This document shows, piece after piece, positions 1-61,723 of a DNA stretch of 61,723 nt. Origin of the DNA: an uncultured Vicinamibacterales bacterium (GTDB taxonomy: Bacteria; Acidobacteriota; Vicinamibacteria; Vicinamibacterales; JAKQTR01); contig CAZJRM010000002.1 of the NCBI GenBank assembly GCA_964547975.1, positions 1-61,723 of the forward strand. Reading direction: 5' to 3'. Every line of letters starts with the position of its first letter. Position 1 is the stretch's first letter. Below the pieces are notes generated by a model that was not told the DNA's origin, did not search any database, and saw only the letters and a program-made list of their open reading frames with translations. Made by a program: the position numbers and the translations under genes.

Positions 1-551
1 CGCACGCCCACCAGGACCAGGGCGGCTTCACGCTCTTCCGCCGCGACTGGCTGGCCGTCACGCCGAACATCTGGTCCAGGAGCGGCGTGCACCAGGACGT
101 CGCCGTTCACAACGTGCTGCGCTTCGAGCGGCCCGACGGGACCACGGTGCCCCAGACACGAAGCGCGAGCCTGCGCTCGACCGTGTCGACAGAGACCGAC
201 CCGGCGGGCGGCACGACCCTCGTGGCCGACCTCTCGAACGTCTACTACTACAACAAGACCTTCGTGCAGCACTGGACGCGCCGCTTCGAGTTCCGCGGTG
301 ACACGCTCCGCGTCACGGATTCGTGCACCGTCGCGGACGGCGTCCGGCCGGTCTTCCAACTCCACGTGCCCGTCGAGCCCGTGCGGCTCGACAACGGCAC
401 GGTGGTCGCCGGCAACCTGACCGTTGTTCCGCTCCAGGAAGGGACCGTGACCTGGAGCGCCATGCCGACGCCGGAGTACAGCAAGGGCTATCGGCTCGAC
501 TTCACGTCGGCTGTCGGCTGCGCGTTCGCCTTCGACCTGCGCGCGCAGTAG
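1..551 (+). CDS. heparinase II/III-family polysaccharide-lyase-like protein, C-terminal part (5' end outside window)
   Basis: Frame 3 is open from the window edge to TAG 549-551. Translation from nt 3 reads HAHQDQGGFTLF, resembling the His-x-His...Phe signature of the heparinase II/III C-terminal domain. The listed ORF 87-551 is only the part after the first Met. Confidence 0.55.
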   Translation, partial: HAHQDQGGFTLFRRDWLAVTPNIWSRSGVHQDVAVHNVLRFERPDGTTVPQTRSASLRSTVSTETDPAGGTTLVADLSNVYYYNKTFVQHWTRRFEFRGDTLRVTDSCTVADGVRPVFQLHVPVEPVRLDNGTVVAGNLTVVPLQEGTVTWSAMPTPEYSKGYRLDFTSAVGCAFAFDLRAQ

Positions 552-567
552 GTTCGGCCCGACACAC

Positions 568-599
568 GGAGAGGCCGTCTCACCAGAGACGGCCTCTCC
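568..599. terminator. perfect 14-bp GC-rich hairpin between convergent genes
   Basis: GGAGAGGCCGTCTC-ACCA-GAGACGGCCTCTCC read directly. It lies between the stop at 551 (+) and the stop at 629 (-). No strong T-tract. Confidence 0.5.
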
Positions 600-628
600 A
601 TTGGATTCGCGACGAACGCGCGGGGACT

Positions 629-1309
629 CTAGCCCCGACCGATGAGGCGCGATACGGTCACGGTGGCCAGTCCCTTGCGCCGCAGAACGTCGAGGAGCCC
701 CGGCAACTCGCGCGCACAGGTTTCGTTGTCGTCGTGCATCAGCACGATGTCACCCGCCGTCACGCTCGAGTAATCGGGCGCCTTCCCCTTCCACTTGCCT
801 TCCTGCCGCATGGAATCAACCGCATCGATCGACCACATCACCGTCGTGTAGCCCGAGCGGGCGAGCCACAGGAACCCGGAGACCCCCATTTCGCCGCCAG
901 GCGGACGGAACAGCCTCGTGGCCAGGCCGTGGCGCTTCAGGGCGGCATCGCCCAGCGTCGCCTGGTTCCGGACGTCGTTCCTCCTGTGGTCGTACCCGTG
1001 GTTGCCCACCTCGTGCCCCTCGGCGACGATGCGGGCGGCGAGATCGGGCCGGGCCTCGACCCGGTTGCCCTGCAGGAAGAACGTCGCGGTCGCGCCGTGT
1101 TGCCGGAGCACGTCGAGCACCGACGCGGTCCACGACGGGTCAGGCCCGTCGTCGAACGTCAGGGCCACGCGAGCCTGCAGCGGCGAGGCGTGCCAGCAGA
1201 TGAACCTGTGCCACGCCGGCGCGCCGGCCAGGCGCTTGATGCCCTGCTTCACGCGGGAACGCAGACTGGGCAAGACTCCCTCCAGGTCCAGACTAACACG
1301 GCGGCACAC
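629..1309 (-). CDS. polysaccharide deacetylase (NodB homology / CE4 family)
   Basis: LTFDDGPDP (TFDDG motif) and HEVGNHGYDH (His-His metal motif) are present. 226 aa. Confidence 0.85.
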   Translation of the reverse strand: MCRRVSLDLEGVLPSLRSRVKQGIKRLAGAPAWHRFICWHASPLQARVALTFDDGPDPSWTASVLDVLRQHGATATFFLQGNRVEARPDLAARIVAEGHEVGNHGYDHRRNDVRNQATLGDAALKRHGLATRLFRPPGGEMGVSGFLWLARSGYTTVMWSIDAVDSMRQEGKWKGKAPDYSSVTAGDIVLMHDDNETCARELPGLLDVLRRKGLATVTVSRLIGRG

Positions 1310-3242
1310 CTGCCCGAGCCTCGCGCGCCGGCGCGGTGAGGCTCGCCGGCTCCCGCGGCAGGCGTCCCTTCACGCGCTCGAGGCGCGTGGCCGCCTCGGC
1401 GAGCGCCGCCTCCCAGTCCTCGGGGTCGTGTGACCAGTGACCGGGTCCGTACCGCTCGGGCGCCGGCGCGGCGTCCGCGACGGCCCGCGTCAGGATGCGC
1501 CGCGCCAGGGTGTCGGCAAACGCCCCTTCGCCAGCCTGCTTCAGCAGCCAGAAGTACTCGAAGTCCGTCTGCCCGCGCCGTACCTGCTTCATCCGGATGT
1601 TGACGATCGGTTGGTCGTGGCTCACGCGGCGGCCCGGGTAGATGAATACGCCCTGGGACACGGCCCAGGGCCGATTCCTGGGCTGATCCCAGATTTCGTT
1701 GTCGCGATTCTCGCCGGCCCTGCCCGGCGGCGTCACGAACGCCCCGGGTCGCGCCGGATCGGGAACCGCCCGACGCCACGCTTCGGCCATCGAGTAGTAA
1801 CAGAGATAGTCGATGCGGTAGAGCCAGGCGATCCAACTCCACGAACGCAGGGCCACGCCATCGGCGTCGAGCGTCTCGTTGCCCTGGTACGGTTCACCCC
1901 CCTGGTACATGCCGCGCCACGTCTCGCGAGGCAGCTGGGCCATCGCCGCGGGGTTGTAGTAGTCGCCGGCCACCATGAGCATGTCGACGTCGCGCAGCAG
2001 TCCAAGCACGGGCGTCTGCTGGAACCAGCGGGACCCGAGCGCCCGGTACATGGCCACCTGGGAACGCAGCGCCCCGCCCGACACCTGACGAACCCTCCGG
2101 GCGTACGCCGCCACGGCCCGGAGCGACCCCGCCGGAGGTTCGTCGGCGAGGTACACGTACGCCCGGTCGAGGTCCCAGCGCCGCTCGCGCCAGTGGCGGA
2201 CGATTTCGCCAAGCATCTGATCCCACGCGGCCTCGGACGAGGGCCACCGCGAGCCGCCTTTGATTCCGGGGAAGGCGGGGACCTTCCAGAGTTCGATCGG
2301 CCGTTCGCCAGGGCCGAAGAGGTTGGCGTCGCGGCTCAGGAGCCGATCGAACCGCCGGTCGTAGTCCGACCAGTCCACGTGAGCCAGGCGACCGTCCTGC
2401 CCGATCACGACGCGAGGGACATCCCGACGGTACATGTTGCCCGCCGTGAAGCGGTGACGCCTCGCGGTACGGTACACCTCGTCTTCGTACCGGTCGCGGG
2501 CTGCCCCGGTCAGCCAGTCTCCGCCGGCCTGGTTGAGGTCACCGATCGAGAAGTTCATGAAGAACGGCTGGTGAATGGCCCTCGGGATGTCGAAGTCGAG
2601 CACGCGCACGGACAACACGATCGACGCCGTTCCCGCCGCGGACGACACCGTCAACGTCCCCGCGTAGCGACCCGGCGCGAGGCCGTATGGAATGGCCAGA
2701 TCGACCCACACGCTCTGGGTGCTGCCCGGTAGGACACGGAAGGGGGGACCGTCGTAGCCGCCGTACGCCGGCGTGTCACCGACGTCCCAGGGCACGAGGG
2801 CATCGGGATACCAGCCGGGTCCCATCGATGGCCCGTTGGTCGGCCCGGACCCGCTGTCGACTCTGGTGTAGTAGGCCTTGAACAACTCGATGCGGCTCGT
2901 GTCGATCGACGATTCTCCCGGCCCGCCGAGGGGTGAGGCCACGACGTTGACGGCGTCACGGCCGACGGTACCGCCCTCGATCATGATCTGGAACGCGAGG
3001 GTCTCTCCCCGGGCGCCCCGAAGGGAGACGGTGCGCTCTTCGGCGTTCCAGATAGAGTTGCGGCGGCGCAGGGCGCGGAGATCGATCCGCCGGTCCTGAC
3101 TGAAGACGCGGTCCCCTGTTCGATCGACCTTGAAACCCTCCGGCAACGCCCAGACCGGCGGCGTGGCGGGCGCAGTAGGAGTCGCCAGGAGCGCGGCGGC
3201 GGCCGCGGCACAAAACGCCAAGGTCGGAAGTGGGTGCGCCAT
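1293..3242 (-). CDS. secreted hypothetical protein, possibly DUF4091 / glycoside-hydrolase-like
   Basis: 649-aa ORF with an Ala-rich signal peptide (MAHPLPTLAFCAAAAAALLATPTAPA). The family assignment is from memory of DUF4091-like proteins and is weak. Confidence 0.6.
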   Translation of the reverse strand: MAHPLPTLAFCAAAAAALLATPTAPATPPVWALPEGFKVDRTGDRVFSQDRRIDLRALRRRNSIWNAEERTVSLRGARGETLAFQIMIEGGTVGRDAVNVVASPLGGPGESSIDTSRIELFKAYYTRVDSGSGPTNGPSMGPGWYPDALVPWDVGDTPAYGGYDGPPFRVLPGSTQSVWVDLAIPYGLAPGRYAGTLTVSSAAGTASIVLSVRVLDFDIPRAIHQPFFMNFSIGDLNQAGGDWLTGAARDRYEDEVYRTARRHRFTAGNMYRRDVPRVVIGQDGRLAHVDWSDYDRRFDRLLSRDANLFGPGERPIELWKVPAFPGIKGGSRWPSSEAAWDQMLGEIVRHWRERRWDLDRAYVYLADEPPAGSLRAVAAYARRVRQVSGGALRSQVAMYRALGSRWFQQTPVLGLLRDVDMLMVAGDYYNPAAMAQLPRETWRGMYQGGEPYQGNETLDADGVALRSWSWIAWLYRIDYLCYYSMAEAWRRAVPDPARPGAFVTPPGRAGENRDNEIWDQPRNRPWAVSQGVFIYPGRRVSHDQPIVNIRMKQVRRGQTDFEYFWLLKQAGEGAFADTLARRILTRAVADAAPAPERYGPGHWSHDPEDWEAALAEAATRLERVKGRLPREPASLTAPAREARAGVPPC

Positions 3243-3613
3243 GGGGTGAGCGTCCCCATTCTAGGCCGGGCCGGGCGCGAGATCACCAGCGTGATTGATT
3301 CGGAGCGTGTCGCCTGCGCGCGTTCACCTGCTAAACTACTGATATCATGATGGATACGCTCGACGGATCCCGGTGATGCCAGGCCAGGAGAGCCGAGCGT
3401 GCGGGAAGCGCGAATCCATGCCGTATCATTCGTGAAACAGGGGCGACCGAGGGGCCGTTTGGGGCGCCGAAGTTCTTCAGGTTGCCTCCTGCGACGACAA
3501 GAGTCACCCACAGAGGCGACTAGATCTCGAATGCCGTGGCAAGCGCGCCGGAGACGAGAAGAAGGCACTCGGTACACGGACTGTTTGTTTTCAATGCGTT
3601 ACACCAGTTCGTG

Positions 3614-3629
3614 TCCGTGATTTCACGGA
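3614..3629. promoter_or_regulatory. perfect 7-2-7 palindrome TCCGTGA-TT-TCACGGA, candidate protein-binding site
   Basis: Read directly. It lies 22 nt upstream of the -24 element at 3651. A third CACGGA half-site lies at about 3581-3586. Confidence 0.3.
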
Positions 3630-3650
3630 ATTGCACAGTCAGGCATCTGC

Positions 3651-3666
3651 TGGCAGACCGTTTGCT
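3651..3666 (+). promoter_or_regulatory. sigma-54 (-24/-12) promoter candidate
   Basis: TGGCAG-ACCGT-TTGCT matches TGGCAC-N5-TTGCW with exact GG-N10-GC spacing. It lies 64 nt upstream of the ATG at 3730 in an AT-richer intergenic region. Confidence 0.65.
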
Positions 3667-3729
3667 ATATGTATGGGCAACGGCATATAGCCGAACCTCG
3701 AACACAACTCGGAAAAGGGTAAAAAGAAC

Positions 3730-4443
3730 ATGCGCAAACTCGTCGTCACGTTCTGCTTCCTCGGCCTGCTCGCGGCAGCGGTGCCGACCACTGCGGCTCC
3801 CCTTGTCTACGGTGACACGGGCGCCATCAGCGTCATCGGCCACAGCCTCGGGATCGCTGGCCAGACCTTCTGGACCCCCTGGGGCACGAAGAGCGCGTTC
3901 GCCGGCCAGACCATGGTGGGCGTGTTCATCAATCCGTCGGCCCCGCCGGCGTACACGGCCGGGATCTTCACGGCGTACTGCGTTGACCTCAAGACGGCTT
4001 GGGTCGACCCGCAGGAAGTCGAAATCCGCCGCGCCACCGAACTGCCGGACTCGGCAGTCCCGGTGTCGTCCAGCAACCCCGTCTACGTGCAGCCGGGTCG
4101 CGGCGCCGTCGCGGCTTGGCTCGTCAAGGCTTTCCACGGCCAGGTGACCGACAGCTTCATGGCCGCCGGTCTCCAGATGGCCATCTGGGAAGTCCTCTAC
4201 GAGACCGACAGCAGCTTCGCCATCGGCTCGGGCCTCTTCCGCAAGGGCACCGTCGACGCGACGGCGGCCGGCTACGCCAGCACCTACCTGAGCGCCGTGA
4301 GCCAGCGGTCGTTCGCGGAAGGCGTGTGGCTGGACACCGATCGCGGCCAGGACTTCCTGGTGCCGGTGCCCGAGCCCGGTTCGATGCTCCTGCTCGGCAC
4401 GGGGCTCCTTGGCCTGGCCAAGGCGGCTCGCCGCCGCCGGTAG
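3730..4443 (+). CDS. PEP-CTERM sorting-domain protein
   Basis: N-terminal signal peptide. The C-terminus VPVPEPGSMLLLGTGLLGLAKAARRRR has the VPEP motif, a TM helix and an Arg cluster. Confidence 0.9.
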   Translation: MRKLVVTFCFLGLLAAAVPTTAAPLVYGDTGAISVIGHSLGIAGQTFWTPWGTKSAFAGQTMVGVFINPSAPPAYTAGIFTAYCVDLKTAWVDPQEVEIRRATELPDSAVPVSSSNPVYVQPGRGAVAAWLVKAFHGQVTDSFMAAGLQMAIWEVLYETDSSFAIGSGLFRKGTVDATAAGYASTYLSAVSQRSFAEGVWLDTDRGQDFLVPVPEPGSMLLLGTGLLGLAKAARRRR

Positions 4444-4489
4444 GCGTAAGTCAGCTCTTCTAGCGTCGGCGTTGTTGGCGCCGTTCTTG

Positions 4490-4526
4490 GGCGCTCGCTT
4501 CTTCGGAGGCGAGCGCCTTCTTCTTT
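4490..4526 (+). terminator. rho-independent terminator
   Basis: GGCGCTCGC-loop-GCGAGCGCC followed by TTCTTCTTT, 47 nt after the stop at 4443. Confidence 0.7.
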
Positions 4527-4741
4527 GGCCCCACGCTGACCCGGCCGCGTGCGTCGGCCTTCAAGTCCTTCCTCCGTTCCGCGATCTCCTGTATCGTTTC
4601 GGGCTCAAGCTCGCGGCCACCGCGCCCGATAAGCGGACAGTCGGGACCCGACGTACGTGTGCCGTTTTCCGCCGGGTGTTATGCTTGAACGACGTGCCAT
4701 AGTCTGACGTTCGCCGGCGGGGGGCCAGTCGGCCGACGACG

Positions 4742-5644
4742 ATGTGGGGGGAGACCGGGCCAGAGATGTGTGACATCTCCTTCGTGGCGCTGACGTGGAA
4801 CTCGCGGGCGTACGTCCGGCGGTGCGTGGAATCCATCGCGGACCGATGCGAGGCGGATCGCCTCGCCTTCGAGATCCTCGTCGTCGACAACGGGTCCACG
4901 GACGGAACCGTGCCCGAGGTCGACATCATCAGGGCGGAAGGCCGGATTCCCCTTCACCTGATCGGACTCGCCGAGAATCGCGGCACGACATTGCCGAGGA
5001 ACCTCGCGCTCAAACAGGCGCGGGGCGGGCTCGTGTGCATCATCGATTCCGATACCGAGTTCCAGTCGGGGTCGCTGCGTCCCGTCGTCCGCCTGCTCGA
5101 AGGGGATCCGACCCTGGGGATTGTGGCGCCGCGACTGCTGCTGCCGGACGGCAGCGTGCAGCACTCCGTCAAACGGTTTCCCACGTTGCTCAACAAGCTG
5201 CAGAAGATCCCCCGCATCGTCCTTGGCGGCGCCGTCCCCCAGCCGGACTTCTACGCCCCCTTCCCCTTCGACGCCTGCGTCGACGTGGACACGGCCATTT
5301 CGGCCTGCTGGGTGTTCCGCCGGACGCTGCTCGACACGATCGGCCTTCTGGACGAGGGCATCTTCTACGCGCCCGAGGACGTGGAGTACTGCGCCCGCGT
5401 CCGTGAAGCGCAACTCCGGATTCTCTACTATCCGTATCTGACCATTCTCCACCACACGCAACAGATCACCCATCGGCGTCCGTTCTCGGCGACGTCCGCC
5501 TCCCATCTGAAGGGCCTCCTGCGTTATCACCGGCGCCACGGCGGTTGGTTCCGGCGGCCGTCCGTCGGCCCGATTCCACGGCCCGACACCGACCGCACCG
5601 TCCGGTCCTGGATCGCGGAGCGCGGACCGGAGGCCCGCCCATGA
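4742..5644 (+). CDS. glycosyltransferase family 2
   Basis: ISFVALTWNS...VVDNGSTDGT and an (E)D motif are typical of GT-A/GT2. The alternative start ATG 4766 (MCDISFVAL) is equally plausible. Confidence 0.85.
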   Translation: MWGETGPEMCDISFVALTWNSRAYVRRCVESIADRCEADRLAFEILVVDNGSTDGTVPEVDIIRAEGRIPLHLIGLAENRGTTLPRNLALKQARGGLVCIIDSDTEFQSGSLRPVVRLLEGDPTLGIVAPRLLLPDGSVQHSVKRFPTLLNKLQKIPRIVLGGAVPQPDFYAPFPFDACVDVDTAISACWVFRRTLLDTIGLLDEGIFYAPEDVEYCARVREAQLRILYYPYLTILHHTQQITHRRPFSATSASHLKGLLRYHRRHGGWFRRPSVGPIPRPDTDRTVRSWIAERGPEARP

Positions 5645-6786
5645 GCGTCCCCGTGCCCGTCGCCTGGGAGTCTCCGCTCAGGGTGGTCCACCTGGTCACC
5701 ACGCTCAACATCGGCGGCCTCGAGAAGGTCGTTCTGGATCTGGTGCGTTATCGAACCGGCATCGGCGGAACCACGCACGTCATCTGCCTCGCGGAGGACG
5801 GAGCACTCGCGCCGGACTTCGCGGAAATGGGCGTCCCCGTGGAGATCATCGGCCGCCCGGGGGACACCCTCGTCGGCCGGATCGTCAGGCTCGCTCGACG
5901 ACTGCGGCAACTCGATCCGGACGTGCTCCACACGCACAACCCCGGCCCGCACCTCCACGGAGCGGCTGCGGCAAGACTCGCGGGCGTGCCCGTGGTCGTG
6001 CACACGAAACACGGACGCAACTTCCCTGGACATCGCAAACGTGTGCTGATCAACCGGTACGCCGCCGCGATTACCGATTGCGTCGTCGCCGTGTCCGAGG
6101 ACGCCGCGGCCGTCGCACGCGACGTGGAGCGAGTTCCCAACGGAAAGGTCCGCATCGTCCACAACGGCGTGGACCTCGGCCGGTATCCGTTCCGGCCCGC
6201 GCGGCCGGATGACGGAACGTACCGGGCGGTCACCGTGGCGAGGCTCGACCCGGTGAAGAACCAGGCCAGTATGCTCAGGGCAGTGCGCCGTCTCGTCGAC
6301 CGTCAGCCGAACTTCACGCTGGATGTGGTGGGCGACGGTCCGTCGCGCCCCGAACTCGAGGCCCTGTGCGCGTCACTCGGGCTCGGGGAGGCGGTACGGT
6401 TCCACGGCTTCCAGTCTCGCGTGGCCCCGTTTCTCGCCGAGGCCGACTTCTTCGTCCTGTCATCGATCTCCGAAGGGATTGCCCTGACGCTGCTCGAAGC
6501 GATGGCCGTCGGACTGCCGGCCGTCGCAACCAACGTCGGCGGAAACCGCGAAGTGATCGTACACGGGGAGACCGGATACCTCGTGCCCTCGGATTCGGAC
6601 GACGCCCTGGCCGATGCGATGCTGGCCATCCAGTCACGAACGGTGCTCGGGCCGATGGGGATCGCGGCCCGTCGGCGCGTGGAAACGGAGTTCTCACTGG
6701 CCCGCGTCGTCGAACGGTACGAGGCGATCTACGGCGAGTGCCTGGCACGGCGGGGCGCGCGCCCCAAGGGGAGCCGGACACGATGA
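5641..6786 (+). CDS. glycosyltransferase family 4 (GT-B), PEP-CTERM/EPS-locus type
   Basis: Internal ATG 5641 overlaps the upstream stop (ATGA). RVVHLVTTLNIGGLEKVV at the N-terminus and an EGIALTLLEAMAVGLPAVATNVGG (E-x7-E region) motif are present. Confidence 0.85.
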   Translation: MSVPVPVAWESPLRVVHLVTTLNIGGLEKVVLDLVRYRTGIGGTTHVICLAEDGALAPDFAEMGVPVEIIGRPGDTLVGRIVRLARRLRQLDPDVLHTHNPGPHLHGAAAARLAGVPVVVHTKHGRNFPGHRKRVLINRYAAAITDCVVAVSEDAAAVARDVERVPNGKVRIVHNGVDLGRYPFRPARPDDGTYRAVTVARLDPVKNQASMLRAVRRLVDRQPNFTLDVVGDGPSRPELEALCASLGLGEAVRFHGFQSRVAPFLAEADFFVLSSISEGIALTLLEAMAVGLPAVATNVGGNREVIVHGETGYLVPSDSDDALADAMLAIQSRTVLGPMGIAARRRVETEFSLARVVERYEAIYGECLARRGARPKGSRTR

Positions 6787-8144
6787 CGCCCTGGCGCACG
6801 ATCATTCACGCGTTCGAAGGAGGACTCAAGCGTCGGAAGACGTTCCGCTACCTCGCCGAACTCGAACGATCGCAGTGGCTGTCCTCCGGCGAACTCGCCG
6901 CGAAGCAGTTCGGCGCGCTGCAGCGGCTGGTCACCTACGCGGCCAGGCACTGCCCGTACTACCGGGAGGCCTGGAGCCGAGCCGGCCTTACCCCGGAGGC
7001 CCTGACCACACGGGACGCCTTCCAGCGCTGGCCCGTGATCGATCGCGATGTGATTCGCGCGCATCGAACGGCCATGCGATCGACCGAACCCGGCATGCGT
7101 GTGCAGAGCAAGGCCACGGGCGGGTCGACGGGCACGCCGCTGCAGTTCGACCTCAACCCGGACAGTGCCGACCGCCGTGTGGCGGCATCGTTCCGAGGCT
7201 ACGGGTGGGCGTCGGCTGGACCCGGCACGAAGCAGCTGTACCTGTGGGGCGGAGCCGTCGGGACGCCTCCGGCCTGGCGCCGAATGAAGGCCGAGTGGTA
7301 CGACCGCCTGTACCGGCGGCGAACCGTGAACTGCTTCCACGTCAGGCCCGATCGCCCGGAGGCGTTCGTCGACGCGCTGGTATCGTACCGGCCGGACGTC
7401 ATCGTCGCCTACACGAACCCGCTCTACGAGGTCGCCCGGGCATTGGAAGGCGCGGGTACGACGCCCTACGCGCCGCGGTCGATCGTCGTGGGCGCCGAGA
7501 AACTCCACGACTTCCAGCGCGAGGTCATCGAGCGGGTGTTCCGGGCGCCCGTGTTCGAGACGTACGGCTCGCGGGAATTCATGCTGATCGGCGCCGAGTG
7601 CGACCGGCATCACGGCCTGCACATGACCGTCGAACAGCTGATGGTCGAGGTGCTGGACGACCACGGCCAGCCGGCGGCGCCGGGGACCGAAGGCGACATC
7701 GCGATCACGGACCTGTTCAACTACGGCATGCCGTTCATCCGCTACATCAACGGGGACCGGGCCGTGGCCGGATTCGAGACCTGCCCGTGCGGACGGGGCT
7801 TGCCGCTGCTGCAGAAGGTCGTCGGCCGCCGGCTGGACGTGTTGAGCACGCCCGACGGACGGCTCGTCGCCGGCGAGTTCTTTCCGCACCTGCTGAAGGA
7901 GTTCGGCGCGATTCGCCGGTTCCAGGTCGTGCAGCACGCGCCCGACGACATCCGCCTGCAGATGGTCGTCTCGGGCACGTGGCTGCCCGAAGACGAGGCC
8001 AGACTGCGGCGCGAGGTGGAAGCAGTCCTGGGAACCCGCGGCCGCTTCTCGATTACCGTGGTCGATGACATCCCGCTCACGGGCACGGGCAAGCACCGTG
8101 TCGTCGTGAATCTCTGCCCGCCGCCCCCTGCCGGCCGGCCGTAA
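6783..8144 (+). CDS. phenylacetate-CoA ligase / CapK / F390-synthetase-family adenylate-forming enzyme
   Basis: ATG 6783 overlaps the upstream stop (ATGA). KATGGSTGTPL is an AMP-binding-type P-loop. The N-terminus (FRYLAELERSQWLS..L...Q...L) resembles CapK/PaaK-like proteins. Confidence 0.8.
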   Translation: MTPWRTIIHAFEGGLKRRKTFRYLAELERSQWLSSGELAAKQFGALQRLVTYAARHCPYYREAWSRAGLTPEALTTRDAFQRWPVIDRDVIRAHRTAMRSTEPGMRVQSKATGGSTGTPLQFDLNPDSADRRVAASFRGYGWASAGPGTKQLYLWGGAVGTPPAWRRMKAEWYDRLYRRRTVNCFHVRPDRPEAFVDALVSYRPDVIVAYTNPLYEVARALEGAGTTPYAPRSIVVGAEKLHDFQREVIERVFRAPVFETYGSREFMLIGAECDRHHGLHMTVEQLMVEVLDDHGQPAAPGTEGDIAITDLFNYGMPFIRYINGDRAVAGFETCPCGRGLPLLQKVVGRRLDVLSTPDGRLVAGEFFPHLLKEFGAIRRFQVVQHAPDDIRLQMVVSGTWLPEDEARLRREVEAVLGTRGRFSITVVDDIPLTGTGKHRVVVNLCPPPPAGRP

Positions 8145-8152
8145 CCGAACCG

Positions 8153-9361
8153 ATGCGTATCCTGTTCGTCACCGGCGACTTTGCGACGCCCCTGCAGGCC
8201 ACCCGCGGCATGTTCAACGTGCAGATGGCCCGGGCGCTCGCCCGCCGGCACGATGTCACGGTCATCGCCCACGTGGCGTGGCGCGACGAGTGGAAGCTGC
8301 GCACGCCGGGCCGCCCCGTCGAACGCCGGCGCCACATCGACGGCATGGACGTCCGGCATCCGCGGTACTACTACACGCCGGGGATGCTGAGGACCCGGTA
8401 CGGTTCCTATCTGTGGCACTCGATTGCCGGCACCGTGCGCGACGTACTGCGCGAACGGCCGCCCGACGTCGTCCTCAGCTACTGGCTGCACCCTGACGGT
8501 GAAGTCGCGGTCCGGATTGGAGCGCTCGCCGGAATCCCGGCCGTCGTGATGTCTGGCGGGTCAGACCTGCTGCTGATGACGCGCAACGCCGCACGACGAC
8601 GGAAGGTCGAAGCCGTGCTGCGCGGCGCGGACGCGGTCGTCTGCGTCAGCGAGCACCTGGCCGCCGAGGCGCGGCAATCCACGCCGACGCAGACCCCGGT
8701 TCGTGTCGTGAGACGCGGTGTCGACCTGGACCGCTTCTGCCCTGGCGATCGGTCCGAGGCGCGGCGCCGCCTGGGCGTTCGCCCCGATCGGCCGGCCCTG
8801 GTGTGGGTGGGCCGTCTCGACCCGGTCAAGGGTCTCGACGTGTTGCTGTCCGCCTGCGCCCGGTTGAAGCATCAGGGCTCCGACTTCGGCGTGTACCTCG
8901 TCGGAGGCGGCCCGCTCCGGCAGGCGCTGAGCGAACAGGCCGCACAGCTGGGTCTGTCCGACCGTGTCGTCATGCCCGGCGTGGTCTCGCACGACACGCT
9001 GCCCGACTGGTATCGCGCCGCAGACATCACGGTGCTGCCCAGCCTCTCGGAAGGCGTCCCGAACGTATTGATGGAGTCGATCGCCTGCGGCACGCCCTTC
9101 GTGGCGAGCGACGTCGGCGGCGTCAGCGAGATCGCGGATCCTCTCCTGGACCGCCTCGTGCCCGCGGGGGACTCGGAGGCGCTCGCAGCGGCGCTGGCCT
9201 CCGTGCTGGCCAACCGCGGCTCGGGATCCCGGCGATTCGTCCCCCAGTCCTGGGACGCGTCGGCCGAGCAGATGGAGTCCGTGCTCGTGGACGCGCTGCG
9301 CCGCCGAGGAACCGCGCCGGCTCTCACGTCGCGAGGTTCAACCGGAGTGTCTCGGCCATGA
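8153..9361 (+). CDS. glycosyltransferase family 4 (GT-B)
   Basis: MRILFVTGDFATP at the N-terminus. The C-terminal half carries SLSEGVPNVLMESIACGTPFVASDVGG. Confidence 0.85.
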   Translation: MRILFVTGDFATPLQATRGMFNVQMARALARRHDVTVIAHVAWRDEWKLRTPGRPVERRRHIDGMDVRHPRYYYTPGMLRTRYGSYLWHSIAGTVRDVLRERPPDVVLSYWLHPDGEVAVRIGALAGIPAVVMSGGSDLLLMTRNAARRRKVEAVLRGADAVVCVSEHLAAEARQSTPTQTPVRVVRRGVDLDRFCPGDRSEARRRLGVRPDRPALVWVGRLDPVKGLDVLLSACARLKHQGSDFGVYLVGGGPLRQALSEQAAQLGLSDRVVMPGVVSHDTLPDWYRAADITVLPSLSEGVPNVLMESIACGTPFVASDVGGVSEIADPLLDRLVPAGDSEALAAALASVLANRGSGSRRFVPQSWDASAEQMESVLVDALRRRGTAPALTSRGSTGVSRP

Positions 9362-10737
9362 CGACGACCCGCCCGCCGCGGCGCGTGCTGTTCATCGCGT
9401 ACGCCTTTCCTCCGGTCGGGGGCGCGGGTGTCCAGCGCGTGGCCAAGTTCGTAAAGTACCTGCCGGCGTTCGGGTGGCAGGCATCGGTGCTCACGCCCTC
9501 GAACCCGTCGGTCCCGGTGATGGACGACACGCTCGTGCACGATATTCCGCCCGAGACGATCGTCCGGAGAGCGCCGACACTTGAACCGTCCTATGCGGTC
9601 AAGAACCTCGTGTCGGCCGGAACCGCCGGGACGCGGGCGGCCTCGCCGGGCCTGCGGAGCCTGGTCCGGAGCGCGGCGCGCAGTATCCTCATCCGCCTGC
9701 TCCAGCCCGATCCCCAGGTGCTCTGGTATCCGGGCGCCGTCCGTGAAGGCAGGCGCCTGCTTCGGGACACGCCGCACGACGCCATCCTGGCCAGCGGCCC
9801 GCCGTTCTCGAGTTTCCTCGTCGGCGCGGCCCTGAGCCGCGCGTCCGGCCTCCCGCTCGTGCTGGACTACCGGGATGAGTGGGGGCTCTCAAACCGGTTC
9901 CTTGAGAACAAGGGATACGGGCGTCTCGCGCTGGCGTTCCAGGCCCGACTCCAGCGGCGTGCCGCGCGCGCCGCAAGCGCACTTGTCGCGACCACGACAT
10001 CGAGTGCGGCATCCGTCGCCACCGTCGCGCGCGACGCCGGCGGCCTGGCCGAAGTCGCCTGCATCTGCAACGGATTCGATCCAGACGACTTCCCTGCTCC
10101 GGACGCGCAGACGCGCACCGGCGATCGGTTCCGCATCGTCTACACCGGCACGTTGTGGAACCTGACGTCGGTCGCCCCGCTCGTCGATGCGGTCGAGCGG
10201 CTCTGCCGGGAGACGCCGCAGCTGGCGACACGGCTCGAACTGGTGTTCGCGGGCCGCCGGACGGCGGACCAGCAGGCGATGCTCGCGCGTCTCGGTGGAC
10301 TGCCGGTCAGGCTGGTCGAACACGACTACGTCGGTCATGACGTGGTGATCGGCCTGATGCAGTCGGCGGACCTGTTGTGCGCGCTGCTCACGGGAGCCGC
10401 GGGCGCCGAGCGCGTCCTGCCGGGAAAGATCTTCGAGTACATGGCGGCCCGGCGTCCAATCCTGACGCTTGCCCCGCCGGGCGATCTGTGGGAGGTCGTC
10501 GAGCACTACCCGTCATCGGCCCGGTTCGATCCGCAGGACGTGGCCGGGCTGACCACGTTCCTGGCGCGCAAGCTCGAGCGGTTCGAACCCGGGCTCGCCA
10601 GTCCGCCGCAGGACTGGGACGACCCTCGGTACAATCGCCGCGAACAGGCGGGCGAGCTGGCGGCGCTGCTGGGCCGGATCACGAGGCGGCCCACCGGTGC
10701 GACTGCGGCAACACCTGCCGGGGACACTCCCGCATGA
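9358..10737 (+). CDS. glycosyltransferase (GT-B fold, GT4-like)
   Basis: ATG 9358 overlaps the upstream stop (ATGA). RVLFIAYAFPPVGGAGVQRVAKF at the N-terminus. 459 aa. Confidence 0.75.
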   Translation: MTTTRPPRRVLFIAYAFPPVGGAGVQRVAKFVKYLPAFGWQASVLTPSNPSVPVMDDTLVHDIPPETIVRRAPTLEPSYAVKNLVSAGTAGTRAASPGLRSLVRSAARSILIRLLQPDPQVLWYPGAVREGRRLLRDTPHDAILASGPPFSSFLVGAALSRASGLPLVLDYRDEWGLSNRFLENKGYGRLALAFQARLQRRAARAASALVATTTSSAASVATVARDAGGLAEVACICNGFDPDDFPAPDAQTRTGDRFRIVYTGTLWNLTSVAPLVDAVERLCRETPQLATRLELVFAGRRTADQQAMLARLGGLPVRLVEHDYVGHDVVIGLMQSADLLCALLTGAAGAERVLPGKIFEYMAARRPILTLAPPGDLWEVVEHYPSSARFDPQDVAGLTTFLARKLERFEPGLASPPQDWDDPRYNRREQAGELAALLGRITRRPTGATAATPAGDTPA

Positions 10738-12053
10738 CCTACGTGCTCTGCCTGATTTACGTGGCGATCATCTACATCCGGCCCGGTGAGATCATCCCGG
10801 GCTGGATCGGGTTCCCGTTTCTCCAGGTCGCCGCCGCGGCCGCGCTGGTCTCGGCCGTCTTCTCGATCCTGTTGAACCCGAGACGCGTGCTCGAGTTGCC
10901 CAACGACTGGTGTTTTCTCGGGTTCTTCGTCGCGGTGATTCTCTCGAATCCCGCCTGGGGCTGGTTCGGAGGCGGCGCCGAGGCGTTCCGGCGACTCCAG
11001 CCGCTGCTCTGGTTCTACCTGCTGATCAGGCTTGCCGTCACGACCCCGCGCCAGCTCCGGATCCTGATGGGATTCGTCGTGGTGCTGACGTTGTTCCAGG
11101 CGTCCAACGGCATCCTGCAGTACTACACGGGCACCGGCTTCGGCGGGTCGACCGCCCACGTCCGTGTGATGACCGCCGAAGACCGGCTGGCCCAGGGTGA
11201 GCCCGAAGGAGAAGAGGCGCCGGAAGAAGTCCGCCGCGTCCGGGGAACCGGGATCTTCGGGGACCCGAACGACCTCGCGATGAGCCTCGTGCTGGTCATC
11301 CCGTTCCTGATGAGCGGCATCTTCGGCGCTGGTGTCAACCCGTTCAGGCGGGTCCTCTCCCTGGGGGCGCTCGGCGCCCTCGGGTTCACGCTGGTGCTGA
11401 CGCAGTCGCGGGGCGGCATGGTGGGCGCCGCGGCCATGTTTGCCGCCTACGCATCCAAACGCGTCGGCAAGACCGTGGCGGCCGGAGCGGTCGTCCTCGT
11501 GGTCCTCATCGCGCTGGCCGCGGGTCCGTCACGTTTCCAGGAGATCGATTCCACCGAGTCGTCTGCGCAGGGTCGAATCCAGGCCTGGGCCGAAGGCCTG
11601 GCGATGCTGCGGTCGAGCCCCATCCTGGGCGTCGGCTACGGGCGGTTCATCGAGTTCCATTCGCTGGTGGCCCACAACTCTTTCGTGCACACCCTCGGAG
11701 AAACGGGGTTGGTGGGCGGGTTCTTCTTCGTCGGCATCTTCTACTGGTTCTTCGTCGGCCACAGCACCAGACGGAACATCTCCGGGGCCGCCTCCTCCCG
11801 TCTTGCCCTGGACCTCTGGGCCAGCGGCGTTGGCGTGACCGTCTGCGCGATGTTCCTGTCACGCCAGTACAGCCCGGTGCTCTACGTGCCGCTCGTCATG
11901 GGTGCGGCGCGCATCAGTGTCGAGCGCGCTCAGGGAGAGCCGGGGTTCCAGACCGGTTTCGACTGGTTCAAACAGCTGGTCCTCACGGGCGGCGGCGTGG
12001 TCGCCACGTACCTGGCGGTGCGGCTGCTCGCCGTGTGGTCCTCATCACACTGA
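10734..12053 (+). CDS. O-antigen ligase / Wzy-like polymerase family membrane protein
   Basis: ATG 10734 overlaps the upstream stop (ATGA). Polytopic membrane protein with an LTQSRGGMVGAAAM Wzy_C-like segment. Confidence 0.8.
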   Translation: MTYVLCLIYVAIIYIRPGEIIPGWIGFPFLQVAAAAALVSAVFSILLNPRRVLELPNDWCFLGFFVAVILSNPAWGWFGGGAEAFRRLQPLLWFYLLIRLAVTTPRQLRILMGFVVVLTLFQASNGILQYYTGTGFGGSTAHVRVMTAEDRLAQGEPEGEEAPEEVRRVRGTGIFGDPNDLAMSLVLVIPFLMSGIFGAGVNPFRRVLSLGALGALGFTLVLTQSRGGMVGAAAMFAAYASKRVGKTVAAGAVVLVVLIALAAGPSRFQEIDSTESSAQGRIQAWAEGLAMLRSSPILGVGYGRFIEFHSLVAHNSFVHTLGETGLVGGFFFVGIFYWFFVGHSTRRNISGAASSRLALDLWASGVGVTVCAMFLSRQYSPVLYVPLVMGAARISVERAQGEPGFQTGFDWFKQLVLTGGGVVATYLAVRLLAVWSSSH

Positions 12054-12057
12054 CGCC

Positions 12058-13254
12058 TCACGAAGGACGCGACGTCGGTTGCGGCTCGGCTGCCGCGGGA
12101 CCAGGCAGCCACGTCCGCACGAGAACATCGGCGACCGCACGGCCAACCAGGTCCGCGCCGGCCGGCGTCAGGTGGAACTGGTCGTAGTAGTACTCCGGGC
12201 CGCACGGCACGACGGCATCGAGGTCGACGTACGGGACCCCCAGGTCCTGTGCGACGTCGCGGGCCGTCCCATTCACCGTCCACGCGAGGGTGTCGAGGAC
12301 CCGCTCGGAATAGTAGGTCGTCACCGGGCCCGCCGCCGGATCGCCGACCGCGCCGTTCCAGAACTGCTTCCGATCGTCATCCGACGCCTGGGCGCTGTCG
12401 AAGTGGGGCTGTCCCGTCACGATGACGGCCGCGCCGCGGGAGGTGAGGTCCCGGATCACCGCGGCGAGGTTTCGGCGGTACTCCCGCAGCATCGGCGTGG
12501 GGTCCGGCGCCTCGTCGATGATGGTCGTTGCGCGCTGGCGGCGGGCTCGCGACTGGACGACCGAGGCGCCGACGTTGCTGCGGCGCACGATGGGCGTGCG
12601 CCACTGTTCCCACCGCGTCCGGATCCGGCGACCGAGTTCGGTGACGGCAAGTGCTCGCGGCGACCACGAGAACGGGCCTTCGGGATGGACGTAGAACACG
12701 TCGGTGTACGTCGACTCCGGAACGGTCGGCGGCGTTCCGAGCCTGAGCCACCTGAGCATGTCGCTGATGCCGAACATCAGGATCACCGCGTCGAGGCGCG
12801 GATACCGGCTCAGCGTGTGCCGGACGATCAGCCGGGCGCCGTGGCTCGTCAACTCCGACTGGCCCAGGTTTCCCACGTGCAGGCCTGACGCGCCCATGGC
12901 GTCGGGCACGCCGCGTTCACGAAGGACCGCGGCGATCCGCTCGGGCCACGTGGCCGGCTGATCGACGAAGAAGCACTGCGTCGCGCTGCCGCCCACGACC
13001 GCAATCCGAACGGTCCGCTCCGGATCGGCGGGGCCTTCGTCGCCACGCTCGCCGGCGCTGTTGGTTTCGTAGCGGATGGAGGGCTCCATGTGCGGCGAGA
13101 GCCCGGGGTCCAGTTGCAGCCATCGTTTCTGGTGAGGCACGTTGACCAGGTACCGGCCGCGCAGCCGGAGTCCGGCACGCGCGGCGAATTCCGCCACGAC
13201 CACCACCGCCACCGCACCGGCCACTGCCGCCAGCCACACCGTCATCCCCGCCAC
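12058..13254 (-). CDS. membrane-anchored SGNH/GDSL-type hydrolase (putative EPS esterase/acyl-modifying enzyme)
   Basis: N-terminal TM helix. IAVVGGSAT (block I-like) and DQFHLT (DxxH block V) are present. Confidence 0.7.
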   Translation of the reverse strand: MAGMTVWLAAVAGAVAVVVVAEFAARAGLRLRGRYLVNVPHQKRWLQLDPGLSPHMEPSIRYETNSAGERGDEGPADPERTVRIAVVGGSATQCFFVDQPATWPERIAAVLRERGVPDAMGASGLHVGNLGQSELTSHGARLIVRHTLSRYPRLDAVILMFGISDMLRWLRLGTPPTVPESTYTDVFYVHPEGPFSWSPRALAVTELGRRIRTRWEQWRTPIVRRSNVGASVVQSRARRQRATTIIDEAPDPTPMLREYRRNLAAVIRDLTSRGAAVIVTGQPHFDSAQASDDDRKQFWNGAVGDPAAGPVTTYYSERVLDTLAWTVNGTARDVAQDLGVPYVDLDAVVPCGPEYYYDQFHLTPAGADLVGRAVADVLVRTWLPGPAAAEPQPTSRPS

Positions 13255-13281
13255 TCCTCCCCGACTCCAGACGTGTCCCGC

Positions 13282-14754
13282 TCAGTTCGCCGCGACGGGT
13301 GCGCGACCGCGACCGAGGAAGCCCTTCACGAGGCCGACCAGTTCCATCAGCGTCGCCCGGTTGAACAGCAGCGCGCCGCCGAGGAACATCACGGCGCCAA
13401 CCGGAATCTCGATGAACAGCGCCGCCCGCGGAGGGACGGGCCCCATCATCGCCTCGAGCACCTGGACGCCAAGGACCGCCGCCACCATCGGCACGCAGGC
13501 GACCATCGCTCGCATGAAGGCCTGCAGGAACGGCGCCATGGCGGCCTTGTGTTGACGACGGAGCCCGAGCCACATGAACGTGAGATGTCCGAGGAACGCG
13601 ATGTCCACCGCGGCGCACGCCCACAGCGGCCCCAGGCGACCGATCACGAACAAGCCGCCCAGCAGGATGGCGAGGCGCGTCACGCTGGCGAGCATGACGT
13701 ACGGCGTCCGGCCTTCCGCCTTGTAGAACGCCCTGAACGTCCACCCGATCGGCAACACCGCGGCATGCAGGCTCAGCACGGCGAGCATCGGGCCGAGCAG
13801 CGCCCATTTCTCAGGAAAGAGCGCGGCCACCACCGTATGCGAGACGCTCGCGAGGCCGAACGCCAGCGGCATGACGACCAGCGCCATGGCCGACGCGGCC
13901 CGGACCAGCGCCTGGGCGCGGTGCCTGGGTTCGACCCGGGAGAACGAGGGAAACAGCACGTCGGCAATGTGTTCGGCCACGCCCAGCGTGGAGGTCTGCG
14001 ACAGGTTGTAGGCGAGGTTGTACGCGCCCATGACACCCGCGCCGTGGAACCGCGATACCAGCAGGTTGTCCCACCGGCTGGTGGCGAAGTCCATCATGTT
14101 CGCGCCCGCCAGAGGATAGCTGTAATTCACCATCCGCACGACGGTGTCCCAGGACAGCTTCACCGGCCGGATCCACCGGCGATCGGCCGCCGCGAGCAGC
14201 ACGATCATCACGAGCGCCGACCGGCCGAGGCCGCCGAATACCATCGCCATGGCTCCGTACTTGGACACGAAGCCCAGCGAGAGCGCCGCGTAGAGGAGTT
14301 CGCCGAAGCCCTTCGTCAGGGCGATCAGGCGGAAGCGCATGTCGCGCGCGAGGGACTTCTCGGGCACGATCCCGAGTACGTCGAACAACCCGGCCAGCGC
14401 GTAACCCGGCATGTACTGCGCCATCGCCGGTGCCCCGAGGAACGGGCCGAGCGGGTCGCGCAGGAGGAACACACCGAAGATCGCGGCCCAGCCGAGCACG
14501 ACGTGCAGGAGGGCCGCGTGAAACGCCACGCCGTCTTCCTTGTAGCCCCTCGCGATCAGGTACTGACCGAACTGGAGGTTCGAGAGCTGGACGGCCGTGC
14601 CGACACAGATGACTGCCGTCGACACCTCGCCGTAGTCGGTCGGGCTCATGAACCTCGCCAGCACCAGCGTGCTCACCAGGCCCACGACCCGGGCTCCGAG
14701 CCCGGTCACGGTATTCCACGCCACCGCTTTGGCTACCTGCGCGACACTCGACAC
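13282..14754 (-). CDS. Wzx-type polysaccharide flippase (PST/MOP family)
   Basis: 490 aa and polytopic. The N-terminus AKAVAWNTVTGLGARVVGLVSTLVLARFMSPTDYG is typical of PST transporters. Confidence 0.85.
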   Translation of the reverse strand: MSSVAQVAKAVAWNTVTGLGARVVGLVSTLVLARFMSPTDYGEVSTAVICVGTAVQLSNLQFGQYLIARGYKEDGVAFHAALLHVVLGWAAIFGVFLLRDPLGPFLGAPAMAQYMPGYALAGLFDVLGIVPEKSLARDMRFRLIALTKGFGELLYAALSLGFVSKYGAMAMVFGGLGRSALVMIVLLAAADRRWIRPVKLSWDTVVRMVNYSYPLAGANMMDFATSRWDNLLVSRFHGAGVMGAYNLAYNLSQTSTLGVAEHIADVLFPSFSRVEPRHRAQALVRAASAMALVVMPLAFGLASVSHTVVAALFPEKWALLGPMLAVLSLHAAVLPIGWTFRAFYKAEGRTPYVMLASVTRLAILLGGLFVIGRLGPLWACAAVDIAFLGHLTFMWLGLRRQHKAAMAPFLQAFMRAMVACVPMVAAVLGVQVLEAMMGPVPPRAALFIEIPVGAVMFLGGALLFNRATLMELVGLVKGFLGRGRAPVAAN

Positions 14755-14798
14755 GGAACTCCCCTCATCGGCGCACGTCTCGCCGGATCGAACGACTC

Positions 14799-15950
14799 TT
14801 ACTCGACCGCCAAGTGTCCGGCCTGGCCTCCGGCCACGCCGGACACGGGCGGTCTGGGATACCGATAGTCACGGAACGCGCCAGGGTTGCCGGGCTTCCC
14901 GTCTTCGGCCGCGTGGATGATGTTGACCATCTCGCGGGCCGTCACGTAGTGGAGCCGGTACCGTCGGCCGTCGTTGAAGGCCGCGCCAATCGCCCGATGG
15001 AACGCCTTCATGCCGGGCCCGAGGAGCATCTCGGCGTTCTTTTCCGGTGCCCCGTGGGTATGCACCTTCACGAAGACCCATTCCGGCCGTCCCTCGACGG
15101 TCACCCCCGCCGATACCCACTCGGCGAACCTCGCGAGGGTCGCCGGCGCCCCGCCGTCGAGGGCACCCGTCTCCAGGCGCGGGGCCAGCCCCCACTTCGC
15201 GTTGCGCCAGGACAGGCCCAGCGGCCCCTGGACCATCAACAGCGACTCGGCCGCCGGACGGCGTCCCACGCCCGCCCGCACGCCGCGATCGTGCGCCTTC
15301 GGACTCGGCGCCGTCGTCGAGGCGTAGTAGATCTGGTTGACCGTCCGTGTCTGCGCGGGAGACGGCGCCGCCGGATTGGTGAAATCGGCGTAGCACCCGG
15401 TGTCGGCCAGCACGGCCAGTTCACCGTTCACGCCGCATCGACGCCGGTCGGGCCGCGAGTTGTCGAGCGCCCAGTTCCCGTGGATGAACCCGTATCGGAG
15501 CCGGCCGGCCGCGTCACGCGACAGGAAGCCGTGCTGCGCGTGGAGCAGCGACGCGAAGTCCTTCAGGCTGGCCGCCAGGTTCCCGGGCGTGTCGTTGTCA
15601 TGATGAAGGTGGATTTCGACTTCGCCGAAACCGCCGCGGCAGATCTCGGCAAGCCGATCGAGGTACCCGGTCCGGTACTCTTCAATCGGGAAGAAAAACG
15701 TGTGCTGCGGATGTCGTCCGTCGGCGTCGACGAACTCGCGGGCCAGTGCCGGATACCTCCGGTGCCAGGCGTCGACGCGGGCCGCACCGATGGGCTCGGA
15801 GACCTTGCCGTGCAGCGGTTCGTAGTGGTCCGTGATGGCGAGCAGGATGTCGGTCACGCCACGAACGCGGGCGCGCGCCCTGGCGGCTCGGACGACAGAC
15901 CGGACGTAGTCGCTGAGCCAGATCTCGGCGTGGCGCGGGAGGGTCGGCAC
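14799..15950 (-). CDS. hypothetical protein, His-rich putative metal-dependent carbohydrate deacetylase/hydrolase-like
   Basis: 383-aa ORF in operon position between the priming transferase and the flippase. Motifs ITDHYEP, HLHHDND, IHGNWALD and VHTHG are present. No family was recognised with confidence. Confidence 0.6.
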   Translation of the reverse strand: MPTLPRHAEIWLSDYVRSVVRAARARARVRGVTDILLAITDHYEPLHGKVSEPIGAARVDAWHRRYPALAREFVDADGRHPQHTFFFPIEEYRTGYLDRLAEICRGGFGEVEIHLHHDNDTPGNLAASLKDFASLLHAQHGFLSRDAAGRLRYGFIHGNWALDNSRPDRRRCGVNGELAVLADTGCYADFTNPAAPSPAQTRTVNQIYYASTTAPSPKAHDRGVRAGVGRRPAAESLLMVQGPLGLSWRNAKWGLAPRLETGALDGGAPATLARFAEWVSAGVTVEGRPEWVFVKVHTHGAPEKNAEMLLGPGMKAFHRAIGAAFNDGRRYRLHYVTAREMVNIIHAAEDGKPGNPGAFRDYRYPRPPVSGVAGGQAGHLAVE

Positions 15951-15962
15951 GGGCGTTCCTCC

Positions 15963-17360
15963 CTACGATCCGGACCGCGTCAGCACGGTCTTGATCGTCT
16001 CGAAGATGATGTACAGATCCAGCGCCGCCGACATGTTCTTGATGTAGTAGAGATCGTACTGGAGTTTCTCGATGGTGTCCTCGACGCTGGCGCCGTACGC
16101 GTAGCGGACCTGCGCCCAGCCGGTCAGACCCGGCCTCACGACGTGGCGCTGGCCGTAATACGGAATCTGTGCCGTCAGGCCCGTCACGAATTCCGGACGC
16201 TCCGGCCTCGGGCCGACGAGACTCATGTCGCCGCGGAGGACGTTCCACAGCTGCGGGAGTTCGTCCAGGCGTGTGCGCCGGAGCACGGCCCCGACCCGGG
16301 TCACGCGCGGGTCCTTGCCCGGCGTCGCCCAGACGGCGCCGGTCTTCGCCTCGGCATCCACGCGCATCGAACGGAACTTGTAGATCGTGAAAACCCTGCC
16401 GCCCAGCCCGACACGCTGCTGGCTGTACAGCACCGGACCGGGCGACGACAGCCGGATCGCCAGCGCCGACAAGCCGATGAAGGGCGACAGCACCAGGAGC
16501 ATGAAGAAGCCGGCCGCGAGGTCCACGGCCCGCTTGACGCCCTTGAGCGCCGTGACCTGCTCGAAGCCGTCACTGAAGATGAGCCAGCTGGGCCGCAGGT
16601 TCTCGACGGCGATCTTGCCCGTGTACTGTTCGTAGACCGTCGGCAACTGGGCGAACGACACACCCGCCATGCGCATCGACAGCAGTTCGTCCATCGACAG
16701 CTTGCCGCGGGCATCCCGCAGGCTCACGACGACCCGGTCGACGTTGTCCCGCGCGACAATGGCGGGAATGTCCTTCACCGTGCCGATGACGCTCAGTCCG
16801 GCGAGGGGGACGCCCACCTGCGCCGGATCGGGATCGACGAAGCCGCAAATCGCCACGCCCAGGTCCGCCTGGCGCGCGAGCAGTTCTTCGGCCAGCCGGA
16901 CCGCCGCGGGGTTCGTCCCGACGATGAGCAGGCGTTCCTTGGGGCCCGCGTGCCCCGACAACCACGCGAACGCGTACCGCCAGCCGATGATCAGCCCGAC
17001 GATCAGGATGGCCGAGAGCACGAACACGCCGCGGCCGATGATCAGGGCACCGAACCAGTAGTAGAGGCCCGCGAGCACGAGGGAGGCGACGCCGAGCGCG
17101 TTGAGCGTCCGCACGAACAACTCGCGGTGGTCCGCCAGCCGGCGCAGGTCGTAGAGGTCGGCGTAGTACAGGGAGATCTGACAGACGGCCGCGATGACCA
17201 GGGCTTTCAGGAACCCCCGGTCCAGCCACATGACGTACTCGGCTTCATCACGGCCGAGCCGGATCCACGCCGCCAGCACGACGGCCCCGACGATGAGGAG
17301 CCCTTCGCACACGACGAGCGCGACGGTGCGCCACGTTGGACGAAGTGAGCGAGTAACCAT
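15963..17360 (-). CDS. polyprenyl-phosphate glycosyl-1-phosphate transferase (bacterial sugar transferase, EPS priming enzyme)
   Basis: N-terminal TM helices plus the C-terminal [26 protein letters not shown]...[22 protein letters not shown]. Confidence 0.9.
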
Positions 17361-17381
17361 CCCTGGTACACAACCGACGCG

Positions 17382-18344
17382 TCAGGATGCCTTCGGCGCC
17401 TTGCGGTGGTAGTAGCCGTAGTAGCTGCCGTACCCGGACGTGACCCGCTGGACACGGTTGAGCACGACACCCACGACCTTCGACGATTCGAGCGACGCGA
17501 CCGCACGCTGGATGTCCTGATACGCCGTCTTGGCCGCTTCGACCACGACGACGATCCCGTCGGCGAACTCCGAGACGAGACGGGCGTCGGACACCAGCCC
17601 GATCGGCGGCGTGTCGATGATCACCCAGTCGAAGTCCTCCCGCGCCTTCGCGAGCAGGTCCCGCAACCGTCCCGAGGTCAGCGCGCTCGTCGGATCGGCC
17701 AGGACGTGACCGCTCGGCAAGTACGTCAGGTTCGGCGAGATCTCCAGGACCGGCGACGAGGACACGGCCACGCCGGTCAGCGCCTCGCTCAGCCCGGCCC
17801 CGGCGTGGACGCCGAAAACGGAATGCAGCGAAGGGCGGCGGAGGTCCGCGTCGACGACCAGCACACGATGCTGGTACGAATCGCTCAGCGTGAGCGCCAG
17901 GTTCGTGGCCGTCAGGCTCTTGCCTTCGCCCGGCATCGCGCTCGTCACCACGACCACCTTCAGACCGCGCTCGGCCTGGGCGTAGTACAGCGTCGCGGCG
18001 AGTTTCCGGTACTGCTCCACGGCCACCGCCAGCGCCGGGTTGTCATCGGCGTCGGCTGACACCACCAGCTTCTCGCCGGCTGCCGTGGCGTGCACCCGGA
18101 ACCACTCCCCGATTCTCGTCGCGAAGGGAGCCGAGCGTTCGGGGCCGCGTGAGCGGCGATCCCCGCCCGCCTGCGGCTGAACGGCCACCACCGGCCGCTC
18201 CTCCTGCGCTTCGGCCGGCACGTCGAGCCTCCACGGCACCGAGAAGCCGGGTTGTCCGCCCCCGGTCGTCTGCTCGGCCTCCGGCGGGATGATCGGCGCA
18301 TGTCCATCGGACGCCCGTTGCAGGGCCTCGTGCAGGCGGCTCAT
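17382..18344 (-). CDS. BY-kinase-type tyrosine autokinase (P-loop ATPase of the EPS co-polymerase)
   Basis: Walker A MPGEGKS, A' VLVVDADLRRP, B VIIDTPP and the C-terminal Tyr cluster GYGSYYGYYH are present. The ATG at 18344 overlaps the upstream stop (ATGA). The longer ORF to 18413 was rejected. Confidence 0.85.
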   Translation of the reverse strand: MSRLHEALQRASDGHAPIIPPEAEQTTGGGQPGFSVPWRLDVPAEAQEERPVVAVQPQAGGDRRSRGPERSAPFATRIGEWFRVHATAAGEKLVVSADADDNPALAVAVEQYRKLAATLYYAQAERGLKVVVVTSAMPGEGKSLTATNLALTLSDSYQHRVLVVDADLRRPSLHSVFGVHAGAGLSEALTGVAVSSSPVLEISPNLTYLPSGHVLADPTSALTSGRLRDLLAKAREDFDWVIIDTPPIGLVSDARLVSEFADGIVVVVEAAKTAYQDIQRAVASLESSKVVGVVLNRVQRVTSGYGSYYGYYHRKAPKAS

Positions 18345-19279
18345 CGGGGTACCTCGCTCGTTGCCGGACGCGATCCGCGTTCCATCGTCTCTCCAAGTCC
18401 TTCGAAATCCCACGGGTGCTCGTCTTTGGCCGAGGCCGGTCGACGAGCCGCCGCGCCGCGGCCGGGTTCCTCGAGGCGGAAATCCGCCGCCACCTCTTCG
18501 ACGGTCCCCTGGCCGATGGGCCGTTCCCCACCGGCAAACCCGCTGAGCATCGCGTTGTCGCAGACGACGCTGATGGTCCTCGGAATCCCCTGAGACCGTT
18601 TGTGCACGGCCAGGATGGCCTCGCGCGAGAAGATCGTCACGGGGTCCCCGCCGGCCTTGCGGATTCGGCCGGCGATGTACGCCGCCGTTTCCTCGACGAC
18701 GAACGGCCCGAGGTCCGCGCGGAGGGCCACGCGCTGCTTCAGCTGGCGCAGGTCCTTGTTATCCAGCTTGTCCGCCAGTTCGGGTTGGCCGGCCATCACG
18801 ACGGGCAGCAGCTTGTCGGTGGCGGTCTCGAGATTCGCCAGCAGCCGGATCTCCTCGAGCAGTTCGAACGAGAGGCTCTGCGCTTCGTCGATCACGAGGG
18901 CGATCCGCTCGCCGTTCTGATTTCGCTCGACCAGCAGGCGCTCGAAACTCAACAGGAACCGCGCCTTCGAGCCGGCGGTCTCGCGCGGCATGCCGAATCG
19001 CGCCGCCAGGAACTCGTAGAACTCCCCGCGCGTCAATGCCGGGTTGTTCAGATACACGCAGCGCGAGCCGTCCTTGGCGAGCGACTCGATTACCGATCGG
19101 ACGACGGTCGTCTTCCCGGTCCCCGCCTCACCGACGAGCAGCGTGATGCCCTTGCGGCCGCTGATCCCGTAATGCACGACGCTCAGCGCCTCGAGGTGAC
19201 GCCTCGACAGGTACATGAACCTCGGATTGGGCGTCAGGTCGAATGGCCGCTCGGCCAGTCCGTAGAACTTCTCGTACAT
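18341..19279 (-). CDS. ExeA/GspA-like AAA ATPase, PEP-CTERM-locus secretion ATPase type
   Basis: MYEKFYGLAERPFDLTPNPRFMY at the N-terminus, Walker A GEAGTGKT and Walker B LVIDEAQ. Confidence 0.85.
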   Translation of the reverse strand: MYEKFYGLAERPFDLTPNPRFMYLSRRHLEALSVVHYGISGRKGITLLVGEAGTGKTTVVRSVIESLAKDGSRCVYLNNPALTRGEFYEFLAARFGMPRETAGSKARFLLSFERLLVERNQNGERIALVIDEAQSLSFELLEEIRLLANLETATDKLLPVVMAGQPELADKLDNKDLRQLKQRVALRADLGPFVVEETAAYIAGRIRKAGGDPVTIFSREAILAVHKRSQGIPRTISVVCDNAMLSGFAGGERPIGQGTVEEVAADFRLEEPGRGAAARRPASAKDEHPWDFEGLGETMERGSRPATSEVPR

Positions 19280-19283
19280 CGGA

Positions 19284-20897
19284 TCACCGCAACCAGCGCG
19301 GGATGCTGACCATGCCCGCTTTCACGGCCACCGCAGCCGCCACCACCATGGCGAGCGCCAGCAAGACACTTCCAGCCGCGGCGTACACCCGCCGCCTCCG
19401 TCGCTTGAGGCGGTCGGCCGTCGTCTCGATGAGCGGAATGGCAGCCAGCATGGGCACGGCCACGACCAGAGCGAGTTCGGACTCGTTGCGGACGCCTCGG
19501 TCCCGGTACTCCAGCAGGAAGGCCACGCCGAACCCGAATGCCAGACCGCCAAAGATCCCGATCACGTTGATGAGCGGCCGATTGGGGCTGAATGGCGACT
19601 CGGGCAGTCGCGCGCGGTCGAGGGTCTTGAACTGCTCGCCAATGCCCCGGTCTTCGAGGGCCGCCGCGACCTTCGAGTCTTCCTGCTTGGCGAGCAGGTT
19701 CGTGTAGAGCGTCTGCAGGGTCTGGTAATCACGGGTCAGCGCCGTGAACTCCGCCTCAATCGAAGGCGTCGCAGCCACGCGCCGTTCGAACTGCGACATC
19801 TGTTCCCGCAGGCGGCGCTCCTCGGCCTGCTTCGAGGCGATCTGCGACTCGACGGCGGCCAGTTCCTGTCGCGCTTCCTGGAGCCGGCGCACCACGCTGG
19901 CCTCTTCCGGGCGCAGCGGGCGTCCGGTAGGTACTGGAGCCCCGCCGGCGGCGCCTCGCGCCTCGTCCGCCCGGAGTTTGGTTTCCAGGTCACGGATGAC
20001 CCGGCGCGCGAATGCCACGTCCGGGTGGCCGGGTTTCAGCCGCAGTTCGAGGAGCTTGAGGTTCTCTCGCGCCGATTCCAGCTGCTCGGCCGTCGTCGCT
20101 CCCGGGACCACCCCGGCGGCCGCATCGGGAGACGCGGACTGCGCCGCGGCCCTGACCGCCTTGGCTTCGGCTTCGAGTTCGCCGACGGTCCGTTCGAGGA
20201 AAAGCCGGCGATCGCGGTCGCGGTTCACCGAGTCGGCGAGGGCCTGTGCCTGCATCTGAACGTTGTGCAGGACCTGCAGGTTGGAATCCCGTTCCGACGG
20301 AAGTTCACCGGCATGCATGCGCTGGAACTCCGCGACCTTCCGTTCCTGTTCGCTCAGGCGCTGTCGCGCGTCCTCGAGTTGCGACTGAAGAAAGTCGGTG
20401 GTCCGCTCGGCGAGCACCGACCGATCCTGCAGGCTCTGGTTGGTGAAGAGCGTGGCCAGCCGATCAGCCGTCTCCATCGCCTTCCGCGGCGAATCGGAGA
20501 CGTAGGACACACGGAAGGCGTCACCCCGCACGATGTCCACGGAGACGTCGCGACGCATCTTCTCGATGACGTCCTCCATCGGCAAACGCGAAACTTCGTC
20601 CGGATACAGTTTCAGGTCGCGAATGACCTGTTCGAGCGTCGTGCGGGTGGTGATCCGCTGCTGGATGGAACGCAGTCGGTCTTCAATCCGCGCTGTCACC
20701 GTCGACCGGACGTAACTCTCGGGTACGCGCTGGGGCTCCACGAGAATCAGCGTCTCGGACCGGTACCGGTCCGGGAGCCGGAGCGCGAACACCGCCGTGG
20801 CGACCGCGATAGCCACCGCCGGAACCAGGATGGCCCACTTGCGGCGCCAGACGATCCCGAGCAGGTCTTCAGGACTGTATTTCTTCCCAGGCAGCAC
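19284..20897 (-). CDS. polysaccharide chain-length determinant (Wzz/GumC-like, PEP-CTERM-locus type)
   Basis: N-terminal TM helix plus the Wzz region (PDRYRSETLILVEPQ), a long coiled-coil middle and a C-terminal TM helix. Confidence 0.85.
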   Translation of the reverse strand: MLPGKKYSPEDLLGIVWRRKWAILVPAVAIAVATAVFALRLPDRYRSETLILVEPQRVPESYVRSTVTARIEDRLRSIQQRITTRTTLEQVIRDLKLYPDEVSRLPMEDVIEKMRRDVSVDIVRGDAFRVSYVSDSPRKAMETADRLATLFTNQSLQDRSVLAERTTDFLQSQLEDARQRLSEQERKVAEFQRMHAGELPSERDSNLQVLHNVQMQAQALADSVNRDRDRRLFLERTVGELEAEAKAVRAAAQSASPDAAAGVVPGATTAEQLESARENLKLLELRLKPGHPDVAFARRVIRDLETKLRADEARGAAGGAPVPTGRPLRPEEASVVRRLQEARQELAAVESQIASKQAEERRLREQMSQFERRVAATPSIEAEFTALTRDYQTLQTLYTNLLAKQEDSKVAAALEDRGIGEQFKTLDRARLPESPFSPNRPLINVIGIFGGLAFGFGVAFLLEYRDRGVRNESELALVVAVPMLAAIPLIETTADRLKRRRRRVYAAAGSVLLALAMVVAAAVAVKAGMVSIPRWLR

Positions 20898-20905
20898 GTC
20901 TCACC

Positions 20906-22264
20906 TCACTGGCTCGCCGACGAACCCCGGACGGCCGGCGGCCGGCCGAATCTGGCGATCGGAAGCCAGAACGACACGCCCACCTGCACGCGGTGGCGCT
21001 CCATGGTCAAGGGCATCCCTTCGGGCACGTTGTACCCGGGCGGGAACCGATAGTTCACGTAGACGTATCCGGCATCCAGCGCCGCGTTCGCGATGAGCGC
21101 CACTCGCACGTGGGCGGACCCCGTCAGGAACCGCACGGAGCGGCTGCCCGACGATTGGCCGTCCGAGTAGAAGCCCGACAACCCCGCCGAGACGCGGCGC
21201 CCGAGCGCCCCGCCGAACGACAGGTTCGCGGTGTCCGCCCAGACCGGCTCGGCCAGCACTTCGTACGCACGCATCTGCCGGCCGTAGGAGGCACTGGCGG
21301 ACCACGTCCCGACGATCGAGCGATGCACCCTCACGTTCCAGTGCGGTCGCAGGGACTGGTCCCGGCTGTTGTCGATCCGGGACACACCGGCGGACGCCGA
21401 CACGCTCGTCGTCCGGCCGCGCCGGGTGCGCGGAGCGTAGGTCACACCGAGTTCGCCGCCGTGCCCCGTCGTCGGCTCGCGACTGACGCTGCCCGTGTAG
21501 TCGATGTAGAAGAACGAATAGCCGAGGGAGGAATGGAACGATCGCGACCATTCCCGATCGATCGACACCGACGCGGCATCGCTGCTCGAACCGCGGTCCT
21601 GCTCGGTGAAGAGCCCGCCGGTGCGGGTATAAGACACGGCTCCAGAGGTGAACCGTCCCAGTTCGCGGCGGAGGTTGGCCCCGGCGGTCACGCGGTTGAC
21701 CGGTTCCTGGGCCGCGGCGAAGTCGAGGGCCGACCCGAGGCCGCCTGGCGAGGTCGCCGCGTCGTACATGATCGTGAAGTACGGCAGGTGCGAGTAGCTG
21801 GCGCTCGTCATGAACATGGTTCGCCGCCCCGTCACGCCCATGTTGACGCTGGCGGTATACGCCCCGCCCACCGGCACGTCTTCGAGGTCCGGGTAGTACG
21901 GGACGGTCGTGCCGACACTGGCGCCGAACTGCACGACGCCGCCTCGCCTCGCGTACGAGAGCGTCACGCCGCCGGTGTACGCGTCGCGGTACGCCCGATC
22001 GGCCGTGGTCACGGCGGCGCTGCTGGCGAACGGGGCGTTGTCGAGCGCGGCTTCTCCGTTCAGGGAGAGGTCGATGCTGTGCAGGCTCTGCCGGCTCATC
22101 CCGTCTGGTCCGAACAACGGCCGGAACGCCCGGCCCACCCGCTCGGGCGGAGGCTCGGTGCCTTGCGCAGCGGGCGGCTGCGACTGCGCCCACACGGGGA
22201 CCGCCCCGAGCCACAGGCCCGCCACGACACCGAGCGCACGACGTCTGAACACCACAAGTCCCAT
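20906..22264 (-). CDS. putative outer-membrane beta-barrel protein, PEP-CTERM-system-associated type
   Basis: Signal peptide (AGLWLGAVPVWAQ), alternating-pattern Ser/Thr/Tyr/Gly-rich sequence, and position between the exporter and the chain-length determinant. Confidence 0.6.
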   Translation of the reverse strand: MGLVVFRRRALGVVAGLWLGAVPVWAQSQPPAAQGTEPPPERVGRAFRPLFGPDGMSRQSLHSIDLSLNGEAALDNAPFASSAAVTTADRAYRDAYTGGVTLSYARRGGVVQFGASVGTTVPYYPDLEDVPVGGAYTASVNMGVTGRRTMFMTSASYSHLPYFTIMYDAATSPGGLGSALDFAAAQEPVNRVTAGANLRRELGRFTSGAVSYTRTGGLFTEQDRGSSSDAASVSIDREWSRSFHSSLGYSFFYIDYTGSVSREPTTGHGGELGVTYAPRTRRGRTTSVSASAGVSRIDNSRDQSLRPHWNVRVHRSIVGTWSASASYGRQMRAYEVLAEPVWADTANLSFGGALGRRVSAGLSGFYSDGQSSGSRSVRFLTGSAHVRVALIANAALDAGYVYVNYRFPPGYNVPEGMPLTMERHRVQVGVSFWLPIARFGRPPAVRGSSASQ

Positions 22265-22270
22265 GGCCTG

Positions 22271-22975
22271 TTACGGCACGATCACCGTGTCACCGGGGCG
22301 CAGGTCGATGTTGCTCGCGAGGTTCTTGAGCTTCTGAACCTGCGAATAATCGAACTTGAACGCCTGGCGCTGTCCGGCCCGTCCCACCGGCTCCCGCACG
22401 ATGACGATGTCCTTCTCCTTGGCGTACTCGGTCAGCCCCCCCGCCAGCGCGATCAACTGCAGCACGGACATCCGGTTCCCGAGCGGATACGCGCCCGGCC
22501 GGGTCACCTGGCCCGTTATGAATACTTTTCGGCTGTTGATCTGCTTGACGATAATGGTCACGCTCGGATCTTCGATGAGCCGGCTCGCCTCCTGCGTGAC
22601 CTTGTCGCGCAGTTGGTCGGGCGTGAGCCCCGCCGCCTGGATGTCGTTCAGGAACTGCAGCGTGATCATGCCGTCCGGCCTCACGGTGACCTCGGCCGAC
22701 ATGTCCTTCTCCCGCCGGAAGAGCACGATCAGGACATCGTCCGGGCCAATCACATAATCGGGTGGCGGCGGCGTAACCTGAGCCGGCGGCGTCACGACGG
22801 CCGGCGGTTTGGCGGCAGTCGCGGGCGGACGCTGCGCGGTGCCTTGCGTCCTGGGCGGCGCGGCTTGAGGCGCCTGGAGGAGACCGGCGGCCAGCAGATC
22901 GCCGCACAGGAGCCCCGTGAGCACAACCGTCCCGAGCAGGGTAGAGATACGTCGTGTTGTCATGGTGACCATCAC
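22271..22975 (-). CDS. Wza-like polysaccharide export protein (Poly_export + SLBB)
   Basis: YVIGPDDVLIV...VRPDGMITLQFLNDIQAAGLTPDQL...VFITGQVTRPGAYPL. The start may be 22963 (MTTRRIS). Confidence 0.85.
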   Translation of the reverse strand: MMVTMTTRRISTLLGTVVLTGLLCGDLLAAGLLQAPQAAPPRTQGTAQRPPATAAKPPAVVTPPAQVTPPPPDYVIGPDDVLIVLFRREKDMSAEVTVRPDGMITLQFLNDIQAAGLTPDQLRDKVTQEASRLIEDPSVTIIVKQINSRKVFITGQVTRPGAYPLGNRMSVLQLIALAGGLTEYAKEKDIVIVREPVGRAGQRQAFKFDYSQVQKLKNLASNIDLRPGDTVIVP

Positions 22976-23010
22976 CGTCTGCGCGACTGTCGCGCGGCCG
23001 AGCCTTCAGG

Positions 23011-24081
23011 TTACCGATACTCCCTGAACGGCAGCTGGCAGTCGTGCTTCCTCAGGAAATTGAGGAATCGTTTGTAATCCGCCGGAGCCATGTTGAAGAG
23101 CCGTGTCACGATCTTGTAGTTGCCCTTGGACAGCTCGAGCCCCTTGGCGACGAGTTCCCGCAGGTTGCCCCGCGTGATTTCCCGCTGCATGTAGAGCGGG
23201 TACACGGCGGTCCAGAACGACTCGTGCTGCTCGATCATCTTCTTCAGCAGGTCGTCGGCCACCGTCCGGCGGCGCTCGCGCTTCGGCCGGACGCTGATGC
23301 TCGCCGGCGTGCGCACCTCGATGGGCAGATCGTCGACGCCGATTTCCGGCCCGCATCCCGAGACGAGCAGACGTTCGATCACGTTGGCCAGCTGCCGGAC
23401 GTTGCCGGGCCACGAGTAGTCCATCAACGCCGCGTAGGCGGCCGGTGACACGGTCGGGCGGTTGCCGTTGGTCCGCCCCATGGCGTCGAAGAAGTGCTCG
23501 ACGAGCAGGGGGATATCGTCACGGCGGTCGCGCAGCGGCAGCACGTGAATATGGACGACGTTGATGCGATAGAAGAGGTCTTCGCGAAACAGCCCCTGGC
23601 TGACCATCTCGGGCAGGTTGCGGTTGGTCGCCGCCACCACGCGGACGTCGACGTGTTTGCCGAGGCGGTCGGCGCCGATCTTCTGCAACTCGCCCGTCTC
23701 GAGGAACCGCAACAACATGCCCTGCAGCCGCGGGCTCATCTCGCCGATCTCGTCGAGGAAAATGCTCCCGTCGTGGGCCTTCTCGAGCATGCCCGGCTTG
23801 TCGCGGTACGCGCCCGTGAAGCTGCCCTTCATGTGCCCGAAGAGCTCCGACTCCAGCAGCGTCTCGGGCAGGCCTGCGCAGTTGACCGTCACGAACGACT
23901 TCGACGCCCTCGCACTGTTTGCGTGGATACCGAGCGCCACGAGCTCCTTGCCCGTGCCGCTCTCGCCCGTGATCAGCACTTTGGCGTCGGACATGGCCGC
24001 GCGCTGGATCTCGTGCTGCAACGCGAGCATGCCGGGGCTCCGCCCCACGAGCTGCGCCGCGATATTCCTGCTCACACTCAC
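23011..24081 (-). CDS. sigma-54-dependent transcriptional activator (bEBP) lacking any N-terminal sensor/receiver domain
   Basis: Walker A GESGTGKE by residue ~40, GSFTGA loop and Walker B FLDEIGEM. The C-terminal tail is ...GNYKIVTRLFNMAPADYKRFLNFLRKHDC. The GTG start overlaps the PilZ stop (GTGA). Confidence 0.9.
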   Translation of the reverse strand: MSVSRNIAAQLVGRSPGMLALQHEIQRAAMSDAKVLITGESGTGKELVALGIHANSARASKSFVTVNCAGLPETLLESELFGHMKGSFTGAYRDKPGMLEKAHDGSIFLDEIGEMSPRLQGMLLRFLETGELQKIGADRLGKHVDVRVVAATNRNLPEMVSQGLFREDLFYRINVVHIHVLPLRDRRDDIPLLVEHFFDAMGRTNGNRPTVSPAAYAALMDYSWPGNVRQLANVIERLLVSGCGPEIGVDDLPIEVRTPASISVRPKRERRRTVADDLLKKMIEQHESFWTAVYPLYMQREITRGNLRELVAKGLELSKGNYKIVTRLFNMAPADYKRFLNFLRKHDCQLPFREYR

Positions 24082-24413
24082 CGGCTACTTCCCTTCAGCA
24101 ACTCATCGATCGCAATCGCCCCGAGCGGCGACACGGAGGTGAAGAACGCGCCGACGCGGTATCCACCGGCATCCTTGTCCCAGTGGTCGGCGGCGTGACG
24201 CACGTGCAACTGCGCTTCGAGCGGGGCGCCGCCGAGGCGGGCCACGACCCGCGGGGTGGCACCGACACGCATTCGATCCGGGCATGCCATCAGCACGCCG
24301 CCCGAACTCAGGTCGAGCAGTCGCACCGCCATCGACACGGGGCGCATGGCCAGCGCGGCCCCGTTGACGGCCACCCTCGGATGACGACGCCGTTCGGTGA
24401 ACTCTCGATCCAC
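24078..24413 (-). CDS. stand-alone PilZ-domain protein (canonical c-di-GMP-binding motifs)
   Basis: RRHPR (RxxxR) and DLSSGG (DxSxxG) at the expected spacing. 111 aa. Confidence 0.8.
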   Translation of the reverse strand: MDREFTERRRHPRVAVNGAALAMRPVSMAVRLLDLSSGGVLMACPDRMRVGATPRVVARLGGAPLEAQLHVRHAADHWDKDAGGYRVGAFFTSVSPLGAIAIDELLKGSSR

Positions 24414-24414
24414 G

Positions 24415-24768
24415 TCAGACCTCTAGGATATCGGCCGGAGCCGACGGTTCGTTCACCAGTTCATCGACGAGTTTCGTCGCCTGGGAATCCAGGTCGAGGA
24501 ACTCGAGGCCGACGAGGTATCTGCCGGTCCCGGCGACGGCGTCGGCGGGAGTGGAATGCCTGACGCCGGCCCTGATGACGACGGCGTCGCAGCCGCGGAG
24601 GAGGCGGAGCGCCAGGACGGTGCCGACGGCCATGGGGGTCCTCGACTCGGTCAGCATGCCCTCGGGCGCGATGTTGTGCACGCGCATGGGTTCGAGCATC
24701 TCGACCGAGCCCCAGAGGCCCCCGAGCACCTCGAACCTGGGCGCGACACGACGGTCAGTGCGTTCCAT
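24415..24768 (-). CDS. stand-alone PilZ-like protein (second motif degenerate)
   Basis: RVAPR (RxxxR) and NIAPEG (NxAxxG, Ser replaced). ATG 24768 is preceded by GAAGGAG. The TTG-initiated extension to 24876 was rejected because it runs into the promoter-like element. Confidence 0.6.
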   Translation of the reverse strand: MERTDRRVAPRFEVLGGLWGSVEMLEPMRVHNIAPEGMLTESRTPMAVGTVLALRLLRGCDAVVIRAGVRHSTPADAVAGTGRYLVGLEFLDLDSQATKLVDELVNEPSAPADILEV

Positions 24769-24875
24769 CCCGACTCCTTCTACGGACCCGATGACATTCG
24801 GCGACAGCGGCACGGGCGGCGCCCCGGGCGGTTGGACCGCAGGCAGAGCACGGCTCTCGCACCTGGCTCCGAACA

Positions 24876-24891
24876 AGCAAAACCTAGTCCA
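24876..24891 (-). promoter_or_regulatory. sigma-54 (-24/-12) promoter candidate for the PilZ-PilZ-bEBP-EPS operon
   Basis: The minus strand reads TGGACT-AGGTT-TTGCT with correct GG-N10-GC spacing, about 108 nt upstream of ATG 24768. Confidence 0.45.
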
Positions 24892-25071
24892 GAACCACTA
24901 CCGCCGAGCGGGAAGCACCTGAGCAGCTGACGTCAAGAATCTGGCCGAAAAACGCGCCAACTTTGCTGAAGTCTTCCCTTCGTCTGAAGCGGGCCTGCAT
25001 CTAGTCTACCACAAGGAAGACTAATGTCCACCTTGTTGACCCTAACCCGGAATTCCGCCCGCCTTGCCGAC

Positions 25072-26220
25072 CTACCTCGGCGGCTCCCGATATACGTGAA
25101 ACGGCACCTCGCACCCGAACGTCCGAAGGAAATTCAGGAAACGTTTGTAATCCCGCTCCGGCATGTTGAACAGCTGCACGACGCCTCGATAACTGCCCTG
25201 CGTCCGTTCCAGCCCGAGGCGCACGACCTCCCTCACGTCGTGTCGCGTCAAGTCTCTCGCCATGAACGGCGCCCGGACCGCCGCCCAGAATGGCTCGCCA
25301 TGGCCCACCATGCGCTCGAACAGGACTTCGTGTGAGGGGGGTCGCGGGGGCAGCCCCGTGACCGCGGGCACCGGGGTCGGCGCCGCACGGAACTGGGACG
25401 GCAGGTCATCAATCGTAATCACCCCGCCCTGCGCGCGAAGCACGGCGCCTTCGACGGCGTTCCGCAATTCCCGCGTGTTGCCCGGCCAGCGATGGGCCAT
25501 CAATCGCTCGAGGACGCCCGGGCCGACGGACAACGCCGGCGACCCCGCCTTCGCGGCAAACAGGCGCAGGAAGTAGTCGAGCAACGCCGGAATATCCTCG
25601 AGTCGCTCGCGCAGGGGCGGCACCTCGATGTGCAGCACGTTCAGCCGGAAGAAGAGGTCCTCCCGGAACTCGCCCGCCGCGATCCGCTGCTCGACGTCCC
25701 GGTTCGTCGCCGCCAGAATTCGGACGTCGAAGCGGCGGCCAGGCTGATCCGCGCCCACCCGGTGCGTCTCCCCCGTTTCGAGGAACCGCAGCAGGAGGGC
25801 CTGCATCCGCAACGACATCTCGCACACTTCATCCATGAAGAGCGTGCTGCCGTCAGCGGTTTCGATGAGCCCGGGACGGTCGCGCAGCGCCCCGGTGAAA
25901 CTGCCCCGCTGGTGCCCGAACAACTCCGATTCGAGCAACGAATCGGGGAACCCCGCGCAGTTGATCGCCAGCATCCGGTGCCGACGCCGCGCGCTGCACG
26001 CGTGAATCGCGTGCGCCACGACTTCTTTGCCCGCCCCGCTCTCTCCGGTGATCAGGACCTTCGAGTCGCACCGACCAGCCACCTCGACTTCGTGCCGCAG
26101 ACGCGCCACGGGCAGGCTCGTCCCGATCAGACTGATCGGCGGTTCGGCATCAGCCGAATACACGACGCGCGAACGCTCACGGCCGAACGGGAACGGTACT
26201 CGTTCCATCGGGACTGACAT
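25072..26220 (-). CDS. sigma-54-dependent transcriptional activator (bEBP), paralog, also without a sensor/receiver domain
   Basis: GESGAGKE by residue ~60, GSFTGA and FMDEVCEM. The C-terminal tail ...GSYRGVVQLFNMPERDYKRFLNFLRTFGC parallels that of the 23011-24081 protein. Confidence 0.9.
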   Translation of the reverse strand: MSVPMERVPFPFGRERSRVVYSADAEPPISLIGTSLPVARLRHEVEVAGRCDSKVLITGESGAGKEVVAHAIHACSARRRHRMLAINCAGFPDSLLESELFGHQRGSFTGALRDRPGLIETADGSTLFMDEVCEMSLRMQALLLRFLETGETHRVGADQPGRRFDVRILAATNRDVEQRIAAGEFREDLFFRLNVLHIEVPPLRERLEDIPALLDYFLRLFAAKAGSPALSVGPGVLERLMAHRWPGNTRELRNAVEGAVLRAQGGVITIDDLPSQFRAAPTPVPAVTGLPPRPPSHEVLFERMVGHGEPFWAAVRAPFMARDLTRHDVREVVRLGLERTQGSYRGVVQLFNMPERDYKRFLNFLRTFGCEVPFHVYREPPR

Positions 26221-26343
26221 GGCGGCAAGTCTACCTGACAGAGGTTATCGGGGTCTGGCCCGCAAAACTTTGATTCCCGAATTGTAGAACCTAAGTGCGT
26301 CCGCGCGCAGACTTTTTTCTGCCGAGACCACGGAGTCAGACCA

Positions 26344-26431
26344 GGCTCTCGGGTTTCGGCTCTCGGCTCTCGACATACATGGCGCCGGCCTCTAGCCTCT
26401 AGCCTCTAGCCTCTAGCCTCTAGCCTCTAGC
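26344..26431. repeat. heptanucleotide tandem arrays: (GGCTCTC)-like x4, then (GCCTCTA)x6
   Basis: Read directly. GGCTCTC GGGTTTC GGCTCTC GGCTCTC lies at 26344-26371. Six perfect GCCTCTA units lie at 26388-26429 (+GC), ending 19 nt before the dsbD ATG. Confidence 0.85.
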
Positions 26432-26449
26432 GAATGTCATACTCCCTCC

Positions 26450-28198
26450 ATGCGCGATCTCAGACTCGTCGCCCTCGCCGCCTGGCTCTGCCTGGCTCTC
26501 CCGTCCGCGGGCTTCGCCCAGCTGATGCGCCCAAAGGCCACCGTCACGCCCATCCTGGGGGCCGACGCCGTCGCCGCCGGCACGAGCGTTCGTGCGGCCG
26601 TGTCCGTCGCGCTGCCGGAGAGCCTGCACGTCCAGTCGAACGCGCCCAGCGATCCCACGATGATTGCCACGGTGCTCACCGTCGATGCGCCGGCCGGCAT
26701 CACCGTCGACGAGATCGTGTATCCCAAGTCGACACCGCTCGCCCAGGCCGGTCTCGACCAGCCGCTGTCGGTCTTCGCCCACGAGTTCGTCATCGGCGTC
26801 AGGCTGTCCGCCGCCCCCTCCCTGCCACCCGGCGACATCGTCGTGCCCGTGCGACTCCGGTACCAAGCCTGCAACGACCAGATGTGTTTCGCCCCCGCCA
26901 CCGCCGAGGCCGCATGGACCCTTCGGGTCGTCGCGCCGGGCACGGCCGTCGCGGCACGGCATGCCGACGTGATCGACACGATCGTATTCGGGGCGGGCGC
27001 CTCCCCGGCATCGGCGTCAGGCGCGACGGCGTCAGGCGCGACGGCGTCTGGCGTGACGGCAACCGCCGGGGCCGACGACATGTCCGCGCTCGATCGCTTC
27101 GAGATCGTGGCCACCGCCGGCGGATTCCTCAACGTCGACGACTTCCTGCAATTCGTGCGCGATGCGGAGAGCGGCACCGTGACGAAAGGCCCGTTCGAGG
27201 GCCAGGGGCCGCTGGCGATCCTGCTCGTGGTGTTCCTCGGCGGGCTCGCACTCAACCTGACACCGTGCGTGCTGCCGATGATCCCGATCAACCTCGCCAT
27301 CATCGGCGCGGGCGCCCAGGCCGGTTCGCGCAGCCGCGGCTTCGTCCTCGGCTCGGCGTACGGCGCGGCCATGGCGCTCGTCTACGGCGTGCTCGGCGTC
27401 ATCGTCATCCTGACGGCCGGATCGTTCGGCACCATCAACGCGTCACCGTGGTTCAACGTGTCGATCGCCGTCATCTTCGTCGTGCTGGCGCTCGCGATGT
27501 TCGACATCATCCCGATCGACTTCTCGCGCTATTCGTCGAACATCGGCACCGGCGGCGCGGCCAGGGGCAGCCTGCCGCTCGCGTTCTTCATGGGCGCGGT
27601 CGCGGCGCTGCTCGCCGGGGCGTGCGTGGCGCCGGTCGTGATCCAGGTCGTGCTCTTCGCGAGCAACCTGTACGCCACGGGCACCCCGATCGCGCTGGCG
27701 CTGCCGTTCGTGCTCGGCCTCGGCATGGGCCTGCCCTGGCCGTTTGCCGGCGCGGGCATCGCGGCGCTTCCGAAACCGGGCGCCTGGATGGTGCGGGTGA
27801 AGCAGGCCTTCGGCGTCCTGATCCTCGGGACGGCGGTCTACTACGGCTACCTCGCCTACGGCCTGTTCGCGAGCCGGTGGGTCGACTCGAGCGCGGTGCA
27901 ATCGAGCGTCGCCGAGAAGCTGAAGGAAGGCTGGCACGCCTCGCTCGCCGAAGGCCTCGCGCACGCCGAACGCGACGGCAAGCCGGTGCTCGTCGATCTG
28001 TGGGCCACGTGGTGCAAGAACTGCCTCACCATGGACAAGACGACGTTCCAGGACGCGAGCGTGAAGGCGGCGCTCGACGGGTACGTGAAGATCAAGTTCC
28101 AGGCCGAAAGCCCGGATGAAGAGCCGGCCAAGGCCGTGATGCAGCGCTTCAAGGCCGTCGGCCTGCCGACCTACGTGATCCTGAAGCCGAAGAAGTGA
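26450..28198 (+). CDS. dsbD: thiol:disulfide interchange protein DsbD
   Basis: Signal peptide plus N-terminal domain, a central TM domain with CVLPMIP, and a C-terminal thioredoxin domain WATWCKNC. Confidence 0.9.
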   Translation: MRDLRLVALAAWLCLALPSAGFAQLMRPKATVTPILGADAVAAGTSVRAAVSVALPESLHVQSNAPSDPTMIATVLTVDAPAGITVDEIVYPKSTPLAQAGLDQPLSVFAHEFVIGVRLSAAPSLPPGDIVVPVRLRYQACNDQMCFAPATAEAAWTLRVVAPGTAVAARHADVIDTIVFGAGASPASASGATASGATASGVTATAGADDMSALDRFEIVATAGGFLNVDDFLQFVRDAESGTVTKGPFEGQGPLAILLVVFLGGLALNLTPCVLPMIPINLAIIGAGAQAGSRSRGFVLGSAYGAAMALVYGVLGVIVILTAGSFGTINASPWFNVSIAVIFVVLALAMFDIIPIDFSRYSSNIGTGGAARGSLPLAFFMGAVAALLAGACVAPVVIQVVLFASNLYATGTPIALALPFVLGLGMGLPWPFAGAGIAALPKPGAWMVRVKQAFGVLILGTAVYYGYLAYGLFASRWVDSSAVQSSVAEKLKEGWHASLAEGLAHAERDGKPVLVDLWATWCKNCLTMDKTTFQDASVKAALDGYVKIKFQAESPDEEPAKAVMQRFKAVGLPTYVILKPKK

Positions 28199-28208
28199 CA
28201 CCGACCCC

Positions 28209-28264
28209 TGTGGCATCCGGCTTCAGCCGGATGCTGCAGGGGCCGGCTGAAGCCGGCCCCCACA
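28209..28264. repeat. REP-like double-hairpin element enclosed by an outer stem
   Basis: TGTGG | CATCCGGC-TTCA-GCCGGATG | CTGCA | GGGGCCGGC-TGAA-GCCGGCCCC | CACA. It lies between convergent stops at 28198 and 28272. Confidence 0.7.
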
Positions 28265-28271
28265 TCTCGCG

Positions 28272-29759
28272 CTATCCCTGTGTCACCCTTGCATTGAACT
28301 CGTCGATCATCGCGTCCCACGCCGGCAGCAGGTCGCGCAGGCCACGCCAGAACGCCTGGTCGCGGCGGGCGTTGAACTCGGCCACGCTGACGCCCTGCTG
28401 CTCGACCCAGGTGTAGTAGCCGAGGTTGAAGATCCGCGTCCGGTCTCTCGTGGACAGTTCGAGCAGGTGATCGGTGGCCGCACCGAGCATGTGCTGACCG
28501 AACGCCTCGGCCGCCGCGGTCCGATCGAAGGTGCCCCCAAATCGTTTCTGCAGGGCCTTCTCGCGTTCGGTGCCGTACATCTCGGCGCCGTCGGTCGCCA
28601 CGGTCACGATGAGGTCGTCCGGCCCGAGGTCGTAGTACTTCGCCGTCTTCACCGCGGCCACCACGTTGCAGAGGCTCGAGAGCCCCATCGAGTCGAGCGC
28701 CGCGAACAGCCCTGCCGGGACCTCGCGCCGGTCCGAGAGGTACTGGCGCCCGGCCAACGTTCCAAAGACGAGACCCAGAGCATCGGTCGCCGTGTCGGAC
28801 ACGGCGATGACGGCATCCGTGTTCATGACGTTGTGAATGAAGGGCACGTGTTTGTCCCCGATGCCCTGGATGTTGTGCTCGCCGAACCCGTTGTAGAGCA
28901 GCGTCGGGCATTCGAGGGCCTCGACGGCGACGACCTTCGCGCCGAACCGGTCCTTGAGGTAGTCGCCCGCCGCCAGCGTTCCGCCGGACCCGGTCGCCGA
29001 CACGTACGCCTGCACACGTTTGCGGCCCTCGGGGTCGACCGCGCGGACCACGGCATCGAGCGCGCGCCCGGTGCACGCGTAGTGCGCGAGGTAGTTTCCG
29101 AACTCGCAGAACTGATTGAAGATGACGTGGTGCGGGTCCTTCTCGAGCACCGCGCAGGCGTCGTAGATCTCCTTCACGTTGCTCTCGGAGCCCGGCGTGC
29201 GGATGATGTCGGCGGGATCGTGCACCCACGCCTCGAGCCACCGGAATCGTTCTTCGCTCATGCCCTCGGGCAGGATCGCGACACCCCGGCAATCCATGAT
29301 GCGTGAGATGGCCACGCCGCCGCGGCAGTAGTTCCCGGTGGACGGCCAGATGGCCTTGTGCACGGTCGGATCGAACTGGCCGGTCACGACACGCGGCGCG
29401 AGGCAGCCGTACGCGGCCAACACCTTGTGCGCCCGGATCATCGGAAACGGCTGGCCGAAGGCGACGACGATCGGCGCCCGTACTCCGGTGAGCGATTCCG
29501 GAAGCACCGCGTGCACGGGCGTCGGCGCGAACCCGCGGCGGGTGGTGTCGTTGTACCAGTGCACACGAAACAGGTTCAGCGGGTGCGGCGCGTCAGGGTC
29601 GACGGACGCGAGTGCCGCGCGGATGTCGCCCGGGATCCGCGACGGGTCGGCCAGCTGGGCGAAAGTGGGCAACGTGATGCCCGCCTCGCGGAACCGGGAC
29701 ACTGAATGGGCGTACACGGACGCATCGACGACGTGCTGTTCGGTGCCGAGACGTTTCAT
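28272..29759 (-). CDS. PLP-dependent enzyme of the cysteine synthase / tryptophan synthase beta superfamily (long form)
   Basis: 495 aa. The AHKVLAAYG (candidate PLP Lys) and [12 protein letters not shown] segments resemble fold-type II PLP enzymes. Substrate unknown. Confidence 0.7.
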
Positions 29760-29778
29760 GGCGGATATTATGTGTCAT

Positions 29779-30951
29779 ATGGCCCACGACTTCGATCGGC
29801 TCATCGACCGGCGGCGTTCGGACAGCACGAAATGGAACTACTTCGATGACGACGTGCTGCCCCTGTGGACGGCCGACATGGACTTCCGGGTGGCGGAACC
29901 GATCGTCGACGCGCTTCGCGCCAGGGTCGACCACGGGATCTTCGGTTACGCCCGCGAGCCGCAGGCGCTGCGGGAGGTGATCGCGGCGCGGATGGCCGAA
30001 CGGTACGGGTGGGCAATCTCACCGGACTGGGTCGTGTTCCAGACGGGCGTGCTGAACGGGTTCCGCAAGGTCTGCGAAGTGGCCGCGGGCCCCGGCGACG
30101 GGATCCTGATTCAACCGCCGGTTTACCCGCCAATCGTGGGGACACCGGCCGCCAACGGATCGTGGCACCAGGAATCGCCGCTCGTGAGGCGGTCGGACGG
30201 ACGGTACGGCATCGACTTCGACGGCTTCGAGGCCGCCATCACGCCCGAGACGCGCGTCTTCATCCTCTGCAATCCGCACAACCCCGTCGGCCGGGCGTTC
30301 ACGCCAGCCGAGCTCGAGCGGCTCGCCACCATCTGCCTGCGGCACGACGTCCTGATCTGCTCGGACGAGATCCACTGCGATCTCGTGTTTTCCGGAAGCC
30401 GCCACACCCCCATCGCGTCGATGGCGCCGGAAATCGCCAGGCGCTCGGTCACGCTCATGGCGCCAAGCAAGACCTACAACATCCCCGGGCTGCACTGCTC
30501 GTTCGCGATCGTGCCGGATCCGGCCCTGCGGGCCAGGATCGCGAAACCCGGGTCCGGCGACTTCGCGGATGTGAACCTGATGGGCCTGGTGGCAACGCTG
30601 GCGGCGTACCGGGACGGGCAGCCGTGGCTCGACGAGGTCCTGCCGTACCTCGAGGGGAACCGGGACTTCGTCGTTGATTTCGTCAGGAAGGAGATGCCCG
30701 GCGTTCGCGTGTGGGCTCCCGAAGCCACCTACCTGGCGTGGCTGGACTGCCGCGACAGCGGGATTTGCGGGGATCCATACGAGTTCTTCCTCGAACACGG
30801 GAGGGTGGGGCTTTCTGGCGGGCCGGCATTCGGCACGGGCGGGACGGGGTTCGTCCGCGTCAATTTCGGGTGTGCGCGCGCGACGCTGGCGGAGGCGCTG
30901 CGCCGGATGCAGGGGGCCCTCATCGGGAGGGCGAAGCACCAGGAAGCGTAG
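29779..30951 (+). CDS. MalY/PatB-type cystathionine beta-lyase (class I aminotransferase fold C-S lyase)
   Basis: MAHDFDRLIDRRRSDSTKWNYF at the N-terminus and SKTYNIPGL (PLP Lys). In-frame ATGs at 29758/29770 are alternatives. Confidence 0.85.
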   Translation: MAHDFDRLIDRRRSDSTKWNYFDDDVLPLWTADMDFRVAEPIVDALRARVDHGIFGYAREPQALREVIAARMAERYGWAISPDWVVFQTGVLNGFRKVCEVAAGPGDGILIQPPVYPPIVGTPAANGSWHQESPLVRRSDGRYGIDFDGFEAAITPETRVFILCNPHNPVGRAFTPAELERLATICLRHDVLICSDEIHCDLVFSGSRHTPIASMAPEIARRSVTLMAPSKTYNIPGLHCSFAIVPDPALRARIAKPGSGDFADVNLMGLVATLAAYRDGQPWLDEVLPYLEGNRDFVVDFVRKEMPGVRVWAPEATYLAWLDCRDSGICGDPYEFFLEHGRVGLSGGPAFGTGGTGFVRVNFGCARATLAEALRRMQGALIGRAKHQEA

Positions 30952-31097
30952 TAGTCCGCCTTCAGGGCAATAAAACTCAGCCTTATGGGTACCTATTGAA
31001 TACGCGCCATAACGATGTCGCTGATCGCGCTGCTATAAATACCTGATATCTAAAGACTTAGACCAATACTGCGACCGTGGAACGCCGTCGGAGCAGA

Positions 31098-31113
31098 TGG
31101 CCCGAAGCTTGCC
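31098..31113 (+). promoter_or_regulatory. sigma-54 (-24/-12) promoter candidate
   Basis: TGGCCC-GAAGC-TTGCC with correct spacing, 73 nt upstream of ATG 31186. Confidence 0.6.
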
Positions 31114-31185
31114 TCTGCGAATGGATAGTTCCCCGACCAGCTCGAACGATAACGAGTGGTCATTCCTCAGAGGTTGGAGATGTCG

Positions 31186-31821
31186 ATGCGCTTCGTTTCT
31201 TCCCTGTCAGCCCTGGTGCTGACGGTCTTCTTCGCAGGCTCGGCGGCCGCCGCGCCAGTGACCACCTACTGCCCCGGCTCAGGCCCGGTTCCGGTCGACC
31301 CCTTCACTCGCTCGTTCTGGGTCACGCTCGACGGGGCCGCAGCCACGTGCCACATGTACGGCACGGGCAATCTCAACGCGAGCACGGCCGCCCAGGACGC
31401 GATGATCGCGTCCGGCTGGACCGCGCTCGACAAAGACGAGGCTCCTGACGCGGCCTTCACCCTCGATTCGTGGCTGACGATCACGGGACTCGGTGCCACG
31501 AGCGGGACCTTCACGCTGGCTTCGGCGGCCTGGGCCGCCGGCGGGTACAAGGACCTGGCCATCGGCATCAAGGTCGGAAACAGGGACAACCCGTCGTGGG
31601 CCGTCTTCCTCCTGCCCAGCGCATTGTTCACGGGGTCGAGTCTGACCGGCCAGTGGGGCACGGGCCCGGCACAGGGTGGAGGGCTGTCCCATCTCAACCT
31701 GTACGGCAAGGGGACGCCCGACGATCCGCCTCCGCCTCCGGTTCCCGAGCCCGCGTCGATGGTGCTTCTCGGCACCGGCCTGATCGGCGCGGCGGCCGCC
31801 CGGCGGCGCCGGCGCCAGTAA
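31186..31821 (+). CDS. PEP-CTERM sorting-domain protein
   Basis: ATG 31186 lies 6 nt after GGAG. Signal peptide MRFVSSLSALVLTVFFAGSAAAA. C-terminus PPPPPVPEPASMVLLGTGLIGAAAARRRRRQ. Confidence 0.9.
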   Translation: MRFVSSLSALVLTVFFAGSAAAAPVTTYCPGSGPVPVDPFTRSFWVTLDGAAATCHMYGTGNLNASTAAQDAMIASGWTALDKDEAPDAAFTLDSWLTITGLGATSGTFTLASAAWAAGGYKDLAIGIKVGNRDNPSWAVFLLPSALFTGSSLTGQWGTGPAQGGGLSHLNLYGKGTPDDPPPPPVPEPASMVLLGTGLIGAAAARRRRRQ

Positions 31822-31844
31822 GCGGGTTCGGCTCGCAGGTCATC

Positions 31845-31886
31845 GACGAGGCGGAGCGCTCGCACGCTCCGCCTCGTCCCGTTTCT
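31845..31886 (+). terminator. rho-independent terminator
   Basis: GACGAGGCGGAGCG-CTCGCA-CGCTCCGCCTCGTC (14 bp) followed by CCGTTTCT. Confidence 0.7.
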
Positions 31887-31902
31887 GGGAGCGTTCATCA
31901 CC

Positions 31903-33579
31903 GTGCAGCGGGTATCTCGAATGGCCGTTCCGTTCTTCCGCCAGGCGCTCGAGCGACACCTCGCCGAACACCCGGACGCACCGTGGCTGCACATCGTCTC
32001 GGGCGATGAGGCGACGCCGTTCACGTTTGCCGACATCGCCCGGCGCGTGACCGACTACTGCGCGTTCTACCGCGAGCTTGGCCTGGGCGACAACGACACC
32101 GTCGTCATCATCCTGAAGGAGTCGCTCGATCTCTACGCGGCGTTCTTCGCCGGCGTCATTACCGGCGCGCTGCCTGCGTACTACTTCTACCCCTCGCCGA
32201 AGCAGTCGGTGGATCTCTTTCTGAAGTCCATCGACAACCTGCTGCTCTACAACGAGGTCAAGGTCATCATCAGCTACCCGGAGGTCATCGCGGTGCTCCG
32301 GGAACACCACGCCATCTCGGTGCCGGAGTTCGTCGGGTTCATCCAGCACACGGACGTGCCCGCGGGCGATCGGATCGATCTGGACGGCCGGCACGTCCCG
32401 CCCCACGAGGCCTTCCTGCAATTCTCGTCGGGCACGACGGGGGCGAAGAAGGGCGTGAAGATCTCGAGCGCGGCGCTGATGCACCAGGTGGACGCCTACG
32501 CCGAGTTCGTACGCTTCCAGCCCGGCGATCGTATCGTGTCGTGGCTGCCGCACTACCACGACATGGGGCTCATCGCCTGCATGCTGATGCCGTTCCTGCT
32601 GGGCGTCCCGGTGTACATGATGTCGCCCTTCGAGTGGGTGCGGAACCCCCGCCTGCTCTTCGACTGGATCGCCAGGGTCCGCGGGACGCACGTCTGGCTG
32701 CCGAACTTCGCCCTCGGCCATCTCGCGAAGTCCTGCGGCGACGAGGCTCCGGGGGCGTTCGATCTCTCGAGCCTGAAGCGCATCGTCTGCTGTTCGGAAC
32801 CGGTCCTCAGGGACACCGTCGAGCCGTTCATCGCCGCGTTCGAACCGGCCGGCGTGCGGGCGTCGGTCTTCCAGAACTGCTACGCGATGGCGGAGAACAC
32901 GTTCGCGATGACGTCCACCCGCGAAGGCCCGATCCGGTTCCTGAACGTCGACCCCGAGGTCTTCCGCCAGGAGCATCGGGCGATCCCGATGGAAGGCGGC
33001 CGATCGGTGTCGAGCGCGGGCGTCCCGCTGAACAACATCCGCGTGAAGATTGCCACCGACCGGGGCGAGCCGCTGCCGGACGGCTCGGTCGGCGAGATCA
33101 TGATCCGCAGCAACTGCATGCTCGACAGCTATCACAACAACTGGGAGGACACGCAGAAGGCCATCGTCGACGGCTGGTTCAAGACCGGCGACCTGGGCTT
33201 CGTCCACGAAGGCGAGTTGTACGTGACCGGCCGCAGCAAGGACATGCTCATCGTCGGCGGCGAGAACATCTATCCGCAGGATATCGAGGCGATCCTGAAC
33301 GCGAAGGACTACCTGATTCCCGGGCGCAACGTCGTATTCGGCGTGGAGAACCCGAAGACGGGCACGGAACGGATCGTGATCCTGGCGGAAGCCGCGCCGG
33401 AGCATCTGCACGTGGACCTCGTCCCGCTGCGGACGGAGATCCTCAATGCGCTGGGTGTCTCGGTGTCGCGGATTGCCCTGGTGCCGCACATGACGCTGCT
33501 GAAGGGTACGGCCGGGAAGATCTCGCGCTACCTGAACAAGCAGGCGTACCTTGCCGGCCGCATTGGCGGCAGGGCCTGA
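31903..33579 (+). CDS. fatty acyl-AMP ligase-like adenylate-forming enzyme (AMP-dependent synthetase/ligase)
   Basis: FSSGTTGAKKGV, YHDMGL and TGRSKDMLIVGGENIYPQDIE motifs are present. The start is GTG 31903 or ATG 31921. Confidence 0.85.
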   Translation: MQRVSRMAVPFFRQALERHLAEHPDAPWLHIVSGDEATPFTFADIARRVTDYCAFYRELGLGDNDTVVIILKESLDLYAAFFAGVITGALPAYYFYPSPKQSVDLFLKSIDNLLLYNEVKVIISYPEVIAVLREHHAISVPEFVGFIQHTDVPAGDRIDLDGRHVPPHEAFLQFSSGTTGAKKGVKISSAALMHQVDAYAEFVRFQPGDRIVSWLPHYHDMGLIACMLMPFLLGVPVYMMSPFEWVRNPRLLFDWIARVRGTHVWLPNFALGHLAKSCGDEAPGAFDLSSLKRIVCCSEPVLRDTVEPFIAAFEPAGVRASVFQNCYAMAENTFAMTSTREGPIRFLNVDPEVFRQEHRAIPMEGGRSVSSAGVPLNNIRVKIATDRGEPLPDGSVGEIMIRSNCMLDSYHNNWEDTQKAIVDGWFKTGDLGFVHEGELYVTGRSKDMLIVGGENIYPQDIEAILNAKDYLIPGRNVVFGVENPKTGTERIVILAEAAPEHLHVDLVPLRTEILNALGVSVSRIALVPHMTLLKGTAGKISRYLNKQAYLAGRIGGRA

Positions 33580-33749
33580 ATCGTCGTCTCGGCGAACGTG
33601 GTGTCGCGGGGCCGACACCGCGCGTGCAGGTCTTACACGCACTGGTGTGCGGTTGTGTGCAGCGTGTCTCCGGCGCCGCGTTTGCACATCTCCGCTGCGG
33701 CGCGGCGGCGACGACCTGCCGACAGCCTGGACGATGCACAGGAGCACCC

Positions 33750-33863
33750 ATGTTCGCGTTCGCCGTCGTTCCCGAATCGCCTCGCACCACGCGGATCCGC
33801 CAGGCCGTGACGCTGCTGCTCTCGGTCGCCGGCCTGCTGGTGGCGCGTTCGCTGCTCACGTAA
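33750..33863 (+). CDS. candidate 37-aa small membrane protein
   Basis: ATG preceded by AGGAG at 5-nt spacing. It encodes MFAFAVVPESPRTTRIRQAVTLLLSVAGLLVARSLLT with one predicted TM helix. No homology support is available. Confidence 0.35.
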   Translation: MFAFAVVPESPRTTRIRQAVTLLLSVAGLLVARSLLT

Positions 33864-33877
33864 ACCGCACGCAAGCC

Positions 33878-33908
33878 TTGCCACGCGGTCAACGACTTCT
33901 GCTATACT
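33878..33908 (+). promoter_or_regulatory. possible sigma-70 promoter for tRNA-Lys
   Basis: TTGCCA-N19-TATACT about 65 nt upstream of the tRNA. The spacer is longer than optimal. Confidence 0.25.
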
Positions 33909-33974
33909 GGTGGTTCCGGTATGCAGTACCGGACGCGCCGGTGCACCCTGTGCGACCGGCAACCATCCTCGAGT

Positions 33975-34050
33975 GGGCCGCTAGCTCAACTGGCAGAGCA
34001 GCAGACTCTTAATCTGCGGGTTCACGGTTCGATTCCGTGGCGGCTCACCA
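33975..34050 (+). tRNA. tRNA-Lys (anticodon CTT), CCA encoded
   Basis: Cloverleaf folded by hand. Acceptor stem GGGCCGC/GCGGCTC (one G-U), D arm GCTC..GAGC, anticodon arm GCAGA-CTCTTAA-TCTGC and T arm CACGG-TTCGATT-CCGTG, followed by A-CCA. Confidence 0.95.
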
Positions 34051-34087
34051 TCCTTCGCTCCCCTGCGCAGAACTGACGATGGTGCTC

Positions 34088-34177
34088 GGGGAGCTACGGA
34101 TGGCTTCGCCCCGTCCCTGACCTCCACACCACTCACGCATCTGCTTGGGGAGCTCCGGCTGGCTTCGCCCCGTCCCC
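34088..34177 (+). repeat. two ~30-nt direct repeats immediately downstream of tRNA-Lys
   Basis: GGGGAGCTACGGATGGCTTCGCCCCGTCCC (34088-34117) and GGGGAGCTCCGGCTGGCTTCGCCCCGTCCC (34147-34176) have 28/30 identical positions. Confidence 0.6.
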
Positions 34178-34311
34178 GCGCAGCATCAGCACACCCTGTC
34201 TTCACCCGTGACGTGTTAGCATCGGCCTCTCACGTGGCCGCGTGAAGCCGGGTACCGCCCCCCTGCCAGACGTGCCGCTCGTCGGCCCCATGGACTGTTA
34301 CGGAGGCGTCA

Positions 34312-35475
34312 GTGCTCGTCTCATCGCCGTCAGTGACCGTGACCGCAGGATCCGCCGAAATCAGGGCGTCGATCGGGCGGTTCCCCTTCTGGATGCGCGT
34401 GCCCGCCGACGTCCTCCCCGAATTGCGGGGCGACGCGTTTGCCGCGTGGGGCCTGTTCCCCTCGATGGCCGCGGGTGAACCGCTGGAACTCTCCGACGAT
34501 CTGCCGGTGTCCCCCGCCCTCGTCGAACATCTCCATCGCGCGCAGGAGGTATTCTCGACGTGGGTCCCGTCGCTCACGAGGATCCCGATCCGCTGCCGCA
34601 CGTCGGCGCCGGCACGGCACCCGGGCGTCGCGGCGTTCTACTCGGGAGGGGTGGACGGCGGATACACGCTGGCCACGCACGGCGGAGAGATCTCGCACCT
34701 CCTCTCGATCCGGGGGTTCGACCTCAGCTTCGACAACGACCCGGTGTTCGACCGCCTGCGCGCGATGATGCGGGACATCGCCCTGGCCACGAACACCCGG
34801 TCCGTTTTCATCGAAACCAACGTCCGGGAACTGATCGCCGAGTACCCGATGCGGTTCTCGATCTTCTTCGGGGCGATGCTCGGCGGCGTCGCCCTGCTGC
34901 TCGGATTCGATCGGACGTACCTGTCGTCGGAAGCGACCTGGAACGAGCTCATCCCCTGGGGAAGCCACCCGGCTACCGACCACCTCTGGTCGACGGAAAC
35001 CAGCAGGACCATCCACGACGGCGCCCATGCGCGGCGATCGGAGAAGGTGCTCGAGATCGCCCGCCACCCTCACATCCTCCAGACGTTGAGGGTCTGCCCC
35101 GAAGACAGCGACTTCAACTGCGGGAAGTGTTACAAGTGCCTGCGGACGATGGCGGCCCTCCAGCTCCACGGGCTGACGTGCCCCACGCTCCCGGCACTCT
35201 CGGCCACCGACCGGCGCGAGATCGAGCGGCTCACGATCGATGACCCGATCCAGTTCACGTACTGGGATGACTTGCTCCGTCTTGCCAAGGAGAAGTCCGA
35301 CGCGGCGATGATTCGCTGCCTGAAGAAGCCGATCCGGCGTTACCTCATCCGTTCGTTTGTGAAACGCATGGATGACAAGGTGTGGGACGGACGTCTCCGC
35401 GAGTTCTCGCGCCGCTTCAAGACGCCCCCCGCCAACCCGAGGTTCCAGCTTCCCGACATCGGGTTGGATACCTAG
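34312..35475 (+). CDS. uncharacterised PP-loop (adenine-nucleotide alpha-hydrolase) superfamily protein, QueC-like C-terminal Cys motif
   Basis: GTG start 5 nt after GGAGG. AAFYSGGVDGGYT is an SGGxDS-like PP-loop, and NCGKCYKCLRT is a CxxCxxC motif as in QueC-type enzymes. Confidence 0.65.
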   Translation: MLVSSPSVTVTAGSAEIRASIGRFPFWMRVPADVLPELRGDAFAAWGLFPSMAAGEPLELSDDLPVSPALVEHLHRAQEVFSTWVPSLTRIPIRCRTSAPARHPGVAAFYSGGVDGGYTLATHGGEISHLLSIRGFDLSFDNDPVFDRLRAMMRDIALATNTRSVFIETNVRELIAEYPMRFSIFFGAMLGGVALLLGFDRTYLSSEATWNELIPWGSHPATDHLWSTETSRTIHDGAHARRSEKVLEIARHPHILQTLRVCPEDSDFNCGKCYKCLRTMAALQLHGLTCPTLPALSATDRREIERLTIDDPIQFTYWDDLLRLAKEKSDAAMIRCLKKPIRRYLIRSFVKRMDDKVWDGRLREFSRRFKTPPANPRFQLPDIGLDT

Positions 35476-35508
35476 CCCGCCAGGGACGGCCCCAGGCTGT
35501 GACGGGCC

Positions 35509-35559
35509 GCGGGCCTGAAGGCCTGCTCCACGACGTGCAAGCCCGGAGGAAGCCGGGCT
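35509..35559. repeat. REP-like double hairpin (variant)
   Basis: GCGGGCC-TGAA-GGCCTGC, then AGCCCGG-AGGAAG-CCGGGCT. It lies between convergent genes. Confidence 0.55.
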
Positions 35560-35579
35560 CGACGCCCGGCATTCCGTGT

Positions 35580-35639
35580 CCCTTCGCCTCTTCCCTGGTC
35601 TGGGCTCCCGTTCCCTCGTCCCTATCGCCTATTCCCTGG
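35580..35639. repeat. degenerate heptanucleotide-periodic C-rich array
   Basis: CCCTTCG CCTCTTC CCTGGTC TGGGCTC CCGTTCC CTCGTCC CTATCGC CTATTCC CTGGT. The complement resembles the GGGRCRR array at 54495. Confidence 0.6.
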
Positions 35640-37136
35640 TCACTTCGTATACACCATCGTGTTCGGATCCGGCAGCGGGATCCGGACGATCGCCGCCCCT
35701 TTTCGGATGGCCTCGAACGAATACTGCGGCTTGTCGGGATTGCCCTTCAGCATGTCGTCGACGTTGCCGACGGCCAGGATGACGAGTTTGTCCGGCACGA
35801 GGTACTTCTGCGCCACGCGCTGGATCTCGTCGATGGTCACGGCTTTGACGCGATCGCGGTACGTCTTCCAGTACTTCGGGTTGCGGCCGGTCAATTCGTC
35901 AGACGCGAAGAGGTTGGCCGTCGCGGCCGCGGACGAGAAGTTCCGCGGGAAGACCTCGACGGCGGAGTTCTTCGCCGTTTCGAGTTCTTCGGCCGACACC
36001 TTCGTGGTGCGGATACGGTCGATCTCCTCGAGGACGATCTGGACGGCCTGCGCGACCGTCGAACTCTTCGACTGGAACCCCGCGCGGAACGCCCCCGGAA
36101 AGTACGTGCCGACGCCGTAGCCCGACCCGGCACTGTAGGCGAGCCCTTCGTCGGAACGTACGCGGTTGGTGATGCGCGACGTGAACCCGCCCCCCCCGAG
36201 GATGTCGTTCATGAGGCCAACCGCGATCTCGTCGGGATTGTCCCGCATGATGCCCACGTGCCCCATGGCCACCCGGCCCTGATTCACGTCGGGCTTGTTC
36301 ACCATGTAGACGCCGGGCACCGGCACGAACGCCGGCTTGGGCACCGGCACAGGCGCGTAGCCGGCAGGCGCCGTCCACCCCGCCATCCGCTGCTCGAGCT
36401 TCGCGGCCATCTCGGCGGCCCGAAAATCGCCCGACACCGCGATGATGAAGTTGCCCGGGTGGACGTGCCGCGCGTGAAACGCGACCAGGTCCTCGCGCGT
36501 CAGCGACTCAGCGCCGGCCTTCGTCATCGGTCGCGTGGTGAAGTGGTCCGCGCCGTAGATCAGCCGGCCCCATTCGCGGCCTTCGATCCCCGCCGTGTTG
36601 TCGTTCCGGCGGGCGAGCGACTGGATCAGCTGGCGTTTGTAGAGGTCCAGGCGGTCCTGCTGGAATGCCGGCTTCTGCAGCATCGCAAACAGGAGGTCGA
36701 GCACCTTGTCGGTGTCCTTCGCCATGAAGCTGGCCGACACGCCCCCGTTCGTGGCGCCGAACGACGTACTCAGACTGGCCGCGAGGAAGTCGGCTTCTTC
36801 GTCGAACTGTTCCGCGGTCATGGCGCCGGCCCCGCCGGCACGCATCTGCCCGCCGACGGCCGACGCCAGCCCTTCCTTGCCCACGGGGTCGAGATACGCG
36901 CCGCCCTTCATGAGCACGGTGACCGAGACGAGGGGCAGGTCGTGGTCTTCGACCATGAAGGTCACGACCTTGTTCTTCAACACCTTCCGATACGTCGCTG
37001 CGTCCGGCGGGTCGAACGTCAGCGTCGGGTACGTCAGGTCGCGGGGATGGGCCGGAATCTGGGCTGACGCCGGCACGGCGATGAGCGCGGCCACCAGGGC
37101 GGCCGCAGCGGTCACGACAACACGCGTTGGACGCAT
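35640..37136 (-). CDS. M16-family peptidase, non-catalytic (no HxxEH) partner subunit
   Basis: Signal peptide and pitrilysin-like length and composition. No HxxEH motif was found. It lies 2 nt downstream of the catalytic M16 gene. Confidence 0.85.
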   Translation of the reverse strand: MRPTRVVVTAAAALVAALIAVPASAQIPAHPRDLTYPTLTFDPPDAATYRKVLKNKVVTFMVEDHDLPLVSVTVLMKGGAYLDPVGKEGLASAVGGQMRAGGAGAMTAEQFDEEADFLAASLSTSFGATNGGVSASFMAKDTDKVLDLLFAMLQKPAFQQDRLDLYKRQLIQSLARRNDNTAGIEGREWGRLIYGADHFTTRPMTKAGAESLTREDLVAFHARHVHPGNFIIAVSGDFRAAEMAAKLEQRMAGWTAPAGYAPVPVPKPAFVPVPGVYMVNKPDVNQGRVAMGHVGIMRDNPDEIAVGLMNDILGGGGFTSRITNRVRSDEGLAYSAGSGYGVGTYFPGAFRAGFQSKSSTVAQAVQIVLEEIDRIRTTKVSAEELETAKNSAVEVFPRNFSSAAATANLFASDELTGRNPKYWKTYRDRVKAVTIDEIQRVAQKYLVPDKLVILAVGNVDDMLKGNPDKPQYSFEAIRKGAAIVRIPLPDPNTMVYTK

Positions 37137-37138
37137 GG

Positions 37139-38881
37139 CTACGCTCCCTTCCCGATCTTCTGCTGGAGGATCGTCTTGAGGACCTTGAGGACCTTCTGGC
37201 GTTCCGGCGGGGCCGAGCCTTCGGCCTGCTCGAGTTGCTGGAGCATCTGTTTCGCCTGTTCGACCGGCATCTGCTGAATCATCGCCCTGGCCTGCCGCGC
37301 CTGCGCCTTCTCGGCGTCACTGAGGCCTTCGAGCAGGGGATCGGCGTCGGCGGCGCCGCCGGCAGCGGCCTTCGTGTAGTAGAGGATCACCGCCCGGCGC
37401 TCCGGCTTGAAGTAGGTCGTCGCCACCCGCTGGACATCGTCGGCGGTGACCGCCTCGATTTGCGCGGGTTCCTCGTTGAACGACTTCCAGCCCAGCGTAT
37501 TGTCGGCGAGGAGCAACTGGAGCATCAGGCCGAAGTTGTTCTCGAGCCGTCGGAACGTACCCGCCTGGTACTGGTTCTTGATCTTCTGCAGTTCGCGCGC
37601 GTCGACCTTGGTCGACTGGAGCCTCTCGATTTCCTTGTAGAGCGCCTGCTCGGCTTTCTCGGGCGTTTGACCGGGCGCGGCCGTGGCCGACAGCTGGAAG
37701 TAGCCCTCCCATTTCTGGGCGTTGTTCGCCGCCCCGGCGGCGGTCGCCACCTTCTGGTCCAGCACCAGCGACTTGTAGAGCCGGCCGGTGCGGCCACTGA
37801 GGAGCCCCGCCAGCACGTCGAGGGCGGCTTCGTCCTTGTGGCCGTTGGCCACGGTGTGGTACCTCGCCACCGCCTGCGGGTTCGTCTCGGCGTAGGCCAG
37901 CATCCGCTTCTCCGCCTGCGGCTCCACCTCTCGGGTGCGCACCGGGGGCGGGTCCTGCGGGTTCCGCTTCAGGCGCCCGAAGTACTTCTGCGCCAGCGCC
38001 TTCGCGTTGGCCGGATCGAAGTCACCGACGAGGCATGCCGTGAGGTTGTTGGGAGCGTAGTTCAGGTCGAAGTACGCCAGCGCTTCCTCGCGCGTGATGG
38101 CCTCGACGTCACTGGGCCAGCCGACGACCGGCCAGTGGTACGGCGACGCGCTCCAGAACATGGCCTCGAACTCTTCCTGGAACTTGCCCGTCGGCGTGCT
38201 CTCGGTACGCAGGCGACGTTCTTCGCGGACCACGTCGCGCTCCGAGTAGAACTCGCGGAACACGGGATTCGCCAGCCGGTCCGACTCCATCCAGAACCAC
38301 AGCTCGAGCTTGTTGGACGGCACGTTGATGTAATAGATGGTGAAGTCGTTCGACGTGCCGGCGTTCATGCCGCTGGCGCCCGCGGTCGTATAGACCCGGT
38401 CGAACTCGTTCTTCACGATGATGTCGCGCTGCGCCTTCTCCAGGGCGGCCAGTTCGTCGAGCAGTTGCTGGTGCCCGGGCGTGCGGGTCTTCGGGTCGCG
38501 GATGTCCGCGATCTCCCCCGTGCGCAGGCGGCGCAGCTGGTCCTGCTCCTCGACACGAATCCGGCCCTTGACCTCGTCCATCTTCGCCTGCAGTTCGAGG
38601 TCCTTGCCGATGTTCGACGTACCGATCGTGCGCGTGCCCTTGAACATCATGTGTTCGAAGAGGTGCGAGATCCCGGTGATGCCGGGACGTTCGTTGACCG
38701 CGCCGACCTTGGCCACCCACCCGGCGGCCACGTTGGGATCGCCTTTGCGCGGCACGAGCAGGACCTTCATGCCGTTGTCGAGAATCAGTTCCTGTACCTG
38801 GACCTGCTGCGCCAGGGCGCCGGCCGCCGCCAGCACCAGCACGAGACAGGTCAGGCACGCCAGACGGAGTCGTTGTGCCAT
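37139..38881 (-). CDS. M16-family zinc peptidase (pitrilysin/insulinase-like, catalytic)
   Basis: HLFEH (HxxEH) in GISHLFEHMMFKGT. ATG 38881 gives the signal peptide MAQRLRLACLTCLVLVLAAAGALAQ. The longer ORF to 38995 was rejected. Confidence 0.85.
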   Translation of the reverse strand: MAQRLRLACLTCLVLVLAAAGALAQQVQVQELILDNGMKVLLVPRKGDPNVAAGWVAKVGAVNERPGITGISHLFEHMMFKGTRTIGTSNIGKDLELQAKMDEVKGRIRVEEQDQLRRLRTGEIADIRDPKTRTPGHQQLLDELAALEKAQRDIIVKNEFDRVYTTAGASGMNAGTSNDFTIYYINVPSNKLELWFWMESDRLANPVFREFYSERDVVREERRLRTESTPTGKFQEEFEAMFWSASPYHWPVVGWPSDVEAITREEALAYFDLNYAPNNLTACLVGDFDPANAKALAQKYFGRLKRNPQDPPPVRTREVEPQAEKRMLAYAETNPQAVARYHTVANGHKDEAALDVLAGLLSGRTGRLYKSLVLDQKVATAAGAANNAQKWEGYFQLSATAAPGQTPEKAEQALYKEIERLQSTKVDARELQKIKNQYQAGTFRRLENNFGLMLQLLLADNTLGWKSFNEEPAQIEAVTADDVQRVATTYFKPERRAVILYYTKAAAGGAADADPLLEGLSDAEKAQARQARAMIQQMPVEQAKQMLQQLEQAEGSAPPERQKVLKVLKTILQQKIGKGA

Positions 38882-38960
38882 CGAGATGCCCTCTTCGAGG
38901 AAATGCGTTCCCGCCATTCTATCAGGCGACCGGACCCGACCCGTGAGATGATGGGAACAC

Positions 38961-40391
38961 ATGTCCACACTCCCGCGTATCATCCAGGGCGGCATGGGTG
39001 TCGCCGTTTCGAATTGGTGCCTCGCCAGGGCGGTGGCCTGCCTCGGTCAACTCGGGGTCGTGGCCGGGACGGCGCTCGACGAGGTCGTGGCGCGCCGCCT
39101 CGAGGACGGCGACGTCGGCGGCCACATGCGGCGGGCCTTCGACGCCTTCCCCTTCCGGGCGATGGCCGAGCGGGTGTGGAACCGCTACTACATCGCTGGC
39201 GGCAAAGCGCCGGATGTGCCGTACTCCCAGCTGCCCTTCCACGGGCGCGAGTGCCCGCCCGACCTCGCCGAGCTGTGCCTGGTCGCGAACTTCGCCGAGG
39301 TCTACCTCGCCCGCGAAGGCCACGACCATCCCGTCGGCATCAACTACCTGGAAAAGATCCAGACACCGCACCTCGTCTCGATTTACGGCGCGATGCTCGC
39401 CGGCGTCGCCTACGTCATCATGGGCGCCGGCATTCCGTTGAAGGTGCCCGGCGTGCTCGATGCCTACGTCAACCACCAGCCGGCCTCGTACCCGCTGGCC
39501 GTCTCCGGCGCCCGCGAGGGCGACGACATCACGATGACCTTCGACCCGAAGGCCTTCATGGAACAGGACCTGCCGCCGCTGACGCGCCCGCGCTTCCTGC
39601 CCATCATCGCCTCCAACACCCTCGCGACGACCATGGTGCGCAAGGCGAACGGGCGGGTGGACGGCTTCGTCATCGAAGGCCCCACGGCCGGCGGCCACAA
39701 CGCGCCGCCGCGCGGCAAGCTCACCGTCAACGACCGCGGCGAGCCCATCTACGGCGAACGCGACGTCGTCGATCTCGACAAACTCCGGGAGTTGGGCCTG
39801 CCCTTCTGGCTCGCCGGAGGATACGGATGCCCGGTGACGCTGCGCGAAGCGCTCGCGGCCGGCGCCCAGGGGGTGCAGGTGGGAACAGCCTTCGGCTACT
39901 GCACCGAATCGGGGATGCGCGCGGACTACCGGCGCGCGGTGCTCGACATGGTGGCCGCCGGCACGGCGGACGTGTTCACGGACCTCCTCGCCTCGCCGTC
40001 CGGATTCCCGTTCAAGGTCGTCAACCTCGAGGTGTCGATCGCCAACCCGGCCGTCGTCGCCGCCAGGCCGCGCATCTGCGACCTCGGCTACCTCCGTGAA
40101 GCCTACCGGACGCCGTCCGGCGAGGTCGGGTTCCGGTGCCCCGCAGAACCCGTGTCGATCTACGTCTCGAAGGGTGGAACCGAAGAAGACGCGCAGGGGC
40201 GGAAGTGTATCTGCAACGCGCTCATGGCCACCGCCGACCTGCCGCAGACACGCGGGCGCGGCCGTTTCATCGAGGCGGGCGTCGTCACGGCGGGTGACGA
40301 CCTGACCGGGCTGACGCGGTTCATGAAGCCGGGGACCGTCGACTACTCGGCCGCCGACGTGGTGCGCGTGATCCTGGGGGAATCGGCCTGA
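38961..40391 (+). CDS. nitronate monooxygenase (NMO / 2-nitropropane dioxygenase) family protein
   Basis: IIQGGMGVAVS at the N-terminus and FWLAGGYG / GAQGVQVGTAF TIM-barrel FMN-binding segments. Confidence 0.85.
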   Translation: MSTLPRIIQGGMGVAVSNWCLARAVACLGQLGVVAGTALDEVVARRLEDGDVGGHMRRAFDAFPFRAMAERVWNRYYIAGGKAPDVPYSQLPFHGRECPPDLAELCLVANFAEVYLAREGHDHPVGINYLEKIQTPHLVSIYGAMLAGVAYVIMGAGIPLKVPGVLDAYVNHQPASYPLAVSGAREGDDITMTFDPKAFMEQDLPPLTRPRFLPIIASNTLATTMVRKANGRVDGFVIEGPTAGGHNAPPRGKLTVNDRGEPIYGERDVVDLDKLRELGLPFWLAGGYGCPVTLREALAAGAQGVQVGTAFGYCTESGMRADYRRAVLDMVAAGTADVFTDLLASPSGFPFKVVNLEVSIANPAVVAARPRICDLGYLREAYRTPSGEVGFRCPAEPVSIYVSKGGTEEDAQGRKCICNALMATADLPQTRGRGRFIEAGVVTAGDDLTGLTRFMKPGTVDYSAADVVRVILGESA

Positions 40392-40397
40392 TCCAGG

Positions 40398-40470
40398 GTG
40401 GCGGGCCTGACTTGTCCTGAGCGCAGTCGAAGGAAGGCCTGCCCCACATCGAGCCAGCCGGCGTCGGCTG
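40398..40470. repeat. degenerate REP-like element plus a short hairpin
   Basis: GTGG-CGGGCC...GGCCTGCC-CCAC with an expanded loop, then CAGCCG-GCGT-CGGCTG. Confidence 0.4.
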
Positions 40471-40549
40471 CCATCCGTGAGATAATGGGTGGAGTTCGTT
40501 CACCCGGACCGCCCAGGCCGTCCGCCAGTCGCACCATTCGAAAGCGCCA

Positions 40550-41823
40550 GTGACCACGAAACAACCGTCGTCTCCACATTCGGGGCGTCCGCGCCGGCCC
40601 AGGCGGCCGTCGGGCTCCAGACCACGCCGATTCGAAGGTCCGAAACCTCCGGTCGCCATTCCGTTCGACATCGCGCCGCACGACTCGACCCCCATCGAGT
40701 TCGCCGCGCTCGATCTCGACGATCGGCTTCGCGCCGGCATCGAGGACCGCGGGTTCGAGCGCACGACGCCCGTCCAGAGCGCCGTCTTCCCCATCGTCTT
40801 CGCAGGCGGCGACCTCATCGCGTGCGCGGAAACGGGAACAGGCAAGACGGCCGCGTTCCTGCTGCCGCTGATGCAGCGGCTGCTGAAGACCCCGACGAGC
40901 GGCGTCATCCGAGGGCTGGTTCTCGCGCCGACACGCGAGCTGGCCGTGCAGATCGAGGACGATTTCACGGGCTTCGCGTACCACTCGACCTTGACGAGCG
41001 TGGCGGTGTACGGCGGCGTCGACGGCGACATCCAGGCGCGGGCACTGAAGGCCGGCGCCGATATGGTCGTCGCCACGCCGGGACGCCTGCTCGACCACAT
41101 GAGCACCGGTATCGTGGACTTCAGCAAGGTCGAAGTGCTGATCCTGGACGAAGCCGACCGCATGCTCGACATGGGCTTCTGGCCCGACGTCAGCCGGATC
41201 GTGGCGTCGCTTCCCGCCGAGCGGCAGACGCTGCTCTTTTCGGCAACGACCTCGTCCGATGTCGTGAAACTGGCCGAACAGGTGATGCGCGACCCGAAGC
41301 TGATTCAGATCGGGCGCGCCGGCGGGCCCGCGACCACCATCTCCCACGTCGCGCATGTGCTGCCGGCAGGCGACAAGGCCGACTGGCTGGCGAGTTTCCT
41401 GCGCAGGAACTGGCAACCGACGCTGGTGTTCGTCCGGACGAAGCGGTTCGCGGACAGGCGTCCACACTCTCGGGACGAGGGATTCGCTGCGCCGCGTTAC
41501 ACGCGGACCGGACGCAGGCGGACCGGACGGCGGCGGTCGAGGGATTCCGGGCAGGGCGGCACAAGGTGCTCGTCGCCACCGACATCGCCGCGCGCGGCCT
41601 CGACATCGACGGCATCGAGCACGTCGTCAACTACGAGGTCCCGCACAGCGCCGACCAGTACGTGCACCGGGCCGGACGGACGGGCCGCGCCCAGGCGACG
41701 GGAACCGCGCTGACGCTGGTCGCGGCTGACGAACTGCCGCTCCTCCGGGCCATTGAGCAGTCCACCGGCGTGAAGTTCGGCGACTACGACATCGACGCCT
41801 CCGCCCCCGGCAACGACCGCTAG
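40550..41823 (+). pseudogene. DEAD-box ATP-dependent RNA helicase (RhlE-like) with an apparent 1-nt frameshift near 41456-41461
   Basis: Motifs Q, I (AETGTGKT), Ia (APTRELA), II (DEAD) and III (SAT) lie in the 40550 frame up to LVFVRTKRFADR. Motifs IV-VI (ALHADRTQ, VATDIAARGLDI, HRAGRTGRA) lie in the 40489 frame from ASTLSGRGIRC onward. Confidence 0.8.
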
Positions 41824-41857
41824 CCGTCACGGCGACACGGCGCATTCCGAAACCAGA

Positions 41858-41893
41858 AGGGCGCTGCCGTTCTCGCAAGAACGGCAGCGCCCT
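41858..41893. terminator. long perfect hairpin between convergent genes
   Basis: GGGCGCTGCCGTTCT-CGCA-AGAACGGCAGCGCCC (15 bp). On the minus strand it is followed by TTCTGGTTTC. Confidence 0.6.
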
Positions 41894-41917
41894 CCAACAC
41901 CACCCGCCGCGACGTCT

Positions 41918-42634
41918 TCAGCGACGACGGCGACGAACCGCGAGGCCGGCCAACCCGCTGCCGAGGAGCAGCAGCGACGCCGGTTCGGGAACCGGGTCCG
42001 GGTCCTGGCCGTTCAGCGCGAAGTTGACCTCGTTCTGGTAGAGGCGAACCTCGTCGTCGTAACCCAGCGTGTCGCCGAGGAAACCGTTCATGATCGTGCG
42101 TCCGCCGTTGCCGATGACGATACCGGCCATCCCGTTTTCGAAAGTCCCCGCGATATCGGTGCCCGCGCCGGCCGTGAACGACCGCGAGAAGATGCCGTAG
42201 GTCGGGTTCGTCAGGCTGAGAACGGAACTGCTGAGCCCGGCGGAGAACTGCGAACCAAGCGTCAGGGTCGAGTGGTTCGCGCCGAACTCGGTGACGCCGA
42301 ACGCCGAGTCACCTTCGGTCAGCCAGTGGCCAAAGATGGCCTTGCCGCCGCCGGCGACGTAGTTGCCGAGCGCCGTGGCAGCAGAAGCGTGCGACGTGCT
42401 GTCGAACTGCACCACGACGAGGTCCCACCCGCCGGCGCTGAGGTAGGTGGCGAAATCGGCGTCGTCCGTCGCGGACGTGACGGACAATCCCAGCCCGGTC
42501 AGGGCATCCGACCACCGATTGCCGGAGTACTGGAAATCGTCCCAGAGCAGCACCGGAGCCGCCGCGGCCGACGTGACGGAGAGTAACGCGGCCACAAGCG
42601 CCAATCCCAACGTACGGCGAACGAATCTGAACAT
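41918..42634 (-). CDS. PEP-CTERM sorting-domain protein
   Basis: ATG 42634 is preceded by GGGGGAG. Signal peptide MFRFVRRTLGLALVAALLSVTSAAA. C-terminus PVPEPASLLLLGSGLAGLAVRRRRR. Confidence 0.9.
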   Translation of the reverse strand: MFRFVRRTLGLALVAALLSVTSAAAAPVLLWDDFQYSGNRWSDALTGLGLSVTSATDDADFATYLSAGGWDLVVVQFDSTSHASAATALGNYVAGGGKAIFGHWLTEGDSAFGVTEFGANHSTLTLGSQFSAGLSSSVLSLTNPTYGIFSRSFTAGAGTDIAGTFENGMAGIVIGNGGRTIMNGFLGDTLGYDDEVRLYQNEVNFALNGQDPDPVPEPASLLLLGSGLAGLAVRRRRR

Positions 42635-42709
42635 GTGCTCCCCCGAGGTGCAAATCACACTGCGGCCCCGCCGACCCCCACGGCTGCGGTTGCCGCAATC
42701 GAACCATTT

Positions 42710-42725
42710 TGCAATTAGTGATCCA
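42710..42725 (-). promoter_or_regulatory. sigma-54 (-24/-12) promoter candidate
   Basis: The minus strand reads TGGATC-ACTAA-TTGCA with correct spacing, 76 nt upstream of ATG 42634. Confidence 0.5.
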
Positions 42726-42770
42726 TGCACCTTGCTGCATTCGGCGCTGATATTCAGATCTGTGGCGGCT

Positions 42771-42797
42771 AAAAAGACAGCCGGACGGGTGTCTTTT
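42771..42797 (-). terminator. rho-independent terminator downstream of the DUF4342 gene
   Basis: AAAAAGACAGCCG-GA-CGGGTGTCTTTT is an A-tract/stem/T-tract structure. It reads as stem + TTTTT on the minus strand. Confidence 0.6.
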
Positions 42798-42910
42798 GTC
42801 GCCACCTCGGGACCGTCCTCCCACACATTGTGGAGAAGCGCGTGGGCCGCCCCCAGCCGGCGAATCGGCAGAAGGCGGCCCAGGACGTGCCAAACCGGTG
42901 TCGCACGCGT

Positions 42911-43222
42911 TCAGCCGACCGGGACTTCGGGCGGCGGGGCCGGAGTGTCGGCCGGTGCCTCCGCCGGCGGTTCCGGAGCGGCCTCGCGTTCCACCGCAAT
43001 CGCGCACTCGTTCACCAGCGCGGCCAGCGCGCCAATCGCCGCCAGCACCGGCGCGAACACCGCGCCGACCACGCCGGCCGTCAACGGGAACTCGGCCACC
43101 GTCCGATCGCCCTGTTTGATCACGATGCGGCGCACGTTGCCTTCGTGGATCAGCGTCTTGACGGTCCCGACAACTTTGTCACCCTGAACCTTCGTGGTCT
43201 CCCAGAACGTCTTGTCGGCCAT
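42911..43222 (-). CDS. DUF4342-like small protein
   Basis: 103 aa. The VRRIVIKQGDRTVAEFPLTAGVVGAVFAPVLAAIGALAAL pattern matches what I recall of DUF4342. Confidence 0.7.
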   Translation of the reverse strand: MADKTFWETTKVQGDKVVGTVKTLIHEGNVRRIVIKQGDRTVAEFPLTAGVVGAVFAPVLAAIGALAALVNECAIAVEREAAPEPPAEAPADTPAPPPEVPVG

Positions 43223-43328
43223 GGTGGCGGCCCTCCTGCAATGAGTGGACGAGGGCGGGGGGCCGGGGGTTCAACGGGCACGTCCTGTAGTAGAGTGCAG
43301 CCGAGTCCGCCTTCCCGGAGGTCCGCCC

Positions 43329-45182
43329 ATGCCTCGCGCCATGCCCTACGCCGTCGCCCTCGTCGCGCTCGCCGCCGTCGCCCTGCACGCGCAGGCTCAG
43401 CGCCCCACGGTCAAGCCGGTCCTGCACGGCCGGCACTGGGTGGCCATCACCGGCAAACCCCTCGGCGCCACAGCCGGCGCGCTCATCTTCAGCAAGGGCG
43501 GCAACGCCGTCGATGCGACCTGCGCCATGCTCGGCGCGGTCGCCACCATGTGGGACACGCTCGGCTGGGGCGGTGAAACCCAGGCGCTCATCTACAACCC
43601 CCACACGAAGAAGGTCATCGGCATCAACGCCCTCGGCGTGGCCCCGACCGGCGCGACGCCAGCGTTCTACAAATCCAGGGGTATGAACTATCCGCCCGAA
43701 TACGGTCCGCTCGCCGCCGTCACGCCCGGCACGCCCGGCGGCCTGATGGTCATGCTGGCCGAATACGGGACGATGAGCCTGAAGGACGTGCTGGCACCGG
43801 CCATCGAGATGGCGGACGGCTATCCCATCGAGGCCGCCGCCGCCAACGCCATCGAACGCACGAAGGCCGAAACGAAGAAGTGGCCCTCGTCTGCCCAGGT
43901 CTTCCTGACGCATCCCGGCGAATCCCGCGAGGCGCCCGAGGCGGGCGAGATCTTCCGGCAGCCCGACCTGGCCGCAACCCTCCGCAAGCTCGTCGAGACG
44001 GAGCAGCAGGCGTTGACGGCCGGCAAGAGCCGGAAAGAGGCCATCTACGCCGCCTACGACCGCTTCTACAAGGGCGACATCGCGCGCGAGTTCGCCCGCG
44101 GATCGCAGGCGCTCGGCGGGCAGCACACCTACGAAGATCTCGCCACGTGGAAGGTCAAGGTCGAAGAGCCGGTCTCGACGTCCTACAAGGGCATCGACGT
44201 CTACAAGCTCACCGTGTGGACGCAGGGGCCGGCCATGCTGCAGGCGCTCAACATGCTCGAAGGCCTCGACCTCAAGGGGATGGGGTACAACTCGCCGAAG
44301 TACATCCATACGCTCTACCAGGCGATGAACCTCGCCTTCGCGGACCGCGACTTCTACTACGGCGATCCTGACTACGCGCCCGAAGAACCGGTCAAGGGCC
44401 TGCTCTCGAAGGCATACGCCCGGGCGCGCGCGAAGACCATCAACTGGGAGAAGAACGACCCGGACGCCAGGCCCGGGGACCCGTATCCGTTCCAGGGCGG
44501 CACGAATCCATTCAAGGCCCTGCTGGACAAGTGGGGCAACTTCCCGCTCGGGCCGCGGCAGAACAACCAGGACATCCGCACGTTCGAGGAAGGATTCACC
44601 GCGGGCACCACGTCGATCCAGGCGGCGGACGAAGCCGGCTGGGTCGTGTCCGTCACGCCGAGCGGCGGGTGGATCCCGGCGTCCATCGCCGGCACGACCG
44701 GCATCGGGATGAGTCAGCGGATGCAGAGTTTCGTGCTCGATCCGGCCGACGGGCCGTTCAACGTGCTCGAACCGCGCAAGCGGCCGCGCGTGACGCTGAC
44801 GCCCACGCTCGCCATGAAGGACGGCAAGCCGTTCCTGTCGTTCGCGGTGCAGGGCGGTGATACGCAGGACCAGAACCTGCTCCAGTGTTTCCTCAACGTG
44901 GTCGAGTTCGGCATGAACGTCCAGCAGGCCGTCGAAGCGCCCAACATGAACTCGTACCAGATGCGCAGCTCGTTCGATCTGCACAAGATCGAACCGGGCC
45001 GGATGACGCTCGCCCAGTCGACGCCGCAGGACGTGCGCGAGGCGCTGACCAGGATGGGGTATCGCCTGGATTACCAGCGCCTGACGTCCGGGCCGATCAA
45101 CGCGATCTACTTCGATTGGAAACACAAGAGTTTCTGGGGTGGCGCCAGCAATCACGGCGAGGACTACGGCATCGCCTGGTAA
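43329..45182 (+). CDS. ggt: gamma-glutamyltransferase
   Basis: ATG 43329 follows GGAGG. Signal peptide, GGNAVDA, the autoprocessing site GTTS and GGDTQDQ are present. Confidence 0.9.
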   Translation: MPRAMPYAVALVALAAVALHAQAQRPTVKPVLHGRHWVAITGKPLGATAGALIFSKGGNAVDATCAMLGAVATMWDTLGWGGETQALIYNPHTKKVIGINALGVAPTGATPAFYKSRGMNYPPEYGPLAAVTPGTPGGLMVMLAEYGTMSLKDVLAPAIEMADGYPIEAAAANAIERTKAETKKWPSSAQVFLTHPGESREAPEAGEIFRQPDLAATLRKLVETEQQALTAGKSRKEAIYAAYDRFYKGDIAREFARGSQALGGQHTYEDLATWKVKVEEPVSTSYKGIDVYKLTVWTQGPAMLQALNMLEGLDLKGMGYNSPKYIHTLYQAMNLAFADRDFYYGDPDYAPEEPVKGLLSKAYARARAKTINWEKNDPDARPGDPYPFQGGTNPFKALLDKWGNFPLGPRQNNQDIRTFEEGFTAGTTSIQAADEAGWVVSVTPSGGWIPASIAGTTGIGMSQRMQSFVLDPADGPFNVLEPRKRPRVTLTPTLAMKDGKPFLSFAVQGGDTQDQNLLQCFLNVVEFGMNVQQAVEAPNMNSYQMRSSFDLHKIEPGRMTLAQSTPQDVREALTRMGYRLDYQRLTSGPINAIYFDWKHKSFWGGASNHGEDYGIAW

Positions 45183-45209
45183 CGCGGCGCGTTGCGGAGT
45201 GCAGGACGC

Positions 45210-48116
45210 ATGACGATACGAGGAGCCGGGCTCGTCCTCTCGGCCGCGCTGTGCGTGTCGGCGGTCGACCTGAAGGTCGGCGCAACGGACGACGCGGCGG
45301 GCATGGCGTGGCGCAGGGCTTCAGCCCTGCGGGAATCGGCAGGCCTGAAGGCCTGCCCCACGCCAGCACGAGCCGACGTCGCCGCCGATGCGATTCGGGT
45401 CGGGGACTTCGCGCTGACGTTCGACGCCCGCGGGCTCACGTCACTCGCGACGACCCGCGACACGAGCGGGGCGCAGGTGCTGCCCGCCGGCGCGCGGCTC
45501 GGCGTGGCGCTGAAGTACCGCGTCGAAGGCGGCGACTGGCTCGACCTCCACCAGACCGACCCGCAGGTCGACCGTTCGACGCCGCACACCGTGCGCTACG
45601 CCTCCGACGTCACCGGCACCGTGCTGTCATCGTCCCAGACGTTCCGCACCGACGGCCGCGTGCTCGACTGGACCGTCGACGTCGCGAACCGCATGGGGTA
45701 CCCGGTCGAGGTCGGCGACCTCGCGTTCGTGCTGCCCTGGCGCGCGCCGGGCGGTGAGGACCCGGAGGCGATCTTCGAACGCAGCTGGACCAAGCACCAG
45801 TTCGTGTCCGGCCACGGGTCGTTCCTCTACTTCGTGCGGCCCAGCGGCGATCCGCCGTACCTGGTCGTGACGACACTCCCGGGCACGAGCCTCGAATACA
45901 CCACCTCGCAGGGCGGGCGTGGGGCCGGGTTCCAGGCCTTCGTGCACTCGGCCATGACCGGCGGGAACGACACCCGCGGCACGTGGCGCCAGCCGCACAC
46001 GAACCTCACGCTCGGACCGGCCGGTTCACCGGCGGCGTCCGCGCGGTACGGCCTGCGGTTCCGCTGGGCCTCGTCGTACGACGACATGCGGCGCATCCTG
46101 TTCGACGAAGGCTCGTTCGACATCCGGGTCGTCCCGGGCATGACGGTGCCGGACGATCTCGATGTCACCTTCTCGCTGCATACGCGGGCGACCATCGACA
46201 CGGTGCTCGCGGAGTACGGCGCCGACACGACCATCACCCCGCTCGGGACGCCGAAGCCGGACCACCACCTCTATCGCGTCCGGTTCAGGAGGCTCGGGGA
46301 GAACCGCCTGACGGTCATCCACGACGGCCGACGACAGACGCACCTCGAGTTCTTCGTGACCGAACCGCTCGAGACGCTGATCAAGAAACGCGCGCGGTTC
46401 CTGGTGACGCGGCAGCAGCACCGGTCGCCGGACAAGTGGTACGACGGGTTGTTCTCGGTGTACGACATGCGGGCGAAGACGTTGCGGTCCCCCGACGACA
46501 CCGACGGGTTCGACTACTGGTGGGGCTACGTGGTGGCCGCCGACGACCCCGTGCTGGGCAAGGCCCCCTTCCTGGCGTCGAAGAACCTGCGATTTCCGGA
46601 TCGAAACGAGATTGCCGCCATCGAGTATTACCTGCAGCGATTCGTGTGGGGCAAGCTGCAGCGGACCGACGAGGAGCAGCCGTACCCGTGGGGGCTGCAC
46701 GGTGTCCCGAACTGGATCGAGGCACGCGATCCGAAGCTGCGCGCGCGCAGTTCGAATGCCAATCTCGACAAGATGAAGATCTGGCGTTCGTACGACTATC
46801 CGCACGTGGTGATGCTCTACTTCCACCTGTACGAAATCGCCAGGACGTATCCGTCGATGGTGAAGTACCTCGACGCGAAAGGTTACCTGGAGCGGGCCTA
46901 CCAGACGGCGCGGGCGTATTTCACGTACCCCTACGAGATCCTGCCCTGGTACGAGACCTACAAGTGGGGTTGCTACAACGAACTGGTGATCCTCGACCTC
47001 ATCACGGCGCTCGAACGCGAGGGGTTCCGCGAGCGCGCCGCGTGGCTGCGCGCCGAATGGGAGAAGAAGGTCAAGTACTTCGTCTACGACGACAGGTACC
47101 CGTTCCGCTCGGAATACGCGATCGACCGGACGGCGTTCGAGTCGAGCTACGCGCTGGCCAAGTACGGCGCCACGCACGACATGAAGCCCGACACGAACCT
47201 GTGGTTCGACAAGAACCGGCAGGTCTGGTACTCGCACCCGTCGGTGTCGCGGGCCGACTCGCGGACGTTCATGGACCGGCAACTGCGGGCCGGGCTCGCC
47301 GTGCGCGGGTGGCTCGAGACGGCCTACTACCTGCTCGGCTCCGATTTCACCGGCTCGTCCGATACGGGCGCGCTGAGCTACATGGCCGCCATGGGCGGAT
47401 GGGGCATCCTCGACTACGCGCTGATCTTCGCGACCGAGCCGTGGGACTACCTGCAGCTCGGCTACGCGTCGTACCTGAGCGCGTGGGCCCTGATGAACAC
47501 GGGCCGCGCGGAGACGAACTACGGATTCTGGTTTCCGGGCCCCGAGAACGACGGCGCGTCCGGGTGGCAGTTCATGACGGCGAAGTTCGGCCGCGGGTGG
47601 ATCCGGAAAGACATGCCGCGCGGGCCGTGGCACTACGACGGCGAGATCGATCTGGGCTACGGCGCCGCGCTGAGGATGGCAGCCACTGTCGTCGCCGACG
47701 ATCCGCTGTTCGGCGTGATCGCCTACGGAGGCACGATCGCGTCCAGCGGCGCGCAGCACTCGGTCGTGCCCCGCGACGGCCTGCGGCAGCGGTTGAGCGT
47801 CGTGCTGGGCCAGGGCGCGTGCCGCGGGACGGGCCCCTGCGTGTTCCGCGCCGAGTTCAGCCGCGACGGATTTGCGGAGGCGCGCCCGATCGTCATCGAC
47901 CGCGCCCTGAAGTCGGTCTCGTTCAGCGTGGAGAACCGAACGGGCGACGGTCACGCGACGACGATCCGCCTGTCGTTTCCGGCAGGCACCTCCTGGGAGG
48001 CGCGCGTCAACGGCAGGGGCGTGCCGATCATGCCCGTGGGCACGGGCGACTATCCGGCAAGCCTCACCATCGAGGTCGGCACGGGCTCGACGAACGTCGC
48101 GCTGACACGGAAGTAG
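45210..48116 (+). CDS. large secreted hypothetical protein (no family recognised with confidence)
   Basis: About 970-aa ORF with good coding character. MTIRGAGLVLSAALCVSAVD is signal-like. The start is uncertain (TTG 45192, ATG 45210 or ATG 45303). Confidence 0.7.
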   Translation: MTIRGAGLVLSAALCVSAVDLKVGATDDAAGMAWRRASALRESAGLKACPTPARADVAADAIRVGDFALTFDARGLTSLATTRDTSGAQVLPAGARLGVALKYRVEGGDWLDLHQTDPQVDRSTPHTVRYASDVTGTVLSSSQTFRTDGRVLDWTVDVANRMGYPVEVGDLAFVLPWRAPGGEDPEAIFERSWTKHQFVSGHGSFLYFVRPSGDPPYLVVTTLPGTSLEYTTSQGGRGAGFQAFVHSAMTGGNDTRGTWRQPHTNLTLGPAGSPAASARYGLRFRWASSYDDMRRILFDEGSFDIRVVPGMTVPDDLDVTFSLHTRATIDTVLAEYGADTTITPLGTPKPDHHLYRVRFRRLGENRLTVIHDGRRQTHLEFFVTEPLETLIKKRARFLVTRQQHRSPDKWYDGLFSVYDMRAKTLRSPDDTDGFDYWWGYVVAADDPVLGKAPFLASKNLRFPDRNEIAAIEYYLQRFVWGKLQRTDEEQPYPWGLHGVPNWIEARDPKLRARSSNANLDKMKIWRSYDYPHVVMLYFHLYEIARTYPSMVKYLDAKGYLERAYQTARAYFTYPYEILPWYETYKWGCYNELVILDLITALEREGFRERAAWLRAEWEKKVKYFVYDDRYPFRSEYAIDRTAFESSYALAKYGATHDMKPDTNLWFDKNRQVWYSHPSVSRADSRTFMDRQLRAGLAVRGWLETAYYLLGSDFTGSSDTGALSYMAAMGGWGILDYALIFATEPWDYLQLGYASYLSAWALMNTGRAETNYGFWFPGPENDGASGWQFMTAKFGRGWIRKDMPRGPWHYDGEIDLGYGAALRMAATVVADDPLFGVIAYGGTIASSGAQHSVVPRDGLRQRLSVVLGQGACRGTGPCVFRAEFSRDGFAEARPIVIDRALKSVSFSVENRTGDGHATTIRLSFPAGTSWEARVNGRGVPIMPVGTGDYPASLTIEVGTGSTNVALTRK
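45305..45364. repeat. REP-like double-hairpin element with outer stem, exactly 60 nt, inside the ORF
   Basis: GGCGTGG | CGCAGGGC-TTCA-GCCCTGCG | GGAATC | GGCAGGCC-TGAA-GGCCTGCC | CCACGCC. The architecture matches 28209-28264. Confidence 0.7.
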
Positions 48117-48168
48117 GGCCCGACGCTGGTCGGGCCTGATCGACGTGGCGCCCGACTTCAGTCGGGCC
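48117..48168. repeat. REP-like double hairpin between convergent genes
   Basis: GGCCCGAC-GCTG-GTCGGGCC, then GCCCGAC-TTCA-GTCGGGC. Confidence 0.6.
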
Positions 48169-49656
48169 TTACTTCTTCACCGATTTCACGAGCGGGAACA
48201 GCGCGGATTCCGTCCGCGCCTCCGTCATCACGCGTTCGATCCGGGCGACGATGTCCGGGTGGGCCGCGGTGACGTTCGCCGACTCCGCGACGTCTCGCGC
48301 GAGGTCGTAGAGTTCGAACGCGCCGGTGGCTGCGGTCCGAATCCCCTTCCAGGTGCCGAGCCGCACCGCCTGCTTCCCCTGGAACTCCCAGTAGAGGTAA
48401 TCGCGCGGGCGCTGTGCGGCGACGCGGCCCTCGAAGACCGGGAGCATCGACGTCCCGGTCGTGGATGGCAGCCCGGCAGCACCGGCGACCGCCGCGAGCG
48501 TCGGCGCGAGGTCGTCGAACGACGAGACGTGCGCGCTCACCGTCCCGGCCGGGATACGCCCGGGCCAGCGCGCGATCATCGGCACGCGGATCCCGCCTTC
48601 GTACAACATCGTCTTCAGACCGCGGAACGGGCCGGCGCTCCGGAAGAACGCGGAATCCGTGCCGCCGTTGAACGTGGGACCGTTGTCGCTCGTGAACACG
48701 AAGAGCGTGTCACGAGTGAGGCCGAGTTCGTCGATGAGCGCCGTCAGCCGCCCCACTTCGCGATCGAGCCGGGTCACCATGGCCGCGTAGGCGGCGTGCC
48801 GCGCCCGGTGCGGCAGGTAGCCCTGCTCGCCCCTGTACGGGGCGTCCTCGATGCGGCCCAGGTACTCGGCCAGCGAGTCCTCCGGCACCTGGAGCGACGC
48901 GTGCGGCACGGTTGGCGCGAAGTACAGGAAGAACGGTGTCGTGCGGTTCGCGCGGATGAAGGCGCGCGCCTCGTCTCCCATCAGGTCGAGGGCGTACTGG
49001 GTCCCGCCGTATCGGGCGTAGGACGCCGGGTCGTTCGGGTGACGGTCGGCGGGGAACTTCTCGTGCGGGTAAATCCCGGGGTTGTTCAACGGCACTCGGG
49101 TCGAGTTCCGCCAGAGGGCGGCCGGGTAGTGGTTGTGCGCGACGCGCTGGCAGAGGAAGCCGAAGAAGAGGTCGAAGCCCAGCCCGCCGGGTTCGCCGCT
49201 GCTGCCCGGGCCGCCGAGCCCCCACTTGCCAATGGCCGCGGTGGCGTAGCCGGCTCGTTTGAGCATCGACGCGATGGTGGGGGTGCCGGCCGGGAGCGGT
49301 CGCTGGCCCTCGAGGGCCGGATCGCGCCACACATCGCCGCGGAATCCCATTTCGTCGTTGTCGCGGATGTAGGTCCGGCCTGAGTGGAGCCCGGTCAGCA
49401 GGACCGAGCGCGACGGCGCGCAGACCGGGCTGCCCGAGTAGTGGTCGGTCATCCGCAGCCCTTCGCGCGCCAGGCGGTCGAGGCTCGGCGTCCGAATCGT
49501 CTGCTGTCCGTACGCCCCGACCTCGCCATACCCGAGGTCGTCCGCCAGGATCAGGATGATGTTGGGCGGGCGGGTGCCGCGTCCCTGCGCCTCCGCACCC
49601 GCAGGACACAGGCATGCCGCCAGGAAGAGCACCAGAACGCCGCGCGCGTTTGTCAT
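48169..49656 (-). CDS. arylsulfatase (formylglycine-dependent sulfatase family)
   Basis: Signal peptide, ILADDLGYGE and the CAPSRSVLLTG (CxPxR) motif. Confidence 0.9.
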   Translation of the reverse strand: MTNARGVLVLFLAACLCPAGAEAQGRGTRPPNIILILADDLGYGEVGAYGQQTIRTPSLDRLAREGLRMTDHYSGSPVCAPSRSVLLTGLHSGRTYIRDNDEMGFRGDVWRDPALEGQRPLPAGTPTIASMLKRAGYATAAIGKWGLGGPGSSGEPGGLGFDLFFGFLCQRVAHNHYPAALWRNSTRVPLNNPGIYPHEKFPADRHPNDPASYARYGGTQYALDLMGDEARAFIRANRTTPFFLYFAPTVPHASLQVPEDSLAEYLGRIEDAPYRGEQGYLPHRARHAAYAAMVTRLDREVGRLTALIDELGLTRDTLFVFTSDNGPTFNGGTDSAFFRSAGPFRGLKTMLYEGGIRVPMIARWPGRIPAGTVSAHVSSFDDLAPTLAAVAGAAGLPSTTGTSMLPVFEGRVAAQRPRDYLYWEFQGKQAVRLGTWKGIRTAATGAFELYDLARDVAESANVTAAHPDIVARIERVMTEARTESALFPLVKSVKK

Positions 49657-49678
49657 CGCCGCATTCTAGGTCAAATGC

Positions 49679-49777
49679 AAAAGGGGGCCAGGCCCCCTTT
49701 TTCTCCTCGCGTGGTCTGACCTAAAAGGGGGCCTGGCCCCCTTTTGTCGCCGGGGAAACGGGGCCTGGCCCCCTTTT
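49679..49777. repeat. three copies of the palindrome AAAAGGGGGCCWGGCCCCCTTTT in a divergent intergenic region
   Basis: Copies at 49679-49702, 49723-49745 and (5' arm degenerate) 49756-49777. They lie between the starts of the sulfatase (-) and the spermidine-synthase-like gene (+). Confidence 0.8.
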
Positions 49778-49793
49778 CCCGTAGAATGGGGAG

Positions 49794-51806
49794 ATGTTCA
49801 CGGCTCCACTCCGGATCTTCCTCTCTTCGTTCCTCGTCCTGTTCCTCGAAGTCGCACTCATCCGGTGGCTGCCGGCGCAGATTCGGCTGCTCTCGTACTT
49901 CTCCAACTTCATTCTCCTCGCCTCGTTCCTCGGCATCGGTATCGGCGCCCTCGTCGGCAGGAACCGCCGCTCCCTCTTCGGCTGGTACCCGGTCCTCCAG
50001 CTCCTGGTGGTGGGCGTCGTCTATTTCTTCCGGCTCGAGGTCCGCATCAACGCCCCGGGCAGCATCTACTTCACCAGCGGAACGACCGACCCGGTGACCG
50101 CGGTCGAGACCACGCTGCTGCTTCCGGTCCTCTTCGTCGCGGTTGCCGCCCTGTTCGCGACCATGGCCCAGCGGATGGCGCGCGAGATGACCGCCCTGCC
50201 GCCGCTGCGCGCGTACACGATCAACCTGGCCGGCAGCCTGGCCGGAGTCGCAGCCTTCGCGCTGGCGTCGTGGCTCGAGGCGAAACCGAGCGCGTGGTTC
50301 GTCGTCGCCTTCGCCGCCGCCGCGCCCCTGCTCCGCCAGCAGCGCTGGTCCACGCCGGCCATCGCGGGCCTCGCCTGCCTGGTCGCGTCGACGTCGCTCG
50401 TCGTCGCCATGGAACGCGGCACGATCTGGTCGCCGTACTACAAGATCACCGTCAAGCAGCAGGGCGCCGAGACCGTCGTCGAGGTCAACAACATCTGGCA
50501 CCAGTCGATGGCCCCGGTCGGGACGAAGGAATATTTCTACCAGTGGCCGTACATGGTCTTCGGCGACACCTTCGACGATGTGCTGATTCTCGGCGCGGGT
50601 TCCGGCACGGACGTGGCCGCCGCGCTGAAGCACAAGGTCCGGAGCGTGGATGCCGTCGAGATCGATCCGGCCATCCTCCGCCTGGGCAAGCAGGGTCACC
50701 CCGATCGCCCGTTCTCGGATCCGCGCGTCCATACGCAGTCCGACGACGCGCGGCATTTCCTGCGGACGACGACGAAGAAGTACGACCTGGTCGTCTTCGC
50801 GCTGATCGACTCGCTGACGCTGCAGTCGGCGTTCTCGGGGGTGCGGCTCGAGAGCTATATGTTCACGGAAGAGTCGTTCCGCGCCGTGAGCCGCGTGCTC
50901 AAGCCCAACGGCGTGCTGGTGGTCTACAACTACTTCCGCGAACCCTGGCTGGTCGACCGTCTCGCCAACACCGCGGCCTCGGCCTTCGGCCAGGAGCCCA
51001 TGGTGCACGTGCACCCGGCCAAGGACCAGCTCGGCGTGATGGTGGTCGGGCCACGGCTGAAGACGCTCGACGTCTACCCTGAGCCGCCGTCCGAGGTGGC
51101 CGCCTACAACCAGGGCACGCCCCTAGCGCCGCCGGTTCGTCATACGCGCGACCGGGCCATCGTGCCGGCCACTGACAACTGGCCGTTCCTCTACATGAAG
51201 GCGCCGCACCTGCCGGCGCACTACACCTCCGCGCTGGCCGTCGTGCTGTTCGTCTCGTTCATCGCGGTGTTCGCCGTCGTGCGGGGTTCGGTGCACAGGT
51301 GGTCGTGGGAGTTCTTCTTCCTCGGCGCCGGGTTCATGCTGCTCGAGACGAAGTCGATCATCCAGTTCGCCCTGCTGTGGGGGTCCACGTGGGTCGTCGC
51401 CTCGCTGACGATTGCCGCGGTGCTGGTCATGGCGCTCGTCGCGAACTGGACGGTCTCCCACGTCGAAGTCAGGCGGCCACGGCTCGTCGGCGCGGCGCTG
51501 CTGGGACTGCTCGCGCTCAACTACGTCGTCCCCGTGGGCACCTTCGCCTTCGAGAGCCGGCTCGTCGAATCCGTGGCGTACAGCCTGCTGGTCTTCAGCC
51601 CAATCTTCTGCGCCGGCCTGCTTTTCGGATCGAGCATCAAGCGGTCGGACGACGTCACGATCGACTACGGCGCCAACCTGCTCGGATCGATGGTCGGAGG
51701 CGTCGCCGAGTACCTGTCGTTGCTGATGGGATTCCAGTTCCTGTTGCTGCTGGTCGCCGGGTTCTACGTGCTGGCGCTGGCGACGCGGCGGTCGACGGCG
51801 GCCTAG
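49794..51806 (+). CDS. polytopic membrane protein with central spermidine/spermine synthase-like domain
   Basis: TM helices on both sides of VLILGAGSGTD...VEIDP...YDLVVFALIDS (aminopropyltransferase/SAM-MTase-like fold). ATG follows GGGGAG. Confidence 0.8.
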   Translation: MFTAPLRIFLSSFLVLFLEVALIRWLPAQIRLLSYFSNFILLASFLGIGIGALVGRNRRSLFGWYPVLQLLVVGVVYFFRLEVRINAPGSIYFTSGTTDPVTAVETTLLLPVLFVAVAALFATMAQRMAREMTALPPLRAYTINLAGSLAGVAAFALASWLEAKPSAWFVVAFAAAAPLLRQQRWSTPAIAGLACLVASTSLVVAMERGTIWSPYYKITVKQQGAETVVEVNNIWHQSMAPVGTKEYFYQWPYMVFGDTFDDVLILGAGSGTDVAAALKHKVRSVDAVEIDPAILRLGKQGHPDRPFSDPRVHTQSDDARHFLRTTTKKYDLVVFALIDSLTLQSAFSGVRLESYMFTEESFRAVSRVLKPNGVLVVYNYFREPWLVDRLANTAASAFGQEPMVHVHPAKDQLGVMVVGPRLKTLDVYPEPPSEVAAYNQGTPLAPPVRHTRDRAIVPATDNWPFLYMKAPHLPAHYTSALAVVLFVSFIAVFAVVRGSVHRWSWEFFFLGAGFMLLETKSIIQFALLWGSTWVVASLTIAAVLVMALVANWTVSHVEVRRPRLVGAALLGLLALNYVVPVGTFAFESRLVESVAYSLLVFSPIFCAGLLFGSSIKRSDDVTIDYGANLLGSMVGGVAEYLSLLMGFQFLLLLVAGFYVLALATRRSTAA

Positions 51807-51809
51807 GCC

Positions 51810-53342
51810 ATGGCGTCCTTCTCCCCGTTGCCGCTCGGCGCCAGGATCCCGGCCAGCCCGCACGCGGTGTCGTGTTCGCTGCCGACGATGCGCGACGTGT
51901 GCGGGTACGAGGAGCGCGATATCGAGGTCCTGCGGCACGTGCCGTCCGGCTACCCGCGATTCGTCGTACACCCGTTCGTCCGCGGGCTCGCGGCTCACTT
52001 CATGGCGACCGATCTGTCGCTCAGCGGCCGCACGCTCTGGCTGACGACGTCGGCACGCATGGCGGGCTGGCTGGCCGACCGCCTGGGCGAGGACGCCTCT
52101 CCGCGGCCGTACACGCGCGGAGGCCTCCACGGGGTTTCGCACGAGACGGCCCCCGAGTACTACGAACGGGCGAAGACCTTCCTGCAACACGTCGGCGGGC
52201 TGCTCTCGTCGCGTGAGGCCGAAGACCACCTCGTGCGGCTCAGCCTGCGCCGGGACGTGCACAGCGAGGACGTGTGCGGTGGCGAACCCGCCGAGTTGAT
52301 TGCGACCGACCTGGCACGTGTGCTGCCGGGCGTGTCGCCCGCCGGTCTGCACCTCGCCAACTGCGGCATGAGCGCGATGCACGCGGCGTTTCGGGCGATC
52401 TCGGAGGTGCAGCGTCCGCGCGGCCGCACCGCCTGGATGCAGGTCGGATGGCTCTACCTCGATACCATCGCCATCCTGCAGCAGTTCACTGGCAGCCCGG
52501 CGGACTACGTCTTCATCCGCGACGTGTTCGACACCGAGGCCCTCGTCCGCGTGTTTGCCGAGCACGGGCCGCGCCTCGCCGGCGTGGTCGCCGAGGTGCC
52601 TACCAATCCGCTCGTCCAGACGCCCGACCTTCAGGTGATCACGGCGCTCTGCCGCGCGCACGGCGCGCGGCTGGTCGTCGATCCGTCGATCGTGTCGGTC
52701 TACAACGTCGATGTCCTGCCGCACGCGGATGTTGTCGTCAGCAGCCTGACGAAATACACGGCGAGCGAGGGTGACCTCACCGCGGGCCTCGCGGCGGTGA
52801 ACCCGGACGGCCCTGATGCGGCCGCCCTCAACGCGGGGATCGCGTCAGCCGTCGAGCCGCTGTACCGCCGGGACGCCGCGCGCCTCGCCTGGCAGATTAC
52901 TCACACCGAAGCGGTGCTTGCGCGTATCCACGGCAACGTGCCGGTGGTCGTAGCGTTCCTGGAACAGCACCGGGCGGTCAAGGACGTCTACTGGGCACTC
53001 CATCCTGGGAGCCGCGACAACTACCGCCGCCTCGTCCGTGCGAACAGCCCGGGAAGCGCCGGCGAACGGGTCGGAGGCATGATCACGTTCACACTGCGCG
53101 AACCCGGCGCGCTGGCCCGCGTCTACGACCGCCTCTGCCTGCCGAAGGGCCCGAGTTTCGGCATGACGACGACGCTCCTCTGCCCGTTCATGTATCTGGC
53201 CCACTACGACCTCGTCCGGACGCAAGCCGGCCGGGAGGCGCTGGTAGCCGACGGCCTCGATCCGGACCTCCTGCGCCTGTCGGTGGGCACCGAGCCGGCC
53301 GACGCCATCGTGGCGGCGCTGGCCGACGCGCTGGTGGACTGA
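51810..53342 (+). CDS. PLP-dependent Cys/Met-metabolism (cystathionine gamma-synthase/lyase-like) family enzyme with extended N-terminus
   Basis: VVSSLTKYTASEGD (PLP Lys) and VPTNPL. It starts 4 nt after the upstream stop. Confidence 0.75.
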   Translation: MASFSPLPLGARIPASPHAVSCSLPTMRDVCGYEERDIEVLRHVPSGYPRFVVHPFVRGLAAHFMATDLSLSGRTLWLTTSARMAGWLADRLGEDASPRPYTRGGLHGVSHETAPEYYERAKTFLQHVGGLLSSREAEDHLVRLSLRRDVHSEDVCGGEPAELIATDLARVLPGVSPAGLHLANCGMSAMHAAFRAISEVQRPRGRTAWMQVGWLYLDTIAILQQFTGSPADYVFIRDVFDTEALVRVFAEHGPRLAGVVAEVPTNPLVQTPDLQVITALCRAHGARLVVDPSIVSVYNVDVLPHADVVVSSLTKYTASEGDLTAGLAAVNPDGPDAAALNAGIASAVEPLYRRDAARLAWQITHTEAVLARIHGNVPVVVAFLEQHRAVKDVYWALHPGSRDNYRRLVRANSPGSAGERVGGMITFTLREPGALARVYDRLCLPKGPSFGMTTTLLCPFMYLAHYDLVRTQAGREALVADGLDPDLLRLSVGTEPADAIVAALADALVD

Positions 53343-53412
53343 CCTAGAAGGGGGCCAGGCCCCCTTTTCAGTGCCATGTGGTCGGACCTAAAAGGGGGCC
53401 TGGCCCCCTTTT
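53341..53412. repeat. two copies of GACCTARAAGGGGGCCWGGCCCCCTTTT
   Basis: Copies at 53341-53368 and 53384-53412. The first begins inside the TGA stop at 53340-53342. The spacer shares GTGGTC(G/T)GACCTA with the 49.7-kb cluster. Confidence 0.8.
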
Positions 53413-53515
53413 CGCGGGCGCCTTTTCGCGCGGAGGGCGCCCTTCCCCGAGTACAATGCCCCCGGGCACCGGGACGCGGTGCCGCCATCATCCGAATCCT
53501 CGTGGAGGAAGCCGT

Positions 53516-54478
53516 ATGAAGATCGGGGTCTTTGCCGTCCTGTTCGGCCACAAACCGTTCGAAGAAACGCTCGACTACATCGTGGATCTGGGACTCGGCG
53601 CCATCGAAATCGGCACCGGGGCCTACCCTGGCAACGCGCACGCCAACCCGGCCGTGCTCCTCGCCAGTGACCGACGTCTGAAAGCCTTCAAGGAAGCCAT
53701 CGACCGCCGCGGGCTGACCATCAGCGCCCTCAGCTGCCATGGCAACCCCATCCACCCGAGCCCGGCGATCGCCAAGGCCCACCACAAGGTCTTCGAACAG
53801 ACCGTCGAGCTGGCCTCGAGACTGGGCGTGGAAACGGTCATCACGTTCAGCGGCTGCCCGGGCGCCGACGCCAAGGCGACGACCCCGAGCTGGGTCGTGT
53901 CGCCCTGGCCGCCCGAGTTTGCGCAGTCTCTCGAGTGGCAGTGGAAAGAACGTGTCGTCCCGTACTGGAAGCAGACGGCCACCCTGCTCCGCAAGAGCGG
54001 CGTGCGTGTCGGCATCGAGATGCATCCGAATTTCGTGGTCTACAACGCCGAAACCATGAACCGCCTCCGCGCCATCGCGCCGGCGGTCATCGGCTGCAAC
54101 TTCGACCCGTCACACCTGTTCTGGCAGGGCGCGGATCCGGTCACGGCCATCCGGGCCATCGGCGACGGCATCTTCCACTTCCATGCCAAGGACTGCAAGC
54201 TCGACGCCGCCAACATCGCCGTCAACGGCGTGCTCGACGCGAAGCCGTACACCAAGGAACTCGACCGTTCCTGGATCTTCCGCACGGTCGGCTACGGCAA
54301 CGGCGCGGCCGTGTGGAAGGCGATGGTCAGCACGCTGCGCCTGGTCGGCTACGACCACGTCCTGAGCATCGAACATGAGGACAGCCTCATGTCGGGCACC
54401 GAGGGTCTCAAGAAGGCCATCGCGTTCCTGAAGGATGTCGTCATCACCGAGCCGGCGGGCGAGGCGTATTGGGCGTAG
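53516..54478 (+). CDS. sugar phosphate isomerase/epimerase (xylose-isomerase-like TIM barrel)
   Basis: ATG 53516 follows GGAGGAAGCCGT. MKIGVFAVLFGHKPFEETLDYIVDLGLGAIEIG, plus IEMHPNF and SIEHED metal-ligand-like segments. Confidence 0.8.
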   Translation: MKIGVFAVLFGHKPFEETLDYIVDLGLGAIEIGTGAYPGNAHANPAVLLASDRRLKAFKEAIDRRGLTISALSCHGNPIHPSPAIAKAHHKVFEQTVELASRLGVETVITFSGCPGADAKATTPSWVVSPWPPEFAQSLEWQWKERVVPYWKQTATLLRKSGVRVGIEMHPNFVVYNAETMNRLRAIAPAVIGCNFDPSHLFWQGADPVTAIRAIGDGIFHFHAKDCKLDAANIAVNGVLDAKPYTKELDRSWIFRTVGYGNGAAVWKAMVSTLRLVGYDHVLSIEHEDSLMSGTEGLKKAIAFLKDVVITEPAGEAYWA

Positions 54479-54489
54479 ATCGGGGCCAG

Positions 54490-55374
54490 ATGAAGGGACA
54501 AGGGGCAAGGGACAAGGGGCAAGGGGCGAGGGACAGGGGGCAGAAGCCGACCCCGCGGCGGTGGCCGTGGGTCGCGGCCGGTCTGCTCGCCGTCCTCGCA
54601 GCCGTCCTGCTCCTGACTCGCGACACCTCGACCACGGATGCGGCGGCGCCCACTATCGCCGCCGCCGCATCCGCCGTCACGTGGTTCGACTACGACATCA
54701 TCCGCACCTACCCGCACGACCCCGAGGCCTTCACGCAGGGCCTCGTCTACCGTGACGGGTTTCTCTACGAAAGCACGGGACTCGAACAGGCGTCGACGCT
54801 GCGCAAGGTCGAGATCGAGACCGGACGCGTCCTGCAGCAGGCCGCGGTCGGGCGCGAGCACTTTGCCGAAGGCCTCGCCGACGTCGGCGACCGGCTCGTC
54901 CAGTTGACGTGGCAGTCGCACGTCGGTCTCGTTTACGACCTGAAGTCGTTCGCGCTCCTTCGCACGTTTCCTTACGAGGGTGAAGGCTGGGGTCTCGTGC
55001 ACGACGGACGCCGGCTCATCATGAGTGACGGCACGTCCACCTTGCGCATCCTCGACCCGGACACGTTGAAGGAGACGGGACGCCTCCCGGTCACCGAGGA
55101 CGGCCGCCCGCTCTCCGACCTCAACGAACTGGAAATGGTGAAGGGCCGGCTCTTCGCCAACATCTGGATGACCGACCAACTGGCGATCATCAATCCGGCC
55201 ACCGGCTCCGTTACCGGCCGCGTGAACCTCCGGGGGCTCCTGGCGCCAGCCGACCTTCAGCGCCGCGTGGACGTCTTAAACGGCATCGCCTACGACGCGG
55301 CCGGCGACCGGCTCTTCGTCACGGGCAAGTGGTGGCCGAAGCTGTTCGAAATCCGGCTGAAAGCGCGACCGTAG
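54490..55374 (+). CDS. glutaminyl-peptide cyclotransferase (bacterial/plant beta-propeller type)
   Basis: YPHDPEAFTQGLVY..GFLYESTG, LTWQSHVGLVYD, EGWGLVHDG and LNELEMVKGRLFANIW. A TM/signal anchor follows a repeat-encoded N-terminus. The start is ATG 54490 or TTG 54469. Confidence 0.8.
   Translation: MKGQGARDKGQGARDRGQKPTPRRWPWVAAGLLAVLAAVLLLTRDTSTTDAAAPTIAAAASAVTWFDYDIIRTYPHDPEAFTQGLVYRDGFLYESTGLEQASTLRKVEIETGRVLQQAAVGREHFAEGLADVGDRLVQLTWQSHVGLVYDLKSFALLRTFPYEGEGWGLVHDGRRLIMSDGTSTLRILDPDTLKETGRLPVTEDGRPLSDLNELEMVKGRLFANIWMTDQLAIINPATGSVTGRVNLRGLLAPADLQRRVDVLNGIAYDAAGDRLFVTGKWWPKLFEIRLKARP
54495..54543 (+). repeat. seven tandem heptamers GGGRCRR (G-quadruplex-capable) inside the 5' end of the cyclase ORF
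   Basis: GGGACAA GGGGCAA GGGACAA GGGGCAA GGGGCGA GGGACAG GGGGCAG read directly, beginning 2 nt after the end of the ATG codon (54490-54492). Confidence 0.9.
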
Positions 55375-55407
55375 ACGGCGGTTCGCCGCAATCCCTGGGA
55401 GGCACCG

Positions 55408-57285
55408 ATGGACGTGCCACGACGCCACGCGCTGGAACGCATCGTTCTGGCGGCGGTCCTCGCCGCGACTCTTCCCGGGTCGACCACGCTCGCACAACAG
55501 GCCCCTCCTCCCGCCCCTGTCGCCCACGCCGAAACGCCAGCCACCGGCGTCATCTCGGGCCTCGTCATCGCCGCGGACAATGCGCTCCCGGTCCGCCGCG
55601 CGCGCGTGGTGGTCTCGGGAGGCCCGCTACCAGCGCCGCGGACCGGCCCCACGGCTACCGCCACACTCATGGTCGCCGGCGGGACCTCGATGACTCGCAC
55701 GGAAGCGACGACCGATGCGGACGGCCGCTTCGAGGTGCGCAATCTCCCGGACGGTCTGTACGGCGTCAGCGTGCTGCCGCCGGCGGGATTCGTCTCGCCG
55801 CGCCCGGTGCCGCCGATCCGTGTCGAGAGCGGGAAGGCGGTTCCCGTCACCGTGAAGGTCGATCGGGCTGGCGCGATCGAAGGCCGCGTGCTCGACGGCG
55901 ACGGCGAACCGGTGGCGCACGCCATGGTGCGCGCGGTGTCATGGACGTCGGCCGCGGGCACACGCCGGCTTGCGGGCCGGAGTGGCGCCTCGACGAACGA
56001 CCTCGGACAGTTCAGGCTGTTCGGCCTGCCCGCCGGAGAGTACTTCGTCAGTGCGCAAGCCCAACCCCAGTCGATGAGGCTCCGTGACGAAGCCGCCCCG
56101 CCGGCGCCAGGCTTCGTCCCCACGTACTTCCCGGGCACCGCGGACATCGCTGGCGCCACGCCGATCAAGGTGAGCGCCGGCGGAGACGTCGCTGGCATCG
56201 ACATCCCGCTTCAGACGGCCACGCTCGTCACAGTCGCCGGCCGCGTGATCCTGCCCGGCGGGCAGGCACCGCCCGCCGGGACGCGGCCTTCGGTCACGCT
56301 GGTCTCGATCGCCGACGACCAGTCCCTACCTGGCTACGGCCCGCAGGATTCGTCGTCGTACCGGTTCGCAGGCGTGCCTCCGGGCGATTACCTCCTCGCA
56401 GCATCCGTCGTGCCCGCCAGCGGTTCCTGGTCGAGCAGCGACTCGATGCCGCCGCGCCCGGGTGTCATCGTCCCTGTCCATGTCGGTAGCGCCAACGTCA
56501 GCGTCGACCTGGAGCTCAACCTCGGCGCCACGGTGTCCGGCAGCGTTCGAATCGAAGGACAGGCCCCGGCCGTCGACATGTCCGCGCCGGGGCTGCGGTC
56601 GAACGACACCTCCGCGCCAGTCACCATCGCGCCGCGCCTCGTCTCCTCGTCCGGCGGCACGATGATGGCCACCGCGCCCGGCCGGCCAGTCCAGGCGTCG
56701 GAAGACGGCGCGTTCACGCTGACCGGGCTTCGCGGACAGTTCCTGATCGGCGCCTTCGGTCCCGCCCCGCTCGCGTCGGTCAGGTTGCACGGCCGCGACA
56801 TCACGGGAACACCGCTCGACCTCGACGGCACCGAACAGATCGACGGAGTCGAGGTGGTGCTCACCAGGGAGGTCGGTCGGATCGGAGGCCGGGTACTCGA
56901 CCAGCAGGGCCAGCCGTACGGCCGCGCGTTCGTCCTGGTCGTCCCCGCCGAACCCGAGCGGGTGTTTCCCCTCTCGCCATTCATCAAGAGCGCCGGGACC
57001 ACCGACCAGGCCACGGCGACGCTCCCCGCGTCCGGCACGCCCGGGGGCGGGACACCGTCCCGCACGGGCGCCACTCGTGCGACCGGTGAGTTCTCCCTGC
57101 CGCCACTCGTGCCCGGCAAGTACTGGGTCGTCGCGTACGACCGCTACACCGGCCCCGTCGGGACCCCGGACATCGACACGATCAGGACGCTCGCGCCGCA
57201 CGGTAGGTCCGTCACTGTCGGGGCGGGCAACGTCGTGACCATCGACGTCAGGCTGACCGCGTGGCCACTCGACGGCGCGAAGTAA
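55408..57285 (+). CDS. secreted CarboxypepD_reg-like (carboxypeptidase regulatory-like) multi-domain protein
   Basis: Signal peptide. GVISGLVIAADNALPVRRARV...TDADGRFEVRNLPDGLYGV repeats of the transthyretin-like fold. Confidence 0.8.
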   Translation: MDVPRRHALERIVLAAVLAATLPGSTTLAQQAPPPAPVAHAETPATGVISGLVIAADNALPVRRARVVVSGGPLPAPRTGPTATATLMVAGGTSMTRTEATTDADGRFEVRNLPDGLYGVSVLPPAGFVSPRPVPPIRVESGKAVPVTVKVDRAGAIEGRVLDGDGEPVAHAMVRAVSWTSAAGTRRLAGRSGASTNDLGQFRLFGLPAGEYFVSAQAQPQSMRLRDEAAPPAPGFVPTYFPGTADIAGATPIKVSAGGDVAGIDIPLQTATLVTVAGRVILPGGQAPPAGTRPSVTLVSIADDQSLPGYGPQDSSSYRFAGVPPGDYLLAASVVPASGSWSSSDSMPPRPGVIVPVHVGSANVSVDLELNLGATVSGSVRIEGQAPAVDMSAPGLRSNDTSAPVTIAPRLVSSSGGTMMATAPGRPVQASEDGAFTLTGLRGQFLIGAFGPAPLASVRLHGRDITGTPLDLDGTEQIDGVEVVLTREVGRIGGRVLDQQGQPYGRAFVLVVPAEPERVFPLSPFIKSAGTTDQATATLPASGTPGGGTPSRTGATRATGEFSLPPLVPGKYWVVAYDRYTGPVGTPDIDTIRTLAPHGRSVTVGAGNVVTIDVRLTAWPLDGAK

Positions 57286-57352
57286 TCACCGGGCTGACCG
57301 TCGGTCGAGCCCGCCACGCGCAGCGCGGCCGGCGTTGAACGCGCGCTCGACA

Positions 57353-59215
57353 ATGGAGGCACCCGTGGCCCTCTGGTCCCGATTCACTGCAGCGCTGCTC
57401 GTCATCTGCGCGGCCACAGCGATCGCGACTGAGCAACCGTCCGCCCAGATCGGCACGCTGCGGACCACCCCCGACGACGGCCGGGGCACGCCAGCCGCCG
57501 CCGGCGTCATCACGGGCCTCGTCGTCGCCGCCGACAATGCGCTCCCGATCCGCAGCGCGCGCGTGTCCGTCATCGGTGGCACGCCGCCTCCGGCGCGAAC
57601 CGGGCCGGCATCGACGGTGACGCCGCAGTTCGCCGCCGGCTCAACCCAGGCCCGGGCCGAAGCCCTCACCGACGCCAGCGGTCGATTCGAGGTCGGGGCC
57701 CTGCCTGACGGCCTCTACACGGTCAACGTTCGTCCGCCTGGAGGGTTCATCGCGCCACCGCCCGTCACGTCCGTCCGCATCGACGGAGGCCAAGCGGCCA
57801 CTGTCACGATCAAGGTCGAACGAGGCGGCGCGATCGAAGGACGTGTGCTCGACGCCGACGGCGATCCGGTGACGGGGGCCATGGTACGCGGGCTGTCATG
57901 GATGACGATGAACGGCACACGCCGGATGGTCCAGCGAGCCGGGGCCACGACGAATGACCTCGGCCAGTACAGACTCTTCGGTCTTCCCGCAGGCGAGTAC
58001 GTCGTGACCGCCATCGTTCGTCCTCCAGTCGACGCGCGCACACCACTGGTGGGATTCGCGCCGACGTACTTCCCGGGCACCACGGACTTCGGCGACTCGA
58101 CCCGAATCGCCGTCGTTGGCGGCGCGAACATCTCGGGCATCGACATTCCGCTCCAGTCCGCGACGCTGGCCACGATCACGGGCACGGTCAGCATGGCGGG
58201 AGGCCGGCCATTGCCGCCCGACACGCGTCCGTCCGTCAGCCTGGTGTCCGCGACCGACGAGCAGATGACGCCGACGTGGGGCCCGTCCCAGGGCACGCGA
58301 ACGTATCGCATCGCCGGTGTAGCCCCGGGCGAGTACTATCTCGTGGCGCACACCGCGTCAGTCACGGGCTCGTCCACGTACTCACCGACGCGCCCCGGTG
58401 CCGTCGTGCCCGTCCACGTGGCTGGCACCGACCTGACTGTCGACATCGAACTCAACACCGGGGCTACCATCTCGGGTTCGGTCCGAATCGGAGGACAGAC
58501 GCGGATCCCCGACATCGCCGTGCCAGGCGGGACACCTCTCACAGCCCTGTCGCGGGTGTCCGTCGTGCCCAGGCCCCTCACCACCGGGTTCATGGGCGTG
58601 ATGGCCGTCGGCCCTCCGGCCCGCGTCGCCGAGAATGGGACCTTCACGCTCGCCGGCATGCGCGGGCAGTTCCTCTTCGACGTCTACGGCCCATGCGCAT
58701 TGACGGCCGTCCGCCTGAACGGGCGCGACATCACGGGATCGCCGCTCGCCCTGGCGGGCACCGAGAATCTCGATGGTCTCGAAGTCATGGTCACGACCGA
58801 CGTCGGGGCGATTCGTGGACGGGTCCTCGACCAGAACGGCCGGCCAACCGGGCAGGCGCTCGTGATCGCGGTTCCCATCGAACCCGATCGCGTCTACACG
58901 CTCTCGCCGTTCGTGAGGAGCACCGGCACCGTCGACACCTCCACCTGGGCCACCCGTCCGCCAGACGTCGCCACCACCGGCGGGCCAGCCGCGACGAGCG
59001 CGTCCGGCGTGACGGGAGACTTCGCGATCCCACGAATCCTGCCCGGCAAGTATCGGCTCGTGGCCTACGACGGCAAGCCGGGCGCGGTGGGAGGCCCTGA
59101 CGTGGACGACCTCAGGAAGAGTGCTGCCAGCGCGAACACCATCACCGTCGAGATCGGGAAGACCGTCACGATCGACCTCAAGGCGATCCGGTTGCCGGGG
59201 AGCAGCCCGAAGTAA
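57353..59215 (+). CDS. secreted CarboxypepD_reg-like multi-domain protein, tandem paralog
   Basis: Collinear with 55408-57285 (GVITGLVVAADNALPIRSARV...TDASGRFEVGALPDGLYTV). TTG 57335 is an alternative start. Confidence 0.8.
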   Translation: MEAPVALWSRFTAALLVICAATAIATEQPSAQIGTLRTTPDDGRGTPAAAGVITGLVVAADNALPIRSARVSVIGGTPPPARTGPASTVTPQFAAGSTQARAEALTDASGRFEVGALPDGLYTVNVRPPGGFIAPPPVTSVRIDGGQAATVTIKVERGGAIEGRVLDADGDPVTGAMVRGLSWMTMNGTRRMVQRAGATTNDLGQYRLFGLPAGEYVVTAIVRPPVDARTPLVGFAPTYFPGTTDFGDSTRIAVVGGANISGIDIPLQSATLATITGTVSMAGGRPLPPDTRPSVSLVSATDEQMTPTWGPSQGTRTYRIAGVAPGEYYLVAHTASVTGSSTYSPTRPGAVVPVHVAGTDLTVDIELNTGATISGSVRIGGQTRIPDIAVPGGTPLTALSRVSVVPRPLTTGFMGVMAVGPPARVAENGTFTLAGMRGQFLFDVYGPCALTAVRLNGRDITGSPLALAGTENLDGLEVMVTTDVGAIRGRVLDQNGRPTGQALVIAVPIEPDRVYTLSPFVRSTGTVDTSTWATRPPDVATTGGPAATSASGVTGDFAIPRILPGKYRLVAYDGKPGAVGGPDVDDLRKSAASANTITVEIGKTVTIDLKAIRLPGSSPK

Positions 59216-59260
59216 CCACGGCGGCGTCACCACGGTCCAATCCATCACAAGGCGCCCCGC

Positions 59261-59281
59261 GGCTCGCGGCTCGCGGCTCAC
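59261..59281 (+). repeat. heptamer triplet GGCTCGC GGCTCGC GGCTCAC
   Basis: Read directly. It ends 2 nt before ATG 59284. Confidence 0.6.
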
Positions 59282-59283
59282 CG

Positions 59284-60267
59284 ATGGAGACGGTCGTGAC
59301 CCCAACTTCTCGAATCACCGCACTGCTGCTGGTTGTCTTCACAGCAAGCACGCTGGCGTTCCACCATCCATCCCGATCTCCGAACGGTCAGCGGCAGCCG
59401 GACGCCACGCGGGCTCTCGCCGTCGGCCATCGAACGCGCACGTATCGCGTACACACGCCGCCAGGCCGCCACCCTCAGCCGTTGCCGCTCCTCATCGCGC
59501 TGCACGGCGGCGGCGGCAGCGGCCTGCAGATGCAGCGGAACTACGGGTTCGACGAACTCGCCGATCGCGAAGGCTTCATCGTCGCGTATCCGGACGGCAC
59601 CGGGCGCCTTCGCCAGATCGGCCTGACGTGGAACGGCGGCACGTGTTGCGGATACGCGCTCGACCAGCAGGTCGACGACGTCGCCTTCCTTCGCGCGATG
59701 GTCGCCGACGCGGTGCGCGAGTTCCCGGTCGATCGTTCGCGCATCTACGTCACCGGCCACTCGAACGGCGGGATGATGGCGCATCGGTTCGCGCGCGAAG
59801 CCGCCGATCTCATCGCCGCCGCGGCACCGGTCGCTGGCGCCACGCTCGACCTCGCCGCCCGCCCCTCGCGCGCGGTCCCGCTGGTGCACATTCACAGCGT
59901 GGACGATCCACGTGCCGCGTGGGACGGTTCGATTCACGTCGGAGACGCAGGCACCGGCGCCAGCCCGGACGAGGCCATCCGCTGGTGGGTGCAGCAGAAC
60001 GGATGCGCGTCCACACCGACGGTTGCCGCGCCGATTTCGTGGATGCCTCCAGGCGGAGGTGCAGCGCACACGGCCACGCGGATCACGTACGGCGGGTGCA
60101 GGGAGAGCGCCGAGGTGGTCCTGCTGAAGCTGACCGGGACGGGACACGCGTGGCCCGGGCACGGCCCGGCAGCCCGCGCGGACCGCACGGGTCCGCTGAC
60201 GCAGGTCATCGACGCGACGAGCGAAGTGTGGGGATTCGTGAAGAGGTTCACGCGGGTGTCACGGTAA
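59284..60267 (+). CDS. PHB-depolymerase-family esterase (LpqC-type alpha/beta hydrolase)
   Basis: LPLLIALHGGGGSG, TWNGGTCCGYA and the nucleophile elbow GHSNGG. Confidence 0.85.
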   Translation: METVVTPTSRITALLLVVFTASTLAFHHPSRSPNGQRQPDATRALAVGHRTRTYRVHTPPGRHPQPLPLLIALHGGGGSGLQMQRNYGFDELADREGFIVAYPDGTGRLRQIGLTWNGGTCCGYALDQQVDDVAFLRAMVADAVREFPVDRSRIYVTGHSNGGMMAHRFAREAADLIAAAAPVAGATLDLAARPSRAVPLVHIHSVDDPRAAWDGSIHVGDAGTGASPDEAIRWWVQQNGCASTPTVAAPISWMPPGGGAAHTATRITYGGCRESAEVVLLKLTGTGHAWPGHGPAARADRTGPLTQVIDATSEVWGFVKRFTRVSR

Positions 60268-60269
60268 GG

Positions 60270-60287
60270 GCCCGACCGAAGTCGGGC
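60270..60287. repeat. single REP-like hairpin between convergent genes
   Basis: GCCCGAC-CGAA-GTCGGGC. Confidence 0.5.
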
Positions 60288-60297
60288 GCTACGCCTG

Positions 60298-61723
60298 TCA
60301 CCGCACGGGGCCGCCGACGACGCGCTTAAAGGTGGCGCCGGCGGCCAGCGACCCCGTCGGCTGAAGCGCGTTGATAAGCTCGACCGTCTGCGCCGGCACC
60401 GTCGACGGATAGTCACGTAACAACTGGTCCATCGTCGCGGGCTTCGAGAGTTCGACCAGTTTCAGCCGCCGCGGTTCCACCTTCAACACGGCGGGATCGG
60501 TCTCGCGCGCGAAACTCGCCAGCGTATCGGCGAGCGCTCGGCTGCGCCTCGGCCACGCGTACTCGGACGCGTAGCCCATCACCTGGAACACGCGGTCGTT
60601 CAGGGACACCCACGCAGCCAGCCCCTCGACGGCCGCCGAGTCTCCGACGGCTCTGAAGGTCGAGGACACGGCCGGCAGCCCCCCGATCGACTGCCGCCAC
60701 GGCTCGCCCGCGACGATGCCGTCCTGCGCGAAGAACTTCCGCGCGGCGGCCTGCGGCGTCGGCTCGGTCGACAGCCGCAGCACGACGATCGCGTCCTGCT
60801 CGGCGCTCATCGCGCTGACCGCCTGCTTCTCGTTCGATCGTTTCCAGCCAATCGGCATGGTCACGCGGAACGTCAGGTCGGGATGGTGGAACACCTCGCC
60901 TTCGAAGTAGCCCTCGCGCGGGTTCTCGCCGAAGACCAGCCCGTCGAGGCGGCGGAGGTACGCGGGCCGGTTGACCGCGAGGCCGGAGAGGTCCTGACCG
61001 AGGCCTGCGACGGCCGATTCGGCCCAGGCTTCGCGGTTCTCCGGATCGGGATGGCTCGCCAACCACTGCGGCAGCCGCCCGGCGTGCTGCGCCTGCTGGC
61101 TGACGCCGCTCAGCATGCGGAACAAGTCGCTCATCTCCCGCGGGTCGTACCCGCCCCGCAGCATGTATCGCATGCCGAGACGATCCGCCTCCGACTCGTC
61201 GGCGCGCCCGAACTTGAGGAACATCAGGCCGAGCCCAGCCTGGGCCGCGCCGCCGTAGCGCGCCACTTTCGGGGACAGGATCATGCCGGCCAGCAGTCCG
61301 ACCTGCGCGAGTTGCTGGCGGCTCATCTGGCTGACGGAATGGCGGGCGGTGACGTGGCCGATCTCGTGGCCGAGCACGGCGACGAGTTCCGCCTCGGAGT
61401 TCATGTGCGCGAGGATGCCGCGCGTCACGTAGACGAAGCCGCCGGGGATGGCAAACGCATTGACGGCCGGGTCGTCGACGACACGGAAGGTCCACGGCAG
61501 GTGCGGTCGTTCGCTGGCCGCGGCAAGCCTGCTGCCGAGCGCCTGGACGTACAGCTGCAGGTCCGCGTTCGGATAGAGACCGATGGACGCGATGACGTCC
61601 TTGTCGGCCTCGCGGCCCATCTCGATTTCCTGGGCCTCGCTCATCAACACGAGTTCGCGTTGGCCGGTGACGGGGTTGGTCGCGCACCCTGACGCCAGCG
61701 CCGACACCACGCCGAGGACGGCG
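60298..61723 (-). CDS. M48-family zinc metallopeptidase lipoprotein (5' end runs off the window)
   Basis: HEIGHVTARH (HExxH) and the lipobox-like LASGC at the N-terminus. The frame stays open to the window edge. Confidence 0.85.
   Translation of the reverse strand, partial: AVLGVVSALASGCATNPVTGQRELVLMSEAQEIEMGREADKDVIASIGLYPNADLQLYVQALGSRLAAASERPHLPWTFRVVDDPAVNAFAIPGGFVYVTRGILAHMNSEAELVAVLGHEIGHVTARHSVSQMSRQQLAQVGLLAGMILSPKVARYGGAAQAGLGLMFLKFGRADESEADRLGMRYMLRGGYDPREMSDLFRMLSGVSQQAQHAGRLPQWLASHPDPENREAWAESAVAGLGQDLSGLAVNRPAYLRRLDGLVFGENPREGYFEGEVFHHPDLTFRVTMPIGWKRSNEKQAVSAMSAEQDAIVVLRLSTEPTPQAAARKFFAQDGIVAGEPWRQSIGGLPAVSSTFRAVGDSAAVEGLAAWVSLNDRVFQVMGYASEYAWPRRSRALADTLASFARETDPAVLKVEPRRLKLVELSKPATMDQLLRDYPSTVPAQTVELINALQPTGSLAAGATFKRVVGGPVR

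Follow-up and report, generated by a model that had tools for sequence, protein, structure and literature searches.

A PilZ pair and a sensor-less sigma-54 activator head a PEP-CTERM-type EPS operon in the Vicinamibacterales

How is a sigma-54 activator (bEBP) controlled when it has no sensor domain of its own and its gene directly follows two genes for small PilZ proteins? The question is raised by 61,723 nt of DNA from a member of the Vicinamibacterales (soil Acidobacteriota), the window of this analysis, in which four genes lie in the order bEBP2 (25072–26220 (−), 382 aa), PilZ-A (24415–24768 (−), 117 aa), PilZ-B (24078–24413 (−), 111 aa) and bEBP1 (23011–24081 (−), 356 aa). The outer two encode paralogous sigma-54 activators without a sensor and the inner two stand-alone PilZ proteins, of which PilZ-B is canonical. 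A single nucleotide separates PilZ-A from PilZ-B. PilZ-B and bEBP1 share 4 nt, GTGA, in which the stop codon of the first and the GTG start of the second overlap. bEBP2 lies about 300 nt from the PilZ genes, with a promoter inside this gap, and 229 nt from the divergent dsbD. The coordinates, Walker A and GSFTGA motifs, GTGA overlap, 1-nt gap and distance to dsbD given in a preliminary description of the locus are all present in the sequence. For PilZ-A the most probable start is the ATG at 24768, preceded by a GAAGGAG ribosome-binding site, rather than the TTG at 24876.

Pfam identified Sigma54_activat (1.2e-65 in bEBP1, 3.1e-61 in bEBP2) and AAA_lid_14 in both activators, and no Response_reg, GAF, PAS or HTH_8 domain in either. 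The AAA+ core begins at residue 11 of bEBP1 and is preceded by about 30 residues in bEBP2; Walker A lies at residues 39–45 (GESGTGK) and 59–65, respectively. Both open reading frames begin with the earliest start codon that follows an in-frame stop and so are already maximal; only a frameshift could have hidden a sensor domain upstream in the same frame. The homologs of both proteins are of similar length (339, 354 and 355 aa for bEBP1; 370–420 aa for bEBP2) and have no sensor domains, by Pfam in the case of bEBP2. The absence of a receiver or other sensor domain, as first described, is therefore upheld by Pfam, by the reading frames and by homolog lengths, and is stable across the family. The two proteins also share GSFTGA and the ending ...DYKRFLNFLR(K/T), which had been taken for an unusual C-terminal tail. 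The common ending is real, but it belongs to a whole helical domain of 94 aa (23011–23292 in bEBP1), which is conserved and of the same family in bEBP2. In the AF2 model this domain of bEBP1 forms five helices (pLDDT 86.7); Foldseek and a PDB sequence search returned no significant match to it, and species-representative genomes hold at least 534 relatives. bEBP1 is thus an AAA+ motor with only a novel C-terminal helical domain, which probably binds DNA.

Among described activators, PspF of the E. coli phage-shock response, with its partner PspA, offers close parallels in architecture: an AAA+ core and a DNA-binding domain without an N-terminal sensor, and a small trans-acting partner whose gene lies behind a sigma-54 promoter driven by the activator. 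bEBP1 aligns across the whole PspF model TIGR02974 (positions 1–336, end to end). Its score of 254 bits is far under the cut-off of 443.55, however, so bEBP1 is not a PspF ortholog. No HTH_8 can be recognised in its C-terminal domain, the partner here would be a PilZ pair rather than PspA, the presumed signal is c-di-GMP rather than membrane stress, and the target is an EPS/PEP-CTERM regulon. Both bEBPs reached about half the cut-off of the PrsR model TIGR02915 (251.6 bits for bEBP2; cut-off 502.6), with the AAA+ region alone contributing.

FleQ-family AAA+ domains were among the closest solved homologs of the bEBPs (E 1e-64). FleQ, FlrA, VpsR and Nla24/EpsI are likewise bEBP-type regulators under c-di-GMP, with control over polysaccharide genes and flagella, and c-di-GMP binding by EPS-controlling bEBPs is well established. 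Conceivably, then, the present bEBPs could sense c-di-GMP directly through their AAA+ domains, as FleQ, FlrA and VpsR do, with the PilZ genes as passengers that have no part in it. The known regulators, however, have N-terminal REC-like domains and bind c-di-GMP themselves, FleQ having FleN as a further partner, whereas bEBP1 and bEBP2 lack this N-terminal domain and have separate PilZ receptors encoded alongside. In the alignment, A, L, G, H and A stand in place of the FleQ contacts R144, R185, N186, E330 and R334, so that all five residues checked are replaced and FleQ-type binding by a bEBP appears unlikely. That the PilZ genes and their binding motifs are conserved also argues for functional PilZ proteins, and we regard the passenger reading as highly improbable.

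PilZ-B contains RRRHPR...DLSSGG and matches PF07238 with 24.1 bits, over the cut-off of 22.5. PilZ-A contains RRVAPR...NIAPEG, with the motif Ser replaced by Ala; the window copy scores 21.9 bits, under the cut-off, and all 19 PilZ-A orthologs tested match the family (best 4.8e-9). Comparison of PilZ-A with PilZ-B by hhalign gave 98.6%. The top Foldseek matches of the PilZ-A AF2 model (pLDDT 73) were PilZ domains throughout, namely those of Alg44, BcsA, MrkH and YcgR, with the PilB–PilZ structure (PDB 7lkm) also among the matches, and the nearest solved sequences to PilZ-B were, weakly, the PilZ domains of Alg44 and MapZ. Taken together, profile, ortholog, hhalign and structural results agree that both small reading frames encode PilZ proteins, as had been proposed, and PilZ-A and PilZ-B are true paralogs. 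The predicted c-di-GMP-binding motifs are conserved, especially in PilZ-B, whose orthologs keep RRxxxR in 63/65, D in 60/65, S in 61/65 and G in 65/65; PilZ-A orthologs keep RRxxxR in 62/65 and the motif Ser in only 34/65.

The PilZ–PilZ–bEBP1 trio heads a tightly packed XrtA/PEP-CTERM-type EPS operon of 12 genes. Downstream of bEBP1 (12058–22975 (−), all gaps ≤44 nt) follow genes for a Wza-like export protein, a 452-aa unknown protein, a Wzz/GNVR chain-length protein, an AAA_22 ATPase, a tyrosine autokinase, a TIGR03013 priming glycosyltransferase, a 383-aa unknown protein, a flippase and an SGNH esterase. The NCBIfam model TIGR03013 scored 470 bits (cut-off 393) and TIGR03007 scored 267 (cut-off 279); TIGR03018 and TIGR03027 were under cut-off in these genes. 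All three PEP-CTERM genes in the window have predicted −24/−12 promoters 63–75 nt upstream. The first gene (3730–4443 (+)) has the promoter TGGCAGACCGTTTGCT (3651–3666) 63 nt upstream of its ATG, and its product matches PF07589 (29.9 bits, cut-off 20.7) with the C-terminus VPEPGSMLLLGTGLLGLAKAARRRR. The second (31180–31821 (+), C-terminal motif VPEPASMVLLGTGLIGAAAARRRRRQ) has the sigma-54-like promoter TGGCCCGAAGCTTGCC (31098–31113) 66 nt upstream, and the third (41918–42634 (−), ATG at 42634, C-terminal motif VPEPASLLLLGSGLAGLAVRRRRR) has TGGATCACTAATTGCA (42710–42725) 75 nt upstream. For Proteobacteria a mean distance of 71 nt was reported (Haft 2006, PMC1569441). Outside the window, only 1/10 PEP-CTERM candidates had a strict sigma-54 match. 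The earlier assignment to a PEP-CTERM-type EPS locus therefore holds, on the TIGR03013 score and the three PEP-CTERM genes with sigma-54 promoters. No rpoN, exosortase or diguanylate cyclase gene lies within the window.

By contrast, the proposal that the PilZ–bEBP arrangement replaces the usual two-component control of such loci was overstated. PrsK/PrsR/PrsT (TIGR02916/02915/02917) is defined as a proteobacterial feature (PMC1569441) and described only for Proteobacteria, which leaves no "usual" system in Acidobacteria that could have been replaced; no PrsK/PrsR-type system was found within the 61.7-kb window. In both arrangements the start codons of PEP-CTERM genes are preceded, at a distance of about 70 nt, by sigma-54 promoters, and the EPS locus has a dedicated bEBP within it or close by. 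They differ in that PrsR, with its receiver domain and Fis-type HTH, works with a histidine kinase, the window containing neither.

A predicted sigma-54-type promoter, TGGACTAGGTTTTGCT (24876–24891 (−)), lies 107 nt upstream of the PilZ-A ATG and matches TGG-N8-TTGCW exactly. Five exact matches occur in the window (1.37 expected), a number reached in 0/100 shuffles, and 8/8 closest relatives have TGG-N8-TTGC at the equivalent position; the strict motif precedes PilZ-A in only 19/69 loci, with about three expected. In an intergenic alignment of eight species, conserved columns cluster only at this −24/−12 element, at the ribosome-binding site and ATG, and at an upstream block (24997–25032 (−)) 105–140 nt upstream of the −24 element. 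The block comprises two dyad-like sites 22 bp apart, GTGGAC-ATTA-GTC and GTAGAC-TAGA-TGC, with the consensus GTAGAC-N4-GTC / TCAGAC-TTYT-GRC and a perfect palindrome in one relative (L085). GACTAGAT has two copies only in the window, one in the block and one 126–133 nt upstream of the PEP-CTERM promoter at 3651, and a search for a UAS motif shared by the four window promoters gave none. A sigma-70 scan of the block also marks TGGACA-16-TAGACT. Judged by its sequence, the block may be either an enhancer (UAS) or a sigma-70-type −35/−10 pair.

The second reading of the block would suit a scheme in which PilZ-A and PilZ-B form a split MrkH-like, c-di-GMP-dependent DNA-binding factor or co-activator acting there, with or without a bEBP. 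MrkH is a two-barrel (PilZN2–PilZ) transcription activator among the top structural matches, and the PilZ genes are fused in two species. Its resemblance to the pair is nevertheless limited to the PilZ fold (11–15% identity), and the tight coupling to bEBP1 and the conserved −24/−12 element point to enhancer-dependent control; we consider this scheme very unlikely.

If the PilZ genes belong with bEBP1, the association should extend beyond one genome. Among 77 Vicinamibacterales species genomes with DNA upstream of a bEBP1 ortholog, PilZ genes precede it in 69 (64 with two reading frames, 2 fused and 3 frameshifted). This arrangement, in about 90% of the genomes, is far beyond chance and makes PilZ–PilZ–bEBP1 a lineage-wide regulatory cassette of the Vicinamibacterales. 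PilZ-B and bEBP1 overlap by 4–11 nt in the closest relatives, and PilZ-A and PilZ-B are fused in frame in L039 and L076; no PilZ–bEBP fusion protein was seen. The other 8/77 orthologs lack upstream PilZ genes, so that the activator is able to exist without them next to it. A further PilZ gene lies upstream of a bEBP2-like gene in L083, a PilZ-like reading frame precedes another bEBP paralog class in six loci, and in another subclade a degenerate GGDEF-like gene lies directly upstream of PilZ-A.

The operon context also allows the PilZ proteins a different role, as post-translational c-di-GMP switches of the polysaccharide machinery in the manner of Alg44 and BcsA. Their target would be the Wzz/tyrosine-kinase/glycosyltransferase or export complex, and they would neighbour bEBP1 only through a shared EPS regulon, while bEBP1 would be constitutive and set by its expression level, for example by a cascade from bEBP2. 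The trio does head an EPS operon here, and 38/61 loci have the bEBP1 ortholog followed by these genes in the same order; among solved proteins, the PilZ domains of Alg44 and BcsA come nearest to PilZ-A and PilZ-B in sequence and fold; sugar-nucleotide genes occur near loci without downstream export genes; and the eight orthologs without adjacent PilZ genes fit as well. Yet among the 61 loci with both flanks, PilZ genes lie upstream in 57, and 19 of these have no Wza/Wzz/AAA22/TyrK genes downstream, against only three with EPS genes and a bEBP but no PilZ. Because the linkage thus persists without downstream Wza/Wzz export genes, a functional link between PilZ and bEBP is favoured. The 19 loci may still sit in sugar/EPS neighbourhoods. 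Moreover, the PilZ–PilZ–bEBP order is fixed, the start/stop overlap is with the bEBP rather than an EPS enzyme, PilZ-like reading frames recur beside other paralogs of the bEBP family, and a sensor-less bEBP requires some control. We therefore think a purely post-translational role rather unlikely.

What, then, does bEBP2 do? It shares 48% identity, the same architecture and the C-terminal domain with bEBP1, 1 kb away, and a heteromeric pair had been put forward as possible. Taken further, the two would form an obligate hetero-hexamer such as HrpR/HrpS of Pseudomonas syringae, another close-set pair of sensor-less paralogs with a trans-acting regulator, HrpV, whose role the PilZ pair would take. 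The order bEBP2–PilZA–PilZB–bEBP1 recurs in L083/L006, L009, L084 and L085, and 21/58 full-flank loci have further sensor-less paralogs at a distance of up to 10 kb in either direction. But hrpR and hrpS lie side by side, are transcribed together and depend strictly on each other, whereas bEBP2 is a transcription unit of its own, with a promoter region and the two PilZ genes between it and bEBP1, and a second paralog is absent or elsewhere in most relatives. The four-gene order is confined to the closest subclade (5 genomes), 37/58 loci have no second paralog nearby, and the other relatives have 0–3, with number (1–3 where present), position and strand varying. With Walker A/B and GSFTGA motifs intact in each protein, neither gives the impression of a degenerate partner. 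The heteromeric pair is thus not borne out beyond one subclade, and an obligate hetero-hexamer seems to us unlikely.

We instead propose that the c-di-GMP signal reaches bEBP1 in trans through a PilZ heterodimer, much as PspA acts on PspF, a model to which we give an even chance. PilZ-A and PilZ-B would form one two-barrel unit, like the xPilZ–PilZ proteins YcgR and MrkH, in which a divergent and a canonical barrel are also paired, the difference being that the barrels here are usually separate polypeptides. This unit would sense c-di-GMP and control bEBP1 by protein–protein contact. Activity is the default state of domain-less bEBPs, PspF and HrpR/S among them, and a co-regulated partner restrains it. 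By this logic the apo-PilZ pair would most likely inhibit ATPase activity or hexamer assembly of bEBP1, and c-di-GMP would relieve this inhibition. Released bEBP1 would drive sigma-54 transcription of its own operon, comprising the PilZ genes, bEBP1 and the genes for EPS export and synthesis, and would also turn on the PEP-CTERM protein genes. bEBP2 probably uses the enhancers of bEBP1 or related ones, as a cascade or parallel input rather than an obligate hetero-hexamer partner.

The putative PilZ–bEBP link itself is drawn from gene order. Besides the sensor-less architecture and its stability in the family, the synteny, the PilZ motifs, the sigma-54 promoters and the replaced FleQ contacts, we count in favour of the model the recurring PilZ-plus-bEBP theme (L083 and the six loci of another paralog class), the GGDEF-like gene as a c-di-GMP link, and the precedent of a stand-alone PilZ protein solved on a hexameric ATPase, PilB–PilZ (PDB 7lkm). 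Against it we count the 8/77 bEBP1 orthologs without PilZ, the loss of the PilZ-A Ser in the window and about half of the orthologs, the strict promoter motif in only 19/69 loci and in only 1/10 PEP-CTERM candidates beyond the window, the lack of a common UAS, the sigma-70-type reading of the upstream block, the absence of a PilZ–bEBP fusion, and the absence of rpoN, an exosortase and diguanylate cyclases from the window. Small PilZ proteins are known to pass a c-di-GMP signal through a bound partner, as in MapZ–CheR1 and Xanthomonas PilZ–FimX–PilB. To our knowledge, no sigma-54 activator has been described as a PilZ target. Consistent with the preliminary description, which could match this wiring to no described system, our literature searches found no description of a PilZ pair before a sensor-less sigma-54 activator. 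The cassette suggests a previously undescribed route by which c-di-GMP may switch on sigma-54 transcription.

In agreement with the preliminary description, the minus strand carries bEBP2 (25072–26220; 382 amino acids), PilZ-A (ending at 24415), PilZ-B (24078–24413; 111 amino acids) and bEBP1 (23011–24081; 356 amino acids). The maximal PilZ-A reading frame starts at 24876, but translation probably begins at an ATG at 24768 that is served by a GAAGGAG ribosome-binding site. The compact layout was likewise borne out: PilZ-A and PilZ-B are separated by 1 nt, the start of bEBP1 overlaps the PilZ-B stop in a GTGA, and 229 nt separate bEBP2 from the divergent dsbD. Both activators match PF00158 (bEBP1, 220.8 bits; bEBP2, 206.4 bits; cut-off 20.2), which identifies them as sigma-54 activators. 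On reading the sequences, Walker A and B are GESGTGKE and DEIGE in bEBP1 and GESGAGKE and DEVCE in bEBP2, with Walker A at residues 39–45 and 59–65, respectively. The two proteins have the expected common ending, ...DYKRFLNFLR(K/T), and a GSFTGA loop that is invariant in 68/68 family ORFs that are 5′-complete and have a recognisable Walker A.

The claim that neither activator has a sensor stands. Pfam finds Sigma54_activat and AAA_lid_14 only, with no receiver, GAF, PAS or HTH_8 domain in either protein, and the reading frames are already maximal, so no in-frame upstream sensor domain is hidden. The homologs are also short: those of bEBP1 span 339–355 amino acids throughout and are annotated as Vicinamibacterales (Acidobacteriota), and those of bEBP2 span 370–420 amino acids and likewise lack a sensor domain. 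No specific NCBIfam model covers any of the four proteins. With the PspF model TIGR02974, bEBP1 and bEBP2 reach 254.4 and 224.5 bits, below the equivalog cut-off of 443.55; with the PrsR model TIGR02915 they reach 267.3 and 251.6 bits, about half the cut-off of 502.6, and the match is confined to model positions 139–412, the AAA+ region. Whereas PrsR carries an N-terminal receiver domain, bEBP1 and bEBP2 have no Response_reg domain and match through the AAA+ region alone.

PilZ-B exceeds the PF07238 cut-off (24.1 versus 22.5 bits), and its 65 orthologs retain RRxxxR in 63 cases and the D, S and G of D-x-S-x-x-G in 60, 61 and 65 (>92%). The window copy of PilZ-A scores 21.9 bits, just under the same cut-off; PF07238 is matched by 19/19 PilZ-A orthologs tested, with a best E value of 4.8e-9. 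These results bear out the earlier assignment of both genes as PilZ, as well as the motifs read in them (RRRHPR...DLSSGG in PilZ-B, RRVAPR...NIAPEG in PilZ-A). Profile–profile comparison with hhalign relates PilZ-A to PilZ-B with 98.6% probability. Moreover, the AF2 model of PilZ-A (pLDDT 73 overall and 76–92 in the β-barrel region) retrieves PilZ domains as all of its top 16 Foldseek matches (probability 0.99–1.00, TM 0.45–0.57), among them Alg44, BcsA, MrkH, YcgR and PP4397, at modest E values of 0.01–0.1. Judged by these comparisons and the predicted fold, PilZ-A is clearly a PilZ paralog, and we accept its fold membership although its Pfam score falls short of the cut-off. The complete c-di-GMP motif set was not found in PilZ-A: RRVAPR is present, and NIAPEG has Ala for the motif Ser. 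Of 65 orthologs, 34 have Ser, 20 have Gly and 10 have Ala at this site, and RRxxxR is kept in 62.

The cassette of PilZ-A, PilZ-B and bEBP1 heads an operon in which gaps between the genes downstream of bEBP1 are at most 44 nt. The order after bEBP1 is a Wza-like protein, a 452-amino-acid protein, a Wzz/GNVR protein, an AAA_22 ATPase, a tyrosine autokinase, a glycosyltransferase, a 383-amino-acid protein, a flippase and an SGNH esterase. The glycosyltransferase is of the XrtA/PEP-CTERM-system type (TIGR03013, 470 bits against a cut-off of 393), and scores for TIGR03007 (267 bits against 279, the Wzz/GNVR protein), TIGR03018 and TIGR03027 fall just short of their cut-offs. PEP-CTERM genes lie at 3730–4443 (PF07589, 29.9 bits against 20.7) and, recognised by motif only from a VPEP-TM-RRRR terminus, at 31180–31821 (called ORF 31156–31821) and 41918–42634 (called ORF 41918–42826). 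Together with the TIGR03013 match, they uphold the description of an XrtA/PEP-CTERM-type EPS locus. No exosortase (XrtA/EpsH) was found in the window among the 45 called genes and the overlapping ORF at 18341–19279, a set of which 44 were scanned with Pfam or NCBIfam; its gene may lie elsewhere in the genome. Pfam and NCBIfam scans also found neither PrsK nor PrsR in the window. To describe the module as a replacement for PrsK/PrsR was nevertheless too strong, because the Prs system is defined for Proteobacteria only (PMC1569441) and the absence was seen within the window.

Among other annotations, ARAGORN and Rfam agree on a tRNA-Lys(CTT) at 33975–34050, which is the sole Rfam match in the window; no c-di-GMP riboswitch was found there. 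A tRNA-SeC called by ARAGORN (18703–18797) is probably false because it lies inside the AAA_22 gene and lacks Rfam support. Between 29800 and 30950, where the GC3-based gene map is unreliable, the caller picked two short minus-strand ORFs (30123–30728) with an odd codon-position GC pattern, and the plus strand near 30950 appears to end in an aminotransferase-like C terminus.

We propose, with belief and doubt about evenly matched, that the cassette encodes a circuit of the PspA/PspF type in which a c-di-GMP receptor is the partner of bEBP1. According to this model, drawn from sequence, bEBP1, which has no cis-regulatory domain, would be active by default; the two PilZ proteins, co-expressed with it, would act as one unit that restrains or assists bEBP1 according to c-di-GMP; and the position of the cassette and EPS genes behind a sigma-54 promoter would create feedback. 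The activator would be controlled in trans, as in PspA/PspF, whereas the partner in the cassette is a predicted c-di-GMP receptor, the PilZ pair.

The preliminary description had suggested surveying gene neighbourhoods, and we searched a single genome from each species with a profile built on the last 94 residues of bEBP1. This yielded at least 534 relatives of the domain in species-representative genomes, the best 80 of which come nearly all from Vicinamibacterales or Acidobacteriota metagenome-assembled genomes. Analysis of loci with our own scripts left 77 with enough upstream DNA. Two PilZ ORFs lie directly 5′ of the bEBP1 ortholog in 64 of these; the other 13 comprise two with a PilZ fusion (L039 and L076, in which PilZ-A and PilZ-B are joined in frame into one protein), three that are frameshifted and eight without PilZ. 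Where both flanks were available, PilZ genes are upstream in 57/61 loci, so the PilZ–PilZ–bEBP linkage is kept. The Wza/Wzz/AAA_22/tyrosine-kinase genes follow downstream in 38 of the 57 and not in 19, and EPS genes without PilZ occur in only 3/61. Taken together, these counts indicate that the PilZ pair tracks the activator more faithfully than it does the export genes. In the closest relatives the PilZ-B stop and the activator start overlap by 4–11 nt, L083 has an extra PilZ gene 5′ of a bEBP2-like gene, and in six loci a member of another paralog class has a PilZ-like ORF in front of it. In another subclade (70% identity), PilZ-A directly follows a degenerate GGDEF-like gene (L002, 7986–9272, and the P0120 contig), whose product of 428–432 amino acids is a weak match (22.7 bits against a cut-off of 23.8). 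No PilZ–bEBP fusion of the Rosetta-stone kind was found among 28 PilZ-B homologs or among the C-terminal-domain relatives, a list made up mostly of metagenomic fragments. As judged from gene order, synteny support for the PilZ–bEBP link is strong.

The main rival, which we think rather improbable, has the polysaccharide machinery as the target of the PilZ proteins, as in Alg44 or BcsA, with no more than shared regulation linking them to the activator. The 19 loci that keep the PilZ genes and activator with no export genes downstream speak against it, though less than decisively, as some of them sit among sugar-nucleotide genes. Direct sensing of the FleQ type was also considered, by comparison with chain 6jdi_A (named 'Nitrogen assimilation regulatory protein' in the PDB), which we take to be the FleQ AAA+ domain. 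The FleQ residues R144, R185, N186 (presumably a contact residue as well), E330 and R334 correspond to A, L, G, H and A, and since all five are replaced, such sensing is unlikely. R144, R185, E330 and R334 are c-di-GMP contacts of FleQ (PMC10723142).

The order bEBP2–PilZ-A–PilZ-B–bEBP1 recurs in L006/L083, L009, L084 and L085. More broadly, a paralog lies within 10 kb in 21 of 58 full-flank loci, with one to three copies at variable positions and on variable strands, and 37 have none. HrpR and HrpS form a fixed, co-transcribed pair, whereas bEBP1 and bEBP2 are kept apart in the window by two PilZ genes and, between bEBP2 and PilZ-A, about 300 nt that include a promoter. The idea of a co-dependent pair of the HrpR/HrpS type is thus not upheld, as the genes are not adjacent and a paralog is nearby in only 21/58 loci, at variable sites. 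In seven loci (L022, L026, L027, L031, L034, L042 and L045), as many as four bEBP genes share a 20-kb stretch. Three encode sensor-less paralogs with the bEBP1-type C-terminal domain, and the fourth, oppositely oriented, resembles the query bEBPs only as far as the end of the AAA+ region. Such loci point to a large lineage-specific expansion of the bEBP1/bEBP2 activator family. A few kilobases upstream of the cassette, L001 (6666–8465) and L085 (3918–5723) also encode TPR proteins of about 600 amino acids, reminiscent of PrsT, the TPR protein of the proteobacterial Prs system; none was seen in the window.

A −24/−12 element lies 63–75 nt 5′ of the start in 3/3 PEP-CTERM genes of the window, a spacing that fits the mean promoter-to-start distance of 71 nt given for Proteobacteria by Haft et al. 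(PMC1569441). The window has five copies of the strict motif TGG-N8-TTGCW against 1.4 expected, a count reached in 0/100 shuffles. Of these five, two stand before PEP-CTERM genes and one (24876–24891) before PilZ-A, at a distance of 107 nt; the remaining PEP-CTERM promoter deviates from the motif at its last base only. A loose sigma-54 consensus allowing two mismatches is not enriched in the window (21 versus 18 expected). The PilZ-A promoter keeps its position in 8/8 closest relatives, and its motif is present in 19/69 loci overall against about 3 expected; we therefore regard it as real in the subclade and not universal. In related loci only 1/10 PEP-CTERM candidates, detected by regular expression, has a strict sigma-54 match, so the link between PEP-CTERM genes and sigma-54 is solid in the window and is not generalised.

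About 105–140 nt beyond the PilZ-A promoter, an upstream block contains GTAGAC-N4-GTC and TCAGAC-TTYT-GRC, dyad-like sites 22 bp apart in an intergenic alignment that shows little conservation elsewhere (mean column identity 41%). From their sequence, these sites form a candidate enhancer. A sigma-70 scan flags TGGACA-16-TAGACT on the same bases (25003–25030), and the block may be either an enhancer or a sigma-70-type promoter. A k-mer search for an enhancer motif common to the four sigma-54 promoters of the window gave nothing convincing at k ≥ 11. All that is shared, by two of them, is the 8-mer GACTAGAT of the upstream block: its second and only other copy in the window lies 126–133 nt 5′ of the first PEP-CTERM promoter. 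A further regulator may bind CCGTGATTTCACGG, a perfect 14-bp palindrome (3615–3628) that stops 23 nt short of the −24 element of that promoter on the upstream side. Some 90 nt 5′ of the bEBP2 start, the palindrome GCAGA-AAAAAG-TCTGC (26309–26320) differs by one mismatch from the AGAC-WWWW-GTC dyad of the block upstream of the PilZ operon, and bEBP2 may therefore be under the same DNA-binding specificity; a terminator scan places a stem at 26295–26309 beside it, reading the A/T-rich stretch as a T-tail. The 229-nt gap between dsbD and bEBP2 also holds heptamer arrays, GGCTCTC ×4.1 (26344–26372) and a perfect GCCTCTA ×6.3 (26388–26431), which may serve as regulator sites or form a tract prone to slippage.

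Conservation within bEBP1 is highest in its last 94 residues, with 76–85% identity against 69–79% for whole orthologs. Isolated bEBP C termini match neither HTH_8 (PF02954) nor any other Pfam family even at E ≤ 10, and a PDB profile search found no homolog of the bEBP1 domain among solved structures. Its AF2 model has five helices (pLDDT 86.7); Foldseek returned nothing below E = 5, and the weak matches are all HTH or winged-HTH DNA-binding domains. Aligned by eye, the last three helices of the model would correspond to a Fis-type HTH, an assignment that neither Pfam, the PDB profile search nor Foldseek supports. The bEBP1-type domain occurs in some 1,000 clusters formed at 50% identity. Among distant relatives (P0216, P0228 and P0136), some members lack the GAFTGA loop and, by analogy with VpsR, may be sigma-54-independent; one 454-amino-acid relative has a partial GAF-like N terminus, which is not PilZ. 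More conserved than the AAA+ motor and with no Pfam or solved match, the domain is a target in its own right for structural and DNA-binding work.

More tentatively than for the circuit itself, we suggest that a PilZ heterodimer could be a c-di-GMP-dependent anti-activator (or co-activator) of a domain-less bEBP with a previously unrecognised DNA-binding domain. It would be the first PilZ control of sigma-54 transcription, and a PEP-CTERM/EPS master switch across Vicinamibacterales, in hundreds of soil species and with multiple paralogous PilZ–bEBP sets per genome. Searches of the open literature turned up bEBPs that bind c-di-GMP and PilZ adaptors with other targets, and no PilZ protein that controls a sigma-54 activator. 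The arrangement combines known kinds of control, namely a trans-regulated sensor-less bEBP and c-di-GMP control of EPS. To our knowledge, c-di-GMP reaches sigma-54 activators only by direct binding (FleQ, FlrA and VpsR), and the partners that gate domain-less activators are all of the PspA or HrpV type. Gating of an activator by PilZ, if true, would join both paradigms, give PilZ receptors a new output class and provide the first testable model of regulation for PEP-CTERM/exosortase systems outside Proteobacteria, in a cassette small enough (two PilZ genes, one activator and one promoter) to be reconstructed in E. coli. The EPS and aggregation of Vicinamibacterales are important to soil structure and carbon, and the order ranks with the most abundant and least studied groups of bacteria in soil.
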